From positions 9,097 through 73,096 of the forward strand of contig JBAYFM010000004.1 of NCBI GenBank assembly GCA_041667185.1: a DNA stretch of 64,000 nucleotides, read 5' to 3'. Below the pieces are notes generated by a model. That model did no database searches. It saw nothing but the letters and a program-made list of their open reading frames with translations, and was not told the DNA's origin. Position numbers and translations under genes: made by a program. Positions 1 through 64,000 of the stretch are shown here, one piece after another (within the stretch, counting starts at the first letter, position 1; every line of letters begins with the position of its first letter). The stretch is from Patescibacteria group bacterium. GTDB taxonomy: Bacteria; Patescibacteriota; Patescibacteriia; SG8-24.

Positions 1-516
1 GGTCGAGATAGACGACCAGGAAGAACAGGAGCACGAAACGGATGATCTGGCGCAAGCCGAGGAAACCAGTGACCGGCGAGACGAAATTAATGACGAGCGA
101 GGAGGCGGCGACGAGCAGGAAGAAGAGGAATGGCAAGTCGAGCGGCGTGGCCACGACGCGCTTCTGGCGCACGAGCAGACGCACGGCGACCGAGAGCAGC
201 AGCATGTAAACCAGAGACTCGGAAAAATAGCGGGCGTAGACATAGATCTCGTCGCTCACAAACTTCAGGAGGAAAGGCTCGAACGGAATGAGCGCGCCCA
301 GGAAGATGATGACCCACTCCGGGCGGTAGAAAGCGAGGGCAAAAACAGCCAAGCCGGCCACGATAGCGAAAGCCTTCCAGGGCGAGGTCAGGACGACCAA
401 CGCGCCGGCCAGGGCGGCGGTGGCTAAAAGAGCGAAGGCGAAGTGCCTCCCTGAGGGACGTTTGATGTTCAGATCGACCTCAAAATAGCGCCCGATCCTG
501 GCCAAGAAGCTTTCCA
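1..516 (-). CDS. N-terminal part of a polytopic integral membrane protein; possibly Wzy/O-antigen-ligase-like. Start at 516; runs off the window.
   Basis: Manual translation of the reverse strand from ATG at 514-516 gives MESFLARIGRYFEVDLNIKRPSGRHFAFALLATAALAGALVVL... with several hydrophobic helices. Not in the ORF track because there is no stop in the window. Confidence 0.4.
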
Positions 517-544
517 TAGGTGGGTTTATTGTACCTTATTTACG

Positions 545-600
545 GAGAGTGAGGGAGTGCAGGAGTGCAGGAGTGCTGAAGTGCGGGAGAGACGGAGTCA
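545..600. repeat. Intergenic repeat locus A, (A)GGAGTGC octamer-like units plus a GAGACGGAGTC unit
   Basis: gagtgagggagtgcaggagtgcaggagtgctgaagtgcgggagagacggagtca. Same unit family recurs at 2763-2853, 8651-8775, 13676-13720, 13890-13950 and 25925-26030. Confidence 0.6.
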
Positions 601-828
601 TGTCGCTCGCGAGCGATGTGGCAGGCCGAGTGATTGGTTATATAAAAGTTGTCGAAATCGTTATTGCCGGGCGAGACCCACACCACAAGGACGCTGTAAA
701 TTCGGAGGTGCCCGGTGGCGTAAGCCGAGCCCGGGATTGCTTCGCTCCGCTCGCAATGACGGAAAAGGAAAGAGCCTGCTTCGTAAGGAAGCAGGCTCTT
801 ATAGAGGCGGGTTGAGATCAGGAAGGAA

Positions 829-1440
829 CTATTCCAGGTTGGCCATGTTGCCGGCTGGCGTGATGTTGCAAGCCGCATCGAAAGTGACGCGAATGCTGCA
901 AGACGGATTCACACCAGTGACCATCTCCCGAGTCGAGGCATTCCACCAGTTGCACTGGATGAACGCACGCGCCTCAGAGGTCATCGCCTTGAGCTGGTCG
1001 ATGTCACCGAACTGGGCCCAAGCTTCGTTCGGAGACTGAGTCGAACAGTTCTGCCAGCCGACGTAGCTCAGGTTGTAGGTGCCAGCGTCCGGGGCGTCCG
1101 TGAAAGCCATGCCGATGTAGCCGGAGTTATCCGAATCGAGCATGTGCGGGCCGTCGGTCCAGGTGACCGCTGTCGTACCGCGGATGTCGCCACGGAGCTC
1201 GCCACAGGTCGAACCTGACACGTAGGCAGAGCTGAAGTCCAGGACGCAAGCCGTCGGGGACTTGAAGGGAGCGGGCATGACGACTGCGGGCGTGACGGGG
1301 TCGACTGGGTCGACCGGGTCAACGATGTCAACGCAGTCCGTGCAAGCGCTGTCTTCATCCCCACTTTCCTGCACGCCGCAGGCGGTGAAGCTGAAGGTTG
1401 CACACAGGGCAACGATCGCGATCCAGAGATTCGTCTTCAT
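829..1440 (-). CDS. Putative lipoprotein, hypothetical
   Basis: Signal peptide with lipobox-like ...FSFTAC, then a VDPVDPVDPV repeat. No recognisable catalytic motifs. Confidence 0.5.
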   Translation of the reverse strand: MKTNLWIAIVALCATFSFTACGVQESGDEDSACTDCVDIVDPVDPVDPVTPAVVMPAPFKSPTACVLDFSSAYVSGSTCGELRGDIRGTTAVTWTDGPHMLDSDNSGYIGMAFTDAPDAGTYNLSYVGWQNCSTQSPNEAWAQFGDIDQLKAMTSEARAFIQCNWWNASTREMVTGVNPSCSIRVTFDAACNITPAGNMANLE

Positions 1441-1530
1441 GATTGATCTCCTCTTTCTGGGAATTGCAGCGGTTCTCTGAATTTGTCGGCGAGGGCGATC
1501 ACCATGACCGCCCTCGCCAAGATCTGAGCA

Positions 1531-2397
1531 CTATGGCAACTCGAGACGGAGCAGGACCTGGCTCCCGAACGCGAACGCCGGGCAGCCGGAGTCGAACTCC
1601 GAACCGAGACGACCGGAGACGCCGACCTGGACCAGCTTGTGGCTGAATACCAGACCGAAATCTCCCGTGACGAACGCCGACTTAGCTTTGAGCTGGTTAT
1701 CGTAACCAACCCAGCTGGAGCCGACGCCGCCTTCGATCGCGAACCAGTCGTTCGCCGTCCAGGACAAGCCGCCGCGGACCTGAGTCCCGACACGGGCATT
1801 GCCACCGGACACGAGCGCATTGGCGTCGAAATCGATATCCCAGGAGTCCGTCAGGTTGAGCGTCAGACGAGTGCCGACCGGCAGACCAGTGTAGGTCGTA
1901 CCGTCGGACGAGCGCAAGACGAGAAACCCGCCCTGCGGCCCGATCTTCACACCACCCTTGCGTTCCATGACGTTCAGGCGGCTGTCGATCTCTCTGATTC
2001 TCTCCATGAGCGCGTACAACTGCTGCGCGAGCTCGACGTAATCCTTGGCCGTAGCCTGGTTGAGCCGATCCAACTCGCCGCGGAGCCGCGCAATCTCAGT
2101 CCGGACCGACGCCGCGATGGCGTTCTGATCCGCGCCCGGCTTCTTCTTGCCGAGCAATCCGACCTGCTTGCGCAGTCCGGAGATCTGATCTTCGAGGACC
2201 GTCACGCGCCTCGCGAGCGAGGCGATGCGATCATCGGCGCGAACCTTGGCGGTCGCGGTGCAACCAGCGAGACATCTTGCCGCTTCCGGCGGCAACACCA
2301 TCCGGAATTCGGACAGCGTATTGCTCTCATCGGCCGAGACCTTCCCGGCCCAAGCAAGAACCGCAGCGCAAGCGACCAATGTGCTGACCTTTTTCAT
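1531..2397 (-). CDS. Secreted coiled-coil / beta-rich protein, hypothetical
   Basis: Internal start MKKVSTLVACAAVLAWAGKVSA (signal peptide) preceded by GAGGAG 6 nt upstream of the ATG. Central heptad-like region (LRKQVGLL..., LRGELDRLNQ). Confidence 0.5.
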   Translation of the reverse strand: MKKVSTLVACAAVLAWAGKVSADESNTLSEFRMVLPPEAARCLAGCTATAKVRADDRIASLARRVTVLEDQISGLRKQVGLLGKKKPGADQNAIAASVRTEIARLRGELDRLNQATAKDYVELAQQLYALMERIREIDSRLNVMERKGGVKIGPQGGFLVLRSSDGTTYTGLPVGTRLTLNLTDSWDIDFDANALVSGGNARVGTQVRGGLSWTANDWFAIEGGVGSSWVGYDNQLKAKSAFVTGDFGLVFSHKLVQVGVSGRLGSEFDSGCPAFAFGSQVLLRLELP

Positions 2398-2762
2398 GAC
2401 CGTCTCCTCTCGCCCCGACATGGGGGCATTGTGAAATGCCCTTGCGGGGCGGTTTGATACTGGATTCCTTTTGATCTCAACTTGTAATGAGCAACGCCTC
2501 GTTGAAACGAGACGCTAAGACCGTTTGACGTAACCGACGAAGAGAAGGAGGAGGTATCTTCGCTGGTCTGTCAAACGGTCCCAACGTCCCGGTCAGGACC
2601 TCTGCTACCTTCAAATGAACGAATAAATGTAACATAATCCGGGTGTTTTGTCAAGGGTGGCGGACAGCCATAACTAGCGCAGAATTACGGGTAATTAAAG
2701 CTGGATTGCCGGCTAAAATCAGCCGCAACCCAGCTTTTTTGCCTTATGAGCTGCGGAAATTA

Positions 2763-2853
2763 GGGAGTTTGTGAGAGTGCAGGAGTGCGGGAGACCGACC
2801 ATCTCCCTGACTCCGTCTCTCCCAAACTCCCGAACTCCCTGACTCCGTCTCTT
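2763..2853. repeat. Intergenic repeat locus B, same family as 545-600, with 9-bp inverted repeat arms GGGAGTTTG/CAAACTCCC
   Basis: gggagtttgtgagagtgcaggagtgcgggag...ctccctgactccgtctctcccaaactccc...ctccctgactccgtctc. Confidence 0.6.
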
Positions 2854-2948
2854 TTCTTCAGCCCCAGCTGGAGCTGAAATTTCCTACCGGAGACTAAAAA
2901 ACCCGCTTCTTCAAGCGGGAGGGCAGCCTGATGACCCGAGGTCTGGAC

Positions 2949-3590
2949 TCAAACTATCGCAGCCGGAGTCTCGTAGAGATCATGGCGGCTGGCGACAACA
3001 AGCACCTGGCCGGCGCCAGCGATGAGGCCGAGAACGAAGCCGGCGAAAGCATTGGCGGGGATATTGGGTTTGACCGGGTACTTGGACTGCAACGGCTGAT
3101 CCACCAGTTTCACCTGAAGATCACCGCCGCCGACATACTGCCAACCCTCGGTCGTAAGGACGAACGCGATGGCGCGGGCGATCTGCGTGGCTTGTGCGGG
3201 ATCGGTGTGATAGACGGTGACGACGAGCATGCCGGAGCCGCTGACGACCTGGGTCGCGATCATCTGATCCCACTGTTTGCGCTTCTTGGTCTCATCGGTC
3301 TTGAAGATGGTCCGGTCGATGTTGAACTGCGTGGCCAGAACCTTCTCGAAGAACGAGGTCGTGTAGATGATCTGGCCCAGATTGTCCGACAGCCGCTCCG
3401 AAGCTTTCATGGCGGTGTAAGGATCGGACTGCGACAACTGCTTCTGAATGATGAGCAGACGCATGGTGGAACTGTAGCGCAGAGGGAAAACGAAACTCAG
3501 GCCGGCTCCGAAAATAGCCGCCAAAAGGCCGAAAAGCACGATACGCTTCCAGCCGCCGGACAAGGCCCGAGTGTATTGGTAGTCTTCCAT
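2949..3590 (-). CDS. Wzz-like polysaccharide chain-length determinant (short form)
   Basis: N-terminal TM (IVLFGLLAAIFGAGLSFVF), a ~140-aa extracytoplasmic domain and a C-terminal TM (FAGFVLGLIAGAGQVLVV). This matches PCP/Wzz topology. Family assignment is by architecture only. Confidence 0.45.
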   Translation of the reverse strand: MEDYQYTRALSGGWKRIVLFGLLAAIFGAGLSFVFPLRYSSTMRLLIIQKQLSQSDPYTAMKASERLSDNLGQIIYTTSFFEKVLATQFNIDRTIFKTDETKKRKQWDQMIATQVVSGSGMLVVTVYHTDPAQATQIARAIAFVLTTEGWQYVGGGDLQVKLVDQPLQSKYPVKPNIPANAFAGFVLGLIAGAGQVLVVASRHDLYETPAAIV

Positions 3591-3643
3591 ACCTTAATTT
3601 TACACGAAAAACCCGGCCAGCGCCACTCCAGGCACCGCTGGTC

Positions 3644-4843
3644 CTACCTGCCGGAATTGCCGCCGAGCACGACCTCGACGGTGATGAGAGCGCCGTTGCG
3701 AGCGACTGACAGCAGACCGCCGGGGAAAACACCGCGCCGGACCACCAGACTGACGCGGTCCTGCGGATCGTATTCGGAGATGATCTCAGAGAGAGTCCGC
3801 TTGGCGGTCACGTCATCGCTGTCGACGGAGACGATGATGTCGCCGGCGCGCAGACCAGCCTCGGCGGCAGGACTGCGTTTGGCCACGGCCGGGATCGAAC
3901 CGTCGGCCGAACCGAAAACCAGGGCGCCCTTATGCAAGAAATCGCGATCATCATTCAGTCCGACCAGGCTCCCCAGATCGAGATAATGGACGCCGAGCAG
4001 CGGCCGATCGATATTCTGGTTGCCGAGGATGGCGCTCATGCGATCAATGAAAGAGTCGAGCGGCGCCGCCAGGAGACCAGGCTCGACCAGACCGCCGAAA
4101 ACTGCCACGGCCTCGCCGCGGCGATTGAAGATCATCGCTCCGGGCATGGGAGTCTCGCCCTGCAGACGCAGATAACGGCTCAAAACCTCCGAGGAAAACA
4201 AGGGCCCGTGACCGGACGCGTCGGCCGGAGCGCCGAAACCGAGCATACTCAGATGCCGGGGTCCGAAGCCGGCATCGAGCGTATAGACGCTCTCCCCCGG
4301 GACTAGGGCGGCGGCATCGCCGAAAGACACGACCGGCAGATCCGCGGCGGCGATCTTGGCGAAAACGACGCCCGAATAAGAATCGCGCAGGACCCGCTCG
4401 ACCGCGTAGACCCGACCGCCGACCAGGGCGGCGAGATCTTTGGCTGGCTTGCCTTTGACGGCGACGAGCGCCTGACTGCCGGTGAGCAGCCAGCCGTCGG
4501 AAGTCAGCACGGCGCCGCTGGCCAGGGCCTCGTCCGGAAGATACGCATCCGCCAGCGGATCGCCGGAAACGGACTTGGCCGCGAAGAACAACACAGCTGA
4601 TTGATCCGCGATGACCGGCGCATCAGCTTCAGCGCTGTCAGAACCGAGCCGGGCCGCCGTACCGCGATCACGCCAAACCGTGAGCGTGGATGCCGACCCG
4701 CTGTCGGCCGGCAACAGATACGTCGCAGACAGCAGGCCGCCAACCAGACCGGCGGCGAAACCGAAAAAGACGCTGCTCACGAAGAACGGGGTCCAGCCGG
4801 ACCGCGTCAATTCGATAACGCCGTGTTTTTTGGGCCACATCAT
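3644..4843 (-). CDS. HtrA/DegP-like trypsin-fold protein with C-terminal PDZ domain; catalytic Ser and His apparently absent
   Basis: N-terminal TM and a trypsin-like core. C-terminal PDZ (GALVFGSADGSIPAVAKRSPAAEAGLRAGDIIVSVD). The position of the GNSGGPL Ser motif reads PGAMIFNRRGEAV, and the His-motif position reads LTGSQALV. Confidence 0.55.
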   Translation of the reverse strand: MMWPKKHGVIELTRSGWTPFFVSSVFFGFAAGLVGGLLSATYLLPADSGSASTLTVWRDRGTAARLGSDSAEADAPVIADQSAVLFFAAKSVSGDPLADAYLPDEALASGAVLTSDGWLLTGSQALVAVKGKPAKDLAALVGGRVYAVERVLRDSYSGVVFAKIAAADLPVVSFGDAAALVPGESVYTLDAGFGPRHLSMLGFGAPADASGHGPLFSSEVLSRYLRLQGETPMPGAMIFNRRGEAVAVFGGLVEPGLLAAPLDSFIDRMSAILGNQNIDRPLLGVHYLDLGSLVGLNDDRDFLHKGALVFGSADGSIPAVAKRSPAAEAGLRAGDIIVSVDSDDVTAKRTLSEIISEYDPQDRVSLVVRRGVFPGGLLSVARNGALITVEVVLGGNSGR

Positions 4844-4853
4844 AAAATAGTGA

Positions 4854-5642
4854 TCAGAACCAACCGGCGGTCGCCAGGAGAACAGCGATCGACAGGAAGG
4901 ACAGCGCCAGTTCGCGCCGAAAATAACGAACCTCGCCCGCGCCCCGCATGATCATCCGGACCACATACAAGGAAACGGCGAAAAGAATGATATTGACCGT
5001 GGCGTTGACCAGGCTGCCGGTGGGCAAAAAGGAAAAGCCGACGTAAGCCTGAAATTCCAGGGCGCCGAAAACCACGACCACGACCGGAAGTTCCGCCGAA
5101 GATAATCCGAAACCAGCCAAGCTCTCGCCGGCCAACCCGGCGACCAAAGCAGCGGCCGCGAGACCGAGCAATGGCATGGAAATGTAATAATAAGAGTTGA
5201 TGCCGTACAAAAAAGCCAGGAACAGGAACAAGCCAGCCAAACCGACCAAATTAGCCAGATAAGCCAGAGCCGGATCATCCGGCGACTCATCGGACAAGAC
5301 CGAGCGCACCTGGCTCAAATGGGATCCGACCAGCGCCGTAACGACCGCCGCGAGGAGATAACTGCCGACTGTTGATTCGATGATCAACAGATAACCGAAG
5401 CTGGAGATGAGCAGGACGAAGGACGGCAGACAAGCACGCCAGAGCCGCCACGGACGCGCCGCGCCCATACCGAGCCAAAGGATGGCGGCTGTGAAGACCG
5501 CCAGCGCCGCACCCAAACAGACCGCCCAGATGACGATGGCGACGGACAAGTGGCGCGCCGGCAACCAGATGGCCGCGACCAGGGCGGCGCCGATCAGGAT
5601 CGCGACGACCGCGGGCAGATCGCGGAAAGATATCTTAGGCAT
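4854..5642 (-). CDS. Polytopic membrane protein, hypothetical
   Basis: Eight or more hydrophobic helices; no recognisable motifs. Confidence 0.45.
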   Translation of the reverse strand: MPKISFRDLPAVVAILIGAALVAAIWLPARHLSVAIVIWAVCLGAALAVFTAAILWLGMGAARPWRLWRACLPSFVLLISSFGYLLIIESTVGSYLLAAVVTALVGSHLSQVRSVLSDESPDDPALAYLANLVGLAGLFLFLAFLYGINSYYYISMPLLGLAAAALVAGLAGESLAGFGLSSAELPVVVVVFGALEFQAYVGFSFLPTGSLVNATVNIILFAVSLYVVRMIMRGAGEVRYFRRELALSFLSIAVLLATAGWF

Positions 5643-5658
5643 AGATCAGGCGAAAACG

Positions 5659-6384
5659 TCAGCGCGGAACATAATGGATGAGAAAGCGCATCCGGCCTGG
5701 TTCGAGGACGATCGAATTCAGTCCGCCGAGACCGGACATGGCCGAAGTCAGAGCCTCCCCGATCACCCGATCCAGCACGGAAGCGAAAAGTCCGGACAAA
5801 CCGTCGGGAATATCGAGAGCGCCGAGGCGGAGACCGGTGACCTTGATCTTGAGCTGGCCATTCTGGACCACGGGTTCGATATCGGCTCGAACGGTCGCCT
5901 GCCGATCAGGACGGTCGATCAAACCATAAAACTCGAGATGTCCGGGATCGACAGCAATCTGGGTGCCGCTCAAAGCAACCGGCAACTGGGCGCCGGCCGC
6001 AGCCAAGGATCCGCGGATAATGGTCGTGAGCTCGGCTTCGCTGAAACTGATCTCCAGCGACTGCAGCAGGGCGTCGTATTTGGACTTAAGCGCCGCGGTT
6101 TTGGCGATCTGCTCCCCGGTCGAGCCGACGAGCGGCAGGACCTGGCGCGCAGGCTGCGATGGTTCGTACAACCAGCCCGTCAGGACCGGGACCGTGACCA
6201 GACCGGTCTTCGCGACCAGGGCGGCCGAAAGCAAGAGCGGCACGGCAACAGCCAAAAGTTCCAGCACCAAGCAGCCGGCGCAACCCAAAAGCTTCTTGCG
6301 GCGCTGTTCGTGATGGATCTCCGTGAGGATCTCTTTTTTGAGCGCCTCGCGATCCGACTGATCTTCGTTCTCGATCCTGGTCAT
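5659..6384 (-). CDS. Single-pass membrane protein, hypothetical
   Basis: Charged N-terminus, one TM (LVLELLAVAVPLLLSAALVA) and a ~180-aa extracytoplasmic domain. Confidence 0.45.
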   Translation of the reverse strand: MTRIENEDQSDREALKKEILTEIHHEQRRKKLLGCAGCLVLELLAVAVPLLLSAALVAKTGLVTVPVLTGWLYEPSQPARQVLPLVGSTGEQIAKTAALKSKYDALLQSLEISFSEAELTTIIRGSLAAAGAQLPVALSGTQIAVDPGHLEFYGLIDRPDRQATVRADIEPVVQNGQLKIKVTGLRLGALDIPDGLSGLFASVLDRVIGEALTSAMSGLGGLNSIVLEPGRMRFLIHYVPR

Positions 6385-6411
6385 AATGGATGCGACAAAC
6401 CGGCGGCGGAT

Positions 6412-6870
6412 CTATTGGATCAGCCAAGAATTTTCACCGAGCAGATCGCGGGTATTCGCGAGCACCAACTTCTGGTCGGCTTTGGAGCCTGACATGGCCC
6501 GACGCCATTGTTCGAGCAGCAGGACGCAGGACAGGTGGATGTTCTGGTCCGCTCCGGGGACACGGAGGCGCAACAGCCGCTCCTGGGTCTTATCGATGAG
6601 ATCGACGAAGATCGGATCGATCGCGGTGAACGCGGTCTCGTCCAATTTCTGCGCCTGAACAAAAAATGGCGTCAGGACCGAACCGGCGGCAGTGCGGTAT
6701 TCAGCTTCGCTGGGAGCAGTCACAACTTCGGACGCCGGAGCTTCGGCAACGGGCAAAACCCGCAGATTCAGAACGCCGTAACCGATGCCCGCGATCACCG
6801 CCAGGCCGAAAACCGCGAAGACGGCGAACCGGTTGATGAGCCGATGTTTTTTCTCATCCATAATAGCCAT
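6412..6870 (-). CDS. Membrane-anchored hypothetical protein
   Basis: N-terminal TM (FAVFAVFGLAVIAGIGYGVL) followed by a soluble domain. Confidence 0.4.
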   Translation of the reverse strand: MAIMDEKKHRLINRFAVFAVFGLAVIAGIGYGVLNLRVLPVAEAPASEVVTAPSEAEYRTAAGSVLTPFFVQAQKLDETAFTAIDPIFVDLIDKTQERLLRLRVPGADQNIHLSCVLLLEQWRRAMSGSKADQKLVLANTRDLLGENSWLIQ

Positions 6871-6947
6871 AATATAACAACATCCAGCGTCTTGGTCAAA
6901 GCCTTGACCGCGCCTTAAAAAACGCTCAATTGAGCCGCGCTAGGCGG

Positions 6948-8057
6948 TCAGTCGCGGTCTGAAGCGGCAGCCTCGCGCTGCGGCCGCTCCCAGCGGTCTC
7001 CCCGATCGACATTCCGATCGTCGATTCCCGTATCATTGTCGCCATCTTCCCGCAGCGTTTCCCGGCCGCGCGAATGCTCCGGCCATTTCTGGTCCGCGCT
7101 GATCAGCATCTTGGCCTGCTGGGCTTGCCGGCCGGCTTCCTGGAACACAGCGAAGGCTTCATTGAATTTTTCCACGATCATGGCTGCGCGGCCGGAACTG
7201 ACGGCGGCTTCGGCTAGAGCGATCAATCCGCCGGCCTGGTCGATGGTCTTCACGGTCAGACGCGATCGATCCTCTGCGAACTTTTCTTTCACCGCGGTCA
7301 ATTTCTTCTCAGCGTCGGCCAAGCTGGCCTCGGCGGCCCGGCGGTTGTCGGGAACGGTCACAGCCTGCTCCGAATCGGAGCGGCGGACAGCGGCGCGGCC
7401 AGCCTGTTTCTCGGCGGTCTTGATGACATTCGCGGCACCGACGGCGCGCCGATCGTCGGGCTCGGACAACCGGCCGATGACCGCCGCATGGCCGCGCAAC
7501 GCGCTCTCCAGTTCTGAACCCAACTCAGCCGCCTCGCGGGCGTGGCCGCCGCGATCGATCTCAGCCAGATGTTCCTCGGCGCTGGCTGCGTGGGCGTTGA
7601 TCCGCTCTTCGATGATGGCGGCCTTGTCCGCATCAAGATCGCCGGCGTCAGCCAGAACCTCGGCTTCTTCGAGCCGACGCTCGGCGCGGCGCGTTTCCCA
7701 GCGGACCTGGGCTTCCGGAGTGACCGCCAAAGCCGAAACAACCTCTTCATTAACAGCTAATTTGAAGCCGTAAAGCGCATCGCCAGGCATCGCGCTTTCA
7801 GCGGCATAAGAGACTCCGGCGCTACCCACCAGAATCGCGACAATCATGGCCGCGGCCAGGACCGGACGGGCCGAAGACCGCAGTGCGAACGCCGACTGCC
7901 GCCAGAACCCGAGCCAGGCGGCGATAAAATTTTCGGACGCGCCGGCCCGCGGACTGGCCGCGTATTCGACCAGACGGACGCGAAGAAACTCGCGTTCGGC
8001 TTCGGTCAGAGCGACGCGTTTCGATCGTTCAGAAATATTATTCAGCAGATCTTCCAT
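6948..8057 (-). CDS. Putative anti-sigma factor (membrane-anchored, extracytoplasmic coiled-coil domain)
   Basis: Immediately downstream of the ECF sigma gene and overlapping it by 20 nt. N-terminal cytoplasmic segment, one TM (AAAMIVAILVGSAGVSYAA) and a long Ala/Glu/Arg-rich helical domain. Confidence 0.5.
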   Translation of the reverse strand: MEDLLNNISERSKRVALTEAEREFLRVRLVEYAASPRAGASENFIAAWLGFWRQSAFALRSSARPVLAAAMIVAILVGSAGVSYAAESAMPGDALYGFKLAVNEEVVSALAVTPEAQVRWETRRAERRLEEAEVLADAGDLDADKAAIIEERINAHAASAEEHLAEIDRGGHAREAAELGSELESALRGHAAVIGRLSEPDDRRAVGAANVIKTAEKQAGRAAVRRSDSEQAVTVPDNRRAAEASLADAEKKLTAVKEKFAEDRSRLTVKTIDQAGGLIALAEAAVSSGRAAMIVEKFNEAFAVFQEAGRQAQQAKMLISADQKWPEHSRGRETLREDGDNDTGIDDRNVDRGDRWERPQREAAASDRD

Positions 8058-8592
8058 AGCGCGTTTTATCCAGCGTGAATTCTTTCTTCAAAGTCGCGAC
8101 GGCGCGATTGATCCGGACCGAGACGACGTTCTCAGACAGACCGGACAACCGGGCGATCTCCTGCGGACCCAGCCCTTCGAGAAAACGATGTTTCAGGACG
8201 TCGCGGAAGGCCGGTTTCAGACGGTCGATCGCGGCGACGACGCGGGCCGTTTCCGCGAGCTGCTCGGCGGAACCGGATGCGCCGGTCGGATCAAAACCCT
8301 GTTCGAGCAGCGCTTCAAGCGAGTCCGTCTGATGACGACGGCCGGCGTCGATGGCCAGGTTGGTCGCGGTCCGATAAAGGAAGGCTTTGATGTTGCCGAT
8401 CTCGCCGCCGCGGCACAGGTAGTCCCAAGTCTTCATGAAACAATCCTGGACCAGATCACGAGCCTTCTCGCGATCGTAGACGCGAAAATAACAGTGCCTG
8501 AAAATGGCGTCAGCGAGCTCGTCGTACGCCTTGATGAACTGAGCCTGGTTGTCCCCGCTCGTTGGATTCATCGTAATAATATGACGTTTCAA
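8038..8592 (-). CDS. ECF-type RNA polymerase sigma-70 factor
   Basis: Region 2 (FIKAYDELADAIFRHCYFRV, DLVQDCFMKTWDY) and region 4 HTH (LGPQEIARLSGLSENVVSVRINRAVATLKK). Confidence 0.8.
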   Translation of the reverse strand: MKRHIITMNPTSGDNQAQFIKAYDELADAIFRHCYFRVYDREKARDLVQDCFMKTWDYLCRGGEIGNIKAFLYRTATNLAIDAGRRHQTDSLEALLEQGFDPTGASGSAEQLAETARVVAAIDRLKPAFRDVLKHRFLEGLGPQEIARLSGLSENVVSVRINRAVATLKKEFTLDKTRYGRSAE

Positions 8593-8650
8593 GCAGCCTT
8601 ATCTTACAGGGCTGATAGGATAATTTAGCTTGGATGGAGGGGGAAAGCAA

Positions 8651-8775
8651 GGGAGCAGGAGATGCGGAGTCAGGGAGAGACGGAGATGCGGAGATACGAA
8701 GTGGCGGAGTCAGGGAGTTTGAGAATGCTGGATTCCCGCCTACGCGGGAATGACAAAAAGAGAGTGCGGGAGTGG
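8651..8775. repeat. Intergenic repeat locus C (GGAGTCAGGGAG / GAGATGCGGAG units) with hairpin attcccgcctacgcgggaat
   Basis: gggagcaggagatgcggagtcagggagagacggagatgcggag...ggcggagtcagggagtttgag...agagtgcgggagtgg. Confidence 0.55.
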
Positions 8776-8783
8776 TCGGACCA

Positions 8784-9065
8784 TCAGTCGAGATGTCTAT
8801 AACCTAAACGCGAAAAAGTCACGTCCAGTTGTTTTTTCAAAGCAGCCCGACCATTACCGCCTTTCAGATATCGTTCCCGCCGTGCGGCCTCAATTCTAGT
8901 CAAATAAGCCTCGTAATAGATCAACTTCAGCGGCCGCCGGTCTCTGGTCGATCTCACCATGCCCGTACGATGCTGACACCAACGTCTGCGCAGGTCGTCC
9001 GTCAGACCCACATAAAGCTGCCGATCCTTCACGCTAAATAATACGTATACGTAGACGTAATGCAT
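8784..9065 (-). CDS. Small GIY-YIG (URI-domain, YhbQ-like) nuclease
   Basis: YVYVLFSVKDRQLYVGLTDDLRRRWCQHRTG...KLIYYEAY...RERYLKGGNG: GIY-YIG motifs with the conserved Arg and Glu. Confidence 0.8.
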   Translation of the reverse strand: MHYVYVYVLFSVKDRQLYVGLTDDLRRRWCQHRTGMVRSTRDRRPLKLIYYEAYLTRIEAARRERYLKGGNGRAALKKQLDVTFSRLGYRHLD

Positions 9066-9291
9066 ACCGCGTTTCCTACCATAAGGCCAAAATCAGGTAA
9101 AGCGCCAAGCTGAGCTCGGAAAATACAAAAAACCAGCCGGTGTTACCCGGCTGATTCCCACCACTGAACTCGGCTCGAGCGTTGCAGTGGGCCAGCTCAG
9201 CTGGCCGCACCTCGCTCTGATCGCTCGGTTGTTTCATCAGAGAATGCGAAGCTGAGCTTCGCCTTCATCTTTTGAAACCGAGCTGAGCTCG

Positions 9292-9420
9292 GTGGTGGAG
9301 ATGGGGAGATTTGAATCCCTCGCTCCGACTCGGGCCCCGGGGCGCTGCGCACCGGTCCGCCCGCTAGCGGGCGGACCTCTCGCGCCCGAGTTCAAATCTC
9401 CCCCATAAAACAAAAGCGGA
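9292..9420 (-). repeat. Partial duplicate of the tmRNA 3' end (T-loop, acceptor 3' strand and CCACCA, 23 nt identical) fused to a structured element with the 24-nt perfect palindrome GGTCCGCCCGCTAGCGGGCGGACC
   Basis: Reverse strand reads GGGGGAGAUUUGAACUCGGGCGCGAGAGGUCCGCCCGCUAGCGGGCGGACC...GAGGGAUUCAAAUCUCCCCAUCUCCACCA. A 13-bp outer inverted repeat GGGGAGAUUUGAA/UUCAAAUCUCCCC encloses the palindrome. The 3' 23 nt are identical to the genuine tmRNA end at 9445-9467. Confidence 0.6.
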
Positions 9421-9444
9421 CGACTAGCGTCGCCCACTTTTGAT

Positions 9445-9836
9445 TGGTGGAGATGGGGAGATTTGAACTCCCGTCTGGCGAGGTATTTCCCGACACTTCT
9501 ACAAGCGTATTCCGTTTGGTATTTCGGCTCGGCGGTGAGAAACGGAATAAACCCGCCGGACCTATCCCCTGCAATGGTCGGCCTGTCCGCCGGGGCCGCG
9601 GTCAGGCTCTGTCCGATAGATGACACCGGGATCCCGCTTATCGGACGTCAGCGGGGCCGATGGGTTCGCGCGTTACGCGAGAACCGGAGCGAATGAAGGC
9701 GCGAAGGCGTTAGCCAGGGCGGTCTTCACCCGATTGACCAAGTTTGCACTTGTTCAGTATCCGTTGATTTACGAGGTAACGGACGTCCTCGGCTCGCATG
9801 CCGTGAAAAAAACTCCCATCGATGCCTGGCATCCCC
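9445..9836 (-). ncRNA. ssrA: tmRNA (ssrA), standard one-piece
   Basis: On the reverse strand the 5' end GGGGAUGCCAGGCAUCGAUGGGAG pairs with the 3' end ...GACGGGAGUUCAAAUCUCCCCAUCUCCACCA. Acceptor stem is 7 bp with G3:U, the T-arm is GGGAG/UUCAAAU/CUCCC, and CCA is encoded. The putative tag frame is GCA AAC UUG ... GUU CUC GCG UAA, giving ANLVNRVKTALANAFAPSFAPVLA*. The gene is directly downstream of smpB and is followed by a hairpin plus U-tract. Confidence 0.8.
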
Positions 9837-9909
9837 AGGCGGCTGATTGGCTGCTTAGCTGACGGCTCATGGCCAATGGCCAACTGCTATCAGCTATCGG
9901 GCTAACCAG

Positions 9910-10350
9910 CTACTTCATCGCGCGGCGCACCTCCCTATCAAGCTCGCGCCTCTTGATCGTCTCCTTTTTCTCATACTGCTTCTTGCCGCGCGCCAGACCG
10001 AACTCTAATTTGATGCGCGACCCCTTAGTATAAGCAGAAAGAGGCACTAAAGTCAATCCTTTCTGCTCCATTTTTCCCATAAGTCTCAGCAATTCCCGCT
10101 TGTGGAGCAAGAGTTTGCGCGTGCGCCGGGCGTCATACCCCGGCAGCGGTCCGGCTTTGGGGAAAGGCGGGATCTGAGCATTCATGAGCCAGGCCGAGCC
10201 GCGATTCAGGGTCACGAATGATCCGGTCAGGCTCATCTTGTCGTCGCGAACGGACTTGACCTCGTGACCCAGGAGCTCCAAACCAGCCTCGAACTTCTCG
10301 AGGATCTGATAGTCATAATGCGCTTTTTTGTTCTCGGCCAATCTGGGCAT
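9910..10350 (-). CDS. smpB: SsrA-binding protein SmpB
   Basis: HYDYQILEKFEAGLELLGHEVKS...GSFVTL...AWLMNAQIPPF...RTRKLLLHKRELLRL, with a Lys/Arg-rich C-terminal tail. Confidence 0.9.
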   Translation of the reverse strand: MPRLAENKKAHYDYQILEKFEAGLELLGHEVKSVRDDKMSLTGSFVTLNRGSAWLMNAQIPPFPKAGPLPGYDARRTRKLLLHKRELLRLMGKMEQKGLTLVPLSAYTKGSRIKLEFGLARGKKQYEKKETIKRRELDREVRRAMK

Positions 10351-10410
10351 AAAATTCGGCTATCCGCACTGTAACACCGAACACTCCCCCGCTCAATGCC
10401 GCGGCTGGCG

Positions 10411-12297
10411 TCATTCGACCGGGACCGTCGGATCGTCCGCGATGAGGCCGCGATCCTTGAGGACGGAAAAACGGTGCGCGACGAACCCTTGGTAATCAGC
10501 GCTGCCCGGGACGAGGTCGTAACGCATGGCGCGCGTGAGATCGTCCAGCGAGCGCTGGCTGTCGGCCGTGGCCTCGATGGCGCGGGCGGCCTTGGCATAA
10601 AGAACGTTCGCAACGAACTGGCGCAGCGCGGGCTGATCCGCGAGTTCGGCTTCGGCGGGCAGGACTGGCGGTTCGAAACCCGGACCAGGATCGCGGCGCG
10701 TGCCGTCACGCAGGAACTCGAAATGCAAACCGTCGGCGCGCGACCGCCAGCCGGACACCAGCGAATCCGCGGCGAAAGTGAGGAAGAGCGGCCGCCCGGC
10801 GAAACGCTCGTCAGCCAGGACCGCCGCGAGCAGCCGCTTCTGCTCGACGCGCAGATTCGCGTCGTCATACGGCACCGGCAACACCGGCGTCGTGAAGCAG
10901 CTCATGCCGGAATCCTCGACGATCGTCACGTCGGGACGCAGATGCTCGACGACGCGCAGATAAGCCAAAGAGAGAACAACCGTGTCGTGGGTGAAGACGC
11001 CGCCTTTGACCACGAGCACCGCGTCCGGCGGCAAAGTTTCGAGAACGCGGCGGCTGTAAGCCTCCACGAAACCGTCGGAATAAGCCGCGACCTGGACCAG
11101 ATTGTTCGCGATGAACAGGATGGGCAGCGCCAAAAGAAAGACCGCCGCGGCCAGCCGCAAGAACAGCCGCCGCCCGGGCTCAGTGAGCGATCGCACGGCC
11201 GCGGCCGCGCCGACGGCAGCCAAGACAGCCAGGAACAAGTAGCCGCCGACCGAGTAGACCCGCGCCAGATATTCAGTAGTCTCGTTCAGGGCGGAAGCGC
11301 GCAATAATTGGGTGAGCGGCGCTCCGAAAACTATGCCGAGCGACGCCAGACCCGCGACCCAGGCGACCCGAAGACGGCGCGTCCGCAGCAGCAGGAAACC
11401 ACCGACGGCGGCCAAGCCGATCACGAGCGGACCGAGATAGACGGCGAGATGCCAGAAAGACACTCCGACCAGACTAATCTTGTTGTAGGACAACAGGCCG
11501 AAATCCTGATGGCGGCGGAACACCAGGTCCAAAAATCCGCTCAAGCCTTCAGCCGGCTGAAAGATGAAAGGCGCTCCAAGCCAGGCAGCCAGCGGCAGAT
11601 ACAGATACGGTGAGAGACCGAGCGCCAAGCCGCCGACGGCCGAGCGCCAGGCGTGACCAGATGTCCATGCGCGCAGCTCAATCAAAACGGCGGCGAGGAT
11701 GACGAGCGGCAAGGACGCGGCGGCCAAAAAAAGGTGGTTGGCGCCGGCCAGGCCGACGAATAAGAAAAACCAGAAGAGCCGACGAGGGCTGGAAGCCGCG
11801 GCGTAACGGATCAGCATGACCACGACCAGGGAGAGCAGCAAGGCGTGCAGCGGGTAGACCTGGGCATAGAGCGCCTGACCCCACCAGACGCTGGAATACG
11901 CCGCTTGCAGCAATATCGAGGCGATGGCGATCTTCTCCAGCCAGCTCACGCTCCCCCGAAGCGCGAGATAGGCGCGCTCGGCGATCCAGTAAGCCGCGGC
12001 CACGGCAGCGGCGGCGCAGACGGCGGAGAACAACGCGATCCGCCAGGGTATCGTCCCGAACGGCAGCCAGGAAAAGACGTGAGCCAGAAGCACGTAAAGC
12101 GGGTAGCTTGAGGGATGCGGGATCCCCAAAACCGCCGCGACCGTGACGAACTCGCCGCTGTCTTCGAAGGACACCGTGCGCGGCAGGGTCGGCAAATAAG
12201 CCGCCAAAGACAAAACGAACAAGACGACCGGAACAAAGACGGTCGAACGCCCCAGATCAGCCAATTTCTGCCTCAATCGATCCATATCACTGCCCAT
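10411..12297 (-). CDS. Large polytopic membrane protein, DUF2723/GT-C-like (putative glycosyltransferase, PMT-like)
   Basis: Twelve or more TM helices. N-terminal motif SFEDSGEF in the first loop resembles the catalytic-loop DE motif of GT-C/PMT-like families. Family assignment is from memory of the motif only. Confidence 0.5.
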   Translation of the reverse strand: MGSDMDRLRQKLADLGRSTVFVPVVLFVLSLAAYLPTLPRTVSFEDSGEFVTVAAVLGIPHPSSYPLYVLLAHVFSWLPFGTIPWRIALFSAVCAAAAVAAAYWIAERAYLALRGSVSWLEKIAIASILLQAAYSSVWWGQALYAQVYPLHALLLSLVVVMLIRYAAASSPRRLFWFFLFVGLAGANHLFLAAASLPLVILAAVLIELRAWTSGHAWRSAVGGLALGLSPYLYLPLAAWLGAPFIFQPAEGLSGFLDLVFRRHQDFGLLSYNKISLVGVSFWHLAVYLGPLVIGLAAVGGFLLLRTRRLRVAWVAGLASLGIVFGAPLTQLLRASALNETTEYLARVYSVGGYLFLAVLAAVGAAAAVRSLTEPGRRLFLRLAAAVFLLALPILFIANNLVQVAAYSDGFVEAYSRRVLETLPPDAVLVVKGGVFTHDTVVLSLAYLRVVEHLRPDVTIVEDSGMSCFTTPVLPVPYDDANLRVEQKRLLAAVLADERFAGRPLFLTFAADSLVSGWRSRADGLHFEFLRDGTRRDPGPGFEPPVLPAEAELADQPALRQFVANVLYAKAARAIEATADSQRSLDDLTRAMRYDLVPGSADYQGFVAHRFSVLKDRGLIADDPTVPVE

Positions 12298-12482
12298 GAT
12301 ATAACAAACCGCGGCAACTGGTAACTAGCAACCAGTCACTAGTGACTAGTCGCTGGTGGCTCGCGGGCTTTACAGTTGTCCAAAAATGGCCTAAGATAGC
12401 CTCCATAATCAACGTAGTCATCTTAACCCCCACGGCCTTGCGCATCTCCAGGAGACGTTTCAAACCCAAGGAACCAGCAGTC

Positions 12483-12986
12483 ATCTTTTTGATCAACGAA
12501 CAGATCCGCTTCCCCGAACTGCGCGTCATCACCGACGACGGCGAACATCTGGGCGTGATCACGTCCGCCGAGGCGCTCCAGAAGGCCCGGGAACGCGAAC
12601 AGGACCTGGTGATCATCCAGCCGAAGGCCGAACCGCCGGTCGCCAAGATCATTGATTTCGGCAAATTCAAATACGAGCGGGACAAGGAGATCCGCAAGCA
12701 GAAATCCAAGGTCAAGACGGTCGAGGTCAAAGGCATCCGCCTCTCGGTCCGCATCGGCGAACACGATCTGAACATCCGTAAAGACAAGGCCAAGGAGTTC
12801 CTCGACGACGGCGACAAGGTGAAAGTCGAGATCATCCTGCGCGGCCGCGAGAAACGGCACGGCGAACTAGCCCAGAAGATCATCGAGCAATTCGTGGCCG
12901 CGGTGAACAAGGAAATGCCCGTGAAGGTCGAGCAACCGATCACTCGCCAGGGCGGACAGTTGACAAGCATCATCGGCAAAGCGTAA
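12483..12986 (+). CDS. infC: Translation initiation factor IF-3. The true start is uncertain and probably non-AUG, as is typical for infC.
   Basis: LINEQIRFPELRVITDDGEHLGVITSAEALQKARE...DLVIIQPKAEPPVAKIIDFGKFKYE...VKGIRL...LRGRE. The ORF track starts at GTG 12342, but homology begins near 12480. AAGGA at 12467 precedes ATC 12483. Confidence 0.8.
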   Translation: MFLINEQIRFPELRVITDDGEHLGVITSAEALQKAREREQDLVIIQPKAEPPVAKIIDFGKFKYERDKEIRKQKSKVKTVEVKGIRLSVRIGEHDLNIRKDKAKEFLDDGDKVKVEIILRGREKRHGELAQKIIEQFVAAVNKEMPVKVEQPITRQGGQLTSIIGKA

Positions 12987-13082
12987 TATCCTGGCGTTGC
13001 CGCTCAGCGCGGCTGGCGGGCCCAGAGCCCGTTTTAATGCCTTTTGAGAAGCGGACGAGATCACGAACCGCTGACCAACGTT

Positions 13083-13262
13083 ATGAAAACCCACAAAGCC
13101 ATCTCGAAAAGATTCAAGATCACGAGGACCGGCAAAGTCCTGAAGCGGGTCGCCGGACAGGACCATTACAATTCCCGCGAGCCGGGCAAGGTCACGCGCA
13201 ACAAGCGCCGCGACTCGCAGCTCGAGGGCCGGGTCGCCCGGAACGTCAAAAAAGCCATCTAA
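13083..13262 (+). CDS. rpmI: 50S ribosomal protein L35
   Basis: MKTHKAISKRFKITRTGKVLKR...; 59 aa. Confidence 0.9.
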   Translation: MKTHKAISKRFKITRTGKVLKRVAGQDHYNSREPGKVTRNKRRDSQLEGRVARNVKKAI

Positions 13263-13289
13263 CGCCGCCAACCGTAACACCGAACTGTT

Positions 13290-13637
13290 ATGCCGAGAGT
13301 CAAACGCGGAAAACTCCACCTCAAGCGCCGCAAGAACCTGCTCGCCCAGACCAAGGGCTTCATGTGGGGCCGCAAGAGCAAGATCAAGCTCGCCAAGGTG
13401 GCCGTCTACAAGTCCGGCAAGAACGCCTACACTGGCCGCAAGCTCAAGAAGCGCGATATGCGCGGACTGTGGCAGACCAGGATCGGCGCCGCCGCCCGGG
13501 TCGAAGGCCTGAGCTACAGCAAGCTCATCGGCGACCTGCACAAAGCCGGCATCACCCTGAATCGCAAGTCCTTGGCCGCTCTCGCCGCCAAGTATCCGGA
13601 AGCCTTCAAGGCCGTGATCGCCGCGACGAAGAAGTAA
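13290..13637 (+). CDS. rplT: 50S ribosomal protein L20
   Basis: MPRVKRGKLHLKRRKNLLAQTKGFMWGRKSK... Confidence 0.95.
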   Translation: MPRVKRGKLHLKRRKNLLAQTKGFMWGRKSKIKLAKVAVYKSGKNAYTGRKLKKRDMRGLWQTRIGAAARVEGLSYSKLIGDLHKAGITLNRKSLAALAAKYPEAFKAVIAATKK

Positions 13638-13648
13638 GTGACGCAGAA

Positions 13649-13678
13649 AAAACCGCCCTTAACGGGGCGGTTTTTTGA
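13649..13678 (+). terminator. Rho-independent terminator after rplT
   Basis: aaaaaaccgcccttaacggggcggtttttt. Confidence 0.75.
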
Positions 13679-13720
13679 GAGACGGAGTGCTGGAGAGACG
13701 GAGTGCAGGAGTCCGGGGAT
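13676..13720. repeat. Intergenic repeat locus D (GAGACGGAGTGC units)
   Basis: gagagacggagtgctggagagacggagtgcaggagtcc. Confidence 0.55.
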
Positions 13721-13745
13721 ACGTTCGCGAACGACGCATCTCCGT

Positions 13746-13782
13746 CCTTCGGTGTCAGGCACCTGGAGTGCCTGACACCGAA
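13746..13782. promoter_or_regulatory. 16-bp perfect inverted repeat hairpin (cttcggtgtcaggcac / gtgcctgacaccgaag, loop ctgga); related motif repeated at 13828-13850
   Basis: Direct reading; ggtgtcaggcac occurs three times in 13746-13850. Confidence 0.5.
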
Positions 13783-13889
13783 GCATCATCAAATGAGCTT
13801 AAAAATGATGCCATGACCTAGGGTGCCTGTCCCCTCGGTGTCAGGCACCGGGGACGGACCGCCTTTCGCGGCCCGGCGGTTTTCTTTAC

Positions 13890-13950
13890 GAACGGGAGAG
13901 TGCCGGAGTGCTGGAATGCCGGAGGGCTTCGTCACTCCCTGACTCCGTAA
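13890..13950. repeat. Intergenic repeat locus E
   Basis: gggagagtgccggagtgctggaatgccggag...cactccctgactccgta. Confidence 0.5.
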
Positions 13951-14090
13951 CTTTATCACTCCCAATCTTGACAAACCGCCTTATTTCTGCTATAGTTAGC
14001 CGTTTCAAGAATTGTGCTTGAAACCAGGCCAAAATTTCAGTTCGTTGAAAATTCACGGAACGATCAACCCTTTCAGAAGAGGAGAACGTC

Positions 14091-14459
14091 ATGACCAAAA
14101 AGAACGGAACGACACCGTCCGAGATCCAACCAGTCGTAACCGAGGGGGAACCCATGCCGAACGAACGCGAGATCGATGATCTGGAAGCTGGTGCCGAACT
14201 TCAACAGGTAGCCGAGCACGAACAGAAGATGAAGCGTGCCGGTCGGACCACCCTCGGCGCTTTCATCATCCTGCTGGTCGGCCTCCTACTCTACGGCATC
14301 GCCAGCGTTGTCGACAGCAAGACGAAAAGCGGCGTCACGGTCATCGTCCCGGCCGTCAAAGGCGTCGACGCCTCGGACTGCAGACCGGGACAGTGGCGCG
14401 TCGAAGGCAATCAACTGGTGTTCACGGAATGTGCGAAGGCGATGTTCAACGGAAAGTGA
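14091..14459 (+). CDS. Membrane-anchored hypothetical protein with C-terminal DCx7VxGx3VFxxC motif
   Basis: RBS-like gaggag upstream. Central TM (TLGAFIILLVGLLLYGIASVV). C-terminus is DCRPGQWRVEGNQLVFTECAK. Confidence 0.45.
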   Translation: MTKKNGTTPSEIQPVVTEGEPMPNEREIDDLEAGAELQQVAEHEQKMKRAGRTTLGAFIILLVGLLLYGIASVVDSKTKSGVTVIVPAVKGVDASDCRPGQWRVEGNQLVFTECAKAMFNGK

Positions 14460-14546
14460 TCATCGCCTCGCGGGAACCTGCCGACCGCCGGCCAACCGCC
14501 GGCCTCGGCAGTCTCCATCCGCCGAGCAAAACGAAAGGAACGGGTC

Positions 14547-15377
14547 ATGAAGATCACGACCAAGGGAACCGACCAGCAAGGTTGCGTGGGAGAACCCCTG
14601 CAGCCTCTCCAGGTCTGGCTCAAGGAAGAGTGCGGGCTCATCAACATGCCGGTGCACTTCCGGCTGATCAAGGGTCGCGGAAAATTCACGCATCGCGACG
14701 AACGGACTGATTGGTCCGGCGAAGCGATCGCGGAATTCATTCCCGAAGCGGCTGGGCCGTATACGATCGATTGTCTGATCGGCCGCCGCGAACAGAAAGG
14801 GCAAACGATGCAGAAAGTCTCGTTCACGGGACAGATTTCCCCAGCAGCACCGCCGAAGTCCGACTTCACAAGCGACATCTCGCAGATGATCGATGAGGAA
14901 CTGGCTGTGGCGGACCAATCCAAGGTCTCCGCGCCAGCGACGGAATCACCGGCGCCGACATCGTCGTTCGAGACGCTGTTGGCGGCAGAACTGGCGGTCG
15001 ATGAAGACCTGCCGCCGGCCGAACAGATCGAGCCGGTCGAGCCGCAAGCGCCTCCCCCGCCGGAGACGCCCCCAGCGGAACCCGAGACGGAACCGCTGTC
15101 CAAGCCGGTCGAGCCGGAAAATCTCCGGGACCGCGAAGACAATGCGCAATTCCAGAACGAGGACGTTTCGACCCCGAACTGGAAACAGAAGATCGTCTGG
15201 GCCGTCATGGCTCTGGCGATCGGCGGTTTCCTGGCGATCATTGCCAACCTCGACCGAAAGGGTCAGCTGCCGACCGCCGGAAACTCCGGAACCGGAAGCA
15301 TCGACTGCACTCAGGCCGCTGTCCAGGTCGTTGACGGCGACAAATTCGTCTTCAGCGGCTGCGTCAAACAGCCTTAA
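14547..15377 (+). CDS. Hypothetical protein with acidic, Pro-rich linker, C-terminal TM, and the same C-terminal Cys motif as the upstream gene
   Basis: C-terminal TM (IVWAVMALAIGGFLAIIA) and C-terminus DCTQAAVQVVDGDKFVFSGCVKQP. Apparent paralogous module of 14091-14459. Confidence 0.45.
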   Translation: MKITTKGTDQQGCVGEPLQPLQVWLKEECGLINMPVHFRLIKGRGKFTHRDERTDWSGEAIAEFIPEAAGPYTIDCLIGRREQKGQTMQKVSFTGQISPAAPPKSDFTSDISQMIDEELAVADQSKVSAPATESPAPTSSFETLLAAELAVDEDLPPAEQIEPVEPQAPPPPETPPAEPETEPLSKPVEPENLRDREDNAQFQNEDVSTPNWKQKIVWAVMALAIGGFLAIIANLDRKGQLPTAGNSGTGSIDCTQAAVQVVDGDKFVFSGCVKQP

Positions 15378-15544
15378 GTCCAGTTCGGTCCCTCACTAGC
15401 CGCCGAGCTCTCAGCTCGGCGGTTTTTCTTATCCGAGCGCGCGGAACCGGCTCTGCCAGGCCGGGGTCTTGATGAAAAAACGTAAATAGTCTACGATACT
15501 TTTGCTAAAAGCAGCGGTAGCACATCCGACAACTGATCGCGCGT

Positions 15545-15611
15545 GGGTCCGTGGTGTAGCCCGGTTAACACGGGCCGCAGTACTGCGGCCAGACCGAGGG
15601 TTCGAATCCGC
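15545..15611 (+). pseudogene. Pseudo-tRNA copy 1, derived from tRNA-Asp. The anticodon arm is replaced by the 18-nt perfect palindrome GGCCGCAGTACTGCGGCC, and the copy is truncated in the T-arm by the GIY-YIG ORF.
   Basis: GGGTCCGTGGTGTAGCCCGGTTAACACG is identical to the 5' half of tRNA-Asp at 15970. The palindrome then occupies 15573-15590, followed by AGACCGAGGGTTCGAATCC. Preceded by the same 25-nt leader (acatccgacaactgatcgcgcgtgg) as the real tRNA-Asp. Confidence 0.65.
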
Positions 15612-15869
15612 ATGATAACCACCCTTTACGTCATCAAAAATACAAAAGGCAACTACTATATCGGAGTCACTGGAGATATTCACCGGAGACTGATCGAACA
15701 CAATTCGGGAACAAGTCTTGCTACCAGAGGAAGGGGTCCGTGGAAACTGGTGTATACGGAAACTTTCCTTTCGCCGCAAGAGGCGAAAAAACGCGAGTAT
15801 CAGATCAAGCAAAAGAAACGGAAATCATACATTGATTGGTTGATAAATGCGCGTGGGTCCGTGGTGTAG
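15612..15869 (+). CDS. Small GIY-YIG (URI-domain, YhbQ-like) nuclease, second copy
   Basis: MITTLYVIKNTKGNYYIGVTGDIHRRLIEHNSG...WKLVYTETF...EAKKREYQIKQ. The ATG starts 2 nt after the T-loop of pseudo-tRNA copy 1, and the stop TAG lies inside the D-arm of pseudo-tRNA copy 2. Confidence 0.75.
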   Translation: MITTLYVIKNTKGNYYIGVTGDIHRRLIEHNSGTSLATRGRGPWKLVYTETFLSPQEAKKREYQIKQKKRKSYIDWLINARGSVV

Positions 15870-15914
15870 CCCGGTTAACACGGGCCGCAGTACTGCGGCC
15901 AGACCGAGGGTTCG
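15856..15914 (+). pseudogene. Pseudo-tRNA copy 2 (5' acceptor, D-arm, palindromic arm, partial T-arm GAGGGTTCGATGCC)
   Basis: Same as copy 1 up to the T-loop; no acceptor 3' strand. Confidence 0.6.
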
Positions 15915-15969
15915 ATGCCAATCATCCTGATCAAAACAGAGGTCGTACATCCGACAACTGATCGCGCGT

Positions 15970-16047
15970 GGGTCCGTGGTGTAGCCCGGTTAACACGTCT
16001 CCCTGTCACGGAGAAGACCGAGGGTTCGAATCCCTTCGGACCCGCCA
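15970..16047 (+). tRNA. tRNA-Asp (anticodon GUC)
   Basis: Acceptor GGGTCCG/CGGACCC. D-arm GTGT-AGCCCGGTTA-ACAC. Anticodon arm TCTCC-CTGTCAC-GGAGA. Variable region AGACC. T-arm GAGGG-TTCGAAT-CCCTT. Discriminator G and encoded CCA. Confidence 0.85.
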
Positions 16048-16048
16048 T

Positions 16049-16081
16049 AAAAGAACTGTTCATGTCGAACGGTTCTTTTAT
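16049..16081. terminator. Hairpin flanked by A- and T-runs (bidirectional terminator-like)
   Basis: aaaagaactgttcatgtcgaacggttctttt. Confidence 0.5.
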
Positions 16082-16091
16082 TTTGCCGCTC

Positions 16092-16170
16092 CTGCCCATG
16101 GTGTAGCCCGGTTAACACGGGCCGCAGTACTGCGGCCAGACCGAGGATTCGAATCCCTTCGGACCCGCCA
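16092..16170 (+). pseudogene. Pseudo-tRNA copy 3: degenerate 5' acceptor strand (CTGCCCA), D-arm, palindromic GGCCGCAGTACTGCGGCC arm, T-arm, acceptor 3' strand CGGACCC and GCCA
   Basis: Direct reading; the acceptor stem cannot form. Confidence 0.6.
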
Positions 16171-16173
16171 CGT

Positions 16174-16201
16174 AAAAACCGCAGCGCAAGCTGTGGTTTT
16201 T
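16174..16201 (+). terminator. Rho-independent terminator
   Basis: aaaaaccgcagcgcaagctgtggttttt. Confidence 0.6.
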
Positions 16202-16355
16202 ACGTACCACGTGGACTGCCTGAAAGGTAGTCTTTACGTGGTCGACCACGGGGGCTCTTGACATTTTTTTTTTGCTATCCGCTATACTCCACCCCGCTCA
16301 CTCAACTGAGCGCCCTAAGCACTCGTTTGGGGCAACCGAAAACAGGAGACGAGAG

Positions 16356-17183
16356 ATGAAATCGCTCATTCAAAAACAAGTTTTGGCCGTCTGCGAAGTG
16401 CTTGCATTCTGCGCCCTCACTGGTTGCGGGACCGAAGACGAGACCATTGATCCGGACAACCTTCTCGATTCCGTCGACACCGTCGCGCAAGCCCTGGATT
16501 CCGCGCATACGCGCGTAATCCAAGAGTGCTCGCAATCCATGTCCGGCAGCTGGTGGACGTACAACGAGACCAACTGGCCGACGGGGACGACGTACGGGAC
16601 GTATGCGTACATCTCCAACGATCTGGGAGCGTGGGGAAAGTTGTTGGATAACACCTACAACTACGGAATCAGAGGCTGGTGGACGTCGTGCAGAAAGACA
16701 AACTCTCCGCAGACCAACAACTACGGGCCCTGTAGTCTTACGTACGGCGATCTGGACACCGCGAGCCTCTACGATTGCCAAGGCACATGCACGGGCGGCA
16801 TTCACCATCGTGGCGGACAATGCAAGCCATTCATGAACTTGGTGGCGTACCGCTCTGGCACGTACCAAAACCCGGGCTACGCTTGGAAGTCATTCCCGAA
16901 CGACGCCACGATCGCGGCAAGCGACCCCAACGGCACGCTCATGCCTGCGGCGACCTATGCGAATATCGTCGAAGGGGATTACCTCCGGCGACCCTACGGA
17001 CACGCCTTGATCATAGTTCGCAAGATCAGTAGTTCCCAGGTCATCGTGTTGGATTCGAACTGGTCCGGCGGCAACGGGACGGAACAAATCTCATCACATA
17101 GCATGGCCTTCGGCAGCGGCGATAGCGACAGCAATCTGGGTGCCTATCGCGTTCTTAAATGCGCATATACGGGCGGATGTTGA
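16356..17183 (+). CDS. Lipoprotein with C-terminal CHAP / NlpC-P60-like cysteine peptidase-amidase domain (putative cell-wall hydrolase)
   Basis: Internal start MKSLIQKQVLAVCEVLAFCALTGC (lipobox) with AGGAGA RBS. Candidate catalytic Cys in GGQCKPFMNLVAY and His in YGHALIIV, with downstream VIVLDSNW. N-terminal region rich in W, Y and C. Confidence 0.55.
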   Translation: MKSLIQKQVLAVCEVLAFCALTGCGTEDETIDPDNLLDSVDTVAQALDSAHTRVIQECSQSMSGSWWTYNETNWPTGTTYGTYAYISNDLGAWGKLLDNTYNYGIRGWWTSCRKTNSPQTNNYGPCSLTYGDLDTASLYDCQGTCTGGIHHRGGQCKPFMNLVAYRSGTYQNPGYAWKSFPNDATIAASDPNGTLMPAATYANIVEGDYLRRPYGHALIIVRKISSSQVIVLDSNWSGGNGTEQISSHSMAFGSGDSDSNLGAYRVLKCAYTGGC

Positions 17184-17208
17184 TGCTCATGTACATATGA
17201 CGCATTTC

Positions 17209-17238
17209 GGGGAGGGTTTCATGCCTCCCCTTTTTTCT
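17209..17238 (+). terminator. Rho-independent terminator
   Basis: cggggagggtttcatgcctccccttttttctt. Confidence 0.7.
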
Positions 17239-17327
17239 TGAAAGACACTTACTACGAGATGATCTTGCGACATACTGATACAATTAGGATAATAGAGATA
17301 AGAGTGTTAAATGTTTGAGACCGCCTT

Positions 17328-18056
17328 ATGATAAAACGATTGAAAATCACGGTCATCTGCATCCTGACCATCATGGCGCTTGCGCTTGTCTTTGTACGTT
17401 TTGCATTACCGAAGCCATCCACGCCAGCGCCCGCGATTACCAAGGCTCCTCCGGTGCCGGCGGGGTCGTTGGTCGATCTCTCCAAGATCGCCTATGACGC
17501 TAAGACGACCGTTCCTGGTACTGGGGTTACCTTTTCATACCCGAAAGAAGGCTATTACGGGAAAGGTGCACAGTTGGTGAATCAAGTATGGACATCTGAC
17601 CTGAATGTTAATCATGCTTCATTTCCCGAAATCGAGAGCCTTTATTTCACTTCACTTCATGACAGTATTTTGAATGCGCAGCAAATCAGTATTCGAGTGT
17701 TTCGGCTCGAAAAAACAACGGACATTGAGGACGTATTGAACGGATTGGGAATACCCGGACCCTATTACCCCCTTCCAGGACGTTTCGAATCAATCAATGG
17801 AACACGTTACTATCTCCAACCTGGAAAAACCTCGGGCCTCAATCTTTTTATTGTCTACGGATACGACGCGTATACGATCGTAAACGGCCGGCTTCTCATT
17901 GTGTCGTTCCAGGGTGGTTTTGATGCAAGCGATGATAATAAGACCCCTGATCTTGTCATGCAATTTCTCTCGCGCCTGGATTTCTCCTGTACGTCTACGT
18001 CGGATTGCTCAGTAAATTCATCTCCGATCATTGTATCAAAGGGGAACGAGCAATAG
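17328..18056 (+). CDS. Secreted hypothetical protein in a locally low-GC stretch
   Basis: Signal peptide MIKRLKITVICILTIMALALVFV. Codon usage and GC are visibly lower than in neighbours. No motifs recognised. Confidence 0.5.
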   Translation: MIKRLKITVICILTIMALALVFVRFALPKPSTPAPAITKAPPVPAGSLVDLSKIAYDAKTTVPGTGVTFSYPKEGYYGKGAQLVNQVWTSDLNVNHASFPEIESLYFTSLHDSILNAQQISIRVFRLEKTTDIEDVLNGLGIPGPYYPLPGRFESINGTRYYLQPGKTSGLNLFIVYGYDAYTIVNGRLLIVSFQGGFDASDDNKTPDLVMQFLSRLDFSCTSTSDCSVNSSPIIVSKGNEQ

Positions 18057-18174
18057 ATTTGAAAAACCTGATAAGGATGAGACGCGGCTATTTTAAAATG
18101 GAATCGGGCTACATGCCATATCTTGATGCCATGAGCGCGGTTCTAATGTCGTCCACAATGCCCCGCCATCGAAG

Positions 18175-18199
18175 AAACGCCCGAAGAAGGGCGTTTTTT
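18175..18199 (+). terminator. Rho-independent terminator
   Basis: aacgcccgaagaagggcgtttttt. Confidence 0.65.
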
Positions 18200-18215
18200 C
18201 GCATCTCGCCAGGAT

Positions 18216-18270
18216 GCCCGGTTAACACGGGCCGCAGTACTGCGGCCAGACCGAGGGTTCGAATCTCCCG
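18216..18270 (+). pseudogene. Pseudo-tRNA fragment copy 4 (D-loop, palindromic GGCCGCAGTACTGCGGCC arm, T-arm, GCCA; no acceptor stem)
   Basis: gcccggttaacacgggccgcagtactgcggccagaccgagggttcgaatctcccgcca. Confidence 0.55.
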
Positions 18271-18536
18271 CCATGACAGGCGTGGATCCCGCTCACAATA
18301 TCGTAATAACAGAAAGCGGGACCTTCGGACCCACGCACATCATTGACGCGACCCCTGATCTTTGCTTATCTTTAGCAAGCGAAACGGTTCTTTAAAAATT
18401 CATTCATGAGACAGCGCCTCGGGCATAAAGGCCCCCACTCCCGCCGACAGCCGGGTTGTGTCCGGCGCGCTGCCTCATGAAAGAGGAAGCCGCCGGCCGG
18501 AGCGACTCCGGCAGATCCAGAACCCAGGAGATGACG

Positions 18537-19412
18537 ATGACGACGCGATCGATCACGTCCATGACCGACGGACAGCAGAAGCAATTCAGAAGATTCATCG
18601 AAGACGCCGCAGACAAAGCTCTCGCGGAAACCAGCCTCAGCAAAGACGAACTTCAGAGGCTCATCGCGAACGGCGGCAAATTCCAATCGTCCATCATGGC
18701 GGCGATCCGGGAATTCTCCGGCACCCGATTCCTTCGTGAGGAGATCCTCTCTGATTGCACGTACCCGGAAGAATACAAGGGGCCGAAACCGATCTCGGAG
18801 CAAGTCGCGATCCTCTTAGAACGCTTGCCGGCACTCGGGAACGCGACATACGACAAGAAGCTGGCCACACGGCCGCTGCCGCCGAACACCGAAGGGTGGT
18901 TCGCTATCCCGAGGTGGGAGAAGCTGGGATCCTCCTACACCGATGCCGTGGAAAGAATGTTCAGATCCTTCTGGCCCACGTGGAATTTCAATATCCATCA
19001 CCGCCCGATCGGAAGAAGCCATCTGCGCCAGCTCGCCGAGACGACGCGGGCCTTCCAGAGACTCGGCGACGAGCAGTTCGGACACGACATCCTCGTCGTC
19101 CCCGCCCAATTCGGTCTTCGCCACCGCGGCCGTTCGGCTCGCCGGGCCCGCGAGACGATGAATGTCGACGAATTCGCTCTCGGCGTGTTCGCTGTGGGAT
19201 GCATGCTTCTGACTCATCCTGAGCGGCAGCAGCTGATCAAGCAGAAACAGCTCCAGGTCGACTGCGCTGGCGACGAGTACGCCATTGATGCTGATCAGTT
19301 CTTCTTTGCGCCATCCTTGGCTTTCAACCGAAAAGAAGCTTACCTCGGCGTCTCCGAGGATAGCGCGGTCTACAACGATTTCGGCGTCGCGTCAGGCTTC
19401 CTCTTGCTGTAA
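18537..19412 (+). CDS. Hypothetical protein
   Basis: Start chosen at the second ATG (MTTRSITS...), 6 nt after AGGAG. No recognised motifs. Confidence 0.4.
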   Translation: MTTRSITSMTDGQQKQFRRFIEDAADKALAETSLSKDELQRLIANGGKFQSSIMAAIREFSGTRFLREEILSDCTYPEEYKGPKPISEQVAILLERLPALGNATYDKKLATRPLPPNTEGWFAIPRWEKLGSSYTDAVERMFRSFWPTWNFNIHHRPIGRSHLRQLAETTRAFQRLGDEQFGHDILVVPAQFGLRHRGRSARRARETMNVDEFALGVFAVGCMLLTHPERQQLIKQKQLQVDCAGDEYAIDADQFFFAPSLAFNRKEAYLGVSEDSAVYNDFGVASGFLLL

Positions 19413-19424
19413 CCGCTCCTTAAC

Positions 19425-19460
19425 CGGCCGCCCGCAACGCAACGCGGGTGGCCTTTTTCT
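19425..19460 (+). terminator. Rho-independent terminator
   Basis: ggccgcccgcaacgcaacgcgggtggccttttt. Confidence 0.65.
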
Positions 19461-19533
19461 TTTGCGCCAGGATTGACAAGAGCGGTTTTTTATGCTATAT
19501 TTAGAGCAGTAATTGAATTTTGAGGCCAAAATT

Positions 19534-20340
19534 ATGCTCGAACGTATGACTCCTTCGCAATTCGACATCAACAAAGCGAGCGACGACGAGCTGGCCAAGG
19601 CTGTTGAAATTCCCGCCGCGCAGAAACAGGAAACCAGACTGAGCCCGGCTGACCGGGCCCGGCAGGCCGTTTCCAAAGCGAGCCGCGAGATCCTCGATCT
19701 GAAGATCCACGGCGCCAAGCAAGGCATTCCGGATGAACTCCAGGAGAAGATCGTCGAGGCGCGGCGCCAGAACGCCATTGCCGAGACCATCGCGGCTGAT
19801 CCGACTCTGGACGCCGCGGCGGCCGAAACCATGATCGCCGAATACCTGCAGATGCAGGAGACGGAGCACGAGCTCGCCACCAAAAAAAGCGGGCAGATCG
19901 ACATCTCGGACGCGGAGATCGACAGCCTCGGAGCCGGTCTGGGCGAGGAACTGGCCGTGACCACGGAGCGTTCGTCGGCCGATCAATTGAAACTCGCGGC
20001 GAGCGCCGAGAAGCGCGCCATGGACACGGAAGAGAAATTCCAGGCCGACACGACCGCTTTCCGCCAGAACGCCGAGGTCCAAAAATTCGTCGAAGACAAC
20101 ATCCGCGGCGCCGCGGACGAATGGGATACGAACCTGCCGGGCAAACAACTGGAACTGGCCGCACGCCTCGGCAGCAACAACAAGGAAATGACCCACGCCG
20201 CCATGCAGGCCATCGATTCGCTGATCAAGGAGAAATTGCAGCGGATCAAGGGAGCTCAAGAGATCGCCGCCGAACCGAGTCTCGATCTCGGCTCAGCCAA
20301 TGACGACGAACTGGATTCCGCGCTCGACAAACTCGGCTGA
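19534..20340 (+). CDS. Acidic helical hypothetical protein
   Basis: Start MLERMTPSQ with GAGG upstream. Highly acidic, Ala/Glu/Leu-rich. Confidence 0.4.
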   Translation: MLERMTPSQFDINKASDDELAKAVEIPAAQKQETRLSPADRARQAVSKASREILDLKIHGAKQGIPDELQEKIVEARRQNAIAETIAADPTLDAAAAETMIAEYLQMQETEHELATKKSGQIDISDAEIDSLGAGLGEELAVTTERSSADQLKLAASAEKRAMDTEEKFQADTTAFRQNAEVQKFVEDNIRGAADEWDTNLPGKQLELAARLGSNNKEMTHAAMQAIDSLIKEKLQRIKGAQEIAAEPSLDLGSANDDELDSALDKLG

Positions 20341-20353
20341 AACAACGTTAAAA

Positions 20354-20378
20354 CACCCCGCTCCAGGCGGGGTGTTTT
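20354..20378. terminator. Bidirectional terminator hairpin between convergent genes
   Basis: aaaacaccccgctccaggcggggtgtttt. Confidence 0.7.
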
Positions 20379-20386
20379 GATTCGGA

Positions 20387-22855
20387 CTATTTCTTCTTTT
20401 TGGCGGGCTTACTACGGGCGGCCGGCTTCTTCGCGGCCGGCTTTCGAAGCTGCTCCTCGGTCTCGGCGATCGCCACCGAAGTCTTAAGCAGCGAATCCGG
20501 ATTGAGCGAGATACTGTCGATCCCCTCCCGCACCAGGAACTGCGCGAACTCCGGATAATCCGACGGCGCCTGGCCGCAGATACCGATCTTCACCTTCTTC
20601 TCCTTGGCGACGCGGATGACGTGCCGCAGCGAATCATAGACCGCGTCATTCCTCTCGTCGTACAGCCGGCTGACGAACTGGGAATCGCGATCGACGCCGA
20701 GCGTGAGCTGTGTCAGGTCGTTCGACCCAATGCTGAAACCGTCGAAGATCTCCGCGAACTTGTCGGCTAGGATGATGTTCGACGGGATCTCGACCATTAC
20801 GTAGACCCTGAAGCCGTCCTTGCCCCGGACCAAGCCGGCTTCGGCCATGGTCGCGAGCACTTTCCTGCCCTCCTCCGGCGTGCGGCAGAACGGGATCATG
20901 ACGATGAGATTCTTGAGCCCCATCTCCTCGCGCACTTTCCGCACGGCCCGGCACTCGAGCAGGAACGCGGCTTTGTACTTCTCGTCGTAATACCGCGAGG
21001 CGCCGCGCCAACCGATCATCGGATTGGACTCGACCGGTTCGTAGGCGCGCCCGCCGATGAGATTGGCGTACTCGTTAGTCTTGAAATCAGACATGCGGAC
21101 GATGACGTCCTTCGGATTGAAGGCGGCCGCGAGCCGTCCGATGCCCTCGGCCAGCCGGTCAACGAAGAAGCCCGTCTTGTCGGCGTAACCCCGGGTGATC
21201 TCGTCGATCTTGGCGCGCGTCTCGTCGTCCTGCTTGTCGTAATTCAGGAGCGCCAGCGGGTGGACCTTGATGTAATTGGTGAAGATGAACTCCGTGCGGG
21301 CGAGGCCGACGCCACGCTGGGGCAGAAACGAATATTCGAAAGCCAGCTCCGGCTCGCCGACGTTCAGCATGAGCGCGGTCTCCGGGATCTTGAAGCCTTT
21401 GAGTTTGGTGCGGCGCATTTCGAACGGCAGCAGCCCCTCGTAGATCTTGCCCTGCTCGCCCTCGGCGCAGGAGACCGTGACTTCCTGGCCATCCTTCAGG
21501 ACCGCTGTCCCGTTCACGGTCGCGACGACCGCCGGCGTGCCCATCTCGCGCGAGACGATGGCCGCGTGGCAGGTCCGGCCGCCGCTATTGGTGATGATGG
21601 CCGCGGCTTTCTTCATGATCGGCACCCAGTCCGGATCGGTCATCTCGGTCACGAGCACTTCGCCCTCCTGGAATTTGACCATGTCGTGGACGTCCTTGAT
21701 GACCCGCACTTTGCCGGAACCGATCTTCGAACCGATGGACAGGCCGGTGGCCAGGATCCGGCCGCGCTTCTTCAGCAGATATTCCTCGATGACGTTGAGG
21801 TCGCGTTCGGCCTGGACCGTCTCCGGCCGCGCCTGGACGATGAAGAGCTCGCCGGTCTTGCCGTCCTTGGCCCACTCCATGTCCATAGGCTGCAGGTGGC
21901 CGGCGCGCTTGGAATAATATTCCTCGATCATCGTGCCCCACTTCGCGAGCTTCAGGATCTCGTCGTCGGTCAGACAGAAACGCTGACGATCCTCGGCGGA
22001 AACCGGCACGGTCCGGATGGTCGAACCGCCCTCAAGACTGTAAATGATCTTAGTCTCCTTCATACCCAGCGTCTTGCCGACGATCGGCCGGAAACCCTGG
22101 AGCAGGGTCGGCTTGTAGACGTAGAACTGGTCCGGATTGACCTTGCCCTGGACCACGCTCTCGCCGAGGCCGTACGCGCCGTTGATCAGGATCGCGTCCT
22201 TGAAACCGGATTCCGTGTCGATCGAGAACATCACGCCGGCGCAGGAGAGATCGGAACGGACCATCTTTTGAACGCCGACCGATAGCGCCACTTTCATGTG
22301 ATTGAAGCCTTTCTCAACGCGATAGACGATGGCGCGGTTGGTGAAAAGCGACGCGAAGCAGCGTTTGACCGCGTCCTGCAGAGCGAAGTCGCCCTTGATG
22401 TTGAGATAGGTATCCTGCTGGCCGGCGAAAGAAGCGCCCGGCAGATCCTCCGCGGTCGCCGAAGACCGGACGGCCGTATCCACTTCCTGGCCGCCATAGC
22501 GGGCGCACATCTTCTTGTAAGCCGCGGAAATGGCCTGGCGCAATTCCGGCGAAACCTCGGCCGCGAGAATCGCCTGGCGCACGAGTCCGCCGCGCTCGGC
22601 CAGATCCTCGACATCCTTGACGTCCAGACCCTTGAGGATCGCCGCAATCTTCGGCCGGATGCCAGCGTGGTCGAGGAAATGCCAGTAAGCCGCGGAGGTC
22701 ACGGCAAAACCGTCGGGAATCGGGATGCCGCGCCTGGTGAGATTCTGGAACATCTCGCCCAAGGAGGCGTTCTTGCCGCCGACGATGGCGACGTCATCCA
22801 TGTCGATCTCGCTGAAGAATTTGATGAACGGCGCGGCGACTGGCTTCTTGGACAT
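20387..22855 (-). CDS. ppsA: Phosphoenolpyruvate synthase (pyruvate, water dikinase)
   Basis: N-terminal VAIVGGKNASLGEM. Phosphohistidine region GGRTCHAAIVSREMGTPAVV. Its 822-aa length and PEP-utilising C-terminal TIM-barrel domain are consistent with ppsA. Confidence 0.85.
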   Translation of the reverse strand: MSKKPVAAPFIKFFSEIDMDDVAIVGGKNASLGEMFQNLTRRGIPIPDGFAVTSAAYWHFLDHAGIRPKIAAILKGLDVKDVEDLAERGGLVRQAILAAEVSPELRQAISAAYKKMCARYGGQEVDTAVRSSATAEDLPGASFAGQQDTYLNIKGDFALQDAVKRCFASLFTNRAIVYRVEKGFNHMKVALSVGVQKMVRSDLSCAGVMFSIDTESGFKDAILINGAYGLGESVVQGKVNPDQFYVYKPTLLQGFRPIVGKTLGMKETKIIYSLEGGSTIRTVPVSAEDRQRFCLTDDEILKLAKWGTMIEEYYSKRAGHLQPMDMEWAKDGKTGELFIVQARPETVQAERDLNVIEEYLLKKRGRILATGLSIGSKIGSGKVRVIKDVHDMVKFQEGEVLVTEMTDPDWVPIMKKAAAIITNSGGRTCHAAIVSREMGTPAVVATVNGTAVLKDGQEVTVSCAEGEQGKIYEGLLPFEMRRTKLKGFKIPETALMLNVGEPELAFEYSFLPQRGVGLARTEFIFTNYIKVHPLALLNYDKQDDETRAKIDEITRGYADKTGFFVDRLAEGIGRLAAAFNPKDVIVRMSDFKTNEYANLIGGRAYEPVESNPMIGWRGASRYYDEKYKAAFLLECRAVRKVREEMGLKNLIVMIPFCRTPEEGRKVLATMAEAGLVRGKDGFRVYVMVEIPSNIILADKFAEIFDGFSIGSNDLTQLTLGVDRDSQFVSRLYDERNDAVYDSLRHVIRVAKEKKVKIGICGQAPSDYPEFAQFLVREGIDSISLNPDSLLKTSVAIAETEEQLRKPAAKKPAARSKPAKKKK

Positions 22856-22902
22856 AAGATGAACGGATGACGCCAGCCCCGGCGGCCGGCGTCGTTTTTT
22901 AT

Positions 22903-24354
22903 CTATTCGATCGATTTAAGTTCGATGAGATTGAGGCCGCCCGAAGAACCGACCGGTTCGCCGGCGATGGCGATGATAAGGTCGCCTTTTTTGACGGCTT
23001 TGACCTTCTTCATGTAGCCGATGGAGCGGTCGATGAGTTCCTCGATGGAGTGGCAGCGCGGCAGCAGGAACGGCACGACGCCCCAGGACAGATTGAGCTG
23101 ATGCCGGACGCGCTCGGAATCGGTGGAGACGTAGATCGGCATCTCTGGACGGTAGCGGCTGACGATGCGGCCGGCGTTGCCGGAAAGCGAGGCGACGAGG
23201 ATCAGTTTGGCCTTGGTGTCGCGGGCCAGGATGTTGGCCACGCCGGACACGGCTTCTTCGGAACTGGACTTGCCGGACAGGAAACCAGGCTCGCGTTCGG
23301 TGTTGTCATATTCCGACATCTCGGTCTCGTGGATGATCTTGGCCATGGTGCTGACCGCCTCGACCGGATACTTGCCGGAAGCGGTCTCGCCAGAAAGCAT
23401 CACCGCGTCGGTGTGATCGATGACCGCGTTCGCGACGTCCGAGACCTCGGCGCGGGTCGGCCGCGGATTCCGCATCATGGAATCGAGCATCTGGGTCGCG
23501 ACGATGACCGGCTTGCCGGCCGCGCGGCACTTGTCGATGATGCGTTTCTGAATGAGCGGCACTTCCTCCGCCGGCATCTCGATGCCGAGATCGCCGCGCG
23601 CGACCATGATACCATCGACCGCTTCGATGATCTCGTCGATATGCTTCACAGCCTCGTGTTTCTCGATCTTGGCGATGATGCGGATCGGCGGGACGTAAAC
23701 ATAGCTGCCGCCGAGCTTGGCCTTGTGATCCTCGATCAGGTAGCGCAGGTCGTAGACCTCCTTGGCCGACCGGACGAAAGACAGCGCGATCCAATCCACG
23801 TGATGCTCCACGCCGAACTCGACGTCCGCCGCGTCCTTCTCGGTGATTGCTGGAATGGACAGCGTTGCGGTCGGCAGGTTGATACCCTTATGCGACGTCA
23901 GGATCCCGCCGGTCACGACCTCGCAGGTGATATCCCGGCCTTTGACTCCGATGACGCGCACATCCATGAGACCGTCGTCCAGGAGCAGCCGGTCGCCGCT
24001 TTTCACATCTTCATGCAGCTTCTCATAACCGACCGGGATCTTCGGCGGCGCGGCCAGGCGGTCGGTCGTGAACACGACCTTCGTCCGCGGCACAAGTTTG
24101 ACGCCTTCCGCGGGCAGATTGCCGATCCGCACTTTCGGTCCCTGGAGATCTTGAAGAATAGCCACGGGCTCGTTGGTCTGGCTCGAAAGCATCCGCAACG
24201 CGCCGATGAGCTTGGCGTGCTCTTCGTGAGTGCCATGGGAAAAATTCAGCCGAGCGACGTTCATGCCGGCGCGAACCATGGCCGTGAGAGTGCTCGGGCT
24301 GCCGGAAGCCGGCCCAATGGTGCAGACGATCTTGGTTCTCTTATTTTGGCTCAT
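22903..24354 (-). CDS. pyk: Pyruvate kinase (start taken at internal MSQNKRTKIVCTIGPA)
   Basis: KIVCTIGPASGS...AGMNVARLNFSHG..., then the MGYxxxD-like core. The long ORF has a non-homologous N-terminal extension. Confidence 0.85.
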   Translation of the reverse strand: MSQNKRTKIVCTIGPASGSPSTLTAMVRAGMNVARLNFSHGTHEEHAKLIGALRMLSSQTNEPVAILQDLQGPKVRIGNLPAEGVKLVPRTKVVFTTDRLAAPPKIPVGYEKLHEDVKSGDRLLLDDGLMDVRVIGVKGRDITCEVVTGGILTSHKGINLPTATLSIPAITEKDAADVEFGVEHHVDWIALSFVRSAKEVYDLRYLIEDHKAKLGGSYVYVPPIRIIAKIEKHEAVKHIDEIIEAVDGIMVARGDLGIEMPAEEVPLIQKRIIDKCRAAGKPVIVATQMLDSMMRNPRPTRAEVSDVANAVIDHTDAVMLSGETASGKYPVEAVSTMAKIIHETEMSEYDNTEREPGFLSGKSSSEEAVSGVANILARDTKAKLILVASLSGNAGRIVSRYRPEMPIYVSTDSERVRHQLNLSWGVVPFLLPRCHSIEELIDRSIGYMKKVKAVKKGDLIIAIAGEPVGSSGGLNLIELKSIE

Positions 24355-24528
24355 AAGGCGGTTGAGGCAGGCTGTCTGTGAGGTTGCGTCCGCCGAGCTT
24401 AGCTTCAGCGCGACTTCTCGAATAATTATACCAAAAATCAGCCTCCGGCAGAATGGCTGTCTGTCTTCTGACGGATACAAAAACCACCGAGCTGATCTCG
24501 GTGGTTCGCCATTATGCAATCTCTGCGC

Positions 24529-25770
24529 TTAACCCATCTTGCGCCTGATGAAGGCTGGGATCTCCAGATCCTCTTCGGCCGCCGGTTCTTCAGCCCGATT
24601 ATCCCGGATGCCGGCCAGGACGCGTTTGACGAATGGAGCGGTCGACGCAGCCTGTTCGGCGGCTGCCGGAGCGGCTTCCGCCGCTTTGACCTTGACCGTC
24701 TGGCGCGGCTGTTCTTCAACAGCCGCGGCCGAAGCGCGGCCGTCCTTGGTCAGAAAACGATTGGCCGAATAGCCAGCCTGGTCAGCGGCGCCTTTTTCCT
24801 GGCGCAACATCTTGCGCTCGCCGTCGAATCCGGTCGCGATGACGCAGACCTTGACCTCGTCCTTCATGGATTCGTCGATGACCGTGCCGAAGATGACCTT
24901 GGCGGTCTCATGGGCGTTCGAGGTGATGATCTTGGCCGCCTCCGAAACCTCATGCATGCCGAGCTTGCTGCTGCCGGTGATGGTAAAGAGAACGCCACGA
25001 GCCCCCTCGATCGAAACCTCGAGCAGCGGGCTTGAAACGGCGCGTTTAGCGGCCTCCACGGCCCGATTCTCGCCGGAAGCGCGACCGATGCCCATGAGCG
25101 CGGTGCCGGAACCGTTCATGATCGCCCGGACATCGGCGAAATCGACATTGATGAGTCCGGGAACGGTGATGACCTCGGAAATGCCCTGAACACCCTGGCG
25201 CAACACGTCGTCAACGGTCTCAAAAGCATCCAAAAGCGAAGTGTTCTTATCGACGATCTGCAACACGCGATCGTTCGGGATGGTGATGATGGTATCGACC
25301 TGATTGGCCAGTTCGGCATGAGCGCGTTCGGCGATATCGCGGCGCTGGGCGCCTTCGAAACTGAACGGTTTCGTGACCACGGCGACGGTGAGGGCCCCGA
25401 GATCGCGGGCGATCTCCGCGACGAGCGGCGAGCCGCCGGATCCGGTGCCGCCGCCGAGACCGCAGGTGATGAAGACCATGTCCGCGCCCTTGAGCGCGTC
25501 ACGGATCTCGTTCTGGCTCTCTTCGGCAGCCGTGCGCCCCAGTTCCGGATTCATGCCGGCGCCGAGACCGCGCGTCGCGGCCTTGCCGAGATGGATCTTC
25601 TGCGGCGCCTGCGAGTAATGCAAAGCCTGCACGTCGGTATTGGCGGCGATGAATTCAACGCCCTTGATCTTCGACTGGATCATCCGGTTGACCGCGGAAT
25701 TACCGCTGCCGCCGATGCCGATCACTTTAATCTTGGCGAACGTTTCGATTGCTGGTTTGACCTCGGCCAT
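24529..25770 (-). CDS. ftsZ: Cell division protein FtsZ
   Basis: [17 protein letters not shown] and [18 protein letters not shown] tubulin signature. Confidence 0.95.
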
Positions 25771-25924
25771 AAAAAAATGTGGTTGTCGCGTCCCCGCGCC
25801 TGGCGCGCACGGATCGTCTTCGGGGTGATTATTGCTTCGCTAAAACTATAGGCGAGGACGCACTCACGTGTCAAGGCAAAAATCCGCCAAATGAACACAA
25901 AAAATGTTCATTTTGTCCCCAGTG

Positions 25925-26030
25925 GTTGCGCGAGAGAGACGGAGTCAGGGAGTTTAAGAGTGCGGGAGTTCAGGAGTGCTGGAGTGCTGAAGGATGCCGG
26001 AACTTCCCCGCTCCTCAACTCCCCCACTTC
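25925..26030. repeat. Intergenic repeat locus F between ftsA and ftsZ
   Basis: gagagacggagtcagggagtttaagagtgcgggagttcaggagtgctggagtgctgaagg... Confidence 0.55.
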
Positions 26031-26080
26031 CAACTAAAAAACCGCTCCATAGAGCGGCTCTTCTAGTTACTAGTTGCTAA

Positions 26081-27349
26081 TCAGTGGACCATCGCGCCAA
26101 ACCACTTCTTGAGATGCTCGGTGACTTTTTCGACCGGTTTGGATTTCGACCACTCGCCCTTGCGGCGCGCGGGCGTTTCCTCAGCTTCCCGCATCGCCCA
26201 CTGCATGAGTCCGATGGCGGTCGTGTAGCCGAGATCCGTGACCTTGTCCGTGATCGAAGTGACGCCGATGGGATAGCCGAGCGAAACCGGCAGACGCAAT
26301 TTTTGCTTGGCCAGGTCAGTGAGTCCGGCGACCTTGGCGCCGCCGCCGGTGATCACGATACCGGCCGGCAGCATGCCGCTCCGGTCGATCTTCTTGAGTT
26401 CGCCATCGACTTTCTCCAGGATCTCCTCGGCCCGGGACTGGATGATGTTGGCGACGTATTTCAAGGAGACCATCTCATCCGAATCAGCGCCCATCTCCTT
26501 CAGATTGATCTCTTCGCGTTTGGTAAGATCCTTGGAGACCGCGCGGCCGTAATTCAGTTTGACCTTCTCGGCAATGTCGATCGACGTCCTGAGCCCGATG
26601 GCGATGTCGCTCGTGATGTGGTCGGCGCCGATGGGCAAGGTCGCAAGATGCATGATATCGCCCTGCTCGAAGACCACGATCGAGGTGGTCGAACCGCCGA
26701 TATTCACGACCGCCACGCCCAATTCTTTCTGCCGGGGCGTCACGACGACCTCGGCCGCGGCCAGGATGCCAAGCACCAGATCATCGATATTGACGCCGGT
26801 GCGATAAACGCATTTGGTGAGATTCTTGATATGTGCGGAAAGCCCCTGGACGATCTGCGCGTCGACCTCGAGCCTGATGCCGGTCATGCCGACCGGGTCC
26901 TTGACCCCCGGCTGGGAGTCGACGGTGAAGGTCTTGGGGATGACGTGAATGATCTCGAAATTGACCGGGGTGGCGATATTCTGCGCGGCCTCGATCGCCC
27001 GCACGACATCATCTTCGCGGATCTCGCCGTCCGGACGGGCCACCGCGACCACGCCTTTGCTCACGAGCGAAGAGACGTGCGTTCCCGGAATGGCGATCAT
27101 AGCGGAACTCACCGGTACGCCGGTCATCCGCTCGACGCGCTCCAAGCAGCTCGAAACCGTCGAGACGGCATCCTCGATCGAGATGACCGTGCCGCGGGAG
27201 ACACCCTCGGAAACCGTTTCCGCGGCGCCGAGGATGTGGACCGATTCCTTGTCGCCGACAGGCAAACGCTGCCCGACCACGATGCGGACGGCGCACGAAC
27301 CGATGTCTATTCCGGCGAAAATCTGATCATTGGGCATAACGCTCGACAA
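26081..27349 (-). CDS. ftsA: Cell division protein FtsA
   Basis: Actin-fold ATPase motifs IFAGIDIGSCAVRIVVG and VVNIGGSTTSIVVFEQGD. Confidence 0.9.
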   Translation of the reverse strand: MSSVMPNDQIFAGIDIGSCAVRIVVGQRLPVGDKESVHILGAAETVSEGVSRGTVISIEDAVSTVSSCLERVERMTGVPVSSAMIAIPGTHVSSLVSKGVVAVARPDGEIREDDVVRAIEAAQNIATPVNFEIIHVIPKTFTVDSQPGVKDPVGMTGIRLEVDAQIVQGLSAHIKNLTKCVYRTGVNIDDLVLGILAAAEVVVTPRQKELGVAVVNIGGSTTSIVVFEQGDIMHLATLPIGADHITSDIAIGLRTSIDIAEKVKLNYGRAVSKDLTKREEINLKEMGADSDEMVSLKYVANIIQSRAEEILEKVDGELKKIDRSGMLPAGIVITGGGAKVAGLTDLAKQKLRLPVSLGYPIGVTSITDKVTDLGYTTAIGLMQWAMREAEETPARRKGEWSKSKPVEKVTEHLKKWFGAMVH

Positions 27350-27371
27350 ATGTTTGGCGCTGCGAGGCCGT

Positions 27372-27737
27372 TCAAACTAACGCCGCCAGGCGCGGACCGA
27401 AGATCAACACGGCGATGATCACGGATCCGATCGCGGCAGCAAAAACCGTGCCTGCCATGATATCCTTGATGTCTTCGACATACGGATGCAGGCGCGGTTT
27501 GAAGAGATCGACCATGCGTTCAAAAATACTGTTCAGCAATTCTAACACGAGCACAAGTGCAATAGCAAGCGTCAAAATCGACCGTTCCGCGCCGGAAAGA
27601 TCGAATACGGACATGAGGACGACGACCGCGGCGGCGGCGGCCAATTCAACGCGAAAATTCTGCTCTTCGCGGGCGACTTTGGCGATACCGCGGGCGGCGT
27701 AGCGGAAACTTTTGACTAATTTCTTCGGATCTAACAT
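27372..27737 (-). CDS. dgkA: Diacylglycerol kinase family protein (DgkA-like)
   Basis: Start taken at MLDPKKLVKSFRYAARGI (typical DgkA FRYAxxG motif), three TM helices. The longer ORF would overlap ybeY. Confidence 0.7.
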   Translation of the reverse strand: MLDPKKLVKSFRYAARGIAKVAREEQNFRVELAAAAAVVVLMSVFDLSGAERSILTLAIALVLVLELLNSIFERMVDLFKPRLHPYVEDIKDIMAGTVFAAAIGSVIIAVLIFGPRLAALV

Positions 27738-27750
27738 AGCATTCGCTCGA

Positions 27751-28200
27751 TCAGAGGACTTTGGTCCTGAGCAGGACTTCTTGTTGGAGAAAAAACATCT
27801 TTTTTTCGCGGGCCGGGACGTTGTGATCGTAACCAAGGAGGTGGAGGAACCCGTGGACGATGACGAGAGCGAGTTCCTGCGCGCAAGGCCGGCCGATCTC
27901 GGCCGCCTGGCGGCGCACGCGGCCGGGACAGACGATGAGATCGCCGAGTCCGCCGCTGTCGGACAGGCGACGTTCTTTCCGGTCGAGCTCGTGATAGGCG
28001 AAAGACAGGACGTCGGTCGGCCGATCGAGACCGCGACGCTCGCGATTCAGCCGCCGCATTTCCGGCTCGCTCACGAAGACGATCGAGATCGCGGCCGCGC
28101 CGCTCCAACCAGCCAGCCGGAAAGACATGGCGAGTAATTTTTGCAGAGGCAGTTCCCGGAGACACGCCGGCGGACGACCATGAAGATCAACGCTCACCAT
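27751..28200 (-). CDS. ybeY: rRNA maturation endoribonuclease YbeY
   Basis: Metal-binding motif HGFLHLLGYDH. Confidence 0.85.
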   Translation of the reverse strand: MVSVDLHGRPPACLRELPLQKLLAMSFRLAGWSGAAAISIVFVSEPEMRRLNRERRGLDRPTDVLSFAYHELDRKERRLSDSGGLGDLIVCPGRVRRQAAEIGRPCAQELALVIVHGFLHLLGYDHNVPAREKKMFFLQQEVLLRTKVL

Positions 28201-28277
28201 ACGCCTGAATCATACCGCAGGAGACGGGAATTGAAAACCGCTCCGGAACATTCCGGAGCGGTCGCAATTTCTTGGCT

Positions 28278-29453
28278 CTACTCAGCGACTTTCAGGCTAT
28301 TCACCACCATCTTGAAAGTGACCGCGTAATCAAGTTTATTCTGGCCTCCCAGATTATAACTCACGATGAATATGCGCTTGCCCGCAGCCACGAAGGCCGT
28401 CATCTTGTCCGGGCTCAGGATCTCCTCGTGACCGCCGAGAGTCTTAAGCAATTGAACCTCGGAACCCACGACGCCTGGCGATTGTTCCAGATACCAATCC
28501 AAGAGCGTCTTGTCCGTATCATTGGTTTCGACCAACACCTGGATGAACTCACCCTTGGGCGACGTGAAGTAGGTTTCCTTGCCATCTTCGCCTTTCTCGC
28601 TCACGACCCAGGAGGCCGGACGGAAGATCTCGTAACCCTGGACCGCGCTCTTGTAGACAGCGATCCCCGGATTATTCACGAGCAGGGCCGGGCGCGGCCG
28701 GGCCGGATCGAAAAGGTTGAGTACCTCGTTCAGATCAACGAAACTGTCGCCGTCGGAATCAGGATTGCTCATATCCGAGCCGTAGATGCCGGTCTCTTCC
28801 GCGTCGGTCACGCCGTCAAAATCAGAATCCGCTCCCGGAGTCGGTTCGGGAGGTTCGCAATCAGCGGCGCAGGTCTCGAGAGTCTCAGGTTCCTCGCATT
28901 TGTTGTCACCGCAGACCGGACCGGGCGGCACGCAATCAGCAGAACATGTTTCCACGGTCTCCGGCGCCTCGCATTTGTTGTCACCGCAGACCGGACCCGG
29001 GGACGGGCAGTCGGCCGGACAAACGGCGAAATTCTCGCCGCTTTCGCATCGGTTGTCGCCGCAGACCGGACCGGCCGGAATATTGGCGTTGGTATTGATC
29101 GCGGGCTGGACCGGACCCTTGGCCTTCTGTCCGGGCTGGTAGACCAGGAAATAATACGCAGCGCTGCCGCCGAGAGCTAGCAACAGGAAAATGACGATCA
29201 GGATGATCGGCAACGCGCTGCGTTTCTTGGGCTGCGGCGGTTTGGACGCTGGAGGATTAGCCGCTGCTGCCGGAGCCGGCACTGCCGGTTTCTTCGGCGG
29301 CTCGACCACTTTCTTCTTCAGAGCCGCGCCATAAAACTCATCCGGAATGACGTGGATGACGGTCTCGGAAGAGTTGGCGCCAGGCAAAGCCGCGGTGGGC
29401 GTGCCTGGCGGTTTCTCAAAACCCGGATTCGGAGCGATGTTCGGGGTGTCCAT
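28278..29453 (-). CDS. Membrane-anchored surface protein with three PVCGDNxCE...C.ADC repeats, TSP3 Ca-binding repeats and a C-terminal beta domain
   Basis: TM IILIVIFLLLALGG. Threefold PGPVCGDNKCE(x)PET(x)ETC(x)ADC repeat. DSDFDGVTDAEE and DSDGDSFVDLNE motifs. Confidence 0.6.
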   Translation of the reverse strand: MDTPNIAPNPGFEKPPGTPTAALPGANSSETVIHVIPDEFYGAALKKKVVEPPKKPAVPAPAAAANPPASKPPQPKKRSALPIILIVIFLLLALGGSAAYYFLVYQPGQKAKGPVQPAINTNANIPAGPVCGDNRCESGENFAVCPADCPSPGPVCGDNKCEAPETVETCSADCVPPGPVCGDNKCEEPETLETCAADCEPPEPTPGADSDFDGVTDAEETGIYGSDMSNPDSDGDSFVDLNEVLNLFDPARPRPALLVNNPGIAVYKSAVQGYEIFRPASWVVSEKGEDGKETYFTSPKGEFIQVLVETNDTDKTLLDWYLEQSPGVVGSEVQLLKTLGGHEEILSPDKMTAFVAAGKRIFIVSYNLGGQNKLDYAVTFKMVVNSLKVAE

Positions 29454-29465
29454 GGGAATAGCGGC

Positions 29466-30068
29466 TTAGGGCGTCGGCGGCAGACCGGGCAATTTTCCCG
29501 GCCCCAGCGGATTATAGCCAGCCTTGACCTCGGCGCCATCAAGATAACCGTCACCGTCGGTATCCGGCTTCTTCGGGTCGGTCTTGTATTGGCGCACTTC
29601 TTCAAAGTCGGTCAATCCGTCGTTGTCGGTGTCAACGGCCTGCGGGTCGGTCCCGAGCTGCGCCTCCTCCATATCGGACAACCCATCGCCGTCGGAGTCG
29701 ATCGGAGCGGTCTCTACGGCTGGCGGGACGATCGGCTCCTGCGGCTGCGGTTCGGGTGCTTGCGGCGCGGCCGGTTCGGGCTGGGGCTCTTGGGCCTCCG
29801 GTTGGGTCGGCTGGGCTTCCACATCGGTCGCCGCGGCCTGATCCGTTGGCGCCGCCGGAGCGGGCGCCTGGCTGCGATTCAAAAAGAAATACGCGCCGCC
29901 GCCGATCGCGGCCAGAACGATGACGCCGACAAGACCAAGCAGAAGCTTATTGGGTCCGGCCGAATACGCAGCCTGGGGCGCGGGAACGCCAGAACCAGCC
30001 GGCTGGACCGGCCTGGGCTTGTCCACTTCCGCGAAAATATCTACCGGTTCTTTGGCGTCGTCGAACAT
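29466..30068 (-). CDS. Membrane-anchored protein with TSP3 Ca-binding repeats
   Basis: TM LLLGLVGVIVLAAIGGGAYFF. Pro/Gln/Glu-rich linker. DSDGDGLSDMEE, DTDNDGLTDFEE, DTDGDGYLDGAE. Confidence 0.6.
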   Translation of the reverse strand: MFDDAKEPVDIFAEVDKPRPVQPAGSGVPAPQAAYSAGPNKLLLGLVGVIVLAAIGGGAYFFLNRSQAPAPAAPTDQAAATDVEAQPTQPEAQEPQPEPAAPQAPEPQPQEPIVPPAVETAPIDSDGDGLSDMEEAQLGTDPQAVDTDNDGLTDFEEVRQYKTDPKKPDTDGDGYLDGAEVKAGYNPLGPGKLPGLPPTP

Positions 30069-30257
30069 AAATTTATGTTATCTCAGCGAAAATACTACAA
30101 GCGATACCACAACCATTGTTTATTTCTTTGAGCTTATGATACAGCGGAATTCTTCTGTATTTATCATATCACATCTTTAGACCCGTTTCTATCACCCAAA
30201 ATCGTCGCTAAAACCAAAATCATCTTCCCCAGCCAGGGAGGACGATCTTTTGCGGAC

Positions 30258-30671
30258 TTATTTGCCTTTGACCAGCGGATCGCGGCCGGAACGATATTCT
30301 TCGCTGTCCGAAAGGCCGTCGCCGTCAGTATCGCTCTTGAGAGGGTTTGTCTTGAAGTTGTAATACTCGGCTCCGTCTCCAAGAGTGTCGCCGTCCGTGT
30401 CCCAATTATTCGGGTCAGTCCCGAGTTTGGCCTCTTCCGCAACCGTAAGACCGTCGCCGTCATCATCACCTGAAAGCGGCACTGGGACTGAAGGAGTATC
30501 CTGGCGCGGTTGTTGCTCACCCGCCTCAACACCTGATCCCGACTGCCCTACCGGCACTTGTGCCGCATCTTCCAGAACGGATCGAGATCTCAGATAGAAC
30601 GCCAGAGCGCCACCACCCAACAGGACGACCACGAAAACCGACACGATGATAATGATGAGTTTCCGGTTCAT
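30258..30671 (-). CDS. Membrane-anchored protein with TSP3 Ca-binding repeats
   Basis: TM LIIIIVSVFVVVLLGGGALAFYL. DDDGDGLTVAEE, DTDGDTLGDGAE, DTDGDGLSDSEE. Confidence 0.6.
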   Translation of the reverse strand: MNRKLIIIIVSVFVVVLLGGGALAFYLRSRSVLEDAAQVPVGQSGSGVEAGEQQPRQDTPSVPVPLSGDDDGDGLTVAEEAKLGTDPNNWDTDGDTLGDGAEYYNFKTNPLKSDTDGDGLSDSEEYRSGRDPLVKGK

Positions 30672-30683
30672 AAAGAATTGATC

Positions 30684-33600
30684 TTAAGGCGTGCTGGTCT
30701 GATAAACATTCTGCGGGGTCAACGTCGGCACTCCAGAGGTGGGTACGGTCATGTCGAAGATGTACCAGTTTCCCTTGGTATTACTCGTACTCACAGGAGC
30801 CGTGATCGAAGTCAGCTGATACGCGCCGTTGTGCCAGCTGATATACATCCGGGAATTGACTTGGGAGAAATAATCGTAGCCATTACCGCTGTAGTCATTC
30901 ACCCAGAATTTCCAGGTCCGCAGCACCGACCGATCATCATTCCACCGATATAACATTGTCTGCGGTGCGTAATCGAAAGTACCACAGGTGTTCCTGCCAT
31001 CTGGATGGTAGCAGGACAGGAAAGCGTTCGGATTAGTATTAGCCACGTCTTGATTGCCCGGACTGCCGTACGACACTGTCGCGCTGCCTGGATCAGGAAC
31101 CCAAAGATACGAATCAAGGAATCCGTTCAGGTCGCCATCCCAGATATATGCGGCCATGGCGTACCCGTAGGAAACCCGGGGCATCAGATAGAATTGCGGC
31201 GCCGACCAACTGTTCGCCGAACCGCTCGGAACGAACATCGAAGCTGCGTGATAACCGTTGACGTTGCGCTCCACGACCGCTCCAGAAAGGCCGGAAACGA
31301 CCAGATTATTGGCGGGCTTGAACGGCAGCACCTTGAGCCGGACGCGGCAGTGCGCCGGCGTGCCAGTGGTCTTGACCACGTCGGCCAGATTATAATTGCC
31401 GCTGGCATCGGTCTGGATCGCGATATTATTCGGCGAACGATCGACGCCGCAGACGCCGCCGAGTTTCTTGCCGTTGGCCCAGATGAAGATCCCTTCGGTC
31501 ACCTTGTCGTCGAGTCCGATCCAGCAATTGGCGCCGTTGCAGGCCGTCCGGACCTGTTCGTTCTTCGTCAGGTCGGCGATGGACGCGAGTCCGCCGTGAT
31601 TGGAGCAGGCCGACTTGGCGGAATCATAGTTCAAACCAGTGCCCGTGACCGTGAGGTCGTTGCAGACACCGCGGTCGGCCAATTGAGTGGACGAACAAGC
31701 CGCGTCGTTCCACGTGCCGTCAGGGTACATCTGCGCGCAATTCTCATTGCCATCAGGGGAGCCGGTCCAGTTATCCGGCTGCTGCGTCGCCCAGTTATTG
31801 AAGTTCAGGGTCGTATCGGCATTGCAGTCGGTGTCGCTGCCGCAAGTCGTGACGCGATCGTAGTTGCAGACCGCGGCCTGAGCCTCGACAGTCGCGCCGA
31901 CGATCGGAGTATTCACGAACATGGCGTCGCGCAGGTTTCCAGAAACAGCCATGCCTTCGCCAGGCCTGGTCCTGACCGTCCAGTTGTCATCGATCAGACT
32001 GTTGCAGTCATCGTCCTTGCCATTACATAGCTCTTTCGGATAGAAGACCAGGTCCATCGAGTTGGCTGGATTGCAATCGGCGACCTTGGCCAGCGTTGTC
32101 TTGGCGATATCCGGTCCGCCCCAGCAACCGGTGGACGGCGGCCAGGCCTGAATTTCGATCTCGCTGCCGGCGCAGGTCGTGATATTGAAAGAGATGTCGT
32201 AACTGCCATCGGCAGCCGTCATGACCTCCTTCAGATACGTAAGATTGCCGCCGTCCTTGCAATAGAGCTTGATCGGCGCATTGCCGACAACGCCCCTGCC
32301 GCCTTCAACCCTGAACACGCCCCTGATCTTCATCAGATTCTCATCAACCACGCCGTTGCAATTGTTGTCGCGGCCGTCGCAGACATCCTCGACACCCTCG
32401 GTCACCGAGAACGAACCGGTCTCGCCGGTGTCGCCGCTCTTCGTGTAGGTCAGGCTGAAATTCGGCCGCGAATCCCATTGGAGAGGTTCGCAATCCTTGG
32501 AGTTCGGCACGCCGTCGTTGTCGGCATCCGGATCGCAGGAATCCTTCAAGACGATCGGGTAGGACTGCGGCGGAGCGACGGGGTAGGGATTCGGGAACGG
32601 CCAGGAATTCGGCAGCTCCAACAAGTAGGCCTGCGGATTGAACAGGTTCCAGACGCCCTGCGGCGGCCGCACGTCACTATCTGTGTTGACCGTCGAGGAA
32701 TCGTTGCAGGCTTTGGATGACCGGTCGACGCAGGTCCGTTTGCAGGTCTTGGCGTCGCAGCTAGCCTGGCCGGTCTGGCGTCCGAAGACCTGGTCCTGCG
32801 GCCTGGTGCTGACGCAGATCCAGTTATTGATCCCGGTCTCGCCTTCGCACTCTTCCGGTCCGGGCGGATCATGCTCGAAATTCTCCAGGATGTTGTTGCC
32901 GCAGAAGCCGCCGGTGACGGTGCCGAGCTTGCAGGCCGACGTGCAGTAAGTGCAGTCCTGGCCATAGGCCGGACGGCAGCGCTGGCCGTTCAAAGCTCCC
33001 CCGTCGCACTGTTCGCCGCGCGCGGCGCTCACGAAACCGTCGCCGCAGACAGCGTTCTTGCAGTTGACGCAACCGTCGGCGGCATCGCTGTTGCCATCAT
33101 CACATTGTTCGCCGGTGTTCTTCACGCCATCACCGCAGCTGCCGGCTTCGGTGCAGCTCCAGTCGCCCCAGCGGCAGGCCAGCTGATCATCCTCCGTACC
33201 CGGCGCGTTGGCGTAGCAGGTGCGCCGCCAGCGCTTGTCATGATCGTTGGCATCGCAAAACTTGACGCAGGACCAATCCTGCCCGTTCGCGCCGAGGCCG
33301 CGGCAGTCGGCGTTGGTCGAACAGCCGGGCTGCGAAGACAGCTGCGTGCAGGTCGTCTGGTCCGCACCGGGCGGACAGCACAATTGCGGGTAATTCTGGA
33401 CTCCGCCGTCGCAGACCTCGCCAGAACCATTGATCTTGCTGTCGCCGCAGCGCGGACCCAGCTCTTTGCAATCCCAGGAACACGATGGCGCACCATTGAA
33501 ATTATATTGGCCGTTATCAGCGCCCAAATCACAGGCTTCGGAAGCCTGTTTCGCGCCGTCGCCGCAGCGCGGACCCAGACCGTTACAAGTCGAGTTGCAC

Positions 33601-36600
33601 TGGCCGTAAGTCCCGTTGAGCGGACCGTCATCGCAGAACTCGCCGGACTGTTTGATGCCGTCGCCGCAGGAGCCGACCGCGCACGCCCCCGGAGCCTGCC
33701 ATCTGCAATCCAAGCCGCAAGCTTTCCGCTGGACTCCCGGTCGCCCGCCGGATACGCAATCAATGATGGCCGGAGCCTGCCCTGGTTCGCACTCCTCCGG
33801 ATTGGCGCCGCCGATCTGCACCACGCCATCGCCGCAATAGCCCTGGGAGCCGATCTCCGTCATGGCTTGGCAGCGCGGGCCAAGATCGTAGTTCACGCCG
33901 CTCATGAGGAGCGCGCCGCCGCCCTGGGGCTGGCAGCCGGCTTCAGGAGACCAGGCGCACTCCGACTTGGCGACGCATTCGTTCTGCGTGGTGTTGTCGG
34001 GATCGCTGCCGTCGCGCACCTCGAAACAGGTCGAGCCAGCCCAGTACATCTTCGCGTTGGCGGCGCACTTGCCGCCGAACCAATTACAGAAACCGTCCTG
34101 CGCCAGACAGGTGTTCTGTTCGGCATAGGCCGTGCACAGATAATCCTGCCCGGTCTCGAAATCGGCGTAGAGACGGAAATCCTGGCCGCCGACGCTCTGG
34201 AACTCATAGACGTGCGACTCGGCCGGACAGCGATAGACCTTCTCCGCGGCATTCCAGCAAGTGGCGGGATCGAACTTGCGCTTGTCGGCGCAAACGCCGT
34301 TCTCGTAGACGCAGATCTCGGCGTGCTGATCGCAGGCGGCCTTGTTCGGATACTGCGAACAGTAACCGGAACACTGCATGAGCTTGTTGACCGGATCGGC
34401 CACGAGACCGAAACCGAGTTCGCTGGCGAGGACCGACGTCCACGAGCCCCAGCTGCTGATCGTGCGGCCGGGCAGGAAAGTCCCGGACTCGAGCTTGGGA
34501 TAGCCATCGCTCTTTTTGGCGACCAGCGCGTTCCGGAGCTGGACCAGATCGGTCCAGCGCTTCAAGTCGCGGATCAATTTATCCTTGTGAGCGCTGCAAT
34601 AGAGGCCGGCGCGCAGCGGGTCGAAGCCGCCGTTCTTGACGCGGCAATCGACGTCGGCCGAACACGGGATCGGCTTGCCATTGTCGAGCGCCTGCATCCC
34701 CTCCTGGGCGGCATCCACGCAGTAGCCTTTGTTACTGACGTTCAGATTGAAATTTATCTTGTTCAGGATCTGGTCGAAGATGGCCTGAGTCTCCGCCGCC
34801 GCCCCGTCGCTGTAAGACAGGATGTTGACGTTGGTGTACAACCGGCGCTGCTGCTCGGCGGCGATGTCAACCTTGGCCACTGCCAGGCTATAGACCGTCC
34901 GCCCCTCGCGCAAAGCCGGATAGCCATCCACCGTGGTCGCTGTCGGATTGCCGCTGAAGCCCTGTTTCTGGTACCAATCGCTGATGCTCAAATGATCCAG
35001 ATTGGACATGATGCGCAGACCGATGGCGTTCTTTTCCCAGGCTGTGGGCTTATCCGGGAAATTCGGGTCCAGCGGCCCCAAAGCGCGGTCGAACGTGAAC
35101 AGATACTCCCGCTGGATATCGCGGCCAGGCTGCAACGAGGCGTACTTGGACTCGTTCAGGGCCGGTAAGAAACCGACGGCCGGGGTGCGCGGAGCGCTGC
35201 TCGCGGCGCCAGCTTGAGCCAGGCGCCGGCTGGCGCTGCTCAGGGCCGAAGACGTCCGCGAAAGGACTTTAACGCCGCTTTCGTTCAGCGCCGGCAGATC
35301 ATCACCCTCGTCACCGCCCGCGGCGCCATCCCGACAATAATAGAAAGAAAGGTTCGTCGTGGGATCATAGAACGGGAACCACACCTGTTCGTCGCCGAGA
35401 CAGGACAAGCTCGCTCCCCTGGCGGCATCCCAGGGCAAACCATGAGCCTGAACGTCGGTGCATTTCCGCCAGGACGGCCAGGGATTCCGGCACAGCATGA
35501 CCGTGACCCTGGATTCGGCGCTGAGCGTCGAAGGCAGGCCCTGATCCAAGATCTCAGCGGCCACTCGGACCGACTGATCGCCATTGGCCGGGAACTTTTC
35601 GACCGGCGTCTTCCGGACCGAGACCCGGGCGGTTTCGGTTTCCTCCGGACGCGATCTGACGCAATCGGACGCCGCGGCGCAATTCTTGCAATCCGGACTA
35701 TTATCCGCCTCGCCGATCTCGCAGAAACCGTTTCCGACCGCGGGACCGACGACCGTCGGCGCGACCACGATCGGCGAATCGTCAGGCTGAACGTCCCAGA
35801 ACCATTTGAAACGATAATCCGGAGTGCTGTTCAGACTGGCCAGATCACCGCCGCGCGCCGGCTTGGCTTCGGCGACGAAATTCTGGTCGCCATCCAGCGA
35901 ATCCTCAGGATCAGGATATACGGCCGCGTTCGTGTCCTCGGCGGTCGTGAACAGGTGCGAGACCGGAGTCAGTACCACGGAATCGATCTTGCAGACAGCG
36001 CCAGCGGTCTTGAATTCCGACGGGCTCGAATCGTAAAGCGGCACGCCGCCCGCCGTCCGCAGCACCTCGCCGGCCGGACGCAAGCCGTCGGCGCCGCGCA
36101 AAAGTATCGTGTGCGTGACATTGGGCAGATAAGAACCGGCGGACATGAAGGTCACCAGCCGCGGCTTGACGACGAGGTCGCCGGGAACACGGCAATAACC
36201 GGCATCAGCAGCTCGAACCGGCGAGACAGCGCGTTCCAAGAGGTCGAAGAGGAAAGAGATCAACCGCGCCGGAGCCTGCCACCAGGCACTCGACCGGACC
36301 TCCGGCCGGAGAGACGTTTCGCCCCAGGGCCGCAGCTGTCCGTTGACCGGCTGCCGGTCGGCGCAGGTATCGCCTTCGCCGCAATCGGCGTCCGTCGAGC
36401 ACTGCTGGCCGGGTTTCTTGACGCAATATCTGACGGGCCGGCAGGAACCGCCGCAATCAGCGTTGGCGACGCAGGCAAGTCCGTTATTGGAACAGACGCT
36501 GGGCGCCTCCGCGGGCCGCGCAGCGCAAACGACGCCGAAAGAGCAGTCAGAATTGATCTGACAGCGCTCGCCGGTATCGGCGCAATATTTGGCCTGGATA

Positions 36601-39600
36601 CAGGAACCGCCGCAGCCGGCGTCGTTCGTGCAGGTCTTGCCTGGATCATTGCTGCAGACCGAACGGCACGCTCCGTCAACGGCCGGTTCGTAAACTCCCA
36701 CGTTGTCCCGAACGGAATTGATATCGACAGCTTCGCTGAAAGCGACTTTGACGGCCGTGTTGCGGCACACGTCTCCTTGTCCGGATAATGGGTAGACGAA
36801 CTCCGGCACGGGCGCCGGCGCGCAACAGCCGTTCGCGGAGCAGCCCAGCGGCGGCGGAGCCGGATCCTCTGTAGCCATCTCGCCCAGCGACCGGCAATAG
36901 GTCTGAGGCTCGCTCTGTTCCAGACAGGAGCAGGTCAGGCTGACCGTGGCTTTGCCGACGCGCGTCGAATCGGAACCGAATTCGGTCAAGCCGGCCAGGA
37001 CGTCATCCGACGGCCGAGCCACCGGCGGACCGGAGTAGACGCCGGCGCGGATGATCTGGAAAGGATCGATCCTGCCGTCGCCGCCGACCGGACCCGGATC
37101 GCAACCGGCCGCCTCGCCAGCGCCGACCACGCCATCGCGGCAGAACGACATTTCAGAATATTGCGCGGAAGCGCCTTCAAGCAGACAGGCTGCGGAACAG
37201 CCGTCTTGATTGGCCAGATTCCCGTCGTCGCACTGTTCGCCGGCCTCCACGATCCCGTTGCGGCAGCACCCCGTGCCGGTCGCTGCGGCGCAGGCTTTCG
37301 TGCCGGCGCGCAGACAAGTCTTCGGATCGCAACCGGCGGCCAGAATCGCATCGCTGGCGCCGGCCCCGCTGGCCGTATCACAGCCGATATCTTCGCCGGC
37401 TTCGGTCCGACCGTTGCCGCAATAATTGACGCAGGACGGCATGACTCCCTCGCTATCAGGCGCGACATCCAGACAAGATGGCAGGCTGCCCTCGCGCAAA
37501 CAATTATTGCTGCAGCCGTCGCCGTTCGCGCGATTGCCATCGTCGCAAGCCTCGCCGTCGGCCAGCTGACCGTCGCCACAGGACGACTTGCCGGCCGCAG
37601 CGCCGAGCATGACGCAGCCGACGGTCGAGCCGTTGGGTTCCTGGCAGCCGGTATCGAAGACGGCGCGGACGGCGGAACAACCCGCGTCGCCGAGTTTGCA
37701 GCCCGCCGGTTCGGTCTCGATGATCGCCTCGCAATTTTCGCCGTTTTCCAACTGACCGTTGCCGCAGCACTGCGCATCATCAAGCGCCCCGCATTTGAGC
37801 GTGCCCAAAACTACGCACCGGCTGGCGTCGCACCCGCGCGTCGCCGGACTACCGACGGCCGCATCGCAAGCCGGGTCTTCCCAAGGCAGGTCAACCACGC
37901 CGTTGCCGCACTGCGGCATCTTGTTCTGAGACCCCGTATGCCGGCAATCGGAAGTGCAGCCGGCCATCATCTCCATGTTCGTATCGAGACGGACATCAGG
38001 AGCCGCCGGCGGATCAATGGATCCGGAGTTCGTGTAAAAACCATCGATGACGTTCTTGTCAGTCTTAGTCCAAAGCCAACTGTAAGCACTCGCCCGCAGC
38101 TGCTGGCCAAGATCATCGCATTCGTCAGGTTTGGCAAAAGGCACCGCCTCGAAATCGGCGCGCTGGCCGACGTATTGCAGCAGCACCGCGCTCGGCCTGA
38201 CATCGGCATGATGGACGGCGCAAGGAGTGGGGCTGGTATTGGTCTTGAACTGCCAGGTGAAATAATCGCCGTCGTTAAGCTTCGAAAGCGGCACGCCGCT
38301 CCGACTCTTGATGAAACCGCTGCCGGCCGGCCGCTCGTCTTTTTTCGGATCCCAATATTGGCTCCGCAACCGGACGAGATAATTGGTGTTGCTCGCCAGG
38401 CCGGCCGAACCGATAGCGAATTCGAAGCGCCGGCCGCTCAGCTGACCGACCGAATCCACGACCTTGTTCACGGTCACGGTCTCATGGAAATATGGCGGCT
38501 GGCAGCTGATGTTGCGGCATTTGAGGACTTCGACATTGCCCGAAAAACTGGCTTCATCCATCGCGACGTTGAATTGCGCCCAGATCGCGGCGTTGCTGCA
38601 GGCGCTGCCGCAATCGGGAGCGTGAGCCGTCACCTGCGGATCAGCGAATTTGACGCTCACTTCGGCCTGGCCGGAGGTCTGCTGGCCGCCGCCCGGCGGC
38701 GCGAACGCGGCCGCGAGACCGACCGGATCCTCGGTCTCCGCCTTCGCGCGCACGGCCTGATAACACTGATGCTTGTCGGGCTGCAGGGACAGGATGTTCT
38801 CATCGGAGCTCCAGTTGATCTGGTAGATGCCCGGAGCGCACCGGAGGCGATTGCAGCTGATGTCGACCGGGAGGGCGGCGAAGCCGGCCGGATTCGCCGG
38901 CGCCGGAGCCTGGTTCGGAGCCGCCGGCGGCAGCCATTCCGGATTATCGACCTCGTCGCGATCGATCAGATATTTGAAAGGATTGACGATGACCTCGGAA
39001 AGCACGCAAGGAGCATCGGTTGCGGCGGTCTTGAATTCCAGAACGTAGTCGCCGCCCTGGTTGAGATCGTAATCACCGTCGAGATCAACGCCGTAGATAT
39101 CCTTGATGCCGTTCTCGGAATCGCCGGACAAAGTGACCCGGTACCAGGTCTTCTTGGCCAGCAAAGCCCCGGCACCCTTGGGCGCGGCGACCAGGGACCT
39201 CGACCCCGGCGGCTGGGGCGGCAGGTTGGAATTCTCAAAGGTCACGTCGAACTGGCTGGTCACGTTGACCGCGGCAGCGCAGGCCGGAGCGATGCCATCG
39301 CCGCAGGTCTCGATCCGGTATTTCCCGGCGAAGGAATCGACCCGCATGAAATTATTGAAAGCCAGCTGGATGACCGTGCCAGTGCAGATATCCTGGGAGC
39401 CGGCGGACGGCGCCGGACTCTTGAAATCAACGGCGTATTTGGCCTGGCAGGTCTGTTCATGGCAAGCGCAGCGCAGGACCTGCGGCATCTCCGGCAGCAC
39501 TTCGGTGCTGAACCGCCAACCGTAGGCACTGGTCGGCTTGGGAGCTTCGCAGGCAGCCTTGGTCGCCCGGCAGGAACCGTTGGGGCAGCAGACCGGCTTA

Positions 39601-42323
39601 TCCGGCTGGTCCTTTTGGCACAGATTGTCGCCGCCGATCTTGGTGCAATCCTGGACCTTGAACGGTACGGCGTTCGAACTCCACTGGTTGTTGGCTTCGA
39701 CGTAAACAGGACCAGTCTCCGCCTCCGGGGTCGCGGGATCAGGACGGGCGGCTGGCACGTAAGCCGAGACCTCCCGGTTCGACCAGGAAACGCCGGCATA
39801 AGCCCGGACCGCCGTGTTGGCCAAAAGGTTATTCTTTGAAAAATTGATGGAGTATTCGGTCAGACCGCTCTTGGTGCCGAAACGCTCGCCCAAGATCTTG
39901 ACCTTGGTGGTGCCGGCCGGACCGTTATCCGGCTCGATGCTGCAGATGCCCGGCTTCGACGGATCGGAATTGATGGTGAACAGGATCGCTTTGCTCTCCT
40001 TGCCATCGCCGGAGCGCTGGACCGACAGGTCATACTGCTCCAACCGAACCGGGCAAGTACCCTTGTCCGAGCACTCGAAAGCCGTCGGGACTTTGACCAC
40101 GATGTAGTTGCTGGTCCAGGTCGCTTTGCAGGGCGGAGCGGGCGGAACGCCGATGGCGACATCGCTGGCGTTGGATTTGGATACGAAACGCACCACGCCG
40201 CTCGAACCGAAGCCGCGGCCTACTATAGTAATATAGGCATCAACCGGACCGGCTGGCGGCAACACCTCGGTGATGGCCGGGGCTTCCGCTTTGTCGCCGG
40301 CGGAAACCAGGAAGATCGGATCATTCGTTGTCCACACGCCGGCAGCCTCGTTTCCGATCCTGACTCGGACAGGATACGGCCCGTCCTTGAGGGTCGGCGT
40401 AATGGCGGTGATCTTGTCGCCGGTCGACGCCCAGCCCTGGCTCGCGACGTTGGCCGCGCTGGTGCTGAGGAAAACCTGGCTCTCCCCCATTTCCCCGCCG
40501 AAATTGACGCCGCTGATGTCGAATCGAGTGCCGATCGGGCCGAAATTCGGTTTGACGAAACAAATGCCCGGCTGCGGCGGCAAAGCGGTGTCAACATCGA
40601 AAGTTCCGACCCAGCCGCGATCATTAGCGGTCGTATCCGCGAGTCCGGACAACGTCCTGATCTCGATGGGGCCGTCTTTGGCGTTCGCCGGAACCTTGAC
40701 CGTGGCCTGGTTGGGTTCGACGCCGTTGGTCCACGAATCTTCGGGCGCGGCGCACAGATCGGCGACCGCGTCGTCATTCGGATCATTCACGTCGCCAAGG
40801 AAAATGACGCGTCCGGCCGGCGGTCCGAACATCTTGCCGGAGACCGTCACGAGCGTCCCGGGAGCGCCGGCCGCCGGAGAGACCGACTCGATCATGGGCA
40901 GATCGACGCATTTGCCGGCGACACAGGCGCCGGAAGCGCAATCAGCATCGCCGGTGCAAACCGCACCGCTGCAACGGCCGCAAGCCGAGGCTGCGCCGCA
41001 ATCCACCCCATCCTCATCCGCGTCCTTGGCGCCATTGCAGCAATGCGTCGGCAGGACCTTGAAATTAGAAACGACCGGGGCGCTGGCGTTGCCGACGACG
41101 TCCTCGGCGGACGCGGCTGCGCCGTAAAGTGATCCGGCCGCCAACTTGGCCAGGTCAATCTGCACGGTGTCGATTGAAAAAGGATTCGCGAGCGCGGCGT
41201 TCATCTTCACGGTCTCGCCGATGATGGCGTCCGCCACCGGAGCGCCGGGAGCGCCGTCCTCGCCGACGGCCACGATCCCGAAAGTCAGGCTGACGGCAAG
41301 CTGGTTATCCTGGGCGATAGCCTGAATGTTCAGGGGCGCACTGCAGATTCCTGGCGGCGACTTCGGCATCGTCACGCGGACGTTCGGCGGCTCGAAATCA
41401 ACCCAATCGCCGATCGCGACGGCGCGGCGGCAAAGCGTCCGGGCTTGCGCGGTCGTATCCTCCGGCTTGGCTCCGGGCGCCGCGCGGCAATCGAGCGGCT
41501 TGGCGTCCGGCGTTTTCAGGACATTGGTCTCAAAACCGGTCGCGCCGCCGTCAGCTTCGATGAGATACCAGACATCGCCCTTGAAACATGGCTGCCCGTT
41601 ATCGCACTTCGAGTCCGGAACGAACTCGATGGTCTTGCCGACCACGGTCGAGGTCCCGGCATAAGCTTCGGTCTTGGGCTTGCAAGCGGCGATATCGAAC
41701 GGAAGACTCTCGGCGCCGTCGCCCGCGCCCTGGATCCGCGGATTGCACTCCAAGACGCGGAAATGGCCGGTGACGCTCGCTGCGTCAATGCCATCATTGA
41801 AAGACATTTTGAGTTTGGAATTCTTGGACCAGCCGCGCTGATCATTCGGACCAGCCGGGGCCACGCCCTGAACCCTAAAAGTGGCGCCGCCGCCGAAGCC
41901 GTTGCCGCCGCCAGCGCCGCCCCCGCCGCCATCTCCCCCGCCGCCGACCTCGCCGCCCGCGGCGCCGATGATGAAACGCGCGATGGCGAAAGCCGACATG
42001 ATGATCACGAGGCCGATGGCCGCGCTGACCATGGTCTTCTTCGCTTTGGAGATCTGTTCCTCATTGCCCTGGGAGGTCATCCAAAGGAAGCCGGCGTAGA
42101 GGATCAGGCCGACGGCGATGATCCCGAGAAAACCCAGGAAGTAGCTGATGATGCGGGCAACGGTCGTGCGGACATCGGTCGTCGTGAGACCGATCGCGGT
42201 CGCGTAATCCAACCCCAGATCAACCTGGGCGGAGACGGCGCGCGCCGACAACAAAACGGCGAAACCGGCGATGGCGGCCAATCCGGACCTGAAGATGTTG
42301 TTTTTAGCGGTGCGCATAACCAT
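30684..42323 (-). CDS. Giant (3879 aa) secreted cell-surface protein. N-terminal module is signal peptide plus two TM helices (TrbC/VirB2-pilin-like topology). Passenger is adhesin-like: Gly-rich linker, Myxococcus-type Cys-rich repeats, MopE-like CxxDNNCNG motifs, a TSP3 motif, a C-type-lectin-like WND motif and an aromatic-rich C-terminus.
   Basis: Single uninterrupted ORF. N-terminus ...AVSAQVDLGLDYATAIGLTTTDVRTT...LILYAGFLWMTSQGNEEQISKAKK...IGLVIIMSAFAI. Repeats such as CGDGQLADGEACDDGNRANGDGCSNNC, CRNGIVEAGEQCDDGNLANQDGCSAAC and CGDGVKNTGEQCDDGNSDAADGC. CDGRDNNCNGVVDE and CNGKDDDCNSLIDD. DPDADNDGVPNSKDCEP. QPDNW...NENCAQMYPDGTWNDAAC...GVCN. Confidence 0.8.
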   Translation of the reverse strand: MVMRTAKNNIFRSGLAAIAGFAVLLSARAVSAQVDLGLDYATAIGLTTTDVRTTVARIISYFLGFLGIIAVGLILYAGFLWMTSQGNEEQISKAKKTMVSAAIGLVIIMSAFAIARFIIGAAGGEVGGGGDGGGGGAGGGNGFGGGATFRVQGVAPAGPNDQRGWSKNSKLKMSFNDGIDAASVTGHFRVLECNPRIQGAGDGAESLPFDIAACKPKTEAYAGTSTVVGKTIEFVPDSKCDNGQPCFKGDVWYLIEADGGATGFETNVLKTPDAKPLDCRAAPGAKPEDTTAQARTLCRRAVAIGDWVDFEPPNVRVTMPKSPPGICSAPLNIQAIAQDNQLAVSLTFGIVAVGEDGAPGAPVADAIIGETVKMNAALANPFSIDTVQIDLAKLAAGSLYGAAASAEDVVGNASAPVVSNFKVLPTHCCNGAKDADEDGVDCGAASACGRCSGAVCTGDADCASGACVAGKCVDLPMIESVSPAAGAPGTLVTVSGKMFGPPAGRVIFLGDVNDPNDDAVADLCAAPEDSWTNGVEPNQATVKVPANAKDGPIEIRTLSGLADTTANDRGWVGTFDVDTALPPQPGICFVKPNFGPIGTRFDISGVNFGGEMGESQVFLSTSAANVASQGWASTGDKITAITPTLKDGPYPVRVRIGNEAAGVWTTNDPIFLVSAGDKAEAPAITEVLPPAGPVDAYITIVGRGFGSSGVVRFVSKSNASDVAIGVPPAPPCKATWTSNYIVVKVPTAFECSDKGTCPVRLEQYDLSVQRSGDGKESKAILFTINSDPSKPGICSIEPDNGPAGTTKVKILGERFGTKSGLTEYSINFSKNNLLANTAVRAYAGVSWSNREVSAYVPAARPDPATPEAETGPVYVEANNQWSSNAVPFKVQDCTKIGGDNLCQKDQPDKPVCCPNGSCRATKAACEAPKPTSAYGWRFSTEVLPEMPQVLRCACHEQTCQAKYAVDFKSPAPSAGSQDICTGTVIQLAFNNFMRVDSFAGKYRIETCGDGIAPACAAAVNVTSQFDVTFENSNLPPQPPGSRSLVAAPKGAGALLAKKTWYRVTLSGDSENGIKDIYGVDLDGDYDLNQGGDYVLEFKTAATDAPCVLSEVIVNPFKYLIDRDEVDNPEWLPPAAPNQAPAPANPAGFAALPVDISCNRLRCAPGIYQINWSSDENILSLQPDKHQCYQAVRAKAETEDPVGLAAAFAPPGGGQQTSGQAEVSVKFADPQVTAHAPDCGSACSNAAIWAQFNVAMDEASFSGNVEVLKCRNISCQPPYFHETVTVNKVVDSVGQLSGRRFEFAIGSAGLASNTNYLVRLRSQYWDPKKDERPAGSGFIKSRSGVPLSKLNDGDYFTWQFKTNTSPTPCAVHHADVRPSAVLLQYVGQRADFEAVPFAKPDECDDLGQQLRASAYSWLWTKTDKNVIDGFYTNSGSIDPPAAPDVRLDTNMEMMAGCTSDCRHTGSQNKMPQCGNGVVDLPWEDPACDAAVGSPATRGCDASRCVVLGTLKCGALDDAQCCGNGQLENGENCEAIIETEPAGCKLGDAGCSAVRAVFDTGCQEPNGSTVGCVMLGAAAGKSSCGDGQLADGEACDDGNRANGDGCSNNCLREGSLPSCLDVAPDSEGVMPSCVNYCGNGRTEAGEDIGCDTASGAGASDAILAAGCDPKTCLRAGTKACAAATGTGCCRNGIVEAGEQCDDGNLANQDGCSAACLLEGASAQYSEMSFCRDGVVGAGEAAGCDPGPVGGDGRIDPFQIIRAGVYSGPPVARPSDDVLAGLTEFGSDSTRVGKATVSLTCSCLEQSEPQTYCRSLGEMATEDPAPPPLGCSANGCCAPAPVPEFVYPLSGQGDVCRNTAVKVAFSEAVDINSVRDNVGVYEPAVDGACRSVCSNDPGKTCTNDAGCGGSCIQAKYCADTGERCQINSDCSFGVVCAARPAEAPSVCSNNGLACVANADCGGSCRPVRYCVKKPGQQCSTDADCGEGDTCADRQPVNGQLRPWGETSLRPEVRSSAWWQAPARLISFLFDLLERAVSPVRAADAGYCRVPGDLVVKPRLVTFMSAGSYLPNVTHTILLRGADGLRPAGEVLRTAGGVPLYDSSPSEFKTAGAVCKIDSVVLTPVSHLFTTAEDTNAAVYPDPEDSLDGDQNFVAEAKPARGGDLASLNSTPDYRFKWFWDVQPDDSPIVVAPTVVGPAVGNGFCEIGEADNSPDCKNCAAASDCVRSRPEETETARVSVRKTPVEKFPANGDQSVRVAAEILDQGLPSTLSAESRVTVMLCRNPWPSWRKCTDVQAHGLPWDAARGASLSCLGDEQVWFPFYDPTTNLSFYYCRDGAAGGDEGDDLPALNESGVKVLSRTSSALSSASRRLAQAGAASSAPRTPAVGFLPALNESKYASLQPGRDIQREYLFTFDRALGPLDPNFPDKPTAWEKNAIGLRIMSNLDHLSISDWYQKQGFSGNPTATTVDGYPALREGRTVYSLAVAKVDIAAEQQRRLYTNVNILSYSDGAAAETQAIFDQILNKINFNLNVSNKGYCVDAAQEGMQALDNGKPIPCSADVDCRVKNGGFDPLRAGLYCSAHKDKLIRDLKRWTDLVQLRNALVAKKSDGYPKLESGTFLPGRTISSWGSWTSVLASELGFGLVADPVNKLMQCSGYCSQYPNKAACDQHAEICVYENGVCADKRKFDPATCWNAAEKVYRCPAESHVYEFQSVGGQDFRLYADFETGQDYLCTAYAEQNTCLAQDGFCNWFGGKCAANAKMYWAGSTCFEVRDGSDPDNTTQNECVAKSECAWSPEAGCQPQGGGALLMSGVNYDLGPRCQAMTEIGSQGYCGDGVVQIGGANPEECEPGQAPAIIDCVSGGRPGVQRKACGLDCRWQAPGACAVGSCGDGIKQSGEFCDDGPLNGTYGQCNSTCNGLGPRCGDGAKQASEACDLGADNGQYNFNGAPSCSWDCKELGPRCGDSKINGSGEVCDGGVQNYPQLCCPPGADQTTCTQLSSQPGCSTNADCRGLGANGQDWSCVKFCDANDHDKRWRRTCYANAPGTEDDQLACRWGDWSCTEAGSCGDGVKNTGEQCDDGNSDAADGCVNCKNAVCGDGFVSAARGEQCDGGALNGQRCRPAYGQDCTYCTSACKLGTVTGGFCGNNILENFEHDPPGPEECEGETGINNWICVSTRPQDQVFGRQTGQASCDAKTCKRTCVDRSSKACNDSSTVNTDSDVRPPQGVWNLFNPQAYLLELPNSWPFPNPYPVAPPQSYPIVLKDSCDPDADNDGVPNSKDCEPLQWDSRPNFSLTYTKSGDTGETGSFSVTEGVEDVCDGRDNNCNGVVDENLMKIRGVFRVEGGRGVVGNAPIKLYCKDGGNLTYLKEVMTAADGSYDISFNITTCAGSEIEIQAWPPSTGCWGGPDIAKTTLAKVADCNPANSMDLVFYPKELCNGKDDDCNSLIDDNWTVRTRPGEGMAVSGNLRDAMFVNTPIVGATVEAQAAVCNYDRVTTCGSDTDCNADTTLNFNNWATQQPDNWTGSPDGNENCAQMYPDGTWNDAACSSTQLADRGVCNDLTVTGTGLNYDSAKSACSNHGGLASIADLTKNEQVRTACNGANCWIGLDDKVTEGIFIWANGKKLGGVCGVDRSPNNIAIQTDASGNYNLADVVKTTGTPAHCRVRLKVLPFKPANNLVVSGLSGAVVERNVNGYHAASMFVPSGSANSWSAPQFYLMPRVSYGYAMAAYIWDGDLNGFLDSYLWVPDPGSATVSYGSPGNQDVANTNPNAFLSCYHPDGRNTCGTFDYAPQTMLYRWNDDRSVLRTWKFWVNDYSGNGYDYFSQVNSRMYISWHNGAYQLTSITAPVSTSNTKGNWYIFDMTVPTSGVPTLTPQNVYQTSTP

Positions 42324-42338
42324 CTCGTTGGAACTTCT

Positions 42339-44522
42339 TTAAGGAGTGCGGGTCGGTCCCAGCTGGCAGTCGAACACTTCCTGGGGATTGCCGTCGCAGC
42401 ACGAAGTGGCGCCAGCCGTGAGCTCGCAAGCGAAGCCCTGGCTCGGAAAGAAACAGTTCTGGAACGCGTCCTTGACCTGCGCTTTGACGACCGGCTGGTA
42501 GAGCGGCAGTTTCTCGGTGACAGTGTCCGTTTCCTCGTTCCAGTTCAGATCATTCAGACGGAAGAACCGCTCGTGTCCCAGATCAGTGACGGTGTGCTCC
42601 GTCGGACCCGCGCCCTGGATCGCGTTGCCGATGATGACGGCTGGCGGATCGATCGGCCTGGCGCAGGTCGAGATGTCCATCTCGCTCGTGCAGTCGGCGG
42701 TGCCGGTCTTCAGCCAGAGTCGGGCGTCATAGAACATCGTCGTGCCGCCGCGCATGGAAGCCGACATCATCGGTTTATTCCAGGCCAGCGTGACCGGAGC
42801 ATCAACAGGCACTGACGACGGATCAGCCGGAGTGATGCCGGCGATCCGCGGCGGATCGAGATCGACCGCGCCGCCGATGCGATAATTGGCGACGGCCGTG
42901 TCGCTGTAAGCTCCGTAGTTCGACGGATCATTGCCCGGCGGAAAGACGTTCCAATTGAAAGCCTCGCGGCTGCCGGAGACTGGGCCCTCGGCCTTGCCGC
43001 TGCGATTGCCGTCGAGGGAATTACCGCTCATATCAGTGACACCATCGGTCGGATCAGCGGCTCCGGGCGGCACCGAACCGACCGTGGCCGCGCGGACCTG
43101 GAACGTGACGTTGGCGTTGGCCGGCAGGCAGAAAACGGACTCGCCGCAGGAATTCGTCACCTTGCCGCCGTCGCAGGGAGCGCTCGGAATGAACTCGACC
43201 GTGCGGTAGCGGTTGCTGATGTCCATCAAACCCTCAATCGAGGTGCAGGTGCCGCCGGTGCAGTCCTTGAGATCGATGAAATTGAAACCTCCGGATCCGG
43301 TCTTGCCGCGCGCGGTCGTCGGATCGAGCGGCTCGTTGAAATACGCGGCCACGACGCGATTCCGGGCCAGAGGATAGATGTTGAACGGACTGGTCGGTCC
43401 CGGCGAAAAATATTCGAGCTTGGGCGGCTCCAGGTCGAAGGTCGTGCTCGTCGTGAAGACCCAGAAATATCCGCCGTCGTTGCCCATGGTGTTGAAGGCC
43501 GGCTTCTGGATCGGAGCGGTTCCCGTCGGTGGCGGCACCCAAGCCTTGATCCCGGCGTCGCCGCCGCGGAGCGCCACGCGATAATCGACCGGTTCGTCAT
43601 TGCTGCCGATGCCGGCCGGCCCGAACCTGAGGACGATGGTCTGGTTATTATCGGCGTTATAAGGCTCATCGACCGCCGTGCGCGTCACGGTCGGCGCGGG
43701 GCTGACGAGCTTGGCGGCCGGATACCGCTGCTCGAAACGATCGGCGACCGAGGCCGCTGTCGGCTCGCCCAGGTCACCCACCTCGATGATCTTGATATTA
43801 TCGGTATTGAGCGTGAGGATGGTCTGCGGCGTGACAGGCGTCTCGATATGGCCTTCGCTAGCGCAGTCCGGCGCACAGACGACGTCATCAGCGACGGCAA
43901 AAGTATTGTTGTCCTTGTAATTCTTGAAAATGGTCGAAAGCACGACCGGCTTCTTGAAAGTGATCGCCACCTTGGTGTTCCGCGGCACGTTGGTCTGGCC
44001 CGCTTCCGGATAGTGGTATTCGATGCCGTAGCCGCGCTGGTTGGGGCCGCAATTGACGCGGCAGCCGCGCGAGAAAAAACTGCCGTCGCCGGAATCGCCG
44101 AGCGGACCAGTGAGCGTGTTGCCGGTCACGGCCCGGAAAATGAACGCCGTGATGGCGTAGGCCGACATGATGATCGCGAGACCGATGGTAGCGTTGATCA
44201 GGATCTTCTTGGCCTGCGTGATCTTCTCCTCGCTCCCCTGCGAGGTCATCCACAAAACGCCGGCGTACAGGATGATGAGCACCGCGGCCACGCCGAGAAA
44301 TGCGAAAAACGCTTTGATGATGTTGCCGATGGTCGTCCGGATATCGGTCGTGCCGAGGCCGATGGCGGTGGCATAATTCAAACCGAGATCGACGCCGCTC
44401 TGAGCGAACGCGACAAGCGGCAAACCGATGGCGGCCAAGATAACGCCAATGACCGCGACGGTGATCGCGGTCTTAGCTGGCGCCGCACTGGCGCCGTTCC
44501 GACGATTTATCCTTCCAAGCAT
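42339..44522 (-). CDS. 727-aa secreted protein sharing the N-terminal pilin-like module of the giant protein; beta-rich passenger
   Basis: ...AFAQSGVDLGLNYATAIGLGTTDIRTT...LIILYAGVLWMTSQGSEEKITQAKK...IGLAIIMSAYAI aligns position-by-position with the N-terminus of the 3879-aa protein. Stop is 15 nt from the giant gene's start. Confidence 0.7.
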   Translation of the reverse strand: MLGRINRRNGASAAPAKTAITVAVIGVILAAIGLPLVAFAQSGVDLGLNYATAIGLGTTDIRTTIGNIIKAFFAFLGVAAVLIILYAGVLWMTSQGSEEKITQAKKILINATIGLAIIMSAYAITAFIFRAVTGNTLTGPLGDSGDGSFFSRGCRVNCGPNQRGYGIEYHYPEAGQTNVPRNTKVAITFKKPVVLSTIFKNYKDNNTFAVADDVVCAPDCASEGHIETPVTPQTILTLNTDNIKIIEVGDLGEPTAASVADRFEQRYPAAKLVSPAPTVTRTAVDEPYNADNNQTIVLRFGPAGIGSNDEPVDYRVALRGGDAGIKAWVPPPTGTAPIQKPAFNTMGNDGGYFWVFTTSTTFDLEPPKLEYFSPGPTSPFNIYPLARNRVVAAYFNEPLDPTTARGKTGSGGFNFIDLKDCTGGTCTSIEGLMDISNRYRTVEFIPSAPCDGGKVTNSCGESVFCLPANANVTFQVRAATVGSVPPGAADPTDGVTDMSGNSLDGNRSGKAEGPVSGSREAFNWNVFPPGNDPSNYGAYSDTAVANYRIGGAVDLDPPRIAGITPADPSSVPVDAPVTLAWNKPMMSASMRGGTTMFYDARLWLKTGTADCTSEMDISTCARPIDPPAVIIGNAIQGAGPTEHTVTDLGHERFFRLNDLNWNEETDTVTEKLPLYQPVVKAQVKDAFQNCFFPSQGFACELTAGATSCCDGNPQEVFDCQLGPTRTP

Positions 44523-44561
44523 GGGAGAGAAGGGTGATCGTTGATGATGTGGTTGTGCCGT

Positions 44562-45017
44562 TCAGGAACTCGACGCGGCGATGATCTCTTTGACCGCGGC
44601 GCTGACCTTCGTGCCATCAGCCTTGCCTTTGGCCTCCTTCATGACCTCGCTCATGACGCGGCCGAAGTCCTTGGCGGTCACCGTCCCGATAACGGCGATC
44701 TTCTGGCGGACCAATTCCTTCAAAGCCTCGTCGCCGAGCTGTTCCGGCAGGTAGGCTTGGAGAATAGCCATCTCCGCCTCCGCTTTCGCCGCCAGATCAG
44801 CGCGCTTGCCGGCGACATAGGACTCCAGGGCGTCGCGAAGCTTCTTCAGCTCCCGGCCGACGACCTCGATGACGTCCTCCTCGGCGAGCGGTTTCATTTT
44901 CTCGATCTCGACGTATTTCAAAGCCGCCCGAAGCAGACGCAAGGTCGACAATTTGTCGGCCTGGCGCGCTTTGGCGGCTTCGGAACAATCGGCGTCGATG
45001 CGTTCTCGAGTGGTCAT
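44562..45017 (-). CDS. GatB/YqeY domain protein
   Basis: Single-domain, ~150 aa, helical, with the Lys/Glu/Ala pattern typical of YqeY (ALKYVEIEK...LESYVAGKRADLAAKAEAEMAILQAYLP). Confidence 0.75.
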   Translation of the reverse strand: MTTRERIDADCSEAAKARQADKLSTLRLLRAALKYVEIEKMKPLAEEDVIEVVGRELKKLRDALESYVAGKRADLAAKAEAEMAILQAYLPEQLGDEALKELVRQKIAVIGTVTAKDFGRVMSEVMKEAKGKADGTKVSAAVKEIIAASSS

Positions 45018-45038
45018 TGCCTTAACGGACTGTCTTAC

Positions 45039-45302
45039 TTAGTGTCGTCCCTGTTTGCGAGCCGGCCGGAAATCTTCTTCAGTCGCCTGTCCGGTCTTGA
45101 TCAAGAAATCACGGCGCGCGCGTAAAAACTCGCGGCGCAGAGCTGCGTCACGGACGGCGGTTTTGCTCTTATCGCGAGAGTGGAACCTGATCTTCCGGGC
45201 CTGCAGCAGTCGGCCACTAGCCTGGACCTTCTTGCTGAAGCGACGGAGCAAGCTCTCAAAGCTCTCCCCTTTCTTGCGTTTCACTTCTGCCACAATGCTC
45301 AC
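45039..45302 (-). CDS. rpsU: 30S ribosomal protein S21
   Basis: Small, basic, ESFESLLRRFSKKVQASGRL...KIRFHSRDKSK pattern. Confidence 0.75.
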   Translation of the reverse strand: MSIVAEVKRKKGESFESLLRRFSKKVQASGRLLQARKIRFHSRDKSKTAVRDAALRREFLRARRDFLIKTGQATEEDFRPARKQGRH

Positions 45303-45410
45303 CTTCCTTTCTTCTTGAGGTTATTTTAAGGGTGTAATCCCTTAAAATCATATTACACTCGCCGGTTCTCACCGTCAAATGTCGTAAATTTGGCCAACCT
45401 GAGCCAGAAA

Positions 45411-46805
45411 CTAGCGGATCACGATCTTCTTCTTCATCTCCGCGGCAGCCTTATTATAGTCCACGATCTCCTGCATGCCGGATTCCATGTCCCGGATCAG
45501 GATCGTACCGTCCAGAACCTCTTTCTGGCCGATGATCACCGTGTACTTGGCGCCGAGGCGGTTGGCAGTCTCAAGCTGGGTCTTCAAAGCGCTCTTCGAG
45601 AAGGTCGCGGCCACGCGGATGCCGGCGCTGCGCAGATCCTCGAACAAGGTGAAAGCCTTGCGGCGCGCGGTATCGCCCAGCTGAGCCAGGAAGATATCCG
45701 GTTTGAAGTCGTCGGTCGGCTCCACGTTCAAGGTCTTCATCTGCAGAATGGCGCGCTCCAGCCCGATACCGAAGCCACACGCCGGAGTCGGCCGGCCGCC
45801 GAGCTGTTCGACCAGACCGTCATAGCGCCCTCCCCCGCCGAGCGCGCTGGTTCCCTCGCTCGGGTTCTCTTCCGCCGGCATCACTTCGAAGACGGTGCGG
45901 GTGTAATAATCGAGGCCGCGGACCAGATGCGGGTCGAGCGTGTAAGGGACCGACAGTTCATCCAGATATTCGAGCACGCGCATCAGGTGGTTTTTGCACT
46001 CCTCGTCGAGGAAGTCGACGATGTGCGGGGCGCTCTCGCGAAGAGCGGCGCAACCGGCCTCCTTGCAGTCGAGCAGCCGCAGCGGGTTCTTCAGCAGCCG
46101 CCGCTTGCAATCCTCGCAGATCTGGGAGCGCTTGCTGCGGTAGTAGGCGGTCAGTTCGGTCAGGTAGCTCGGACGGCAAAGATGGCAGCCGAGGCTGTTG
46201 ATGTGGATGACCGTCTTGACGCCGATGTCCTTGTAGAAAAGATGCGCGGCCAGGATGACCTCGGCGTCGAGCACCGGGTTGGCGTCGCCGAAAGCCTCGA
46301 AGCCGAACTGGTGGTGCTGGCGGAGACGGCCATGCTGCGGACGCTCGTAACGGAACATCGGGCCGACGTAATAAAGTTTGACCGGCTGCGGCAGTGTGAA
46401 CATGCCGTGGTTGATGTAGGCGCGGGCGAGCGACGCGGTGCCTTCGGGGCGCAGCGAAACGTTCTCGCCGCCGCGGTCGACGAAGGAAAATAATTCCTTC
46501 TCGACGACATCGCTCTGCTTGCCGACGGACCGCATGAACAGAGAGGTCTCCTCCAGGATCGGCGTGTCGACGCGTTCATAGCCGTAGGCGCGCGCCAGCA
46601 GATCGATCTTGCGGTTGATGAAACGCCAATACCGCTGCTCCGAAGGCAGCGTGTCGCGCATGCCGCGCAAGGTCTGGGGCGTGGCGACGTTCCGGACAGC
46701 CGGCTTCGGAGCCGCCGCGGCCTGAACCGGAGCTTTCGGCGCCTTAGGCTTGGCCGGAATCTTCTTGGCGGCGACCGGACGCGGTTTATTCTTTAATGAT
46801 GGCAT
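45411..46805 (-). CDS. hisS: Histidyl-tRNA synthetase with ~45-aa Lys/Ala/Pro-rich N-terminal extension
   Basis: Class II motifs: LRGMRD, RPEGTASLARAY, YYVGPMFRYERPQHGRLRQHHQFGFEAFG, and GGGRYDGL motif 3. Confidence 0.9.
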   Translation of the reverse strand: MPSLKNKPRPVAAKKIPAKPKAPKAPVQAAAAPKPAVRNVATPQTLRGMRDTLPSEQRYWRFINRKIDLLARAYGYERVDTPILEETSLFMRSVGKQSDVVEKELFSFVDRGGENVSLRPEGTASLARAYINHGMFTLPQPVKLYYVGPMFRYERPQHGRLRQHHQFGFEAFGDANPVLDAEVILAAHLFYKDIGVKTVIHINSLGCHLCRPSYLTELTAYYRSKRSQICEDCKRRLLKNPLRLLDCKEAGCAALRESAPHIVDFLDEECKNHLMRVLEYLDELSVPYTLDPHLVRGLDYYTRTVFEVMPAEENPSEGTSALGGGGRYDGLVEQLGGRPTPACGFGIGLERAILQMKTLNVEPTDDFKPDIFLAQLGDTARRKAFTLFEDLRSAGIRVAATFSKSALKTQLETANRLGAKYTVIIGQKEVLDGTILIRDMESGMQEIVDYNKAAAEMKKKIVIR

Positions 46806-46834
46806 AAGGTATCAGGTGAAAATCTTTTTATCGG

Positions 46835-47512
46835 TCAGGGCTGCCGGACCAGCGGCTCGCTTTCGAAAAGCCGCATCTTTTCCGGCGGCCAGCCGCGGAA
46901 CCAGACGCGGCCGACGACGAACGGTCGCGACACCGGTCCGAACACGCGAGAATCCAGGCTAGCGGAACGATTATCGCCCATCAGGAAAAATTCGCCGGCT
47001 CCAAGCGTGACATCCTTCTCCCCCGGCGTGCGCAGCGCGCCGAGGTAGGCGCTTTCATCAAGCAGCCAACCGTCAGGATGCGCGGCGTCGTAAATGGTCA
47101 CCTGACCGCCCGAGACTACGACCCGGTCGCCCGGCAGTCCGATGACGCGTTTGATGAAGAATTGCCGCGGATCATTGGGATAACGGAACACCACGATGTC
47201 GCCGCGCACCGGTTCATGAAGCCGATAACTCAGCTCGTCGATGATCAGATATTCATGATCGTAGAAATTCGGTTCCATCGACGCGCCCTTCACGTAGAAC
47301 GGCTGGATCAGGAAATAGCGGACCGGAACGATGATGGCCAGCGAGATGATGACCACATGCAGAAGTTCGCCGAAAAATTCCAGGGTCCGCGACACCAGGC
47401 TTTTGACGATCGGCGCCGACTGATCGGCCGGAGTCGGCCCGGACGGCAGCTGCTCCTTGGCAGTCTGATTTTCCTTGTTGATCTCGTCCATAGTCGTATT
47501 GCGAACGCGCAC
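46835..47512 (-). CDS. lepB: Signal peptidase I
   Basis: GASMEPNF (catalytic Ser box) and KRVIGLPGDRV (Lys box). Confidence 0.85.
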   Translation of the reverse strand: MRVRNTTMDEINKENQTAKEQLPSGPTPADQSAPIVKSLVSRTLEFFGELLHVVIISLAIIVPVRYFLIQPFYVKGASMEPNFYDHEYLIIDELSYRLHEPVRGDIVVFRYPNDPRQFFIKRVIGLPGDRVVVSGGQVTIYDAAHPDGWLLDESAYLGALRTPGEKDVTLGAGEFFLMGDNRSASLDSRVFGPVSRPFVVGRVWFRGWPPEKMRLFESEPLVRQP

Positions 47513-47629
47513 TGATCATTCCAATATACTCTGACGGACGTCCTCCTGCGGCTGCGGGAGGACTTTTCGGACCACAGATTCGCCGAACCTTGCTGGGGCA
47601 ATTTGCCCTTCCGAAGCTTTGGCGAAGGA

Positions 47630-47706
47630 TGGTGGGCGCAGGTGGGATCGAACCACCGACCTCTGTCGTGTGAGGACAGCGCTCTAACCAGCTGAGCCAT
47701 GCGCCC
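47630..47706 (-). tRNA. tRNA-Val (anticodon CAC)
   Basis: Reverse strand reads GGGCGCATGGCTCAGCTGGTTAGAGCGCTGTCCTCACACGACAGAGGTCGGTGGTTCGATCCCACCTGCGCCCACCA with cloverleaf pairing and encoded CCA. Confidence 0.85.
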
Positions 47707-47962
47707 ATGATTGCCCGCCAGAGAATATTGAAATACCAGATCTCTCGCTTGACGGCCCAATACTAAGATAACCGCCTCGCGGACTTATTTTAAGCAAAAG
47801 CAGTGTAACACGGGATTTATCATTTGCCAATGCCGGGAAGTAAGCTAAAACGGGGGTTGAAACCTTGCCAAAACGACCGATTTAGCAGAATATATGATAA
47901 TGATACCCTGCCTGATCGTCAGGCTGTGACTTGAACCGCTGACGACCACCTGACCTAAAAAC

Positions 47963-49399
47963 ATGAGGACCCTAAAGATCAACTTCCTGGAGAATCACGG
48001 AACCAGTCATGACCGCGGCGGCGCCAACCGCCCGGTCAGGTCTTTGTTATCGCTCGCGATCTTCGCGGGCTTGTTCGCTTTTTCCTTCGGCATCGGCCGG
48101 CTCTCGCTGTCCGAATCGGCTTCGGCGGCGCTCGCGACCATCGGCAATCTGCCCATCATTTCGCAGATGCAGCTGATCGTCAGCTCTGACAGGAAGATGT
48201 CCGGCGAAGCCGCCGACCGGATCAACATCCTGCTGCTCGGCATGGGCGGCGAAGGCCACGACGGCCCGCTGCTCACGGACACCAATGTACTCCTGAGCCT
48301 CAAGCCGTCTACGGGACAGGTGGCTCTCATGTCCATACCGCGCGACCTGCTCGTGCCGCTGCCGAAGTACGGCTGGCGCAAGATCAATGCCGCCAACGCT
48401 TTCGGCGAACTCGAAGCCGCCGGCCGCGGCGCGGACTTATCGCGCACGGCGCTGGAAGGATTGTTCGGCATGGATATCCCCTACTACGTCCGGATCGACT
48501 TCAACGGCTTCAAGGAGATCGTCGACGATCTTGGCGGCATCGACGTCTACATCGACAAGTCGTTCGCGGATCACAATTATCCGACGGCCGACCATGGCGT
48601 GCAGACGATCTCTTTCACCGCCGGTTGGCAGAACCTGAGCGGCGAAGAGGCTTTGAAATACACCCGCTCGCGGCACGGCAACAATGGCGAAGGTTCGGAC
48701 TTCGCCCGCGCCAAACGCCAGCAAAAAGTACTGGCCGCCATCAAAGAGAAAGCCATGACCTTCCAGGTGATCAAGAATCCGGCGATGGTCAGCAATCTTC
48801 TGGCCAGCCTGCAATCGAACATCGCCACCAATCTCCAGGTCGGAGAGATCCTGCGCTTGGCCAAATTCGGCCGCTCCGTCGATCCCGCGACGATCGTCCA
48901 CAAAGTCATCGATGATCGTCCGGGTTCGCCGCTCGTCGCCAGCCAGTACGGCGGCGCCTACGTGCTCGTACCCAGGAACGACGATTGGACCGGCCTGCGC
49001 GAGCTGGCGGCCGACATCTTCTCTTCCGAGACCGACCTGAAGATCGAGAATCAGCCGGCCCGGACCGCGGCTGCGGCTGACGCGCCGAATGAGGCCAAAC
49101 CGCGCATCGAGATCCTGAACGGTTCCGGCGAGACCGGACTTGCGCGCGACGTGGCCGGAAAACTGACGGCCCTGGGCTTCACCGTGGTCCGGATCGGCAA
49201 TGCCGACACCTTCGCTTTCGAGAAGACGCTGGTTTACGACCTGACCGACGGAAAAATGAAAAGTTCGATCACTAATCTCAAAGAAGCGCTGAACAACACG
49301 CGGATCGACACCAAGCCCTCGCAGCGCCTGATCCCTGCCGATCGGACCGGCATCGATATTGTCGTCATCCTGGGCAAAACTGACCCTAAGGAAAGTTGA
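47963..49399 (+). CDS. LytR-CpsA-Psr (LCP) family cell-wall glycopolymer transferase with C-terminal LytR_C-like domain
   Basis: N-terminal TM. LCP core INILLLGMGGEG...TDTNVLLSLKP...ALMSIPRDL. C-terminal RIEILNGSGETGLAR... Confidence 0.85.
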   Translation: MRTLKINFLENHGTSHDRGGANRPVRSLLSLAIFAGLFAFSFGIGRLSLSESASAALATIGNLPIISQMQLIVSSDRKMSGEAADRINILLLGMGGEGHDGPLLTDTNVLLSLKPSTGQVALMSIPRDLLVPLPKYGWRKINAANAFGELEAAGRGADLSRTALEGLFGMDIPYYVRIDFNGFKEIVDDLGGIDVYIDKSFADHNYPTADHGVQTISFTAGWQNLSGEEALKYTRSRHGNNGEGSDFARAKRQQKVLAAIKEKAMTFQVIKNPAMVSNLLASLQSNIATNLQVGEILRLAKFGRSVDPATIVHKVIDDRPGSPLVASQYGGAYVLVPRNDDWTGLRELAADIFSSETDLKIENQPARTAAAADAPNEAKPRIEILNGSGETGLARDVAGKLTALGFTVVRIGNADTFAFEKTLVYDLTDGKMKSSITNLKEALNNTRIDTKPSQRLIPADRTGIDIVVILGKTDPKES

Positions 49400-49447
49400 T
49401 ACGAGGCGTTGCGCCTTAACCCCAAGCTTATGGACACCAGACTGAAG

Positions 49448-50794
49448 ATGACGCCCGTCGTAGCTATCGTCGGCCGCCCGAACGTCGGCAAATCGACGCT
49501 GTTCAACAAACTCCTCGAGCGGCGGAAAGCCCTGACCTCGCCCGAGGCCGGCACGACGCGCGACCTGAACTACGGCCATTTCCACTGGCGCACTTTGACG
49601 ATGACCGCCATCGACACCGCCGGCCTCGACCTCACGGACAAAACGTCCACTGAGGAAGGCCTCAAGCGCCAGGCGCGCGCCGCCATGACCAAGGCCGACA
49701 TCATCATTTTCGTCACCGACGTCACCGACGGCATGCTGCCCCAGGATAAGGCCCTGGCGAAAGAACTGCAGAAGACCAAAAAGACCGTGCTGCTCGCCGC
49801 GAACAAAGCCGACAATCCGAGAAAACGCAGCCTGGGCGAGTCGCCGGACTGGCTCAAGCTCGGTTACGGCGCGCCGACGCCGATCTCGGCCGCGAGCGGA
49901 TCGGGCATCGGCGATCTGCTCGACCTCGTCGTTGACGACCTCAAGGCCCGCGGACTCGAATCGAAGCCGCTGCCGCCGATCGACGCGCGGGTGGCGATCA
50001 TCGGCCGCCCTAACGTCGGCAAATCCACGCTCCTGAACACGCTCGCCGGCGAAGAGCGGGTGCTCGTGAGCGAAGTCCCGCACACCACGAAAGAACCGCA
50101 GGACACGCTGCTCATCTATGAGGACGAGGAACTCGGCCAGCAGAACATCCTGCTCGTCGACACGGTCGGCATCCGCAAGCGCGGCAATGTCGGTCCGGGC
50201 ATGGAAAAAATCGGCGTCAGCCTGAGCATCGACGAACTGGAAGCCGCTGATGTCGCTCTGCTCGTGATCGACGCGACCCAAGGAGCCAGCCTGCAGGAAA
50301 AGAAACTGGCCGGCGTCATCGAGGAGAAGACTCCAGCCATGGTCGTCCTGGTCAACAAGTGGGATCTGGCCGAGAAGCGCAAACTCGGCGATGCCGACGA
50401 CTACCGCAAATACCTGCAGCGCGAACTCCCCTTCATCGCCTGGGCCCCGATCCTCTTCACTTCGGCCCTGACCGGCAGCAAGACCAGCCGCATCCTGCAC
50501 GCCGCTCTCCAAGCCTCGATCGAACGCAGCCGCGAGATCGACACGCCGGCGCTCGACGCTTTCGCCGCCCGGCTGAAAAAAGTGCACCACTCCACTTTCG
50601 CCCGCGGCGCCAGCCTCCCCAAGGTCTACGGCCTGACCCAGGTCAGCACCCGCCCGCCGACCTTCATGCTCGTGGTCAAAGACAAGGAGACCCTGCATCC
50701 GAACTTCGTGCGCTTCGTCGAGAAACTCCTGCGCCAGGAGTTCGGTTTCGCCGGCACGCCGATCCGGGTGCTGGCCCGCCAGATCAGCAAATAA
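49448..50794 (+). CDS. der: GTPase Der (EngA), two tandem GTPase domains plus KH-like C-terminus; start uncertain (49409/49430/49448)
   Basis: VAIVGRPNVGKSTLFN and VAIIGRPNVGKSTLLN P-loops; DTAG/DTVG switch motifs; NKAD/NKWD. Confidence 0.9.
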   Translation: MTPVVAIVGRPNVGKSTLFNKLLERRKALTSPEAGTTRDLNYGHFHWRTLTMTAIDTAGLDLTDKTSTEEGLKRQARAAMTKADIIIFVTDVTDGMLPQDKALAKELQKTKKTVLLAANKADNPRKRSLGESPDWLKLGYGAPTPISAASGSGIGDLLDLVVDDLKARGLESKPLPPIDARVAIIGRPNVGKSTLLNTLAGEERVLVSEVPHTTKEPQDTLLIYEDEELGQQNILLVDTVGIRKRGNVGPGMEKIGVSLSIDELEAADVALLVIDATQGASLQEKKLAGVIEEKTPAMVVLVNKWDLAEKRKLGDADDYRKYLQRELPFIAWAPILFTSALTGSKTSRILHAALQASIERSREIDTPALDAFAARLKKVHHSTFARGASLPKVYGLTQVSTRPPTFMLVVKDKETLHPNFVRFVEKLLRQEFGFAGTPIRVLARQISK

Positions 50795-50809
50795 GATCCG
50801 CATCCGACT

Positions 50810-51382
50810 ATGGCCAAACTCATCGTCGGCCTGGGCAATCCCGGCGAAAAATACGACCGCACCCGGCATAACGCCGGCTTCCGCGCGGTCCGCGCTTTTC
50901 ATACCCTGCACGCGCTCGACCTCGGCAACTGGTCGTCGAAATTCGGCGGCCTGGTCGCTGAAGGACGCGTGGGCGGCGAGAAAGTCGTCCTGCTCCTGCC
51001 GCAGACCTTCATGAACGAATCGGGGCGGGCGGTCCGGGAAGCGTTCGATTTCTGGCATCTCAAGACCGAGGATCTGATCATCGTTTACGACGACCTGGAC
51101 CTGCCGCTCGGCGCGCTGCGCCTGCGCGAAGAAGGTTCGGCCGGCGGACACAAAGGCGTCGCTTCGATCATCGAGCATCTGAAAGACCCGCGGCTCGCCC
51201 GGGTGCGCATCGGCATCGGCACCGAACGCTCGCAGACCGTGCCGGCGGCGGATTACGTGCTGGAAAAATTCTCCGGAGCCGAGGAGCCGGCGATAGCCGA
51301 GGCGATATCGCGCGCCGCGGCGGCTCTCGACCGGATCATCGAACGTGGCATCGTTCCGGCCATGAACGAATTCAACGGCTGA
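50810..51382 (+). CDS. pth: Peptidyl-tRNA hydrolase
   Basis: MAKLIVGLGNPGEKYDRTRHNAGF. Confidence 0.9.
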   Translation: MAKLIVGLGNPGEKYDRTRHNAGFRAVRAFHTLHALDLGNWSSKFGGLVAEGRVGGEKVVLLLPQTFMNESGRAVREAFDFWHLKTEDLIIVYDDLDLPLGALRLREEGSAGGHKGVASIIEHLKDPRLARVRIGIGTERSQTVPAADYVLEKFSGAEEPAIAEAISRAAAALDRIIERGIVPAMNEFNG

Positions 51383-52557
51383 TGCGGAGACGCGGCCGGG
51401 ATCGCCTAACGGAGGCGGTCCTTTTCGATTTGACAGCTTTTCAGACTCCGGCTATCGTGCCGCCCGCTATGGACCGAGCAGCCGCGGGATTCATCGCCGC
51501 CGCCATCAGGACCGGATCGCTGAAGCCGCCGGAGCTGTTGACGCTGCTTGTCGGGCTCGACAGCCCCGAAGCACTCTGGTCGGCGGCGCCGGAGCGGATG
51601 ATTGGACTCGGGATCGCCCCGGCGGCTGCGCTGGCCTTCGCGCGATCGCGGCCAGCGGCTGATCCAAAAAAGGAAGCGGATGAACTCGCCCGACACGATG
51701 TCGCAGCGGTCGCTTTCAATGAATCCGAATATCCGTCGCAGCTCCGACAGATCTTCGACCCGCCAGCTATTCTTTTTTACCGCGGCCGGCTGGCGGCTCT
51801 CCGCGGTCACCTGCCTGTGGCTGTGGTCGGCACCCGGGGCATGACCGAATACGGAGCCCGAGCGGCGCGGCTGTTCACTCGCCAACTCGCGACCGCCGGC
51901 TGCACCATCGTGAGCGGCCTGGCGCTCGGCGTCGACGCGGCCGCACACGAAGCCTGCCTGGAGGCCAACGGCATTACCGTGGCCGTGCTGGCTTCCGGAA
52001 CGGATCGTCCCAGCGTCGGTCCGCGGACCAATGCCGGACTGGCCGAAAGGATCGTCAAAGCCGACGGCGTCGTGGTCTCCGAATATCCGCCCGGCACGAT
52101 CTCCTGGAAAGATAATTTCCTCAAACGCAACCGAATCATCGCCGGACTCAGCCGCGGCGTCGTAGTCATTGAGGCGGCGGAGCGGTCCGGAGCGCTCGTC
52201 ACCGCCCGCCTGGCGCTGGAACAAGGACGCGACGTCTTCGCCGTTCCCGGACCGATCTTCAGCCCTAAGTCCTTAGGCTGCAACCGCCTGATCCAAACCG
52301 GCGCCTCGCCATTGATTACGATCGAGGATATTTTCCAAGTCTACGACTTAAAGATAAGTACTCCTGCGGTCGCCAAGCAAACCATCATCGACCCGGCACA
52401 AAAGGCGATCTTCACATCCCTGGCGGCGGGGTCGGCCACCACCGACGAACTGGCCGTCAAAACCGGCCTGACGCCACCGGAAGTCCTGGCCGCTGTCTCC
52501 GCCCTGGAGCTAGCCGGACTGGTCGCGACGCATTATAATAAGGTAGTTCGCAATTGA
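51382..52557 (+). CDS. dprA: DNA processing protein DprA (Smf)
   Basis: Rossmann-like core VAVVGTRGMTEYGARAARLFTRQLA...GCTIVSGLALGVDAAAHEA...GALVTARLALEQGRDVFAVPGPI. Start overlaps the pth stop (ATGA). Confidence 0.85.
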   Translation: MRRRGRDRLTEAVLFDLTAFQTPAIVPPAMDRAAAGFIAAAIRTGSLKPPELLTLLVGLDSPEALWSAAPERMIGLGIAPAAALAFARSRPAADPKKEADELARHDVAAVAFNESEYPSQLRQIFDPPAILFYRGRLAALRGHLPVAVVGTRGMTEYGARAARLFTRQLATAGCTIVSGLALGVDAAAHEACLEANGITVAVLASGTDRPSVGPRTNAGLAERIVKADGVVVSEYPPGTISWKDNFLKRNRIIAGLSRGVVVIEAAERSGALVTARLALEQGRDVFAVPGPIFSPKSLGCNRLIQTGASPLITIEDIFQVYDLKISTPAVAKQTIIDPAQKAIFTSLAAGSATTDELAVKTGLTPPEVLAAVSALELAGLVATHYNKVVRN

Positions 52558-52635
52558 CAGGTCGGCACCAGGACGGCTACCCTGTCAAAATACTGCGCCG
52601 CTTCGCGGCCGCGGCTGAATCATCATGACTCTTTT

Positions 52636-54870
52636 ATGGGAACCAAACTCGTCATCGTCGAGTCGCCGACCAAAGCCAAGACCATCGCCAAATTCCTGGG
52701 CAAAGGCTTTAAAGTCCTGTCCTCTTTCGGCCACATCCGCGACCTGCCGAAAAAAGAGATCGGCGTCGACACCGAGAACGGCTTCAAGCCGCGCTACGTC
52801 ATCCCGACCAAATCGCGGAAGACCGTCAACGAACTGAAGAAAGCCGCGAGCACGGCCGACGAGGTCTTCTTCGCTTCCGACGAAGACCGCGAAGGAGAAG
52901 CGATCGCCTGGCATCTTCAGGAAACGCTCAAAGTCGATCCGAAAAAGACGCGGCGCATCAGCTTCCACGAGATCACCGAAGAAGCCCTGACCAAGGCTAT
53001 GGCCGAGCCGCGGGAGATCGACATGAAGATGGTCGACGCCCAGCAGGCCCGCCGCATCCTCGACCGCCTCGTCGGTTATGAGCTCTCCCCTTTCCTCTGG
53101 AAGAAGGTCGCCCGCGGCCTCTCGGCCGGACGCGTCCAATCCGTGGTCGTGCGTCTGCTCGTCGAACGGGAGCGCGAGATCCTGGCTTTCAAGCCGCAGG
53201 AATACTGGTCGATCGAAGCCTTGCTCGGGAAGAAAGACGCCGCGGCCGAAGACGGTTTCACGGCCAAATTGCTGCGCCGCGACGGGGAAACGATCGACAA
53301 GATGGCCCTGACCGACGCCGCGGGCGCGCAGCAGATCGTCGACGCCGTGACCGGCGCCGCCTGGAAGATCGCTTCGGTCGAGCGCAAGACAACCTTCCGC
53401 AGCCCGCCGCCGCCTTACACCACCTCGACCTTGCAGCAGGACGCCAACACCAAGCTCGGCTTCTCGGCCAAACAAACGATGATGCTCGCCCAGCAGCTCT
53501 ACGAAGGCGTGGAACTCGGCGCCGAGGGTCCGACCGGTCTCATCACCTACATGCGCACCGACTCGGTCAACCTGGCCGATAAATTCATCGAGGAGGCCCG
53601 GTCGTTCATCGGCCGGACGCTCGGAGCCGACCTGGTGCCGGAAACGCCCCGGAAATACAAAGCCAAGTCCAAACTCGCCCAGGAAGCGCACGAAGCCATC
53701 CGCCCGACCGACGCCGGACGCCGGCCGGAGGACCTGGACGGCAAGCTTGACGACCGCCAACTGAAACTCTACGAACTGATCTGGCGGCGCGCCGTAGCCT
53801 CGCAGATGACCGACGCCGAACTCGCCATAGTGGCGGTGGACATCGACGTCGCCGGTCCGGCGGTCTACACTTTCCGCTCGAACGGCACGACGGTCACGAA
53901 GAAAAGCTTCATGATGCTCTACGACTCCGAGGTCAAAGAAGCGCGGCTGCCCGAACTAACCGAAGGTGAAACGCTCGTACCGCGCGAGATCACGCCGAAG
54001 CAGCATTTCACCGAACCGCCGCCTTTCTACTCCGAGGCCGCCCTGGTCAAGACTCTCGAAGAGAACGGCATCGGCCGCCCTTCGACATACGCTCCGACCA
54101 TCTCGACGGTCATCGACCGCGGCTACGTCCAAAAAGACGGCAAGCGCCTACGCCCGACCGAACTGGCACTGCTCGTGAATGACCTGCTCGTGAAACATTT
54201 CCCGGACATCGTCGACTACAAATTCACGGCGAAAATGGAAGACAACCTCGACGAGATCGCCGAGGGCGGCAAGGACTGGGCGCCGATCATCGCCGACTTC
54301 TACGGTCCGTTCAAAGCCAACCTGAAGGTCAAAGAGACCGAGATCTCCAAGAAAGATGTCGCTGAACAGACGACCGACGAGAAATGCGAGAAATGCGGTA
54401 AACCGATGATCATCAAGTACGGCCGCTTCGGCCGCTTCCTGGCCTGCACCGGCTTCCCGGCCTGCCGCAACTCTAAACCGCTTCCCGGCACTGAACCGGG
54501 CTCGACCGAGAAACGGACCATCGACGAGAAATGCCCGAATTGCGGGCTGGAGATGGTCTTCCGCCGCGGCCGCTTCGGCGAATTCATCAGCTGTTCCAAC
54601 TATCCGACCTGCAAGACGACCAAGACCATCCTGAAGAAGATCGGGGTGACCTGCCCGGGCTGCGGCCAGGGCGACATGGTCGAAAAGAAGACCCGGACCG
54701 GCAAGACCTTCTACGCCTGCTCGCGCTATCCAGAGTGCAAACACGCCATGTGGTCGCGGCCGACCGGCGAGGCGTGTCCGAAATGCAAGGCCCTGCTGGT
54801 CTTCGCCAAAGCCGATGTCATCCGCTGCTCGAACAAGGAATGCGATTTTGAAAAGAAAGCCGAAAAATAG
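52636..54870 (+). CDS. topA: DNA topoisomerase I with C-terminal Zn-ribbon repeats
   Basis: TOPRIM N-terminus LVIVESPTKAKTI...FGHIRDL. Active-site Tyr region ITYMRTDS. Three C-terminal C4 zinc ribbons (CEKCGKP...C..C). Confidence 0.95.
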   Translation: MGTKLVIVESPTKAKTIAKFLGKGFKVLSSFGHIRDLPKKEIGVDTENGFKPRYVIPTKSRKTVNELKKAASTADEVFFASDEDREGEAIAWHLQETLKVDPKKTRRISFHEITEEALTKAMAEPREIDMKMVDAQQARRILDRLVGYELSPFLWKKVARGLSAGRVQSVVVRLLVEREREILAFKPQEYWSIEALLGKKDAAAEDGFTAKLLRRDGETIDKMALTDAAGAQQIVDAVTGAAWKIASVERKTTFRSPPPPYTTSTLQQDANTKLGFSAKQTMMLAQQLYEGVELGAEGPTGLITYMRTDSVNLADKFIEEARSFIGRTLGADLVPETPRKYKAKSKLAQEAHEAIRPTDAGRRPEDLDGKLDDRQLKLYELIWRRAVASQMTDAELAIVAVDIDVAGPAVYTFRSNGTTVTKKSFMMLYDSEVKEARLPELTEGETLVPREITPKQHFTEPPPFYSEAALVKTLEENGIGRPSTYAPTISTVIDRGYVQKDGKRLRPTELALLVNDLLVKHFPDIVDYKFTAKMEDNLDEIAEGGKDWAPIIADFYGPFKANLKVKETEISKKDVAEQTTDEKCEKCGKPMIIKYGRFGRFLACTGFPACRNSKPLPGTEPGSTEKRTIDEKCPNCGLEMVFRRGRFGEFISCSNYPTCKTTKTILKKIGVTCPGCGQGDMVEKKTRTGKTFYACSRYPECKHAMWSRPTGEACPKCKALLVFAKADVIRCSNKECDFEKKAEK

Positions 54871-54929
54871 CCTGCTGACGCCCGGACGCGACGCTCGCGC
54901 CCGCGACGCCGCCGGCCCGAGGCGGCCCT

Positions 54930-56480
54930 ATGCGCATCAGTCCCGACAACCTGATCAACCGGATCAAAGCCTATAATCCGCAAGCCGACGTTGACATGGT
55001 CCGGCTGGCTTTCGAATACGCCGAAGCCGCCCACGCCGGCCAGAAACGCCTCTCGAACGAACCCTACATCCTCCATTCGCTCCGCACGGCCGAGATCCTG
55101 GGCGACATGAAGCTGCCCGTGCCGATCGTGATCGCCGGTCTCCTGCATGACGTGCCGGAAGACACCGAAGTCACGCTCGCGGATATCCAGAAGAACTTCG
55201 GCGACGACGTCGCGTCGATGGTCGCCGGCATCACCAAGCTCGGCAAGATCAAGTACCGCGGCATCGACCGCTACGTGGAGAACCTGCGCAAGATGTTCGT
55301 GGCCATGGCTTCGGACGTGCGGGTCATCCTGATCAAATTCGCGGACCGCATCCACAACCTGGAGACCCTCGCCGCCCTGCCGCCGGCCAAGCGCCTGCGG
55401 ATCGCGCTCGAGTCGCTCGAGATCTACTCCCCCATCGCCGGCCGGCTCGGCATGTACCAGATCAAGAGCCGCATCGAGGACCTGGCTTTCAAGCACGCTA
55501 TGCCCAAGGAATACGAGTGGGTCCGCGATCTCACCCAGCGCGCGATCAAGATCAGGAAGAACTACATCGAGAAGATCCGCCTGCTCATGGCCGACGAACT
55601 GAAAAAAGCCAACGTGCCGGTCCTGAGCATCGAGGGCCGGGTCAAGCACCCCTATAGCCTCTACCTCAAGCTGCTCAAATACGACCGCGACATCGCCCGG
55701 ATCCACGATCTCATCGCGCTCCGGATCATCCTGCCGGTCGTCGGCGACTGCTACGCCGCGCTCGGCATCATCCACCAGCTCTGGAAACCGCTCAAAGGAC
55801 GGATCAAGGATTACATCGCCGTCCCGAAACCGAACGGCTACAAGTCGCTGCACACCACCGTCTTCTGCGAGGACGGCGAAATCGTCGAATTCCAGATCCG
55901 CACCCAGCAGATGCACGACGAAGCGGAACGCGGCATCTACGCCCACTGGCAGTATGACGAGGACGGCAAGCGGGCTTCGGCCGCCGTGCGCCGCCAGCTC
56001 GCCTGGGTCCAGGAACTGGCCGGTCTGCAGACGGACGTGGACGGCGAGGACGCCCCGCTCGAGTCCCTCGAATCGCTGAAGATCGACGTCTTCCAGAACC
56101 GCATCTTCGTCTTCACGCCCAGCGGCGACGTCATCGATCTGCCGGAAGGCGCCACGCCGGTCGATTTCGCCTACGCTATCCACTCGCAGATCGGCGACAC
56201 CTGCGTCGGCGCGCGCATCAACGACCAGATCATCAGCCTCGACACCCGACTGTCCTCCGGCGACGTCTGCGAGATCATCACCGACAAGAACCGCAAGAGC
56301 CCGAATCCGGACTGGCTCAGTTTCGTGAAGACCGGCTGCGCCCGGAACCATATCCGCAGCATGGCCAAAACCAAACTGGCCCGCTGGCTCAAAGAGACCA
56401 GCCATGAAAACGAGGCCGAGGAAGCCCACGACCAGTCCAAAAAAACGCCGCCGAAGTCCGCCTCGTCCAAGAACCGCTGA
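54930..56480 (+). CDS. rel: Short (516 aa) RelA/SpoT-family (p)ppGpp synthetase/hydrolase: HD + synthetase + TGS, no ACT/C-terminal regulatory region
   Basis: HD motif LLHDVPEDT. Synthetase region with YKSLHTTV and the catalytic loop. TGS-like IFVFTPSGDVIDLPEGATPVDFAYAIH. Confidence 0.85.
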   Translation: MRISPDNLINRIKAYNPQADVDMVRLAFEYAEAAHAGQKRLSNEPYILHSLRTAEILGDMKLPVPIVIAGLLHDVPEDTEVTLADIQKNFGDDVASMVAGITKLGKIKYRGIDRYVENLRKMFVAMASDVRVILIKFADRIHNLETLAALPPAKRLRIALESLEIYSPIAGRLGMYQIKSRIEDLAFKHAMPKEYEWVRDLTQRAIKIRKNYIEKIRLLMADELKKANVPVLSIEGRVKHPYSLYLKLLKYDRDIARIHDLIALRIILPVVGDCYAALGIIHQLWKPLKGRIKDYIAVPKPNGYKSLHTTVFCEDGEIVEFQIRTQQMHDEAERGIYAHWQYDEDGKRASAAVRRQLAWVQELAGLQTDVDGEDAPLESLESLKIDVFQNRIFVFTPSGDVIDLPEGATPVDFAYAIHSQIGDTCVGARINDQIISLDTRLSSGDVCEIITDKNRKSPNPDWLSFVKTGCARNHIRSMAKTKLARWLKETSHENEAEEAHDQSKKTPPKSASSKNR

Positions 56481-56514
56481 AACTTTTACGCCGCCGATTT
56501 AAAAAATATCCCGC

Positions 56515-56537
56515 CTGGTTCAGGCGGGATATTTCGT
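56515..56537. terminator. Bidirectional terminator between rel and parB
   Basis: aaaaaatatcccgcctggttcaggcgggatattt. Confidence 0.7.
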
Positions 56538-56550
56538 ATGTGATCGATCT

Positions 56551-57432
56551 TCAGCGGCGGCCCTGCAACTTTTCCACCAAAGCCTGATATTCCTCTTCGG
56601 AGTAGAAAGACATCATGATCGAACCCTTGGCGCCGCGCTTCTTGATCTCGACCTTGGCCCCCAGGACGTTCCGGATCTGTTCCTCGGCCGCGGCGATCGC
56701 GGGATCCTGGCGCTGGCCGCCGCCGGAACTCTTGCGGACCCCGGCCTCAGCCTCGCGCGTCGTCGTCTTCTTGCCCATGATCTTGCGGAAATACGCCAGA
56801 CGGGCCTTGTCGTCCTTGAGTCCGAGAATGGCGCGGGCATTGCCGGCCGACAGCTCCCCGGTGCCGATGGCTTGCTGGATCTCCGGCGGCAATTCGAGCA
56901 GGCGCAGAGTGTTCGCGACCGTGGACCTGGCCTTGCCGACCTTCTGGGCGATCCCTTCCTGGGTAAGCCCGAATTCCTCGGCCAGCTTGGAATAAGCGAC
57001 CGCCTCTTCGATCGCACTCAGATCCTGGCGCTGGACGTTCTCGATCAGGGCCAATAACAGTTTTTCCCGGGCCGCGGCCGAACGGACGATGACCGGCACG
57101 AAAGGCAGATTGAGGAGTTTGGCCGCGCGCAAACGCCGCTCGCCGGCGATGAGTTCGTAACCGCCGCCGCTCAGGGGCGAAACCACGAGCGGCTGGATGA
57201 TACCGTGCTCGCGGATCGAATTGGTCAGTTCCTCAAGTTCGCGGTGCCGGAAGACCGACCGCGGCTGCTGCGGGTTGGCGACGATCTGCGAGACCGGCAC
57301 ATGCAGGATCTGATTCTCGCCGCGCGGTCCGGACGATGAAGATATGACGGCTGTTTCCGCCGCTGGCCGCTCGATCTTGGGCGGAATCAATGACCCCAAG
57401 CCGCGTCCGAGTCCGGATGATTTCTTGCTCAT
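56551..57432 (-). CDS. parB: Chromosome partitioning protein ParB
   Basis: ParB box IIQPLVVSPLSGGGYELIAGERRLRAAK and an HTH. Confidence 0.9.
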   Translation of the reverse strand: MSKKSSGLGRGLGSLIPPKIERPAAETAVISSSSGPRGENQILHVPVSQIVANPQQPRSVFRHRELEELTNSIREHGIIQPLVVSPLSGGGYELIAGERRLRAAKLLNLPFVPVIVRSAAAREKLLLALIENVQRQDLSAIEEAVAYSKLAEEFGLTQEGIAQKVGKARSTVANTLRLLELPPEIQQAIGTGELSAGNARAILGLKDDKARLAYFRKIMGKKTTTREAEAGVRKSSGGGQRQDPAIAAAEEQIRNVLGAKVEIKKRGAKGSIMMSFYSEEEYQALVEKLQGRR

Positions 57433-57439
57433 ACTCTGA

Positions 57440-58210
57440 TCAGATCGAAGACTCTAATTCCAGGACCTCCTGGGCGAGACTTTCATAGGCCTTGGCCCCT
57501 TTGGACCAGGGATCGTAATGCGCGATGGGCTGGCCATAGCTCGGCGCCTCGGCCAGGCGGACGTTGCGCGGGATGACGGAACGGAAAATCTTGTTGGGAA
57601 AAAATTTCTGCAATTCGCCCAGGACATCATTAGCCAGTTTGTTGCGCGGATCGAACATCGTGAGGACCGCGCCCATGACCTCGAGATCCGGACGCAGACT
57701 GTTCCGGACGAGATCGATGGTGCCCAAGAGCTGGCTCAGACCTTCCAGAGCGTAATATTCCGCCTGCACCGGGATCAGCACCCGATCAGCGGCGGTGAGT
57801 CCGTTCACCGTCAGCAAACCCAGGGACGGCGGACAATCGATGATGACGTAATCGTAATCGTTACGCACGGCCAAAAGCGCGTCAGCCAGACGGAATTCGC
57901 GGCGCTCGAGGTCGACGAGTTCGACAGCTGCTCCAGCCAGATTCGCCGTTGACGGCGCCATTTTAAGACCCTCGGTTTTGGTTGGCACGACCACATCCTT
58001 GAACACCGCCGTGCCGATCAAGGCCTCGTAGATCCCGCGCTCCAGCGACCGATGTTCGACGCCCAAACCAGAGGTCGCGTTCGATTGCGGGTCCAGATCC
58101 ACGAGAAGGACGAACTTGCCGCGAAGCGCCAAATAAGCCGCCAGATTGACCGCGGTCGTCGTCTTGCCGACACCACCTTTTTGATTGACCACTGATATGA
58201 TGTAGGCCAT
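57440..58210 (-). CDS. parA: Chromosome partitioning ATPase ParA (Soj)
   Basis: Deviant Walker A NQKGGVGKTTTAVNLA. Confidence 0.9.
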   Translation of the reverse strand: MAYIISVVNQKGGVGKTTTAVNLAAYLALRGKFVLLVDLDPQSNATSGLGVEHRSLERGIYEALIGTAVFKDVVVPTKTEGLKMAPSTANLAGAAVELVDLERREFRLADALLAVRNDYDYVIIDCPPSLGLLTVNGLTAADRVLIPVQAEYYALEGLSQLLGTIDLVRNSLRPDLEVMGAVLTMFDPRNKLANDVLGELQKFFPNKIFRSVIPRNVRLAEAPSYGQPIAHYDPWSKGAKAYESLAQEVLELESSI

Positions 58211-58306
58211 AGCGCTATTACTTTACCCGCCAAAAACCATTTTGACAATATGGTCCGATATATTATAATGGCACAGCCTTAAGCTTGTCGTTTTAGCTTA
58301 AAATAG

Positions 58307-58390
58307 GCCGCGGTGGCGGAATGGCAGACGCACGCGACTCAAAATCGCGCGGGGCAACTCATGAGGGTTCGACTCCCTCCCGCGGCACCA
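58307..58390 (+). tRNA. tRNA-Leu (anticodon CAA), long variable arm
   Basis: GCCGCGGTGGCGGAATGGCAGACGCACGCGACTCAAAATCGCGCGGGGCAACTCATGAGGGTTCGACTCCCTCCCGCGGCACCA. Acceptor GCCGCGG/CCGCGGC; anticodon loop CUCAAAA; T-arm GAGGG-TTCGACT-CCCTC; encoded CCA. Confidence 0.85.
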
Positions 58391-58391
58391 T

Positions 58392-58425
58392 CTAAAAATC
58401 GTCTGGGCTTTTACCCAGGCGATTT
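58392..58425 (+). terminator. Terminator hairpin after tRNA-Leu
   Basis: ctaaaaatcgtctgggcttttacccaggcgatttttag. Confidence 0.55.
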
Positions 58426-58559
58426 TTAGCATCCGTGTCTACGAGCGGGAGGGAGTCGAAGGGTACGGCGAGGCTTGCCTAGTATGGCAAGCCGAGACGA
58501 CCCGGGCGGCGAAGGAGGCGGCGCACATGAGGACTTTTCCAGCGCCGCCGGGTGAGCCG

Positions 58560-58766
58560 GACTCCCTCCCGCGGCACCATCCCCCGTCGCTCGAGACAAG
58601 CTCGAGCTATGGGGGATCGTTTTATAAGAGCACCGAACCAACCCCCTCGAAGCTCGCCGGAAGCGAGCGGAGTGGGGTCCCGCGGCACCATCCCCCGTCG
58701 CTCGAGACAAGCTCGAGCTATGAGGGATCGTTTTATCCGAGTACCAAGCCAGCCCCTCGAAGCTCC
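58560..58766 (+). repeat. Two tandem ~95-nt direct repeats, each starting with a copy of the tRNA-Leu 3' end (T-stem 3' strand, CCGCGGCACCA) followed by a near-palindromic hairpin ATCCCCC-GTCG-CTCGAG-ACAAG-CTCGAG-CTAT-GGGGGAT. An inverted fragment (gcgggagggagtc) lies at 58444-58457.
   Basis: Unit 1 58560-58657 and unit 2 58677-58766 align with few mismatches. Both begin with the last ~20 nt of the tRNA-Leu gene. Confidence 0.6.
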
Positions 58767-58830
58767 ATGCAGCGGAAACGAATCAAGACCGTCTCTCGTG
58801 AACAAAAAAAGAGCCCCTCAGACGAAAGGC

Positions 58831-59316
58831 TCAAGAACCGACGATGGCCGCGAGCAGCGACCTGATCACATCCGTGACGCCGAGATAGATCGACACCCAA
58901 ACTGCGGTCGTGAACAGTGTGGCCAGGAACGAATACATCCAGGCCCGTCTTTCGGCCAAGCCCAGGAATCTGCTGACGACGGCGGCGAATAAAGGCCCGA
59001 AGACCAGCGACGAGACAGTCACCAGCGCGAACGCGCCGCGTTGCCGCACGCGCATCCAGAAACCGCCGGAAAACTTCCTCTCATCGACGGTCAGAAAACG
59101 TTCCAGACACGGAAGCACGACATGCGGTTTGCTCTTCGGCGGCGCGAGAACGATGAAAAACAAGCCGACGAGCGCCATGTAAGCTCCGAAATAGGCCGGA
59201 TAGGCCCACAGTCGGAGACTGTGAACAGTGGCGATGATGAAGCCGGAAACGGCGAAATTCGCAATGATCGCGGCCACAGCCAAAACACCATAAATGATCT
59301 TGAGGGCTGATCTCAT
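58831..59316 (-). CDS. Polytopic membrane protein, hypothetical
   Basis: Four or more TM helices; no recognised motifs. Confidence 0.45.
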   Translation of the reverse strand: MRSALKIIYGVLAVAAIIANFAVSGFIIATVHSLRLWAYPAYFGAYMALVGLFFIVLAPPKSKPHVVLPCLERFLTVDERKFSGGFWMRVRQRGAFALVTVSSLVFGPLFAAVVSRFLGLAERRAWMYSFLATLFTTAVWVSIYLGVTDVIRSLLAAIVGS

Positions 59317-59475
59317 TATCGTCCCCTGTCTGTAAAGAGCGCTTCTTGCCGGTCATCCTACCCCCTTCCGACAAAACCGCAAGTCAGCGACTGCCCAGAA
59401 CGGCTGATCCGCTATTCGACAAAAAAAGATCCGGCATCCGGATCTCAAACCGCACAGGCCCGCAGCGGACCGCGG

Positions 59476-59982
59476 CTAAAGGATGAGCTTCACGAGAACG
59501 ACGAGCAGCCCCGTCTGAAAAGCGATCCCGGAATACAGCGGGATATCCCGCTCCAGCCGGCGCAGGCGCTTGATCAAAAAATGATGGTTCCGCATGTGAA
59601 ACTGCTCGAATTTTTCCAGACGCCAGGCCAGACCGCGGTTCTTGCGCGGCTTGAAGATCTTCGAAAGGCCCACCAACAAATCGGGCAACAGTCCGCCGAC
59701 GACGCCGAGCGAGACATTGACCGGCGAGAAAAAATCCTGCTGCAAGAAGAAAACAGCGATCAAAACGACCGTCACGACCGCGTCGATGGCCACATACAGC
59801 ACTGGTTTGAACCGCTGGCCGTTGTTGAATCCGTGGTAAAGCTTCTCGTCGCCATGCGGCACCATGTCCAAAAAGAAATGCGAAACCAGGCCCAAAATGA
59901 AGGCCGAGCTGGGATGCCCGACCGCATTTCCGGCTAAAGCTCCGACGGCAGCATGAACGGCTAAAAACATATCTGCGGCCAT
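59476..59982 (-). CDS. Membrane-bound metal-dependent hydrolase family protein (DUF457/YdjM-like)
   Basis: His-rich motifs HAAVGALAGNAVGH and LVSHFFLDMVPHGDEKLYH within TM segments. Confidence 0.45.
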   Translation of the reverse strand: MAADMFLAVHAAVGALAGNAVGHPSSAFILGLVSHFFLDMVPHGDEKLYHGFNNGQRFKPVLYVAIDAVVTVVLIAVFFLQQDFFSPVNVSLGVVGGLLPDLLVGLSKIFKPRKNRGLAWRLEKFEQFHMRNHHFLIKRLRRLERDIPLYSGIAFQTGLLVVLVKLIL

Positions 59983-60083
59983 AATAACAAAACCTGATAT
60001 TTAAGGCAAATTACTGCTTATTAAGCTCAAAAAATTACTCCCTGGCTCGACAAAAACTGCCTGGTTTTTCAGGTATAGGGGGC

Positions 60084-60374
60084 TTGATTTCCTCAGTTAA
60101 TTATGCTAAGGTTGCCACGAAAAGGAGGATAACCTCAATTTTTAGCCAGAATATGCGAAAAAAGAAGCACAACGCCGACGAGATCCGTTACTGCCAATCG
60201 CGTCTGCATCGCCAACTCTACGAGTTCGGCGATGGCGAAACTTCTTTCCTGGTCACTGTTGACTGGGAGAATAATCAGCCCCTGCGCATGGTGGTCTGCA
60301 AAGACTGCTACCAGACCAACTTAGGCACGTTGATCAAAGAGATCACTATCGAGAAACAGCGAGTTTTCGCCTAA
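60084..60374 (+). CDS. Small hypothetical protein
   Basis: ORF followed by a strong terminator at 60387-60414; no recognised motifs. Confidence 0.3.
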   Translation: MISSVNYAKVATKRRITSIFSQNMRKKKHNADEIRYCQSRLHRQLYEFGDGETSFLVTVDWENNQPLRMVVCKDCYQTNLGTLIKEITIEKQRVFA

Positions 60375-60386
60375 CGAATGAAGACT

Positions 60387-60414
60387 CCCCCAGGCTCCGG
60401 CCTGGGGGTTTTTC
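60387..60414 (+). terminator. Rho-independent terminator
   Basis: ctcccccaggctccggcctgggggtttttcg. Confidence 0.7.
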
Positions 60415-60532
60415 GATCGAGCCGCATCGCCAACAAACGACGAGGCAGAGACAACAAAAAAACCGCCGAGTTGAACTCAGCGGTTTTTGTTATCGATAGC
60501 CCGACCGGATCTGTTCAACGATCCGACGGCGT

Positions 60533-63500
60533 TCAGTGCGACCGACCTCGATGATCTGCAGTGAACCGGTGCGCGGTATAATTTTTGAGGTACACGGAAT
60601 CATCATCGGCATGTACGGTCACTTGGATGAACTTAGTCGCTAACTGGCCAAGACTCACCCGACCGGTAGAAACGCCGGCGTACGCCCCGGTCTCCGGATC
60701 CTGAACGATCGCCAAGTAATCCATCGTCGGTCGTATGCCCAGAACGGACACCCCGGACGAATCGGTCGTCGCGGAGGTGAACGGCGCACAATTGTCATAG
60801 ACCACGCCATAATTGTGCGGATTCGTTCCGATCGCGACCACACAGGCGTCATTCTTGGCGAAGAGCTTCACTGTCGCGCCGACAACAGCTTCTTTTGCGT
60901 CACCCGAATATGACCTATCTTTGAGTGTCTGACGTTGGACAGTCACCTGCACGGCGCTCGGGCAACCCTGCCAGGCAACCCTGCCGGGTGTCACCGGGCA
61001 CGCATCAAACTCATCCTCGGCGCCATCGCCATCATCATCGCTGCCAGCCTCGACGACCGTATTGTGGAGACCAGTGAGCGTGACGACGCTGTTCGCGGCG
61101 TCCACCGCGATAGTCTTGCCTGGCGCATATTCCACGCTCGTACCCGGAGCCGGAATGAGCACGCGCAGAGACGGGAGACAGCCGGTGCCGGTGGAAAACT
61201 CGGCTTCAGGAGAATCATCGACACAGGCGTAATTGCCGGAACCGCGCGGAATCTGAACGGTCTTGGTCTGACCCGGCGGAAGTTGGGCCTCGATCTGGAT
61301 CTTCGGTTTGTTCACGTTGCCGCTCCGGACATCCAGTTCGATGGACGCATTCGGCGAGAGCGGCGTTGTTCCGGCCGGGAACATCACGCCGTAGGAGGCA
61401 CCATTGTTCCCGGTTATCGTGCAAGCGAACGAACCGTCCGGATTCATCACGCAGCTGACCAGCGCCCCGCCGGAAACGGCCACTGGAGGCACGACCGTGG
61501 AGAGCGTCCAATCATAGACCGCGGGCGTCGAATCGGTATTACCGGCGAGATCCGTCGCGCGAACAGCGAAACTGTGCGCGCCGTCCGCCAGACCGACATA
61601 AGAAACACCGCTGACGCAGGCCGCATACGCCCCGCCATCAAGACTGCACTCGAAAGCGCTCGGTGTCTCGCTGGAAACGAACTGAAACACGACAGTGGAG
61701 GCCGACGAGGGCGGAGTCGCGGTGATCGTCGTCTCCGGAGCCATGGTATCGCGGATGACCGCGACCGAGTCCGAACCGATGCCGCCGCCATTGGCAGCCG
61801 ATCGAGTAATGACATTCTCACCCTCGATCAACAGCTGTTCGGTCAACTCCGATGTCTGAACGACGCCATTCACGGTCCAGGCGACCGAGATCGTTGTCTG
61901 GTTCGTAAGCAAGCCGTCAGCCGGCTCTGTGATCACGACAGTCGGCGGCAGCGTCCGGCACAGGTTCATATCATAGGCAACCGTAACATAATCCTGCTCG
62001 CCGCCGATGCGACCGAAGCCGGCAACCACGATATTTCCATCATTCCGGATAACGACCGCATACGCCCGATCATCGCCAGCGGCGACATCCGTCATTACTT
62101 TACCATCATCGCTGAACGAGAGATCAAGCGTACCGTTGGCGTTATAGATCGCGAGGGCGACATCGTTGCTGGCACCGTTGTAAACATAACCAGCGACCAC
62201 AATCTTGCCGTCAAGCCGCACCGCGACCGCTCGCGCTTGTTCGTTACCAGTTCCCGTCCCCATGGTCGTGACGGTCCAGCCATTATTCCCAAAAGAGAGG
62301 TCAAGCGAACCGTCGGCGTTGTAGCGCGCGAGGCCAAAACCGCTGTAATTTCCCAGATAAGCGCCGCCAACGGCGATGATCTTACCATCAGGCTGAACCG
62401 CCACGGCGTAGGCGTCATCGCTTCCGAAATAACCCGTGCCGAGATTCGTCATGACGATACCGGCTTTCCCGTCCAGATCAGCGCCGCTGCCGAACGAGGC
62501 GTCGAGCGAGCCGTCGGCGTTGTAGCGCGCGAGGGCGAAATAATCAGCCATGTATCCTTGCGTGAAGCCCGCAGCAACGATCTTCCCATCAGGCTGGATC
62601 GTCACGGCATACGCGCCGTCGCTGTAATTCGTCCAGGCGGTGGTGCCGACATCAGTTATCACTTTGCCGTCGCCATCGAACGAGGCATCGAGCGAGCCGT
62701 CGGCGTTGTAGCGCGCGAGAGCGAAATCCTGGCCAAGATTATTTGCCACGGCACCCGCAACCACGATCTTGCCATCGGCTTGAATCGCAACAGCATACCC
62801 GCGATCAACATTCGCGACCATATCCGTGGTCACTTTACCGTCGCCGTCGAACGTAGTATCGAGCGAGCCGTCGGCGTTATAGCGGACCACGGCAAAATCA
62901 TGACCAATATCGGAATAAGCAGTGCCTGCGGCCACGATCTTCCCATCGGCTTGGATCGCAACGCTATTCGCCTGCGCCTGCCGACTGCTCCCCACTGGCG
63001 TGACCACCTGGCCACCGACGCCGAACGTGGTATCGAGCGAGCCGTCGGCATTCTGCCGGGCGACGGCGAAATGCCGCACGCCGGCAAACTCCACGCTCCC
63101 TGCAAGGACCGTCTTGCCATCAGGCTGCAAAGCGATCGCGTTCGCCTGGGCCACGCCATGTCCGACCGACGTGGTCACTTTGCCATCGCCGTCGAACGAG
63201 GCGTCGAGCGAGCCGTCGGCGTTGTAGCGCGCGAGAGCGAAATTCTCGGCCGCATTGGTGGTAGTGATCATGGCATAGCCAACCAGGATGATCTTGTCGG
63301 CGCCCCAGGATACGATCGCGCGACCCTGCTCCCCTGCCGTGCCGATACCCGTGGTCAATATGCCATCGCCATCGAACGAGGCATCGAGCGAGCCGTCGGC
63401 GTTGTAGCGCGCGAGGGCAAAATCATAGGTCGTGGTGCTGTTCACGTAGGCCGAACCGCCCGCGATGATCTTGCCGTCGGTCTGGATCATGATCGAGTAA

Positions 63501-64000
63501 GCCTGCGCCGACAGACTGATCGCTGTGGTCAGCTTGCCATCGCCATCGAACGCAGTATCAAGCGAGCCGTCGGCGTTGTAGCGCGCGAGGGCGAACATGT
63601 ATGAGCCATTGGCCCCGAAATACGCGGAACCGCCCGCGATTATCTTGCCGTCGGCTTGTACGGCCACGGAGTTGACCGCATCATAATTGGTCCCGAAATC
63701 CAGGGTCGCTTTGCCATCGCCATCGAACGCAGTATCAAGCGAGCCGTCGGCGTTGTAGCGGACCAGGGCGAAATCGGAATTACCGCTCAGCGTGGAGTTG
63801 CCAGCGACGACGATCGCACCGTCAGGTTGGATGGCCAAAGAATTGGCCCGATCAGTGCCGCCGAGATCCGTGATCGCCTTGCCGCCGACGCCGAACGTGG
63901 TGTCGAGCGAGCCGTCGGCGTTGTAGCGGACCAGGGCGAAATCCTCAGTGCTGCCGATCATGGCGCGGCCGGCGACCACGATCTTCCCGTCGACCTGTAC
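60533..64000 (-). CDS. Large surface protein with 15 or more tandem delta-60-type repeats (consensus FALARYNADGSLDxxFxGDGK) and a C-terminal Ig-like/beta-sandwich region. The N-terminus lies beyond the window.
   Basis: Regular ~55-60-aa periodicity of ARYNADGSLD(T/A)(T/S)F(D/G)GDGK through the ORF. C-terminal ~400 aa are non-repetitive with conserved Cys pairs. Confidence 0.7.
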   Translation of the reverse strand, partial: VQVDGKIVVAGRAMIGSTEDFALVRYNADGSLDTTFGVGGKAITDLGGTDRANSLAIQPDGAIVVAGNSTLSGNSDFALVRYNADGSLDTAFDGDGKATLDFGTNYDAVNSVAVQADGKIIAGGSAYFGANGSYMFALARYNADGSLDTAFDGDGKLTTAISLSAQAYSIMIQTDGKIIAGGSAYVNSTTTYDFALARYNADGSLDASFDGDGILTTGIGTAGEQGRAIVSWGADKIILVGYAMITTTNAAENFALARYNADGSLDASFDGDGKVTTSVGHGVAQANAIALQPDGKTVLAGSVEFAGVRHFAVARQNADGSLDTTFGVGGQVVTPVGSSRQAQANSVAIQADGKIVAAGTAYSDIGHDFAVVRYNADGSLDTTFDGDGKVTTDMVANVDRGYAVAIQADGKIVVAGAVANNLGQDFALARYNADGSLDASFDGDGKVITDVGTTAWTNYSDGAYAVTIQPDGKIVAAGFTQGYMADYFALARYNADGSLDASFGSGADLDGKAGIVMTNLGTGYFGSDDAYAVAVQPDGKIIAVGGAYLGNYSGFGLARYNADGSLDLSFGNNGWTVTTMGTGTGNEQARAVAVRLDGKIVVAGYVYNGASNDVALAIYNANGTLDLSFSDDGKVMTDVAAGDDRAYAVVIRNDGNIVVAGFGRIGGEQDYVTVAYDMNLCRTLPPTVVITEPADGLLTNQTTISVAWTVNGVVQTSELTEQLLIEGENVITRSAANGGGIGSDSVAVIRDTMAPETTITATPPSSASTVVFQFVSSETPSAFECSLDGGAYAACVSGVSYVGLADGAHSFAVRATDLAGNTDSTPAVYDWTLSTVVPPVAVSGGALVSCVMNPDGSFACTITGNNGASYGVMFPAGTTPLSPNASIELDVRSGNVNKPKIQIEAQLPPGQTKTVQIPRGSGNYACVDDSPEAEFSTGTGCLPSLRVLIPAPGTSVEYAPGKTIAVDAANSVVTLTGLHNTVVEAGSDDDGDGAEDEFDACPVTPGRVAWQGCPSAVQVTVQRQTLKDRSYSGDAKEAVVGATVKLFAKNDACVVAIGTNPHNYGVVYDNCAPFTSATTDSSGVSVLGIRPTMDYLAIVQDPETGAYAGVSTGRVSLGQLATKFIQVTVHADDDSVYLKNYTAHRFTADHRGRSH

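Follow-up and report, generated by a model that had tools for sequence, protein, structure and literature searches.

A small GIY-YIG nuclease gene, partial tRNA copies and a stem-loop in place of the anticodon arm form a candidate selfish cassette within tRNA transcription units

We describe a compact genetic cassette that lies beside the tRNA-Asp gene of a Patescibacteria MAG and has relatives beside many other tRNA genes. Comparison of these loci shows that, as read from the sequence, the cassette combines a stand-alone GIY-YIG gene (~85 aa), a partial copy of the neighbouring tRNA and a GC-rich stem-loop that replaces the anticodon arm of that copy. The interpretation that we favour, and hold to be modestly probable, is that these units make up a selfish, recombination-driven family of small cassettes inside tRNA transcription units, of which the window (the whole 64,000-nt stretch of DNA analysed) would carry the member at tRNA-Asp. 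The phenomenon is much broader than the first-pass annotation of this DNA had supposed.

The order in the window is psi1, an 85-aa GIY-YIG ORF, psi2, the real tRNA-Asp and psi3 (Table 1), the psi-tRNAs being partial tRNA copies in which the anticodon arm has been swapped for a hairpin. The genuine tRNA-Asp(GTC) named in the first-pass annotation was recovered by both ARAGORN and Rfam, and its sequence is identical to those of the cassette-free loci L138 and L192. The three paralogous copies said to surround it were likewise found, copies 1-3 sharing with the real tRNA the D-arm, the variable loop and the 5′ side of the T-arm. The palindrome GGCCGCAGTACTGCGGCC, described as the substitute for the anticodon arm, has exact copies at 15573, 15883 and 16120, and a fourth at 18230 had been overlooked; the chance expectation is 0.07 matches, and four copies were obtained in no shuffle. 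Homology of psi1 to the tRNA does stop 2 nt past the T-loop, although the ATG, which had been placed directly at that point, begins 2 nt further on, and the leader shared by psi1 and the real tRNA is identical as claimed but 23 nt long, not 25. psi1 has neither the 3′ strand of the T-stem nor that of the acceptor stem, and its GAGGG, unpaired and SD-like, lies 11 nt 5′ of the ATG. psi2 supplies, through its acceptor 5′ strand and D-arm, the final five codons of the ORF and its TAG stop, which falls within GGTGTAGCC of this second copy as had been reported. This copy is also found in L001 and is missing from L002, L215, L005, L006 and L008, in which the ORF runs into the real tRNA. psi3 keeps the acceptor 3′ strand and CCA and has unrelated sequence where the 5′ acceptor strand would be, again as first described; in other phyla, "type A" cassettes have a psi-tRNA of this form 3′ of the ORF, and the psi1-ORF-tRNA-psi3 architecture also occurs in L068, L075 and L076. 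On the 3′ side of psi4, ~56 nt of unrelated sequence is followed by a CCTTCGGACCC remnant at 18322-18334. From the promoter-like element upstream of psi1, a single transcript probably spans psi1, the ORF, psi2 and tRNA-Asp. Better promoter hexamers are present at the same relative place in relatives (TTGATA/TACAAT in L002, TTGAAA/TATACT in L215) and at the empty sites L192 and L138.

Table 1. Features of the tRNA-Asp locus and of the solo copy downstream, in window coordinates.
Feature	Position	Strand	Basis or composition
Promoter-like TTGATG-17 nt-TACGAT, upstream of psi1	15469..15497	+	Read from sequence; 8/12 consensus matches, below call in consensus scan
23-nt leader of psi1, identical to real-tRNA leader	15522..15544	+	Repeat family D2
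psi1	15545..15609	+	tRNA-Asp positions 1-27 (acceptor 5′ strand, D-arm), hairpin, variable loop, T-stem 5′ strand, T-loop
Hairpin 1, GGCCGCA-GTAC-TGCGGCC, replacing 17-nt anticodon arm	15573..15590	+	Exact repeat; RNA fold -12.8 kcal/mol; stem covariation
GIY-YIG nuclease ORF, 85 aa, UPF0213/Slx1-like (predicted)	15612..15869	+	Pfam PF01541
psi2	15855..15915	+	Positions 1-27, hairpin 15883-15900, variable loop, T-stem 5′ strand, ending within T-loop
23-nt leader duplicate, directly 5′ of real tRNA-Asp	15947..15969	+	Repeat family D2
Functional tRNA-Asp(GTC)	15970..16047	+	ARAGORN; Rfam RF00005, 67 bits (15970-16044)
Terminator-like hairpin 3′ of real tRNA	16047..16081	+	Inverted repeat I5
psi3	16099..16170	+	D-arm, hairpin 16120-16137, variable loop, T-arm (G to A in stem), acceptor 3′ strand, CCA
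Terminator-like hairpin	16170..16205	+	Orthologous to terminator directly 3′ of tRNA-Asp in L215 and L001
psi4, solo core	18216..18265	+	D-loop, hairpin 18230-18247, variable loop, T-stem 5′ strand, T-loop

Beyond the real tRNA, no Rfam tRNA match was obtained between 15300 and 16400 at E≤1, and ARAGORN called none of psi1-psi4 as a tRNA. No Rfam family matched the psi-tRNAs or the hairpin in the window region (E≤1) or, at gathering thresholds, in 16 homologous loci, where genuine tRNAs only were found. A known RNA motif, such as one from Acidobacteria/Lentisphaerae, was rejected, the psi-tRNAs and hairpins of the 16 loci having no Rfam match. The tRNA gene is uninterrupted, and no intron family, group I introns included, matched at E≤1 in the same interval (15300-16400). 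Since every psi-tRNA is missing an acceptor strand as well as part of an arm and fails to score as a tRNA, the earlier suggestion that the copies act as RNase P/Z punctuation around the nuclease mRNA does not hold; a plausible RNase P/Z processing site is offered by the real tRNA only.

Near-identical repeats within 700 bp might in principle reflect collapsed or duplicated reads, and nothing more speaks for such an assembly artefact. The core plan, in which a psi-tRNA with its hairpin precedes the ORF and tRNA-Asp overlaps the ORF end, was found in eight independent assemblies of relatives (L001, L002/L003, L004/L005, L006/L007, L008, L215 and L216-218, from NCBI, ENA and Logan). With the same architecture in at least eight independent assemblies, lineage-specific differences among them and analogous arrangements in other phyla, the artefact that had been offered as an alternative is barely conceivable.

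All close homologues of the protein (57-86% amino acid identity) lie in the same chromosomal neighbourhood, in the order psi-tRNA with hairpin, ORF, tRNA-Asp. The ORF was present in 0/120 metagenomic tRNA-Asp loci, among them loci that share rplT synteny and have the identical tRNA. A hairpin-bearing psi-tRNA was detected in all nine GIY-containing tRNA-Asp loci versus 2 of the 120 GIY-free ones (Fisher p about 5e-13), a linkage that speaks against the view of the copies as decaying duplicates unlinked to the gene. Comparison of empty rplT...tRNA-Asp loci (L138 and L192, with identical tRNA) with occupied ones (L001, L002 and L008) indicated that both states occur, and when genomes are ordered by L20 identity, those with and those without the cassette are intermixed. 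In the Patescibacteria clade the ORF diverges approximately in parallel with the host L20; vertical descent, with the cassette lost precisely and repeatedly, therefore accounts for the patchiness no less well than homing.

As tRNA genes are well-known targets of integration, the psi-tRNAs could be att-type scars of integrase islands, or decaying tandem tRNA duplicates, unrelated to the nuclease gene. In the Acidobacteria loci L009, L020 and L049, a tRNA-Val remnant has its start precisely at the anticodon loop, which would be expected of an island attR, and the 2-kb stretch between psi3 and psi4 in the window has a reduced GC content; both observations fit such scars. Nevertheless, no integrase was found in or beside the cassette, where the GIY-YIG gene is the sole ORF between the repeats and the adjacent ORFs have no Pfam match, and hairpin-bearing psi-tRNAs are almost confined to ORF-bearing loci. 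Decay, moreover, would not give 41 different near-perfect stem-loops at the same tRNA positions, kept at a dS of ~1.5. The reading as scars or decay is thus largely refuted, and we consider it very improbable.

The wider homologue set comprised 80 ORFs from GTDB species genomes, covering about ten phyla. A same-strand tRNA lies within 400 nt in 67 of the 80, ending just 5′ of the ATG in 51 and starting at or just after the stop in 9, and the adjoining species include tRNA-Val, Asp, Pro, Ala, Ser, Ile, Asn, Met and Arg. A tRNA-Met cassette (L061) is present in a cultured bacterium, Brevifollis gellanilyticus NBRC 108608. Most homologous loci have a partial tRNA copy with an NNCCG...CGGNN hairpin in the place of positions 28-44; in 40/80 homologues the hairpin is bounded by matches to about tRNA position 27 and about position 45, and where no tRNA was called, a hairpin-bearing psi-tRNA still follows the stop in 10 of 13. 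One MAG holds cassettes at both tRNA-Pro(CGG) and tRNA-Pro(TGG), with a common hairpin sequence and arms that match the local tRNA; the psi-tRNA flanks evolve in concert with the local tRNA. Some genomes have several cassette copies, and derivatives include tandem units and ORF-deleted mini-units (L081, L062, L019, L066). In L081, four plus two psi units surround the ORF, each repeat retaining the ATG and the final ~20 nt of the ORF; L082 has three upstream psi units, and in L092 a psi-tRNA is full-length, its anticodon arm closed. In the protein tree, clades track tRNA identity, and the two layouts are interleaved. Other structural RNA genes have relatives too: L013 lies immediately 5′ of a 16S rRNA gene, and L085 seems to lie within an RNase P RNA gene. 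A search of IMG/VR with the family motif returned no homologue, and a viral origin was rejected on this ground, the homologues in GenBank phages (Rhizobium phages, 44% identity) having no tRNA nearby. Plasmid matches were ordinary yazA-like genes.

The first-pass annotation took the perfect palindrome to argue for a protein recognition site at the DNA level. As stated, this was not borne out: the perfect palindrome is specific to one lineage, and relatives retain the stem without the palindromic centre. The stem is kept by compensatory change (GG..CC to CC..GG), with pairs such as GGCCGCA/TGCGGCC, CCCCGCA/TGCGGGG, GTCCGAT/ATCGGAC and TCCCCGCGT/ACGCGGGGA, while the loops vary freely (GTAC, CTGC, GGAT, GGCC, CGC). 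Across 41 distinct hairpins, usually 16-18 nt in size, 243 of 246 basal cells are Watson-Crick pairs, compared with 168±5 in shuffles, and stem positions 3-5 are nearly invariant (C-G, C-G, G-C). By these comparisons, the conserved feature is a stem-loop with an NNCCG/CGGNN base, not a palindrome. The hairpin and its flanks are strongly maintained: psi1 is 91-97% identical among the window, L215, L002 and L001, at an ORF dS of ~1.5 (synonymous sites saturated), whereas the 60-nt leader is randomised, with just 20-35% identity.

The ORF itself, reported earlier as an 85-aa GIY-YIG protein, was confirmed by Pfam PF01541 (E 2.8e-15; 56.8 bits against a cutoff of 22.6). Profile searches of the PDB gave 1zg2 (4e-19), 1ywl (1e-13) and SLX1 (4e-7 to 1e-5). 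An AlphaFold model (pLDDT 88) has the topology E-E-H-E-H-H, and its best Foldseek matches were 1zg2, 1ywl and Slx1 (6seh/4xm5), with UvrC at E 0.3 only. The catalytic residues of GIY-YIG are conserved, Y6, Y16, G18, R26, H30 and E62 being invariant in 15 sequences, and dN/dS values of 0.07-0.17 indicate purifying selection on the ORF. A single domain spans the whole 85 aa, the final ~5 residues forming a low-confidence tail derived from tRNA sequence, and a sequence-specific DNA-binding module is absent. The protein is a minimal UPF0213/Slx1-type predicted nuclease, a bare catalytic core. The earlier proposal, in which tRNA-like DNA would be used by a mobile GIY-YIG cassette, therefore points in the right direction, given the linkage of hairpin-bearing psi-tRNA and ORF, the patchiness, the many tRNA species and phyla, and the tandem and ORF-deleted copies; classical sequence-specific homing is not established, because the 85-aa protein consists of the catalytic domain only.

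The same data can be read as a domesticated or housekeeping nuclease that is co-transcribed with the tRNA, for example to process stalled forks or R-loops where RNA genes are heavily transcribed, with the hairpin as an mRNA element (a 5′/3′ stabiliser, or one for processing or translation control) and the psi-tRNA arms as by-products of local duplication. The constant position of the ORF within a tRNA transcription unit beside a hairpin, whether 5′ or 3′, would fit this role, as would the strong purifying selection with largely vertical descent, the broken T-stem GAGGG 5-11 nt 5′ of the ATG in six lineages and the high stability of the hairpin as RNA. However, the gene is patchy even among genomes with identical tRNA-Asp, and tandem arrays, ORF-deleted mini-units and multiple copies per genome resemble selfish behaviour. 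G.U pairs occupy only 2/246 cells, both in one decayed solo copy, which is atypical of helices selected as RNA, although there are too few non-Watson-Crick cells to tell the RNA from the DNA level; the psi1 5′ UTR folds no more stably than shuffles (z -0.39); and a pure stabiliser would need neither tRNA-homologous arms nor a conserved CCG/CGG base. We regard this explanation as unlikely.

A role as an RNA decoy or antitoxin is considerably less likely still. It would have an anticodon-less tRNA-like RNA bind or inhibit a nuclease aimed at tRNAs or tRNA genes, as in type III toxin-antitoxin systems, and it would account for the psi arrays of L081 and L082, for the closed full-length psi-tRNA of L092 and for a hairpin of about the same size as the arm it replaces. 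Yet most cassettes, including those of the window's simplest relatives, have one incomplete psi-tRNA that is unable to fold as a tRNA, and the L081 repeats look like internally deleted cassette copies rather than a dedicated RNA gene. ToxIN-like tandem RNA repeats are not seen in the window, where the psi copies are dispersed and partial, and arrays occur in a few distant loci only. The protein fold is that of DNA nucleases, and we know of no GIY-YIG RNase.

Under the selfish-cassette interpretation that we favour, expression would be parasitic on the tRNA promoter, and the exposed T-stem strand GAGGG would serve as the ribosome-binding site. With the ORF ending inside the real tRNA, each transcript could undergo RNase P maturation or remain a complete mRNA, never both. 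As selfish DNA, the unit would maintain itself and spread when its tRNA-homology arms recombine with a tRNA gene. The two layouts may be circular permutations of one unit, ORF-D-hairpin-V-T, such that a crossover 5′ of the hairpin would yield psi-ORF-tRNA and one 3′ of the hairpin tRNA-ORF-psi. Such recombination could be stimulated by a structure-specific nuclease, for which the hairpin or branched DNA at the tRNA gene would be the most plausible substrate. Several points weigh against parts of this scheme. A purely selfish endonuclease would not usually be kept under strong purifying selection through long vertical descent, and a host function could be the reason. A protein with no DNA-binding domain would not explain target specificity, and a cut at the hairpin in standard double-strand-break repair would erase the hairpin instead of spreading the cassette. 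The idea that the hairpin confers immunity is not self-consistent, because the resident real tRNA retains its anticodon arm, and for a cruciform to extrude from duplex DNA, arms of 7 bp are short. A bolder form of the proposal is a new class of mobile element, in which the Slx1-like nuclease would recognise or cut the folded hairpin between tRNA-homology arms and so drive recombination by which the element inserts, duplicates and homes into tRNA genes or, in relatives, into the loci of RNase P RNA and rRNA; this we put forward as a tentative and rather doubtful possibility.

Parallels with known systems are partial. Tyrosine-integrase islands and prophages target tRNA genes and duplicate part of the tRNA as att sites. 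As with such integrative elements, the tRNA is left functional, a partial direct repeat is present and junctions lie at tRNA stem-loop regions; in contrast, the cassette has no integrase, is only about 0.3-0.4 kb long, and its repeat is a 5′ or 3′ part of the tRNA with a hairpin instead of the anticodon arm. Integron attC sites, IS200/IS605 ends and REP/RAYT elements are folded-DNA sites of tyrosine or HUH recombinases. They share with the cassette a conservation of structure over sequence, a short motif at the stem base and a small mobile unit, but the cassette gene encodes a GIY-YIG nuclease, whose use of the hairpin is putative. Among free-standing GIY-YIG homing endonucleases, the Seg family of phage T4 includes SegB, which sits in the T4 tRNA gene cluster (PMC2330249). 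Seg genes are likewise intron-less among tRNA genes and polymorphic for presence at a conserved site, with spread proposed via host recombination; however, Seg proteins exceed 200 aa and have DNA-binding domains, whereas the cassette protein is an 85-aa catalytic core of the Slx1/UPF0213 rather than the homing-endonuclease/UvrC lineage, and Seg loci have no psi-tRNA hairpin. The minimal GIY-YIG domain of the Slx1 cluster has been described (PMC1564403), and UPF0213 proteins (PDB 1zg2 and 1ywl; E. coli YhbQ, B. subtilis YazA) and eukaryotic Slx1 resemble the cassette protein in sequence and fold. Slx1-Slx4 cuts branched and stem-loop DNA, although Slx1 needs Slx4 and a RING domain, both absent here. 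In the literature searched, neither a function nor a tRNA-gene linkage was found described for bacterial UPF0213. Group I introns in tRNA-Asp and tRNA-Asn of Patescibacteria are self-splicing, lie at position 35/36 and mostly have no endonuclease genes (PMC13011429). They provide, in the same phylum and the same target tRNA-Asp, a case of a selfish element tolerated in an essential RNA gene, but in the cassette the tRNA is uninterrupted and the ORF lies beside it.

The arrangement was not recognised as described at first pass, and we found no Rfam family and, in a search that reached few subscription journals, no paper for it; this absence is no proof. In annotation, spurious long ORFs and partial tRNA calls arise from the psi copies and from the overlap of ORF and tRNA, and tandem units in MAGs can distort both the assembly and the number of tRNA genes counted. 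UPF0213/YhbQ-type proteins have had structures since 2005 and no assigned function, and the physical tie of a large UPF0213 clade to tRNA genes and a conserved hairpin supplies concrete, cheap candidate substrates. If the cassette is mobile, it would rank at or near the lower size limit of known autonomous elements that target tRNA genes (about 0.35 kb, with one 85-aa protein) and would colonise an essential RNA gene with neither intron nor integrase. If the folded hairpin is indeed what the nuclease acts on, this would give the long-orphan UPF0213 family a function, at least for the cassette clade.

The 18-mer GGCCGCAGTACTGCGGCC was found in four exact copies in the window, at 15573, 15883, 16120 and 18230, compared with 0.07 copies expected by chance, and four copies were not reached in any shuffle. 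Each replaces the anticodon arm in a partial tRNA-Asp copy (psi1 to psi4). The first-pass annotation had counted three such copies, all of which were confirmed, and a fourth was added at 18230. ARAGORN and Rfam both recovered the predicted tRNA-Asp(GTC) as the sole genuine tRNA at this site, and the psi copies received no score from the Rfam tRNA model, even at E<=1. The 85-aa GIY-YIG ORF, its stop codon TAG within psi2 and the mixed composition of psi3 were likewise as first described, and the leaders preceding psi1 and the real tRNA were indeed identical, over 23 nt rather than 25 nt.

Features of the tRNA-Asp locus in the window and of repeated elements 3′ of tRNA-Asp in related loci
Feature	Locus	Position	Content or basis
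Promoter-like TTGATG/TACGAT	window	15469-15497	sequence reading
Leader, 23 nt	window	between promoter-like element and psi1	sequence reading
psi1	window	15545-15609	tRNA positions 1-27, hairpin, variable loop, T-stem 5′ strand, T-loop
GIY-YIG ORF, 85 aa	window	15612-15869	Pfam E 2.8e-15
psi2	window	15855-15915	content as psi1; overlaps last five codons and TAG of ORF
Spacer, 31 nt, then second copy of 23-nt leader	window	between psi2 and real tRNA	
Real tRNA-Asp(GTC)	window	15970-16047	ARAGORN and Rfam
Terminator-like hairpin	window	between real tRNA and psi3	
psi3	window	16099-16170	D-arm, hairpin, variable loop, T-arm, acceptor 3′ strand, CCA; 5′ strand unrelated
Second terminator	window	after psi3	
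psi4, solo core	window	18216-18265	2 kb downstream
~170-nt unit	L192	~10720-10900	tRNA orientation
~170-nt unit	L002	3355-3540	
~170-nt unit	L008	2875-2990	
Compare with ~170-nt unit	window	16211-16230	
TTTACGTGG / CACGTGG repeats	window	16206-16260	
TTTACGTGG / CACGTGG repeats	L001	3410-3650	
TTTACGTGG / CACGTGG repeats	L215	870-1010	

In psi4, ~56 nt are inserted after the T-loop, followed by a CCTTCGGACCC remnant (18216-18334). The stretch between psi3 and psi4 (16200-18200) holds two ORFs without a Pfam match, with a GC content of 45-49% at 17000-18200 compared with 58-63% around it; the psi repeats may mark the borders of an islet. The ORF can also be called from a GTG through psi1 (15543-15869; 108 aa instead of 85), and the homologous protein P0008 (L216, 248-634), annotated at 128 aa, is likewise extended upstream; the N-terminal "GPWCSPVNT..." of these calls is translated tRNA sequence and spurious.

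The arrangement is not an assembly artefact, a possibility raised in the first-pass annotation of this Patescibacteria MAG, and is older than the species: homologues at 57-86% amino acid identity were traced to contigs (loci L001, L002/3, L004/5, L006/7, L008, L215 and L216-218), and all showed the order hairpin-psi, ORF, tRNA-Asp, several within a common infC-rpmI-rplT...PPDK neighbourhood. The ORF in most of them continues directly into the real tRNA, whose D-loop contains the stop codon. Psi2 is limited to the window and L001 among these relatives, and the terminator after psi3 has its orthologue immediately behind the tRNA in L001 and L215; the window thus carries a rearranged, more complex form of a simpler ancestral plan.

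Further repeats were noted at these sites. A unit of ~170 nt, consisting of "GGGTGTTCGAAGGG", a GC-rich insert of ~100-115 nt with a conserved hairpin GGACTGCCTAGTATGGCAGTCC, "GGGAATCCCTTCGGACCCGCCA" and a terminator, lies 3′ of tRNA-Asp and of the terminator of that gene in cassette-free and cassette-bearing genomes alike and reads as a tRNA-Asp 3′ end with an interrupted T-loop; shorter T-loop inserts were seen in the psi copies of L049, L058, L069 and L089. In three related genomes, TTTACGTGG / CACGTGG motifs recur 3′ of the terminator that follows tRNA-Asp and are separated by small hairpins. In L157, a cassette-free locus, an additional, degenerate copy lies ~220 nt upstream of the tRNA-Asp gene; it has a D-loop insert, and its anticodon loop is mutated (CTGTCAT).

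The finding extends well beyond what was first claimed. A protein-alignment scan of one genome per GTDB species returned 295 relatives, the best 80 of which were examined; these came from Acidobacteriota, Ignavibacteriota, Bacteroidota, Verrucomicrobiota, Lentisphaerota, Chloroflexota, NC10, Cyanobacteria and Patescibacteria, among others. A same-strand tRNA lay within 400 nt in 67/80: in 51 it ended a few to ~100 nt before the ATG (type A), and in 9 it started at or just after the stop codon, as in the window (type B). The remaining 13 lacked a called tRNA, and 10 of these had a hairpin-psi right after the stop. Target tRNAs were Val(GAC) (in most Acidobacteria), Asp, Pro, Ala, Ser, Ile, Asn, Met, Arg and Cys. 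Type A ORFs read into a D-loop copy, often the source of the stop (GGTTAG, GGCTAG, TGGTAG), which is followed by the hairpin, variable loop, T-arm, acceptor 3′ strand and CCA. In an exact-match test, the hairpin of 40 loci lies between tRNA matches ending at position ~27 and starting at ~45, replacing exactly the anticodon arm; the exceptions are the tRNA-Met and tRNA-Arg clades, in which only one strand of that arm is replaced. The full plan of the window (psi1, ORF, tRNA, psi3) recurs in L068 (Chloroflexota, tRNA-Ala), L075 and L076, and the leader duplication in L075 and L094. At tRNA-Asp, a hairpin-psi accompanied 9/9 ORF-bearing loci versus 2/120 ORF-free metagenomic loci, where it stood solo. 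Confidence in the cassette family and in the linkage of hairpin and ORF is high.

The 18-mer had been held, as a perfect palindrome, to argue for a DNA-level protein site, an argument that was not supported. Within the tRNA-Asp clade the sequences are GGCCGCA-GTAC-TGCGGCC (window, L002, L215), GGCCGCA-CTGC-TGCGGCC (both copies of L001), CCCCGCA-GTAC-TGCGGGG (L005, L006), GGCCGCA-GGAT-TGCGGCC (L008), TCCCCGCGT-CGC-ACGCGGGGA (L216) and GTCCGAT-GGCC-ATCGGAC (L131). Because double changes keep the stem and the centre is free, the perfect palindrome is an accidental, local form of a hairpin or inverted repeat. Across 41 distinct hairpins, 243/246 cells of the six basal pairs were Watson-Crick (shuffles, 168 ± 5; maximum, 186); stem positions 3-5 were nearly invariant (C-G, C-G, G-C), positions 1, 2 and 6 covaried, and lengths clustered at 16-18 nt. 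Among the window, L215, L002 and L001, psi1 (65 nt including the hairpin) retained 91-97% identity, the 60-nt leader was randomised (20-35% ungapped identity), and the ORF showed dS of ~0.4-1.8 and dN/dS of 0.07-0.17. In every genome the psi arms match that genome's own acceptor stem, a pattern that demonstrates concerted evolution, and the arms could be kept through gene conversion from the real tRNA. That tRNA offers the hairpin no conversion donor, so the hairpin itself is under selection. The scarcity of G.U pairs in the stems and the conservation of the CCG/CGG base slightly favour a role at the DNA or protein-recognition level; an RNA role may be compatible with both.

Several observations are suggestive of selfish behaviour. 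When metagenomes were scanned with the tRNA-Asp core, none of the 120 loci retrieved, 101 of them with enough upstream sequence, carried a GIY-YIG ORF. Some empty sites have a tRNA identical to that of the window (L138, L192) or rplT directly upstream, and occupied and empty genomes interleave when ranked by L20 identity to the window: L138 (72%, empty), L001 (69%, occupied), L002 (66%, occupied), L192 (63%, empty) and L008 (56.5%, occupied). Tandem spacer-ORF-psi units occur in L062, L019, L024, L066 and L050. In L081 (1063-2100), tRNA-Ile is followed by four 87-nt mini-units, each retaining the ATG and ~20 nt from the 3′ end of the ORF, then by a full ORF and two more units, and in L082 (1070-1470; Synechococcus MAG) three ORF-less hairpin-psi units precede tRNA-Val(CAC). 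One Victivallis MAG has cassettes at tRNA-Pro(CGG) and tRNA-Pro(TGG) that share a hairpin sequence, with arms matching the local tRNA and ORFs only ~55% identical. In an NJ tree, ORF clades track tRNA identity and types A and B interleave within clades; the two layouts therefore interconvert. Separately, a tRNA-Val copy just upstream of the ORF in L009, L020 and L049 (Acidobacteria) starts exactly at the anticodon loop (TTGACACGGTAG...CCA), as would the attR remnant of an integrase-type island, and one of the upstream genes of L009 encodes a ScoMcrA-like protein; the tRNA genes used by cassettes seem to be used by islands as well.

A PDB profile search with the protein retrieved the UPF0213 proteins 1zg2 (4e-19) and 1ywl, then Slx1. 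The AlphaFold model (pLDDT 88) has GIY-YIG topology with a low-confidence tail, encoded by tRNA sequence, and its best Foldseek matches were 1zg2, 1ywl and Slx1, including Slx1-Slx4 bound to branched DNA. The catalytic residues are invariant in the alignment, and no second domain was found in the 85 residues. The protein has no NCBIfam name, and we found no literature on the function of such proteins; a 2006 phylogenomic survey places them as a minimal form within the Slx1 cluster and does not mention tRNA linkage.

The proposal of a mobile GIY-YIG cassette at tRNA-like DNA was supported in part, and that of tRNA-like punctuation by RNase P/Z was not. We lean modestly towards a selfish, recombination-driven mechanism. 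Because the ORF sits between the tRNA promoter and terminator without a promoter of its own, it would be co-transcribed with the tRNA, as anatomy and textbook knowledge suggest. In type B, GAGGG of the unpaired T-stem strand, 5-11 nt before the ATG, could serve as a ribosome-binding site. In loci whose ORF terminates within the real tRNA, an RNase P cut at tRNA position 1 would remove the stop codon, so that each transcript would yield either a tRNA or a complete mRNA, a conflict that psi2 would relieve in the window. Such overlap in relatives would create non-stop mRNAs, and only for this reason is the tmRNA gene of the window (9445-9836, minus strand), with its unusually long predicted tag peptide (ANLVNRVKTALANAFAPSFAPVLA), relevant here. 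With less support, a single unit, ORF-(5′ arm)-D-hairpin-V-T-(3′ arm), may underlie types A and B as its circular permutations: one crossover with a tRNA of the genome would produce type B if it fell 5′ of the hairpin and type A if it fell 3′, and direct-repeat recombination would give scar-free loss, tandem arrays and mini-units. The Slx1-like nuclease would probably stimulate recombination by cutting structured DNA, the hairpin, with tRNA homology on both sides, being its obvious candidate substrate. Neither the hairpin as cut site nor the hairpin as source of immunity could be fully reconciled with standard break repair.

A further sign of selfish behaviour is that relatives in other Patescibacteria sit at other conserved RNA genes, where homing-type elements usually live. 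In one case, a GIY-YIG homologue of greater divergence in L013 (Doudnabacteria; 1501-1779) lies ~140 nt upstream of the 16S rRNA gene (1921-2878), downstream of which a LAGLIDADG ORF starts at 3011. In L085 (Parcubacteria GW2011_GWA1_56_13, 1460-2340), a 14-nt inverted repeat (CGCCCCGTGAGATA / TATCTCACGGGG) brackets a homologous ORF (1501-1746), with AGGAAAGTCCG directly after the repeat and ACAGAATTCGGCTTAT much further on; the ORF apparently occupies loop P3 in an RNase P RNA gene, for which Rfam RNaseP_bact_a gave a match below threshold at 2054-2340 (51 bits, E 1e-14).

Group I introns were recently described in Patescibacteria tRNA-Asp (PMC13011429); this explanation was rejected here, there being no Rfam intron match at the locus. 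Nor does the psi/hairpin unit match any Rfam family, in the window region or at homologous loci. In its working the cassette would most resemble a free-standing homing endonuclease locus such as T4 SegB in a tRNA cluster (PMC2330249), but its protein lacks the DNA-binding module that defines such enzymes. It duplicates part of a tRNA as tRNA-targeting integrative elements do, but lacks their defining integrase. The full-text literature, of which coverage is incomplete so that prior notice is possible, yielded no account in which a UPF0213 gene is coupled to a psi-tRNA with a hairpin. The locus is best seen as a probable selfish nuclease cassette at tRNA genes, a known kind of element, and there is a real chance that it will prove to be a new class once its mechanism is known.

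Follow-up and report, generated by a model that had tools for sequence, protein, structure and literature searches.

Organization of the locus

The window analysed here, a stretch of 64,000 nucleotides from a Patescibacteria group bacterium, contains three small genes, designated P1, P2, and P3, directly downstream of an ORF encoding a giant protein of 3879 aa. The original prediction of three consecutive same-strand genes of 137, 200, and 391 aa after the giant gene matches the ORFs exactly in coordinates, length, and strand (Table 1). Gaps of 12 bp separate the giant gene from P1 and P2 from P3, 189 bp lie between P1 and P2, and 77 bp between P3 and ybeY, which begins the order ybeY-dgkA-ftsA-ftsZ, so that FtsA is encoded two genes from P3.

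Table 1 Features of the P1-P2-P3 locus and the genes upstream of it, by position in the window.
Feature	Positions	Strand	Description and basis
727-aa surface protein	42339..44522	(-)	Opens the module; VirB2-like (T4SS_pilin) two-helix anchor at the N-terminus, plus Big_5 domain
Giant surface protein, 3879 aa	30684..42323	(-)	Pfam
P1, 137 aa	30258..30671	(-)	Signal-anchored, three TSP3 repeats; variable slot
P1 hydrophobic signal-anchor, residues ~5-27	30591..30659	(-)	Kyte-Doolittle windows >1.6 from residues 1-11 onward
P1 TSP3 repeats (three), residues ~68-133	30273..30470	(-)	PF18884, three stretches
P1-P2 intergenic spacer, 189 bp	30069..30257	(-)	AT-rich; sequence read and consensus scan
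P2, 200 aa	29466..30068	(-)	Bitopic; tail, TM, Pro-rich stalk, three TSP3 repeats, C-terminal GYNPxGPGKL
P2 cytoplasmic tail motif MFDDAKEPVDIFAEVDK, residues 1-17	30018..30068	(-)	Conservation in 36 homologues
P2 transmembrane helix, residues ~41-63	29880..29948	(-)	Hydropathy; AF2 helix 41-67
P2 TSP3 repeats (three, predicted Ca-binding), residues 124-190	29499..29699	(-)	PF18884; local HMM; Foldseek
P3, 391 aa	28278..29453	(-)	Bitopic; constant part of the module
P3 cytoplasmic tail motif VIHVIPDEFYGAALKKK, residues 32-48	29310..29360	(-)	Homologue conservation; logo from 64 genomes
P3 transmembrane helix, residues ~81-104	29142..29213	(-)	KKRS just before; hydropathy; AF2 helix 81-104
P3 Cys4 mini-repeats (three), residues 128-202	28848..29072	(-)	Lineage-specific insert
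P3 TSP3 repeats (two, diverged), residues 209-252	28698..28829	(-)	Local HMM; pLDDT 95-98
P3 C-terminal PsbP-like alpha/beta domain, residues 255-391	28281..28691	(-)	Foldseek

Hundreds of conserved homologues with conserved architecture rule out the possibility that the trio represents spurious ORFs in GC-rich DNA; the opposite-strand ORFs at 28272-29180 and 29352-30131 (plus strand) are without support. Rfam and tRNA scans returned nothing within or adjoining the trio. In the P1-P2 spacer, a consensus scan picked out a weak promoter-like site ahead of P2 and P3 (30191-30163; TAGAAA-17-TATGAT with an upstream TG), and P2-P3 may have a promoter of their own, as judged by weak promoter and terminator consensus matches.

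Each protein has one hydrophobic segment, as predicted, but only that of P1 is truly N-terminal; a 40-aa tail precedes the transmembrane helix of P2, and an 80-aa tail with a Pro-rich spacer precedes that of P3. Likewise, the predicted Pro/Gln/Ala-rich linker stands out in P2, which contains 32 P, 28 A, and 14 Q among its 200 residues, whereas the Pro/Ala-rich sequence of P3 lies mostly on the tail side of the TM rather than in an outer linker.

Calcium-loop repeats of the TSP3 type

D-x-D-x-D-G motifs are present in the numbers expected, three each in P1 and P2 and two in P3. PF02412, the eukaryote-type TSP_3 family named for them in the original prediction, matched none of P1, P2, and P3 at E ≤ 1. 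The family that applies is PF18884 (TSP3_bac; cut-off 25 bits), which P1 matches in three stretches with 52.6 bits (E 4e-14) and P2, also in three stretches, with 82.7 bits (E 1.5e-23). A local repeat HMM delimits the P1 repeats as 71-90, 91-111, and 114-133. In the AF2 model of P2, residues 121-190 have a pLDDT of 97-98, and Foldseek superposed its repeats on the Bap B domain (PDB 7c7r; E 0.014) with an rmsd of 0.8 Å over 44 residues that are 45% identical; similarity to lanmodulin (6mi5) was found at E 0.0025. All loops of P1 and P2 and the first loop of P3 have Asp or Asn at positions 1, 3, and 5, Gly at position 6, and a later acidic ligand, while the second loop of P3 has Ser in place of Gly at position 6. 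Within the families, none of the Asp positions varies. By analogy with PF18884, Bap, and lanmodulin, the P1 and P2 repeats are predicted to bind Ca2+. Matches to NCBIfam models (CglD, MtsD, FliL-like TM) were partial, lay in the repeat region, and all fell far below cut-off (for CglD and MtsD, 35-42 bits against equivalog cut-offs of 400-800), so that they allow no family assignment.

With 40% of residues identical across 153 aa (E 8e-28), P1 and P2 are true paralogues, and P1 lacks the cytoplasmic tail of P2. The paralogy proposed for the whole trio does not extend to P3, which has only the TSP3 pair in common with P2. No match of P3 to PF18884 was obtained at E ≤ 1, nor of its repeat segment at E ≤ 10, but an HMM built from orthologues in other genomes scored the repeats at 27.7 bits (at most 2.9 bits among 200 shuffles), and precomputed PF18884 matches exist for several P3 homologues. 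We therefore regard P3 as containing diverged TSP3-type repeats and not as a Pfam-level member of the family; profile significance is reached by P1 and P2 in Pfam and by P3 with the local profile only. Residues D209, D213, G214, E219, E220, and D240 of P3 are invariant.

Cysteine repeats and C-terminal domain of P3

The threefold cysteine repeat foreseen in the third gene was found: GPVCGDNxCE...C.ADC starts at residues 128, 153, and 178 of P3, with a period of 25 aa and four cysteines per unit (12 in total). The repeats match no Pfam family down to E ≤ 10 and correspond to no DNA-level tandem repeat by TRF; AF2 models them at pLDDT 85-91 without regular secondary structure (mean for P3, 81). 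They were counted in only 6 of 85 loci. Residues 2886-2963 of the giant protein contain Cys-rich repeats that resemble them (BLASTP E 2e-5), and the same Cys unit occurs in the P1- and P2-slot proteins of close relatives. This shared module vocabulary counts in favor of an association between the small proteins and the giant one.

The C-terminal domain of P3 is modeled as an α-β-α sandwich with a pLDDT above 95. A Foldseek search of the PDB matched it to PsbP (2xb3, 1v2b) and CyanoP (2lnj) at E-values of 1e-5 to 4e-5 (probability 1.00), and to BT_1490 and Tsi3 at 1e-4. Its score against the Pfam PsbP family (PF01789) is 14.1 bits with the full protein and 17.7 bits with the domain alone, below the cut-off of 23.5; this weak match spans the first 55 residues of the domain. 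A total of 857 clusters at 50% identity match the domain at E ≤ 1e-3. About 55 P3 homologues are full-length.

Conserved cytoplasmic tails

Among 36 P2 homologues, F2, D10, and I11 of the tail are invariant and M1 and P8 are at least 90% conserved; in P2-position proteins, MF[DENK] occurs in 62 of 76 and an acidic-acidic-[IMVL][FL] motif in 56 of 76. In the P3 tail, F40 is invariant, and I33, H34, P37, G42, and A43 are at least 90% conserved; a degenerate form, h-x-x-[IM]-P, can be recognized in nearly every full-length tail. The two distinct tail types occur as a pair at each locus checked, including those at which the ectodomains have been exchanged, and at one locus (L036) they are fused into one protein. 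The strong conservation of these short motifs implies a cytoplasmic partner. The positive-inside signal of P2 is ambiguous; the 12 cysteines of the P3 Cys4 repeats and the TSP3 modules argue for C-terminal parts that lie outside the cell.

Linkage to the giant gene in related genomes

Gene order was compared around P3 homologues at 80 loci, the best of 145 stretches that tblastn confirmed in species-representative genomes. Of the 63 loci of related Patescibacteria with at least 5 kb of upstream DNA, 61 have an ORF on the same strand, at least 800 aa long, that ends within 3 kb upstream of P3, which favors the prediction that the small genes follow a giant gene in relatives. The linkage persists down to 22-28% P3 identity and spans genomes named Uhr-, Falkow-, Magasanik-, Kuenen-, Komeili-, and Buchananbacteria; P2 and P3 homologues that were looked up one by one all had the same arrangement. 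P2 and P3 are separated by a median of 14 bp (≤50 bp in 56/76). The linkage holds for the P2-P3 pair but not for the trio as claimed: P3 is preceded by one small TSP3 gene at 40 of 70 loci, by two at 28, and by three or none at one locus each, so that a second is found in only 29, and in close relatives the P1 slot is occupied by a non-TSP3 protein. As the P1 slot varies, the P2-P3 pair, rather than the trio, is the unit that stays constant.

The block is kept in at least three downstream contexts (ybeY-dgkA-ftsAZ, clpP/secDF, and mreC-PBP2) and with either yqeY or relA upstream. The wider order is largely collinear (lepB-hisS-...-yqeY, the module, ybeY-dgkA-ftsA-ftsZ-nrdR-pyk-ppdK), which weakens synteny as proof of function, and part of the linkage to the giant gene could be inherited gene order. 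One reading builds on this: P2 and P3 would be general calcium-stiffened spacers of the wall zone of the envelope, like the TSP3 spacers of the OmpA family, and their adjacency to the giant gene would reflect ancestry. The conserved lepB-hisS...ppdK order is consistent with it, as is the resemblance of the P2 TSP3 segment to many OmpA-family proteins from other phyla, and it is gene context that points to contact of P2 and P3 with the giant protein. Nevertheless, we consider it unlikely, given that giant-P2-P3 stays intact across the three downstream and two upstream contexts, that the 14-bp spacing of the pair is tight, that P3 and the giant share Cys-repeat units, and that conserved cytoplasmic motifs would be unexpected in a passive spacer.

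Pilin-anchored proteins upstream

Pfam identified in the giant protein a VirB2-like N-terminal anchor, TIG/IPT and Big_5 domains, Cys-rich DUF4215 repeats, a MopE-like motif, and a C-type lectin domain (Lectin_C, PF00059; 38.1 bits, segment ~3400-3560). The 727-aa protein matches PF18895 (E 3.6e-10) and also PF13205. In other genomes, the large ORF upstream of P3 has a T4SS_pilin domain wherever its N-terminus is visible, and a second, shorter pilin-domain protein precedes it wherever that region is visible (loci L037, L039, L053, L056, L063, and L084).

VirB2-like arrays are widespread in Patescibacteria (PMC12102498), and with two such domains upstream, P2 and P3 could be parts of a T4SS-like apparatus, namely VirB10/VirB8-like bitopic proteins whose tails reach T4SS ATPases, with the giant as a decorated pilin. 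Their architecture, a tail followed by a TM, a Pro-rich region, and a C-terminal domain, is similar to that of VirB10, and one source calls a P2 homologue "VirB10-like", a name that probably reflects proline-rich composition. Neither sequence (Pfam, NCBIfam) nor fold searches gave similarity to VirB8 or VirB10 (TrbI). Two loci, L071 and L073, encode a TrwB/TraG-like coupling-protein ATPase just upstream of P2-P3, and the neighbor of this ATPase ends in PPxNLPIK, a motif common to 22 P2-position tails; these two loci have P2-P3 without the giant gene, are closely related, and are the only ones with this adjacency among all loci checked. No virB4, virB6, or coupling protein is encoded in the window, and none in the other loci apart from that ATPase. 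Overall, we judge a secretion-apparatus role highly improbable.

Proximity to ftsA

At 66 of 77 loci ybeY adjoins the module and ftsA lies two genes downstream; the alternative contexts place mreC-PBP2, or secDF...ftsAZ within 8 kb, nearby. P3 is bitopic with a single TM, a short tail motif conserved across 64 genomes, and an external globular domain, and the motif resembles the INLLP motif of PilN reportedly described by Karuppiah and Derrick in 2011. P3, perhaps with P2, could thus be FtsN/PilN-like, with a tail that docks onto FtsA or another actin-like ATPase and thereby links an external domain to the machinery of division or elongation, the proximity of the giant gene being secondary. 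Through such tails, FtsN engages the IA-IC cleft of FtsA, and PilN that of PilM (PMC7613929). In 659,510 aa of locus ORFs, the pattern [IVL][HRFY][VT][IM]P..[FYL] was found only in P3, in the SHS2 strand of FtsA (51 loci), and in one giant protein; this match was post hoc, with a rough chance of ~0.02 from residue frequencies that any neighboring family would match, and mimicry of an internal FtsA strand is no established binding mode. At L090, moreover, an insertion splits the module from ftsA and leaves giant-P2-P3-ybeY-dgkA whole, and the P3 ectodomain is PsbP-like, without a Pfam match to a SPOR domain or PilN-type ectodomain. We therefore hold an FtsN/PilN-like identity to be quite unlikely.

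A combined form, in which P2 and P3 make a heteromeric connector whose tails dock FtsA and couple the giant lectin-bearing adhesin to the divisome, appears very unlikely to us. The tails would contribute MFD, PPxNLP, and acidic-IF elements from P2 and E-P-E-I-H-V-M-P-x-x-F-Y-G-x-A from P3, the latter sitting in the IA-IC cleft in the manner of PilN and FtsN or copying FtsA's SHS2 strand. If true, the division site or pole would be where the attachment organelle of these ultra-small episymbionts is placed or inherited. In Patescibacteria, such a connector would be the first to tie host attachment to cell division, as a functional counterpart of FtsN/PilN specific to CPR bacteria.

Proposed role of P2 and P3

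Our preferred reading, to which we assign a probability of roughly 0.5, is that P2 and P3 are membrane-proximal accessory or tether subunits that depend on calcium to organize the base of the giant adhesin and have tails for a cytoplasmic partner. Both would cross the membrane once, with a cytoplasmic N-terminus and an extracellular C-terminus, and would display TSP3 modules expected to bind calcium, in P2 on a proline-rich stalk and in P3 fused to a PsbP-like domain that may mediate interactions; P1 would be an optional extra copy of P2. Together with the 727-aa and 3879-aa VirB2-like-anchored surface proteins, they would form one conserved envelope module of Uhrbacteria-type Patescibacteria, in which P2 and P3 would hold or organize the adhesin base with the help of calcium and the conserved tails would couple its assembly to the putative partner. 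Gene context throughout suggests the association with the giant protein. The earlier idea of accessory subunits of the upstream structure agrees with the 61/63 linkage, while its "scaffold or tether" was read from gene context; the tail motifs and the PsbP-like domain, absent from that proposal, favor a trans-membrane connector over a purely external scaffold. No description of the module or of its tail motifs was found in the literature searched, and P2 and P3 are probably undescribed working partners of the giant gene product.

A large part of bacterial diversity belongs to Patescibacteria, most of which live attached to host cells, and to our knowledge the mode of attachment is known for only a few cultivated Saccharibacteria. 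The genes described here define a conserved four-to-five-gene envelope module in Uhrbacteria-type lineages, composed of two VirB2-like-anchored proteins, of which one is giant and bears a lectin domain, and an obligate calcium-repeat bitopic pair, that sits in core housekeeping DNA and not in a mobile island. P2 and P3 offer a pair of small, easily expressed proteins with predicted calcium-binding modules, and their two short cytoplasmic motifs should fish out the partner; were it FtsA or a secretion ATPase, this would account for the positioning of a giant surface fibre in a cell of only a few hundred nanometres. The PsbP-like domain family, with ~850 sequence clusters, is without a Pfam model.

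Comparison with known systems

The domain of P3 matches the fold of PsbP/CyanoP, BT_1490, and the T6SS immunity protein Tsi3 at E-values of 1e-5 to 1e-3 and TM(target) scores of 0.45-0.54. It differs from PsbP/CyanoP in its low identity (11-17%), its Pfam score below the gathering threshold, the lack of a photosystem context, and its fusion to two TSP3 repeats and a membrane anchor. With FtsN and PilN, P3 shares the short N-terminal cytoplasmic motif, the one TM, the external domain, and the location near an FtsA-family gene (PMC7613929), but it has neither sequence homology to them nor a SPOR or PilN-type ectodomain, its tail is longer (~80 aa), and its binding is putative. Like the arrays of 2-11 VirB2-like genes of Patescibacteria (PMC12102498), the two upstream genes carry PF18895 in tandem; unlike in those described, the pilin-like domain is here only the anchor of multidomain proteins of 727 and 3879 aa, TSP3 proteins come next, and the genes are not beside virB4.

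No Pfam dockerin match and no cohesin-like domain in the giant protein were identified; the likeness to the dockerin-cohesin pair lies in a tandem of calcium-loop-plus-helix repeats, each of 22-23 residues, carried at the end of a linker, which by analogy makes scaffold docking plausible. The TSP3 pair of P2 superposes on the B domain of Staphylococcus aureus Bap (7c7r/7c7u) at 0.8-1.0 Å over 44 residues with 45% identity (Foldseek E 0.014; phmmer E 0.0069), this calcium-loop pair being the only part of Bap that matches. With the bacterial TSP3 proteins of PF18884, such as the OmpA-family spacers and Myxococcus CglD/MtsD, P1 and P2 share the same DxDxDGxxDxxE repeat with a period of 22-23 aa. 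Unlike these, the trio is without an OmpA barrel, peptidoglycan-binding domain, or lipoprotein signal, and its members are very small bitopic proteins that have conserved cytoplasmic tails and belong to a monoderm-type CPR cell.

Gene layout and surroundings

The three small, consecutive genes P1, P2 and P3, whose products were predicted to carry TSP3-type repeats, were confirmed as ORFs on the minus strand, downstream of the gene for a giant, VirB2-like-anchored surface protein (see table). The intergenic gaps are 12 bp (giant-P1), 189 bp (P1-P2), and 12 bp (P2-P3), with a further 77 bp between P3 and its downstream neighbor. Downstream of P3 are ybeY, dgkA, ftsA, ftsZ, and the genes for pyruvate kinase and PPDK, and the upstream side holds yqeY, hisS, a signal peptidase gene, an LCP-family gene, der, pth, dprA, topA, relA/spoT, and parBA; with housekeeping genes on both sides, the region is core chromosomal DNA. 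In Bacillus, rpsU-yqeY...phoH-ybeY-dgkA form a single conserved cluster. Given that order and the position of the giant, P2, and P3 (the module) between yqeY and ybeY-dgkA, it seems that the surface-protein genes entered an ancient block of housekeeping genes by insertion. In one related locus (L004), rpsU-yqeY lies immediately upstream of the giant.

The P1-P2 spacer (30069-30257) is markedly AT-rich compared with the ~60% GC of the genome and contains a TG-extended promoter-like site (30191-30163); judged by its sequence, P2-P3 may have a promoter of their own. A hypothetical protein with the same sequence as P3 is recorded from a Patescibacteria MAG, and the nearest named relatives are Uhrbacteria. 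The window also encodes a 1148-aa protein, probably another large surface protein, that reaches the window edge.

Coordinates of the module, its flanking genes and other features of the window
Feature	Position	Strand	Remark
tmRNA gene	9445-9836	-	Rfam, 126 bits; tag peptide ANLVNRVKTALANAFAPSFAPVLA
tRNA-Asp	15970-16047		
ftsA	26081-27349		IIHVIPKTF at FtsA residue 133, within Pfam SHS2 match 89-167
ybeY, dgkA	27372-28200		One flank of module
P3	28278-29453	-	391 aa
P3 tail motif	29310-29360	-	Family conservation
P2	29466-30068	-	200 aa
P1	30258-30671	-	137 aa
Giant ORF	30684-42323		3879 aa; upstream of P1-P2-P3
727-aa ORF	42339-44522		Precedes giant
yqeY	44562-45017		Other flank of module
tRNA-Val	47630-47706	-	
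tRNA-Leu	58307-58390		
1148-aa protein	60533-63979	-	11 DUF5122 beta-propeller repeats (E 2e-124) and Ig-like domain

Repeats, folds and the giant surface protein

Each of P1, P2, and P3 has a single strongly hydrophobic segment, but the N-terminal transmembrane (TM) anchor originally described for all three is found as such in P1 (from residue ~5) and not in P2 (~41) or P3 (~81). The eukaryote-type model PF02412, named in the original prediction, gives no match, whereas the bacterial TSP3 model of Pfam, PF18884 (cut-off 25 bits), matches P1 (52.6 bits) and P2 (82.7 bits) with three repeats each, which by Pfam's criterion assigns both to the bacterial TSP3-repeat family. P3 has no Pfam TSP3 match, nor has its repeat segment when submitted by itself at E≤10. 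Using a local HMM of 207 repeats from orthologous proteins of other genomes, the two P3 repeats score 27.7 bits, compared with a maximum of 2.9 bits in 200 P3 shuffles, and their acidic positions are invariant among 52 family members. Profile significance was thus obtained for P3 with the local HMM but not in Pfam; by these profiles P3 lies outside Pfam TSP3 membership, yet carries diverged TSP3-type repeats. The proposed paralogy of P1 and P2 covers the TM helix and everything C-terminal to it (40% identity, E 8e-28) but does not extend to P2 and P3, which have the TSP3 pair alone in common.

The threefold GPVCGDNxCE...C.ADC repeat of P3 is present as predicted, in 25-aa units of four cysteines each starting at residues 128, 153, and 178, and matches no Pfam family. 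Recent tandem duplication of DNA was ruled out as its origin, there being no tandem repeat at the DNA level. The P3-type Cys unit also occurs in close relatives, in the proteins of the P1 and P2 slots, and the Cys-rich repeats of the giant itself resemble it (E 2e-5). By Pfam, the giant contains TIG, Big_5, and DUF4215 repeats, along with a C-type lectin domain at residues ~3400-3560 (PF00059, 38.1 bits) that is not listed in the whole-protein Pfam scan; its last ~170 residues match no family. With this domain content, the giant looks like an adhesin.

In the AlphaFold2 model of P3 (52 homologues in the input; mean pLDDT 81), the N-terminal tail is disordered, the TM helix spans residues 81-104, and the Cys repeats (pLDDT 85-91) lack regular secondary structure, while the TSP3 pair and a C-terminal alpha/beta domain form a single rigid unit (pLDDT 95-98). 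When the model was searched against the PDB using Foldseek, the C-terminal domain matched PsbP and CyanoP (E ~1e-5), BT_1490 and the T6SS immunity protein Tsi3 (~1e-4), and, weakly, the Eag chaperone SciW. Its Pfam PsbP score is under threshold; as modeled, the domain has a PsbP-like fold yet falls outside the Pfam PsbP family. An exhaustive phmmer search with this domain alone returned 857 clusters (50% identity) at E≤1e-3 and 257 at 1e-10, in which it is nearly always C-terminal in proteins of 300-500 aa. The P2 model has a pLDDT of 97-98 across the repeats, and its TSP3 pair superposes at 0.8 Å over 44 residues on the Bap B domain of S. aureus (7c7r), with a Foldseek E of just 0.014. Since P2 resembles this domain and, weakly in sequence, lanmodulin, putative Ca2+ binding by the TSP3 modules is well motivated by analogy.

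Conservation of the block in related genomes

Six P3 homologues (28-55% identity) and three P2 homologues were inspected individually. Common to all these loci is the order large T4SS_pilin-domain gene (Pfam PF18895; 1516-4080 aa), one to three small genes, P3, and ybeY-dgkA, followed by ftsA-ftsZ with the sole exception of L090, in which a ~5.7-kb insertion separates dgkA and ftsA. The large gene of L090 is without a pilin match on record and is immediately preceded by a pilin-domain gene. A P3-alignment scan of species-representative genomes yielded 80 further loci (the best 80 of 145 tblastn-confirmed stretches), which by genome title include Uhr-, Falkow-, Magasanik-, Kuenen-, Komeili-, and Buchananbacteria. 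Many (within L008-L087) are from MAGs titled 'uncultured Gammaproteobacteria bacterium' that have the locus giant-P2-P3-ybeY-dgkA-ftsAZ; because this is of Patescibacteria type, these titles are probably mislabels.

The scripted analysis covered 85 loci, with the linkage count limited to the 63 having at least 5 kb of upstream DNA. As the prediction of a giant neighbor would have it, 61 of these 63 have an ORF of ≥800 aa on the same strand that is homologous to the giant of the window and ends within 3 kb of P3, and it bears a pilin-like anchor in every locus containing its start. In loci that extend far enough upstream, the giant is often preceded, like that of the window, by another pilin-domain protein of about 500-900 aa. 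Small TSP3 genes vary in number between giant and P3 (a single gene in 40 loci, two genes in 28, three in one locus, and none in one), and in close Uhrbacteria relatives the P1 slot is occupied by a TM, Cys-repeat, and beta-domain protein without TSP3 repeats. The trio is therefore not a conserved unit, but the P2-P3 pair is, with a median gap of 14 bp (≤50 bp in 56 of 76 loci).

Part of this conservation is general collinearity, as ybeY directly follows P3 in 66 of 77 loci. The giant-P2-P3 block is also kept in loci with differing downstream neighbors: clpP, secDF, a Wzy/TPR protein, a glycosyltransferase, and a prepilin peptidase ahead of ftsAZ in L080 and its relatives; and, in a minority of genomes, mreC, a small ORF, and a gene for a PBP2-type transpeptidase where ybeY-dgkA-ftsAZ would otherwise lie (L022, 10796-14058; L036, 8311-11539, with a set of similar gene sizes). 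It is likewise kept with an insertion before ftsA, or with relA in place of yqeY upstream. Taking together this retention in changed contexts, the shared Cys repeats, and the adhesin-like giant, the best reading from gene context alone is that the giant, P2, and P3 constitute a functional module. In both the mreC-PBP2 and the ybeY-dgkA-ftsAZ arrangements, the block adjoins cell-shape or division genes.

Conserved, predicted cytoplasmic tails and candidate partners

The original prediction overlooked the conserved, predicted cytoplasmic tails of P2 and P3. Approximately 40 residues ahead of the TM helix, the P3 family has a nearly invariant motif (VIHVIPDEFYGAALKKK in the window), in which F40 is invariant and conservation reaches 90% or more at I33, H34, P37, G42, and A43. 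The logo from 64 genomes reads (E/D)-P-E-I-H-V-[MI]-P-x-x-[FY]-[YR]-G-x-A, a degenerate h-x-x-[IM]-P is found in essentially all full-length P3 tails, and the spacer between motif and TM is variable and Pro-rich. P2 tails begin with MF(D/E) and contain P-x-D-I-F (F2, D10, and I11 invariant), and many have PPxNLP[VI].

In about nine loci, the P2-position protein combines a P2-type tail with a P3-type PsbP-like ectodomain. An 805-aa ORF of L036 (5708-8122) has both tail types (P2-type MFEP...AEDMFASV and P3-type ESVHVMSSKF) before a single TM helix, two TSP3 repeats, and a PsbP-like domain, and is by its sequence a natural P2-P3 fusion. Tail type, not ectodomain, thus defines the two partners, and both tails stay together. 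Conservation of such short linear motifs in tails that are otherwise disordered implies a putative cytoplasmic partner, and from the disulfide-type Cys repeats and calcium modules we infer that the C-terminal parts lie outside the cell. The predicted role of accessory subunits is partly supported. It applies to P2 and P3 as the probable partners, with P1 optional, and these proteins would act as connectors across the membrane instead of forming a scaffold that lies wholly outside the cell.

The conserved motif of PilN, INLLP, has the same shape as IHVMP of P3. The P3 tail VIHVIPDEF and the SHS2 (IC) strand of FtsA, IIHVIPKTF, share an identical eight-residue pattern, which among 659,510 ORF residues of 87 loci occurs solely in P3, FtsA (51 loci), and one giant. 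FtsN and PilN are bitopic and use short N-terminal tails to bind FtsA and PilM, respectively, in the IA-IC cleft (PMC7613929). These likenesses make FtsA a candidate partner of the tails, through a pattern match found post hoc. A secretion ATPase is also a candidate: two loci without a giant (L071, 1735-4945; L073, 1282-4513) have a ~590-aa TrwB/TraG-like T4SS coupling-protein ATPase with a treble-clef zinc finger directly before P2-P3, preceded by a 480-aa protein ending in PPxNLPIK, a motif also present in 22 P2-position tails. Nowhere else among the sampled loci does a coupling-protein ATPase adjoin P2-P3. A proven link of the adhesin, by way of the tails, to either of these candidates would be of high interest.

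Comparison with known systems

By family and fold searches, none of the identities CglD, MtsD, FliL, VirB8, VirB10, FtsN, and PilN fits P1, P2, or P3. No description of the module or the tail motifs was found in the literature searched. VirB2-like arrays have been described in Patescibacteria, in a report that is silent on giant fusions and on TSP3 partners (PMC12102498). The module is assembled from known kinds of parts.

Follow-up and report, generated by a model that had tools for sequence, protein, structure and literature searches.

What are two adjacent genes that begin like conjugative pilins and then continue into very large adhesin-like chains? They lie in a 64-kb stretch of DNA, called the window below and analyzed over its full length, from a Patescibacteria (ABY1-like) bacterium. 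The original prediction had placed here open reading frames of 727 aa and 3879 aa, 15 nt apart. The coordinates and the spacing proved exact, and both genes are on the minus strand:

42339..44522, minus strand: gene A, medium modular pilin of 727 aa (ORF, PF18895, Big_5, AlphaFold2 [AF2] model)
30684..42323, minus strand: gene B, giant modular pilin of 3879 aa (ORF, PF18895, TrbC, NF045849)

The gene A protein is identical to a public entry (P0032, "MAG: pilin [Patescibacteria group bacterium]"), and the 3879-aa gene B is also annotated as one gene on an ENA contig. In gene A, the pilin module is followed by a flexible linker, a beta-rich Big_5/Ig-like passenger, and a Cys-rich C terminus (AF2 pLDDT, 84; pTM, 0.77). 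In gene B, the module leads through a Gly-rich linker into an adhesin-like passenger of ∼3730 to 3750 aa.

The likeness of the two N termini, which had been claimed from the translations, is borne out by BLASTP, in which 62 of 102 residues are identical (61%; E = 9e-32). A tblastn search of the whole window found only two copies of the module, those of genes A and B. Hydropathy analysis revealed three hydrophobic stretches per protein, one signal-peptide-like and two TM-like, and no hydrophobic stretch beyond these N-terminal three in either full protein. The parts of the module are as follows (the arrow marks the predicted cleavage site):

44403..44522, minus strand: gene A residues 1-40, long Sec-type signal peptide ending AFA↓Q (hydrophobic stretch 11-46)
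44124..44402, minus strand: gene A residues 41-133, mature pilin module (PF18895 at 58-127)
41958..42227, minus strand: gene B residues 33-122, mature pilin module

The mature module of gene A consists, in order, of a conserved N-segment (VDLGLNYATAIGLGTTD), helix 1, a W-M-T-x-x-G loop, and helix 2. The signal peptide of gene B is 32 aa long and ends VSA↓Q. The A-x-A↓Q motif is kept across 62 fused homologs (A40 in 98%, Q41 in 80%), in line with the signal peptide and AxA site proposed originally; from this conserved motif, cleavage after A-x-A is predicted. Hydropathy, structure prediction, and conservation also agree on the proposed two-helix hairpin with its conserved Trp: AF2 places a signal helix before a helical hairpin (H61-93 and H98-134, hairpin pLDDT >90), and W91, where helix 1 ends, is 87 to 97% conserved. 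In fold searches with the module, the hairpin was not separable from any other helical hairpin.

To which pilin family does this module belong? It exceeds the cut-off of PF18895 (T4SS_pilin) in both proteins, with 40.2 bits for gene A and 34.7 bits for gene B, or 40.5 bits for the gene B N terminus alone. NF045849, an NCBIfam model of a pilin-like conjugal transfer protein that is based on a Mycoplasma ICE conjugation protein, gives 47.1 bits for gene B and 21.4 bits for the gene A module against a cut-off of 40. The proposed match to PF04956 (TrbC) held in part: gene B falls just under the cut-off (23.2 versus 27.9 bits; E = 8e-5), but in hhalign the module aligns with eight authentic VirB2/TrbC proteins over 59 collinear columns (E = 3.6e-4; score, 29.1; probability, 37%), above the reversed control (14.7) and the maximum of 30 column shuffles (21.1). 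The type IV prepilin motif was sought in both proteins and is absent. Together, these results agree with the original assignment to the VirB2/TrbC type rather than to PilA and support, at the level of sequence, a VirB2/TrbC-type T4SS pilin module.

Agrobacterium VirB2, RP4 TrbC (PF04956), and F-pilin TraA share with the module a long signal peptide that is cleaved behind an Ala-rich site, followed by a brief mature stretch and a pair of hydrophobic helices joined by a short polar loop; the profile similarity is weak but collinear. They are conjugative pilins of diderm T4SSs, whereas the host here is a monoderm; PF04956 stays under its cut-off here, the module loop is ∼7 aa longer, and genes A and B lack virB1 and virB3 as neighbors. 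The head-to-tail cyclization of the full-length chain known from VirB2/TrbC is impossible here given the C-terminal passenger. Another relative among conjugation proteins is the Mbov_0395/MMCAP2_0565 group (NF045849), found in Mycoplasma ICEs and Bacillota conjugation clusters, whose curated cut-off the giant's module passes; unlike genes A and B, these proteins are small and lie inside conjugation clusters. A module homolog in Pontibacillus (Bacillota) is encoded in such a cluster, 4 kb upstream of a VirB4-like, CD1110-type ATPase. This neighbor and the NF045849 match place the module among monoderm MPF_FATA-like systems.

Behind the module, we delimited the linkers and two groups of passenger domains:

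44043..44123, minus strand: gene A residues 134-160, non-conserved disordered linker (AF2 pLDDT, alignment)
41883..41957, minus strand: gene B residues ∼123-147, Gly-rich linker GGEVGGGGDGGGGGAGGGNGFGGG (translation)
39624..40898, minus strand: gene B residues ∼476-900 (approximate bounds), four IPT/TIG domains (PF01833)
31461..31634, minus strand: gene B residues ∼3564-3621, C-type lectin-like domain near the distal end (PF00059)

PF01833 scores 67.5 bits on gene B over four stretches (top one, 590-661), and a segment scan gives 30.0 bits for PF00059 (cut-off, 22.6). Overall, Pfam recognizes four TIG domains, Big_5, Cys-rich DUF4215 repeats, a MopE-like domain, and Lectin_C in the passengers, and the giant protein contains 5.1% Cys, matching the lectin-like and Cys-rich composition first read from the translation. 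By these domain matches, the passengers are of the extracellular adhesin type. An LPXTG motif and a C-terminal TM segment were sought in both proteins, and neither is present; judged from sequence, the pilin module is the sole membrane element and anchoring signal of each.

VirB2/TrbC-type pilins undergo C-terminal trimming, as in RP4 TrbC/TraF. By analogy, the passenger could be cut off after export and released or laid down as a surface layer, leaving an ordinary short pilin. In the AF2 model, the linker of gene A is disordered and lies exposed (residues 135-155, pLDDT <50), which suits such a scheme; its columns, however, are without consensus in a 63-sequence alignment and hold no conserved cleavage motif, and the cassette described below has no protease gene. 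We regard removal of the passenger as very improbable.

The original prediction had also taken the pair and the genes behind it for an operon-like block, and across related loci the block is indeed kept together as a cassette. Its neighbors here are:

46835..47512, minus strand: signal peptidase I (LepB), context gene (PF10502, 142 bits)
30258..30671, minus strand: 137-aa protein with an N-terminal TM (1-29) and bacterial TSP3 (Ca-binding) repeats (PF18884, 52.6 bits)
29466..30068, minus strand: 200-aa membrane-anchored protein with three TSP3 repeats and TM 36-64 (PF18884, 82.7 bits)
28278..29453, minus strand: 391-aa membrane-anchored protein with three Cys-rich repeats and TM 75-105 (sequence reading)

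The order LepB-HisRS-YqeY-medium fused pilin-giant fused pilin-TSP3 membrane proteins is found in at least eight other Patescibacteria genomes (L002, L003, L004, L008, L009, L031, L032, and L033). The cassette of medium, giant, and TSP3 membrane-protein genes is thus chromosomal and deeply conserved. The 137-aa protein gene lies 12 nt downstream of gene B and is syntenic in L004, L006, L011, L031, and L033. Of the three TSP3 membrane proteins claimed, two pass PF18884; the third, of 391 aa, has no TSP3 match in a Pfam scan, which returned a weak sub-threshold CD1107-like hit. It does carry TSP3-like DSDxDG motifs and a conserved C-terminal domain, and syntenic homologs in L006 and L011 are 31% identical. 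LepB always precedes the pair by two to three genes, with LepB-HisRS-YqeY upstream in L001-L003, L006, L008, L009, L011, L031, and L032, and it may be functionally linked to the pair. Signal peptidase I is also the enzyme class that cleaves VirB2/TraA-type propilins.

Does the module still act as a pilin? T4SS genes, VirB4, VirB6, and VirD4 included, are absent from the window and from within 10 kb of ∼12 related loci. This absence speaks against the display on a polymer that was originally proposed, and it would suit a hairpin co-opted as a static anchor by which two fibre-like adhesins stay attached to the cytoplasmic membrane of a monoderm cell, never extracted or polymerized and unlinked to a T4SS. 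The module being the only membrane element of either protein points the same way; the giant passenger could traverse the envelope without a pilus, and a bulky passenger is poorly compatible with a filament. Yet a signal peptide and one TM helix would suffice as an anchor, whereas a full pilin unit with its extracellular N-segment has been retained. Thirty-one stand-alone Patescibacteria pilins can be aligned with the module over its full length (best identity, 58 to 65%); they belong to the same HMM family (PF18895) and are collinear with it, and the stand-alone and fused sets share conserved residues, including the extracellular G55-L56, with a Spearman correlation of 0.82 between their per-site entropies. 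Fused homologs are on average 49% identical to one another in the module and 37% in the passenger, and in an NJ tree the modules of both genes from one genome group together, so that partner modules covary. We conclude that each protein begins with a complete PF18895 unit under the same site-by-site constraints as stand-alone pilins, and we consider a purely static anchor possible but doubtful.

Stand-alone pilins, of 110 to 180 aa, end ∼10 aa past helix 2, whereas the gene A and B chains run on for 590 and 3750 aa of adhesin type; they are found in pilin arrays or T4SS clusters, and genes A and B in a fixed housekeeping neighborhood. The arrays comprise 2 to 11 genes (PMC12102498). The closest ones have no adjacent VirB4 and lie between solute-binding-protein genes and a DUF2079 gene; the conserved non-T4SS neighborhood of ABY1-type arrays comprises SBP_bac_1, NTP_transferase, DUF2079, and GT2. 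In the Buchananbacteria rows of PMC12102498 Tables S1 and S3, relatives of this bacterium, VirB4 is recorded in four of the six covered here, and in those for two ABY1 (Magasanikbacteria) genomes, the listed VirB2 hits are flagged as not near virB4.

Such neighborhoods raise the possibility that the hairpin serves no T4SS in this lineage, for which the name T4SS pilin would then mislead; its stand-alone, tandem ("poly-pilin"), and fused forms would instead make up an oligomer in the membrane or an envelope structure that is independent of a T4SS. Single chains with 6 to 17 tandem hairpins occur, as does the weak tie to authentic VirB2 seen with hhalign and PF04956, and both would fit. Against this, PF18895 members of other Patescibacteria classes are encoded within T4SS clusters (1135 of 1948 assemblies), and the array of six pilin genes in "Ca. 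Southlakia epibionticum" ML1 is essential (PMC12102498, PMC10633639). The Pontibacillus homolog in its conjugation cluster and the giant's match to a model derived from an ICE conjugation protein also speak for a T4SS origin, and we judge the T4SS-independent structure unlikely.

The reading that we favor, with even confidence, is that both genes encode modular VirB2-like pilins that are held in the membrane and are possibly rare or tip subunits. The precursor would be exported via Sec and cut behind A-x-A by signal peptidase I. Both ends of the hairpin would then face outward from the cytoplasmic membrane and its Lys-rich loop inward, as in F-pilin and VirB2, so that helix 2 would drive passenger export; one homolog with a single signal peptide and six tandem hairpins (P0131) fits this topology. 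On its linker, the passenger would project off the cell, the giant one being long enough to serve as a fibre by itself. Because its pilin-like form is kept and conserved above the passenger, the module would still pack against other pilin modules, which may be those of the partner protein and of stand-alone pilins encoded elsewhere in such genomes.

The packing of F- and T-pili leaves no room for a passenger of 590 to 3750 aa on each subunit, so sparse or tip incorporation alone is conceivable. On this view, the assembly formed by those pilins, for which a T4SS-dependent pilus and a membrane-embedded stalk are candidates, would include the adhesins as rare subunits or at its tip; at a minimum, the module would tether the adhesins beside a pilin assembly. 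Modular type IV pilins such as Streptococcus sanguinis PilB and PilC combine a pilin module with an adhesin or lectin module. There, too, an N-terminal filament-subunit module bears a bulky binding module as a minor or tip subunit only, but fold and machinery are unrelated: PilD removes the class III signal peptide of type IV pilins, which have one helix at the N terminus. PrgB-type Gram-positive T4SS adhesins and giant adhesins (SiiE, LapA, and RTX) resemble the passengers in their Ig-like/Ca-binding chains, lectin-like end, and presumed role in cell-cell attachment; they are held by an LPXTG/sortase anchor or by type I secretion retention, in contrast to the pilin module of genes A and B. 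According to PMC12102498, no PrgB-like adhesin was found in Patescibacteria.

How much of this is new? The system had been thought undescribed, which is true in part: VirB2-like pilins of Patescibacteria are already published (PMC12102498, PMC10633639), and databases auto-name the fused proteins "pilin" or "Ig-like domain-containing protein," but we found no discussion in the literature of a pilin-adhesin fusion or of the conserved cassette. In the literature covered here, a pilus of PF18895 proteins is so far unreported for any Patescibacteria, which counts against the favored reading. The module does recur at the head of other large proteins in related genomes, with gene A's architecture in about 80 protein clusters (at least 80), and the fused gene pair is conserved and widespread in Patescibacteria. 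Its function would be Ca-dependent attachment to a host cell or surface, and the pilin-adhesin pair may help to explain how these ultra-small uncultured bacteria attach to their hosts.

The original prediction had placed two adjacent genes on the minus strand whose products begin with the same pilin-like module and continue into large passengers. Both open reading frames are present as predicted, 15 nt apart.

Genes of the fused-pilin pair
42339-44522, minus strand, gene A, 727 aa
30684-42323, minus strand, gene B, 3879 aa

Residues 29-129 of A and 18-119 of B are 61% identical (BLASTP, E = 9e-32), bearing out the likeness of the two N termini; between the passengers, BLASTP detects no more than a weak Big_5-type resemblance. 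When the whole window was searched with the module by tblastn, these were the only two copies found. The proposed signal peptide and pair of hydrophobic helices also held up: hydropathy profiles of the full chains show one signal-peptide-like and two TM-like stretches at each N terminus and no hydrophobic segments beyond it, and AlphaFold2, run on an alignment with 31 homologues, models a signal helix followed by a helical hairpin (helices 61-93 and 98-134; pLDDT >90). Counts from a promoter and terminator scan equaled the shuffled expectation and are therefore uninformative on operon structure.

The module had been assigned to the VirB2/TrbC pilins rather than to PilA-type pilins. Both proteins pass the gathering cutoff of PF18895 (T4SS_pilin; 26.6 bits), A with 40.2 bits over the full chain and 44.6 bits for the N terminus alone and B with 34.7 and 40.5 bits, respectively; their signal peptide and hairpin are collinear with those of PF18895 members by hydropathy, AlphaFold2, and alignment with 31 stand-alone pilins, the short proteins of this family. 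Strict membership in PF04956 (TrbC/VirB2) does not hold: against a gathering cutoff of 27.9 bits, the B N terminus scores 23.2 bits (E = 8.4e-5) over nearly the whole profile (positions 10-98 of 98), and A has no match in a Pfam scan. Precomputed PF04956 matches are present on several homologues. We also compared the module profile with eight authentic VirB2/TrbC proteins, each from a gene flanked by virB1 and virB3 on an MPF_T plasmid; hhalign aligned 59 collinear columns spanning the mature N-segment, helix 1, the W-M turn, and helix 2 (E = 3.6e-4, probability 37%), with a score of 29.1 versus 14.7 for a reversed control and ≤21.1 across 30 column shuffles. The first 80 residues of A and B lack a class III signal peptide with the G|F(T/S)LxE prepilin-peptidase site, neither protein matches the N_methyl or pilin (type IV) Pfam families, and two helices follow an A-x-A signal peptide, whereas PilA-type pilins have a single N-terminal helix. 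The profile and motif evidence supports a module of the VirB2/TrbC kind, not of the PilA kind. Structural comparison, which had been put forward as a further check, failed to place the module: the hairpin was modeled, but fold searches with such a helical hairpin were uninformative. A sequence-profile search of the PDB returned only spurious repeat-protein matches.

NF045849, the "Mbov_0395 family pilin-like conjugal transfer protein," a Mycoplasma ICE protein, has a curated cutoff of 40 bits; the B module lies above it (47.1 bits) and A below (21.4 bits). The one match to the B module in a tblastn search of plasmids is a 151-aa Pontibacillus protein of the NF045849 family, with a CD1110-type VirB4 ATPase and a peptidoglycan hydrolase encoded 4 kb downstream. 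Because this homologue lies near VirB4, the module can be said to belong genuinely to the conjugation clusters of monoderms.

A database search with the 141-aa N terminus retrieved only stand-alone PF18895 proteins of 109 to 183 aa, the best at 58 to 65% identity. Their alignment with the module starts at the A-x-A|Q site and runs to ∼10 residues beyond helix 2; there they end, whereas the A and B chains go on. Per-site entropies of 31 stand-alone pilins and of 62 fused homologues, each set treated separately, are strongly correlated (Spearman 0.82 over 96 positions), and the sites conserved in both sets (G55, I69, L76, G77, G88, W91, M92, T93, G96, A104, A111, I113-L115, I117, A121, I124, and F127) include positions in the extracellular N-segment. 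Within the fused family, mean pairwise identity is higher in the module (49%) than in the passenger (37%). Judged by this shared conservation, the module of the fused proteins appears to be no decayed anchor and to retain the function of the free pilins, whatever that is. The main rival explanation, a purely static membrane anchor, would need no more than a signal peptide and one TM helix and has to be set beside conservation that matches that of free pilins; we hold it to be a serious possibility, if short of probable. Continued packing of the modules against other pilin modules is, in our estimate, about as likely as not.

In a neighbor-joining tree of the ∼89-aa modules, the medium and giant fused pilins of one genome are sisters at two of the homologous loci (L004 and L009) rather than joining their respective orthologues, and the clades of the A and B modules are adjacent. 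This tree, from a short alignment, suggests gene conversion or coevolution of the medium and giant modules. Most of the best 150 matches in a homologue search are poly-pilins, single chains with 2 to 17 tandem PF18895 hairpins, such as the public proteins P0131 (552 aa) and P0142 (1775 aa). In P0131, a single N-terminal signal peptide precedes six hairpins, which are connected through linkers of 15 to 25 aa and have no internal signal peptides among them. Such chains imply that their hairpins may pack side by side within one polypeptide.

The full gene A model (AlphaFold2; pLDDT 84, pTM 0.77) runs from the hairpin through a disordered linker (residues 135-155) into β-rich Ig-like domains that extend to about residue 690; Foldseek with the whole model returned only generic tandem Ig-like PDB neighbors. 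The giant passenger had been described as lectin-like and Cys-rich, and it is: after a Gly-rich linker, B carries four TIG domains, several Big_5 domains, DUF4215 Cys-rich repeats, and MopE-like motifs, with a C-type lectin domain close to the distal end and a Cys content of 5.1%. Motif and hydropathy searches found no C-terminal LPXTG plus TM segment (sortase anchor) in A or B, and since LPXTG and a C-terminal TM are both missing, the pilin module is the only anchor of both proteins. Cleavage and release of the passenger might act at the linker, and would leave the conserved module without its cargo; we consider this very unlikely.

The suggestion that the module might recur at the start of large proteins in related genomes proved correct. 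When GTDB was scanned with one genome for each species, 16 Patescibacteria loci matched protein A. In 5 of them (L002, L003, L004, L008, and L009) the pair is repeated, with a fused pilin of 897 to 1083 aa followed directly by one of 2144 to >3456 aa; the others have one fused gene or arrays of 6 to 12 short pilin genes. In a full-length search, a public protein identical to A (P0032) is named "pilin," and at least 80 further clusters resemble A (534 to 992 aa), nearly all with PF18895 plus Big_5 and a few with β-propeller or PASTA domains in addition. Giant homologues of 3481 and 3586 aa are known in databases. The gene order LytR, LepB, HisRS, YqeY, medium, giant, TSP3 protein(s), 391-aa protein, YbeY, DAGK, FtsA, FtsZ is kept in segments between loci whose HisRS proteins are just 41 to 60% identical, and the cassette order is kept also around family members ∼30% identical to A (L031, L032, and L033). 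Because synteny persists across such divergent loci, the cassette appears to be chromosomal, old, and vertically inherited.

Several features of these neighborhoods, and of the window outside the pair, deserve mention.

Other features of the window
46835-47512, minus strand, LepB
28278-29453, minus strand, 391-aa membrane-anchored protein
48437-51178, minus strand, 913-aa ORF
47963-49399, plus strand, LytR, overlaps the 913-aa ORF
49409-50794, plus strand, EngA/Der, overlaps the 913-aa ORF
50810-51382, plus strand, Pth, overlaps the 913-aa ORF
60533-63979, minus strand, 1148-aa protein with 11 DUF5122 β-propeller repeats and a Big_13-like region (family matches)

At every locus examined, LepB is found upstream of the pilin pair at a distance of two to three genes; this could be chance conservation of housekeeping gene order, or it could be connected with propilin processing. 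The 391-aa protein has three Cys-rich repeats, GPVCGDN[KR]CE..E....C.ADC, and TSP3-like Asp motifs; it belongs to no Pfam family, is always downstream of the pilin pair, and its C-terminal domain is 31% identical in L006 and L011. A CD1107-like match on it was discounted as sub-threshold and confined to a TM/Pro-rich stretch. In place of a single giant gene, L032 (12706-22685) apparently has three in a row, of 1805, 1118, and ≥1052 aa, with the module on the first only, through either real fission or assembly or frameshift errors. The records of L001, L003, L004, L005, and L010 are titled "uncultured Gammaproteobacteria bacterium ... binchicken"; they have Patescibacteria-type synteny and pilin genes, and the labels look wrong. 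The 913-aa ORF, which has no family match, is spurious, being antisense to LytR, EngA/Der, and Pth; long antisense ORFs are typical of ∼60% GC DNA. The 1148-aa DUF5122 protein is another putative large surface protein.

T4SS partners were not found nearby: VirB4, VirD4, VirB6, and VirB3 are absent from the 64-kb window, whose gene content is housekeeping, and T4SS genes are absent within 10 kb of related loci and among 28 large ORFs flanking short-pilin arrays. A survey of 3,035 Patescibacteria genomes found VirB4 in most classes, VirB2-like pilins in 1,948 assemblies (close to virB4 in 1,135), pilin arrays of 2 to 11 genes, and a PrgB-like adhesin nowhere (PMC12102498). Buchananbacteria, the named relatives of L002 and L008, are VirB4 positive in 4 of the 6 rows examined in its tables, and the VirB2 hits listed there for two ABY1 (Magasanikbacteria) genomes are flagged as not near virB4 (PMC12102498). 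The nearest stand-alone arrays are flanked by solute-binding-protein genes on one side and a DUF2079 gene on the other, and T4SS genes are absent from their surroundings. ABY1-type arrays of 6 to 12 stand-alone pilins (L017 8359-11375, L019 7510-11129, L007, L012, L013, and L015) share a conserved, T4SS-free neighborhood: they are preceded by an NTP_transferase gene and by SBP_bac_1 genes (one or two) for solute-binding proteins, and followed by four small uncharacterized genes, a DUF2079 gene, and GT2 glycosyltransferase genes. Because stand-alone arrays in ABY1 likewise lie away from T4SS genes, the lack of such neighbors in this class is weak evidence against a T4SS link. The same isolation would be expected if the whole PF18895 family were T4SS independent in this class; given the pilins found close to virB4 elsewhere and the Pontibacillus cluster, we regard that as improbable. 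In S. epibionticum, the pilin array is essential and the pilus itself is yet to be shown (PMC10633639, PMC12857230).

In both A and B, a pilin unit constrained like that of free pilins is followed by a flexible linker and a passenger of extracellular type, with no second anchor, and each is conserved in a pairing with a second fused pilin and with TSP3 membrane proteins. By the biogenesis of TraA and VirB2, they would be exported by Sec and cleaved by signal peptidase I, and a hairpin with both termini outside and its Lys-rich loop in the cytoplasm would leave the passenger exported and displayed. P0131, whose six tandem hairpins share a single signal peptide, fits this N-out, C-out topology. 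As F- and T-pilus packing makes a homopolymer of such bulky subunits sterically implausible, and because partner modules cluster in the neighbor-joining tree, we favor adhesins that would be rare or tip components of a pilin assembly rather than merely membrane resident. The fullest reading makes A and B genuine subunits, at the tip or sparse, of a filament of the VirB2 type that the Patescibacteria T4SS would assemble in a monoderm envelope; it is tentative and, taken whole, somewhat unlikely.

The pilin family and its arrays are already known, and public databases list the fused proteins under names assigned automatically. The text reached by keyword in PMC12102498, PMC12857230, PMC10633639, PMC11665869, and 10.1101/2023.11.21.568195 makes no mention of pilin-adhesin fusions or of the cassette, and literature searches on PF18895, on VirB2/Ig-like proteins in Patescibacteria, and on CPR giant genes returned only short pilins or Omnitrophota giant genes. 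A and B may be rated a conjugative-type pilin of modular build, comparable in design to the modular type IV pilins, and would extend the modular-pilin principle from the latter to conjugative-type pilins. For annotation, "pilin" on a protein of 700 to 3900 aa masks an adhesin. A large part of bacterial diversity belongs to the Patescibacteria, which live attached to other cells. The T4SS and VirB2-like pilin array are essential in the only species in which this was tested (PMC10633639), and the main survey of the phylum reports no T4SS adhesin (PMC12102498). A conserved, widespread adhesin-like pair built on the pilin module offers a concrete and testable link between this pilin family and attachment. 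If the T4SS-built filament is real, A and B would fill the role of the missing VirB5/PrgB adhesins as the first known modular conjugative-type pilin, and the cassette would encode the host-attachment organelle of a large CPR branch.
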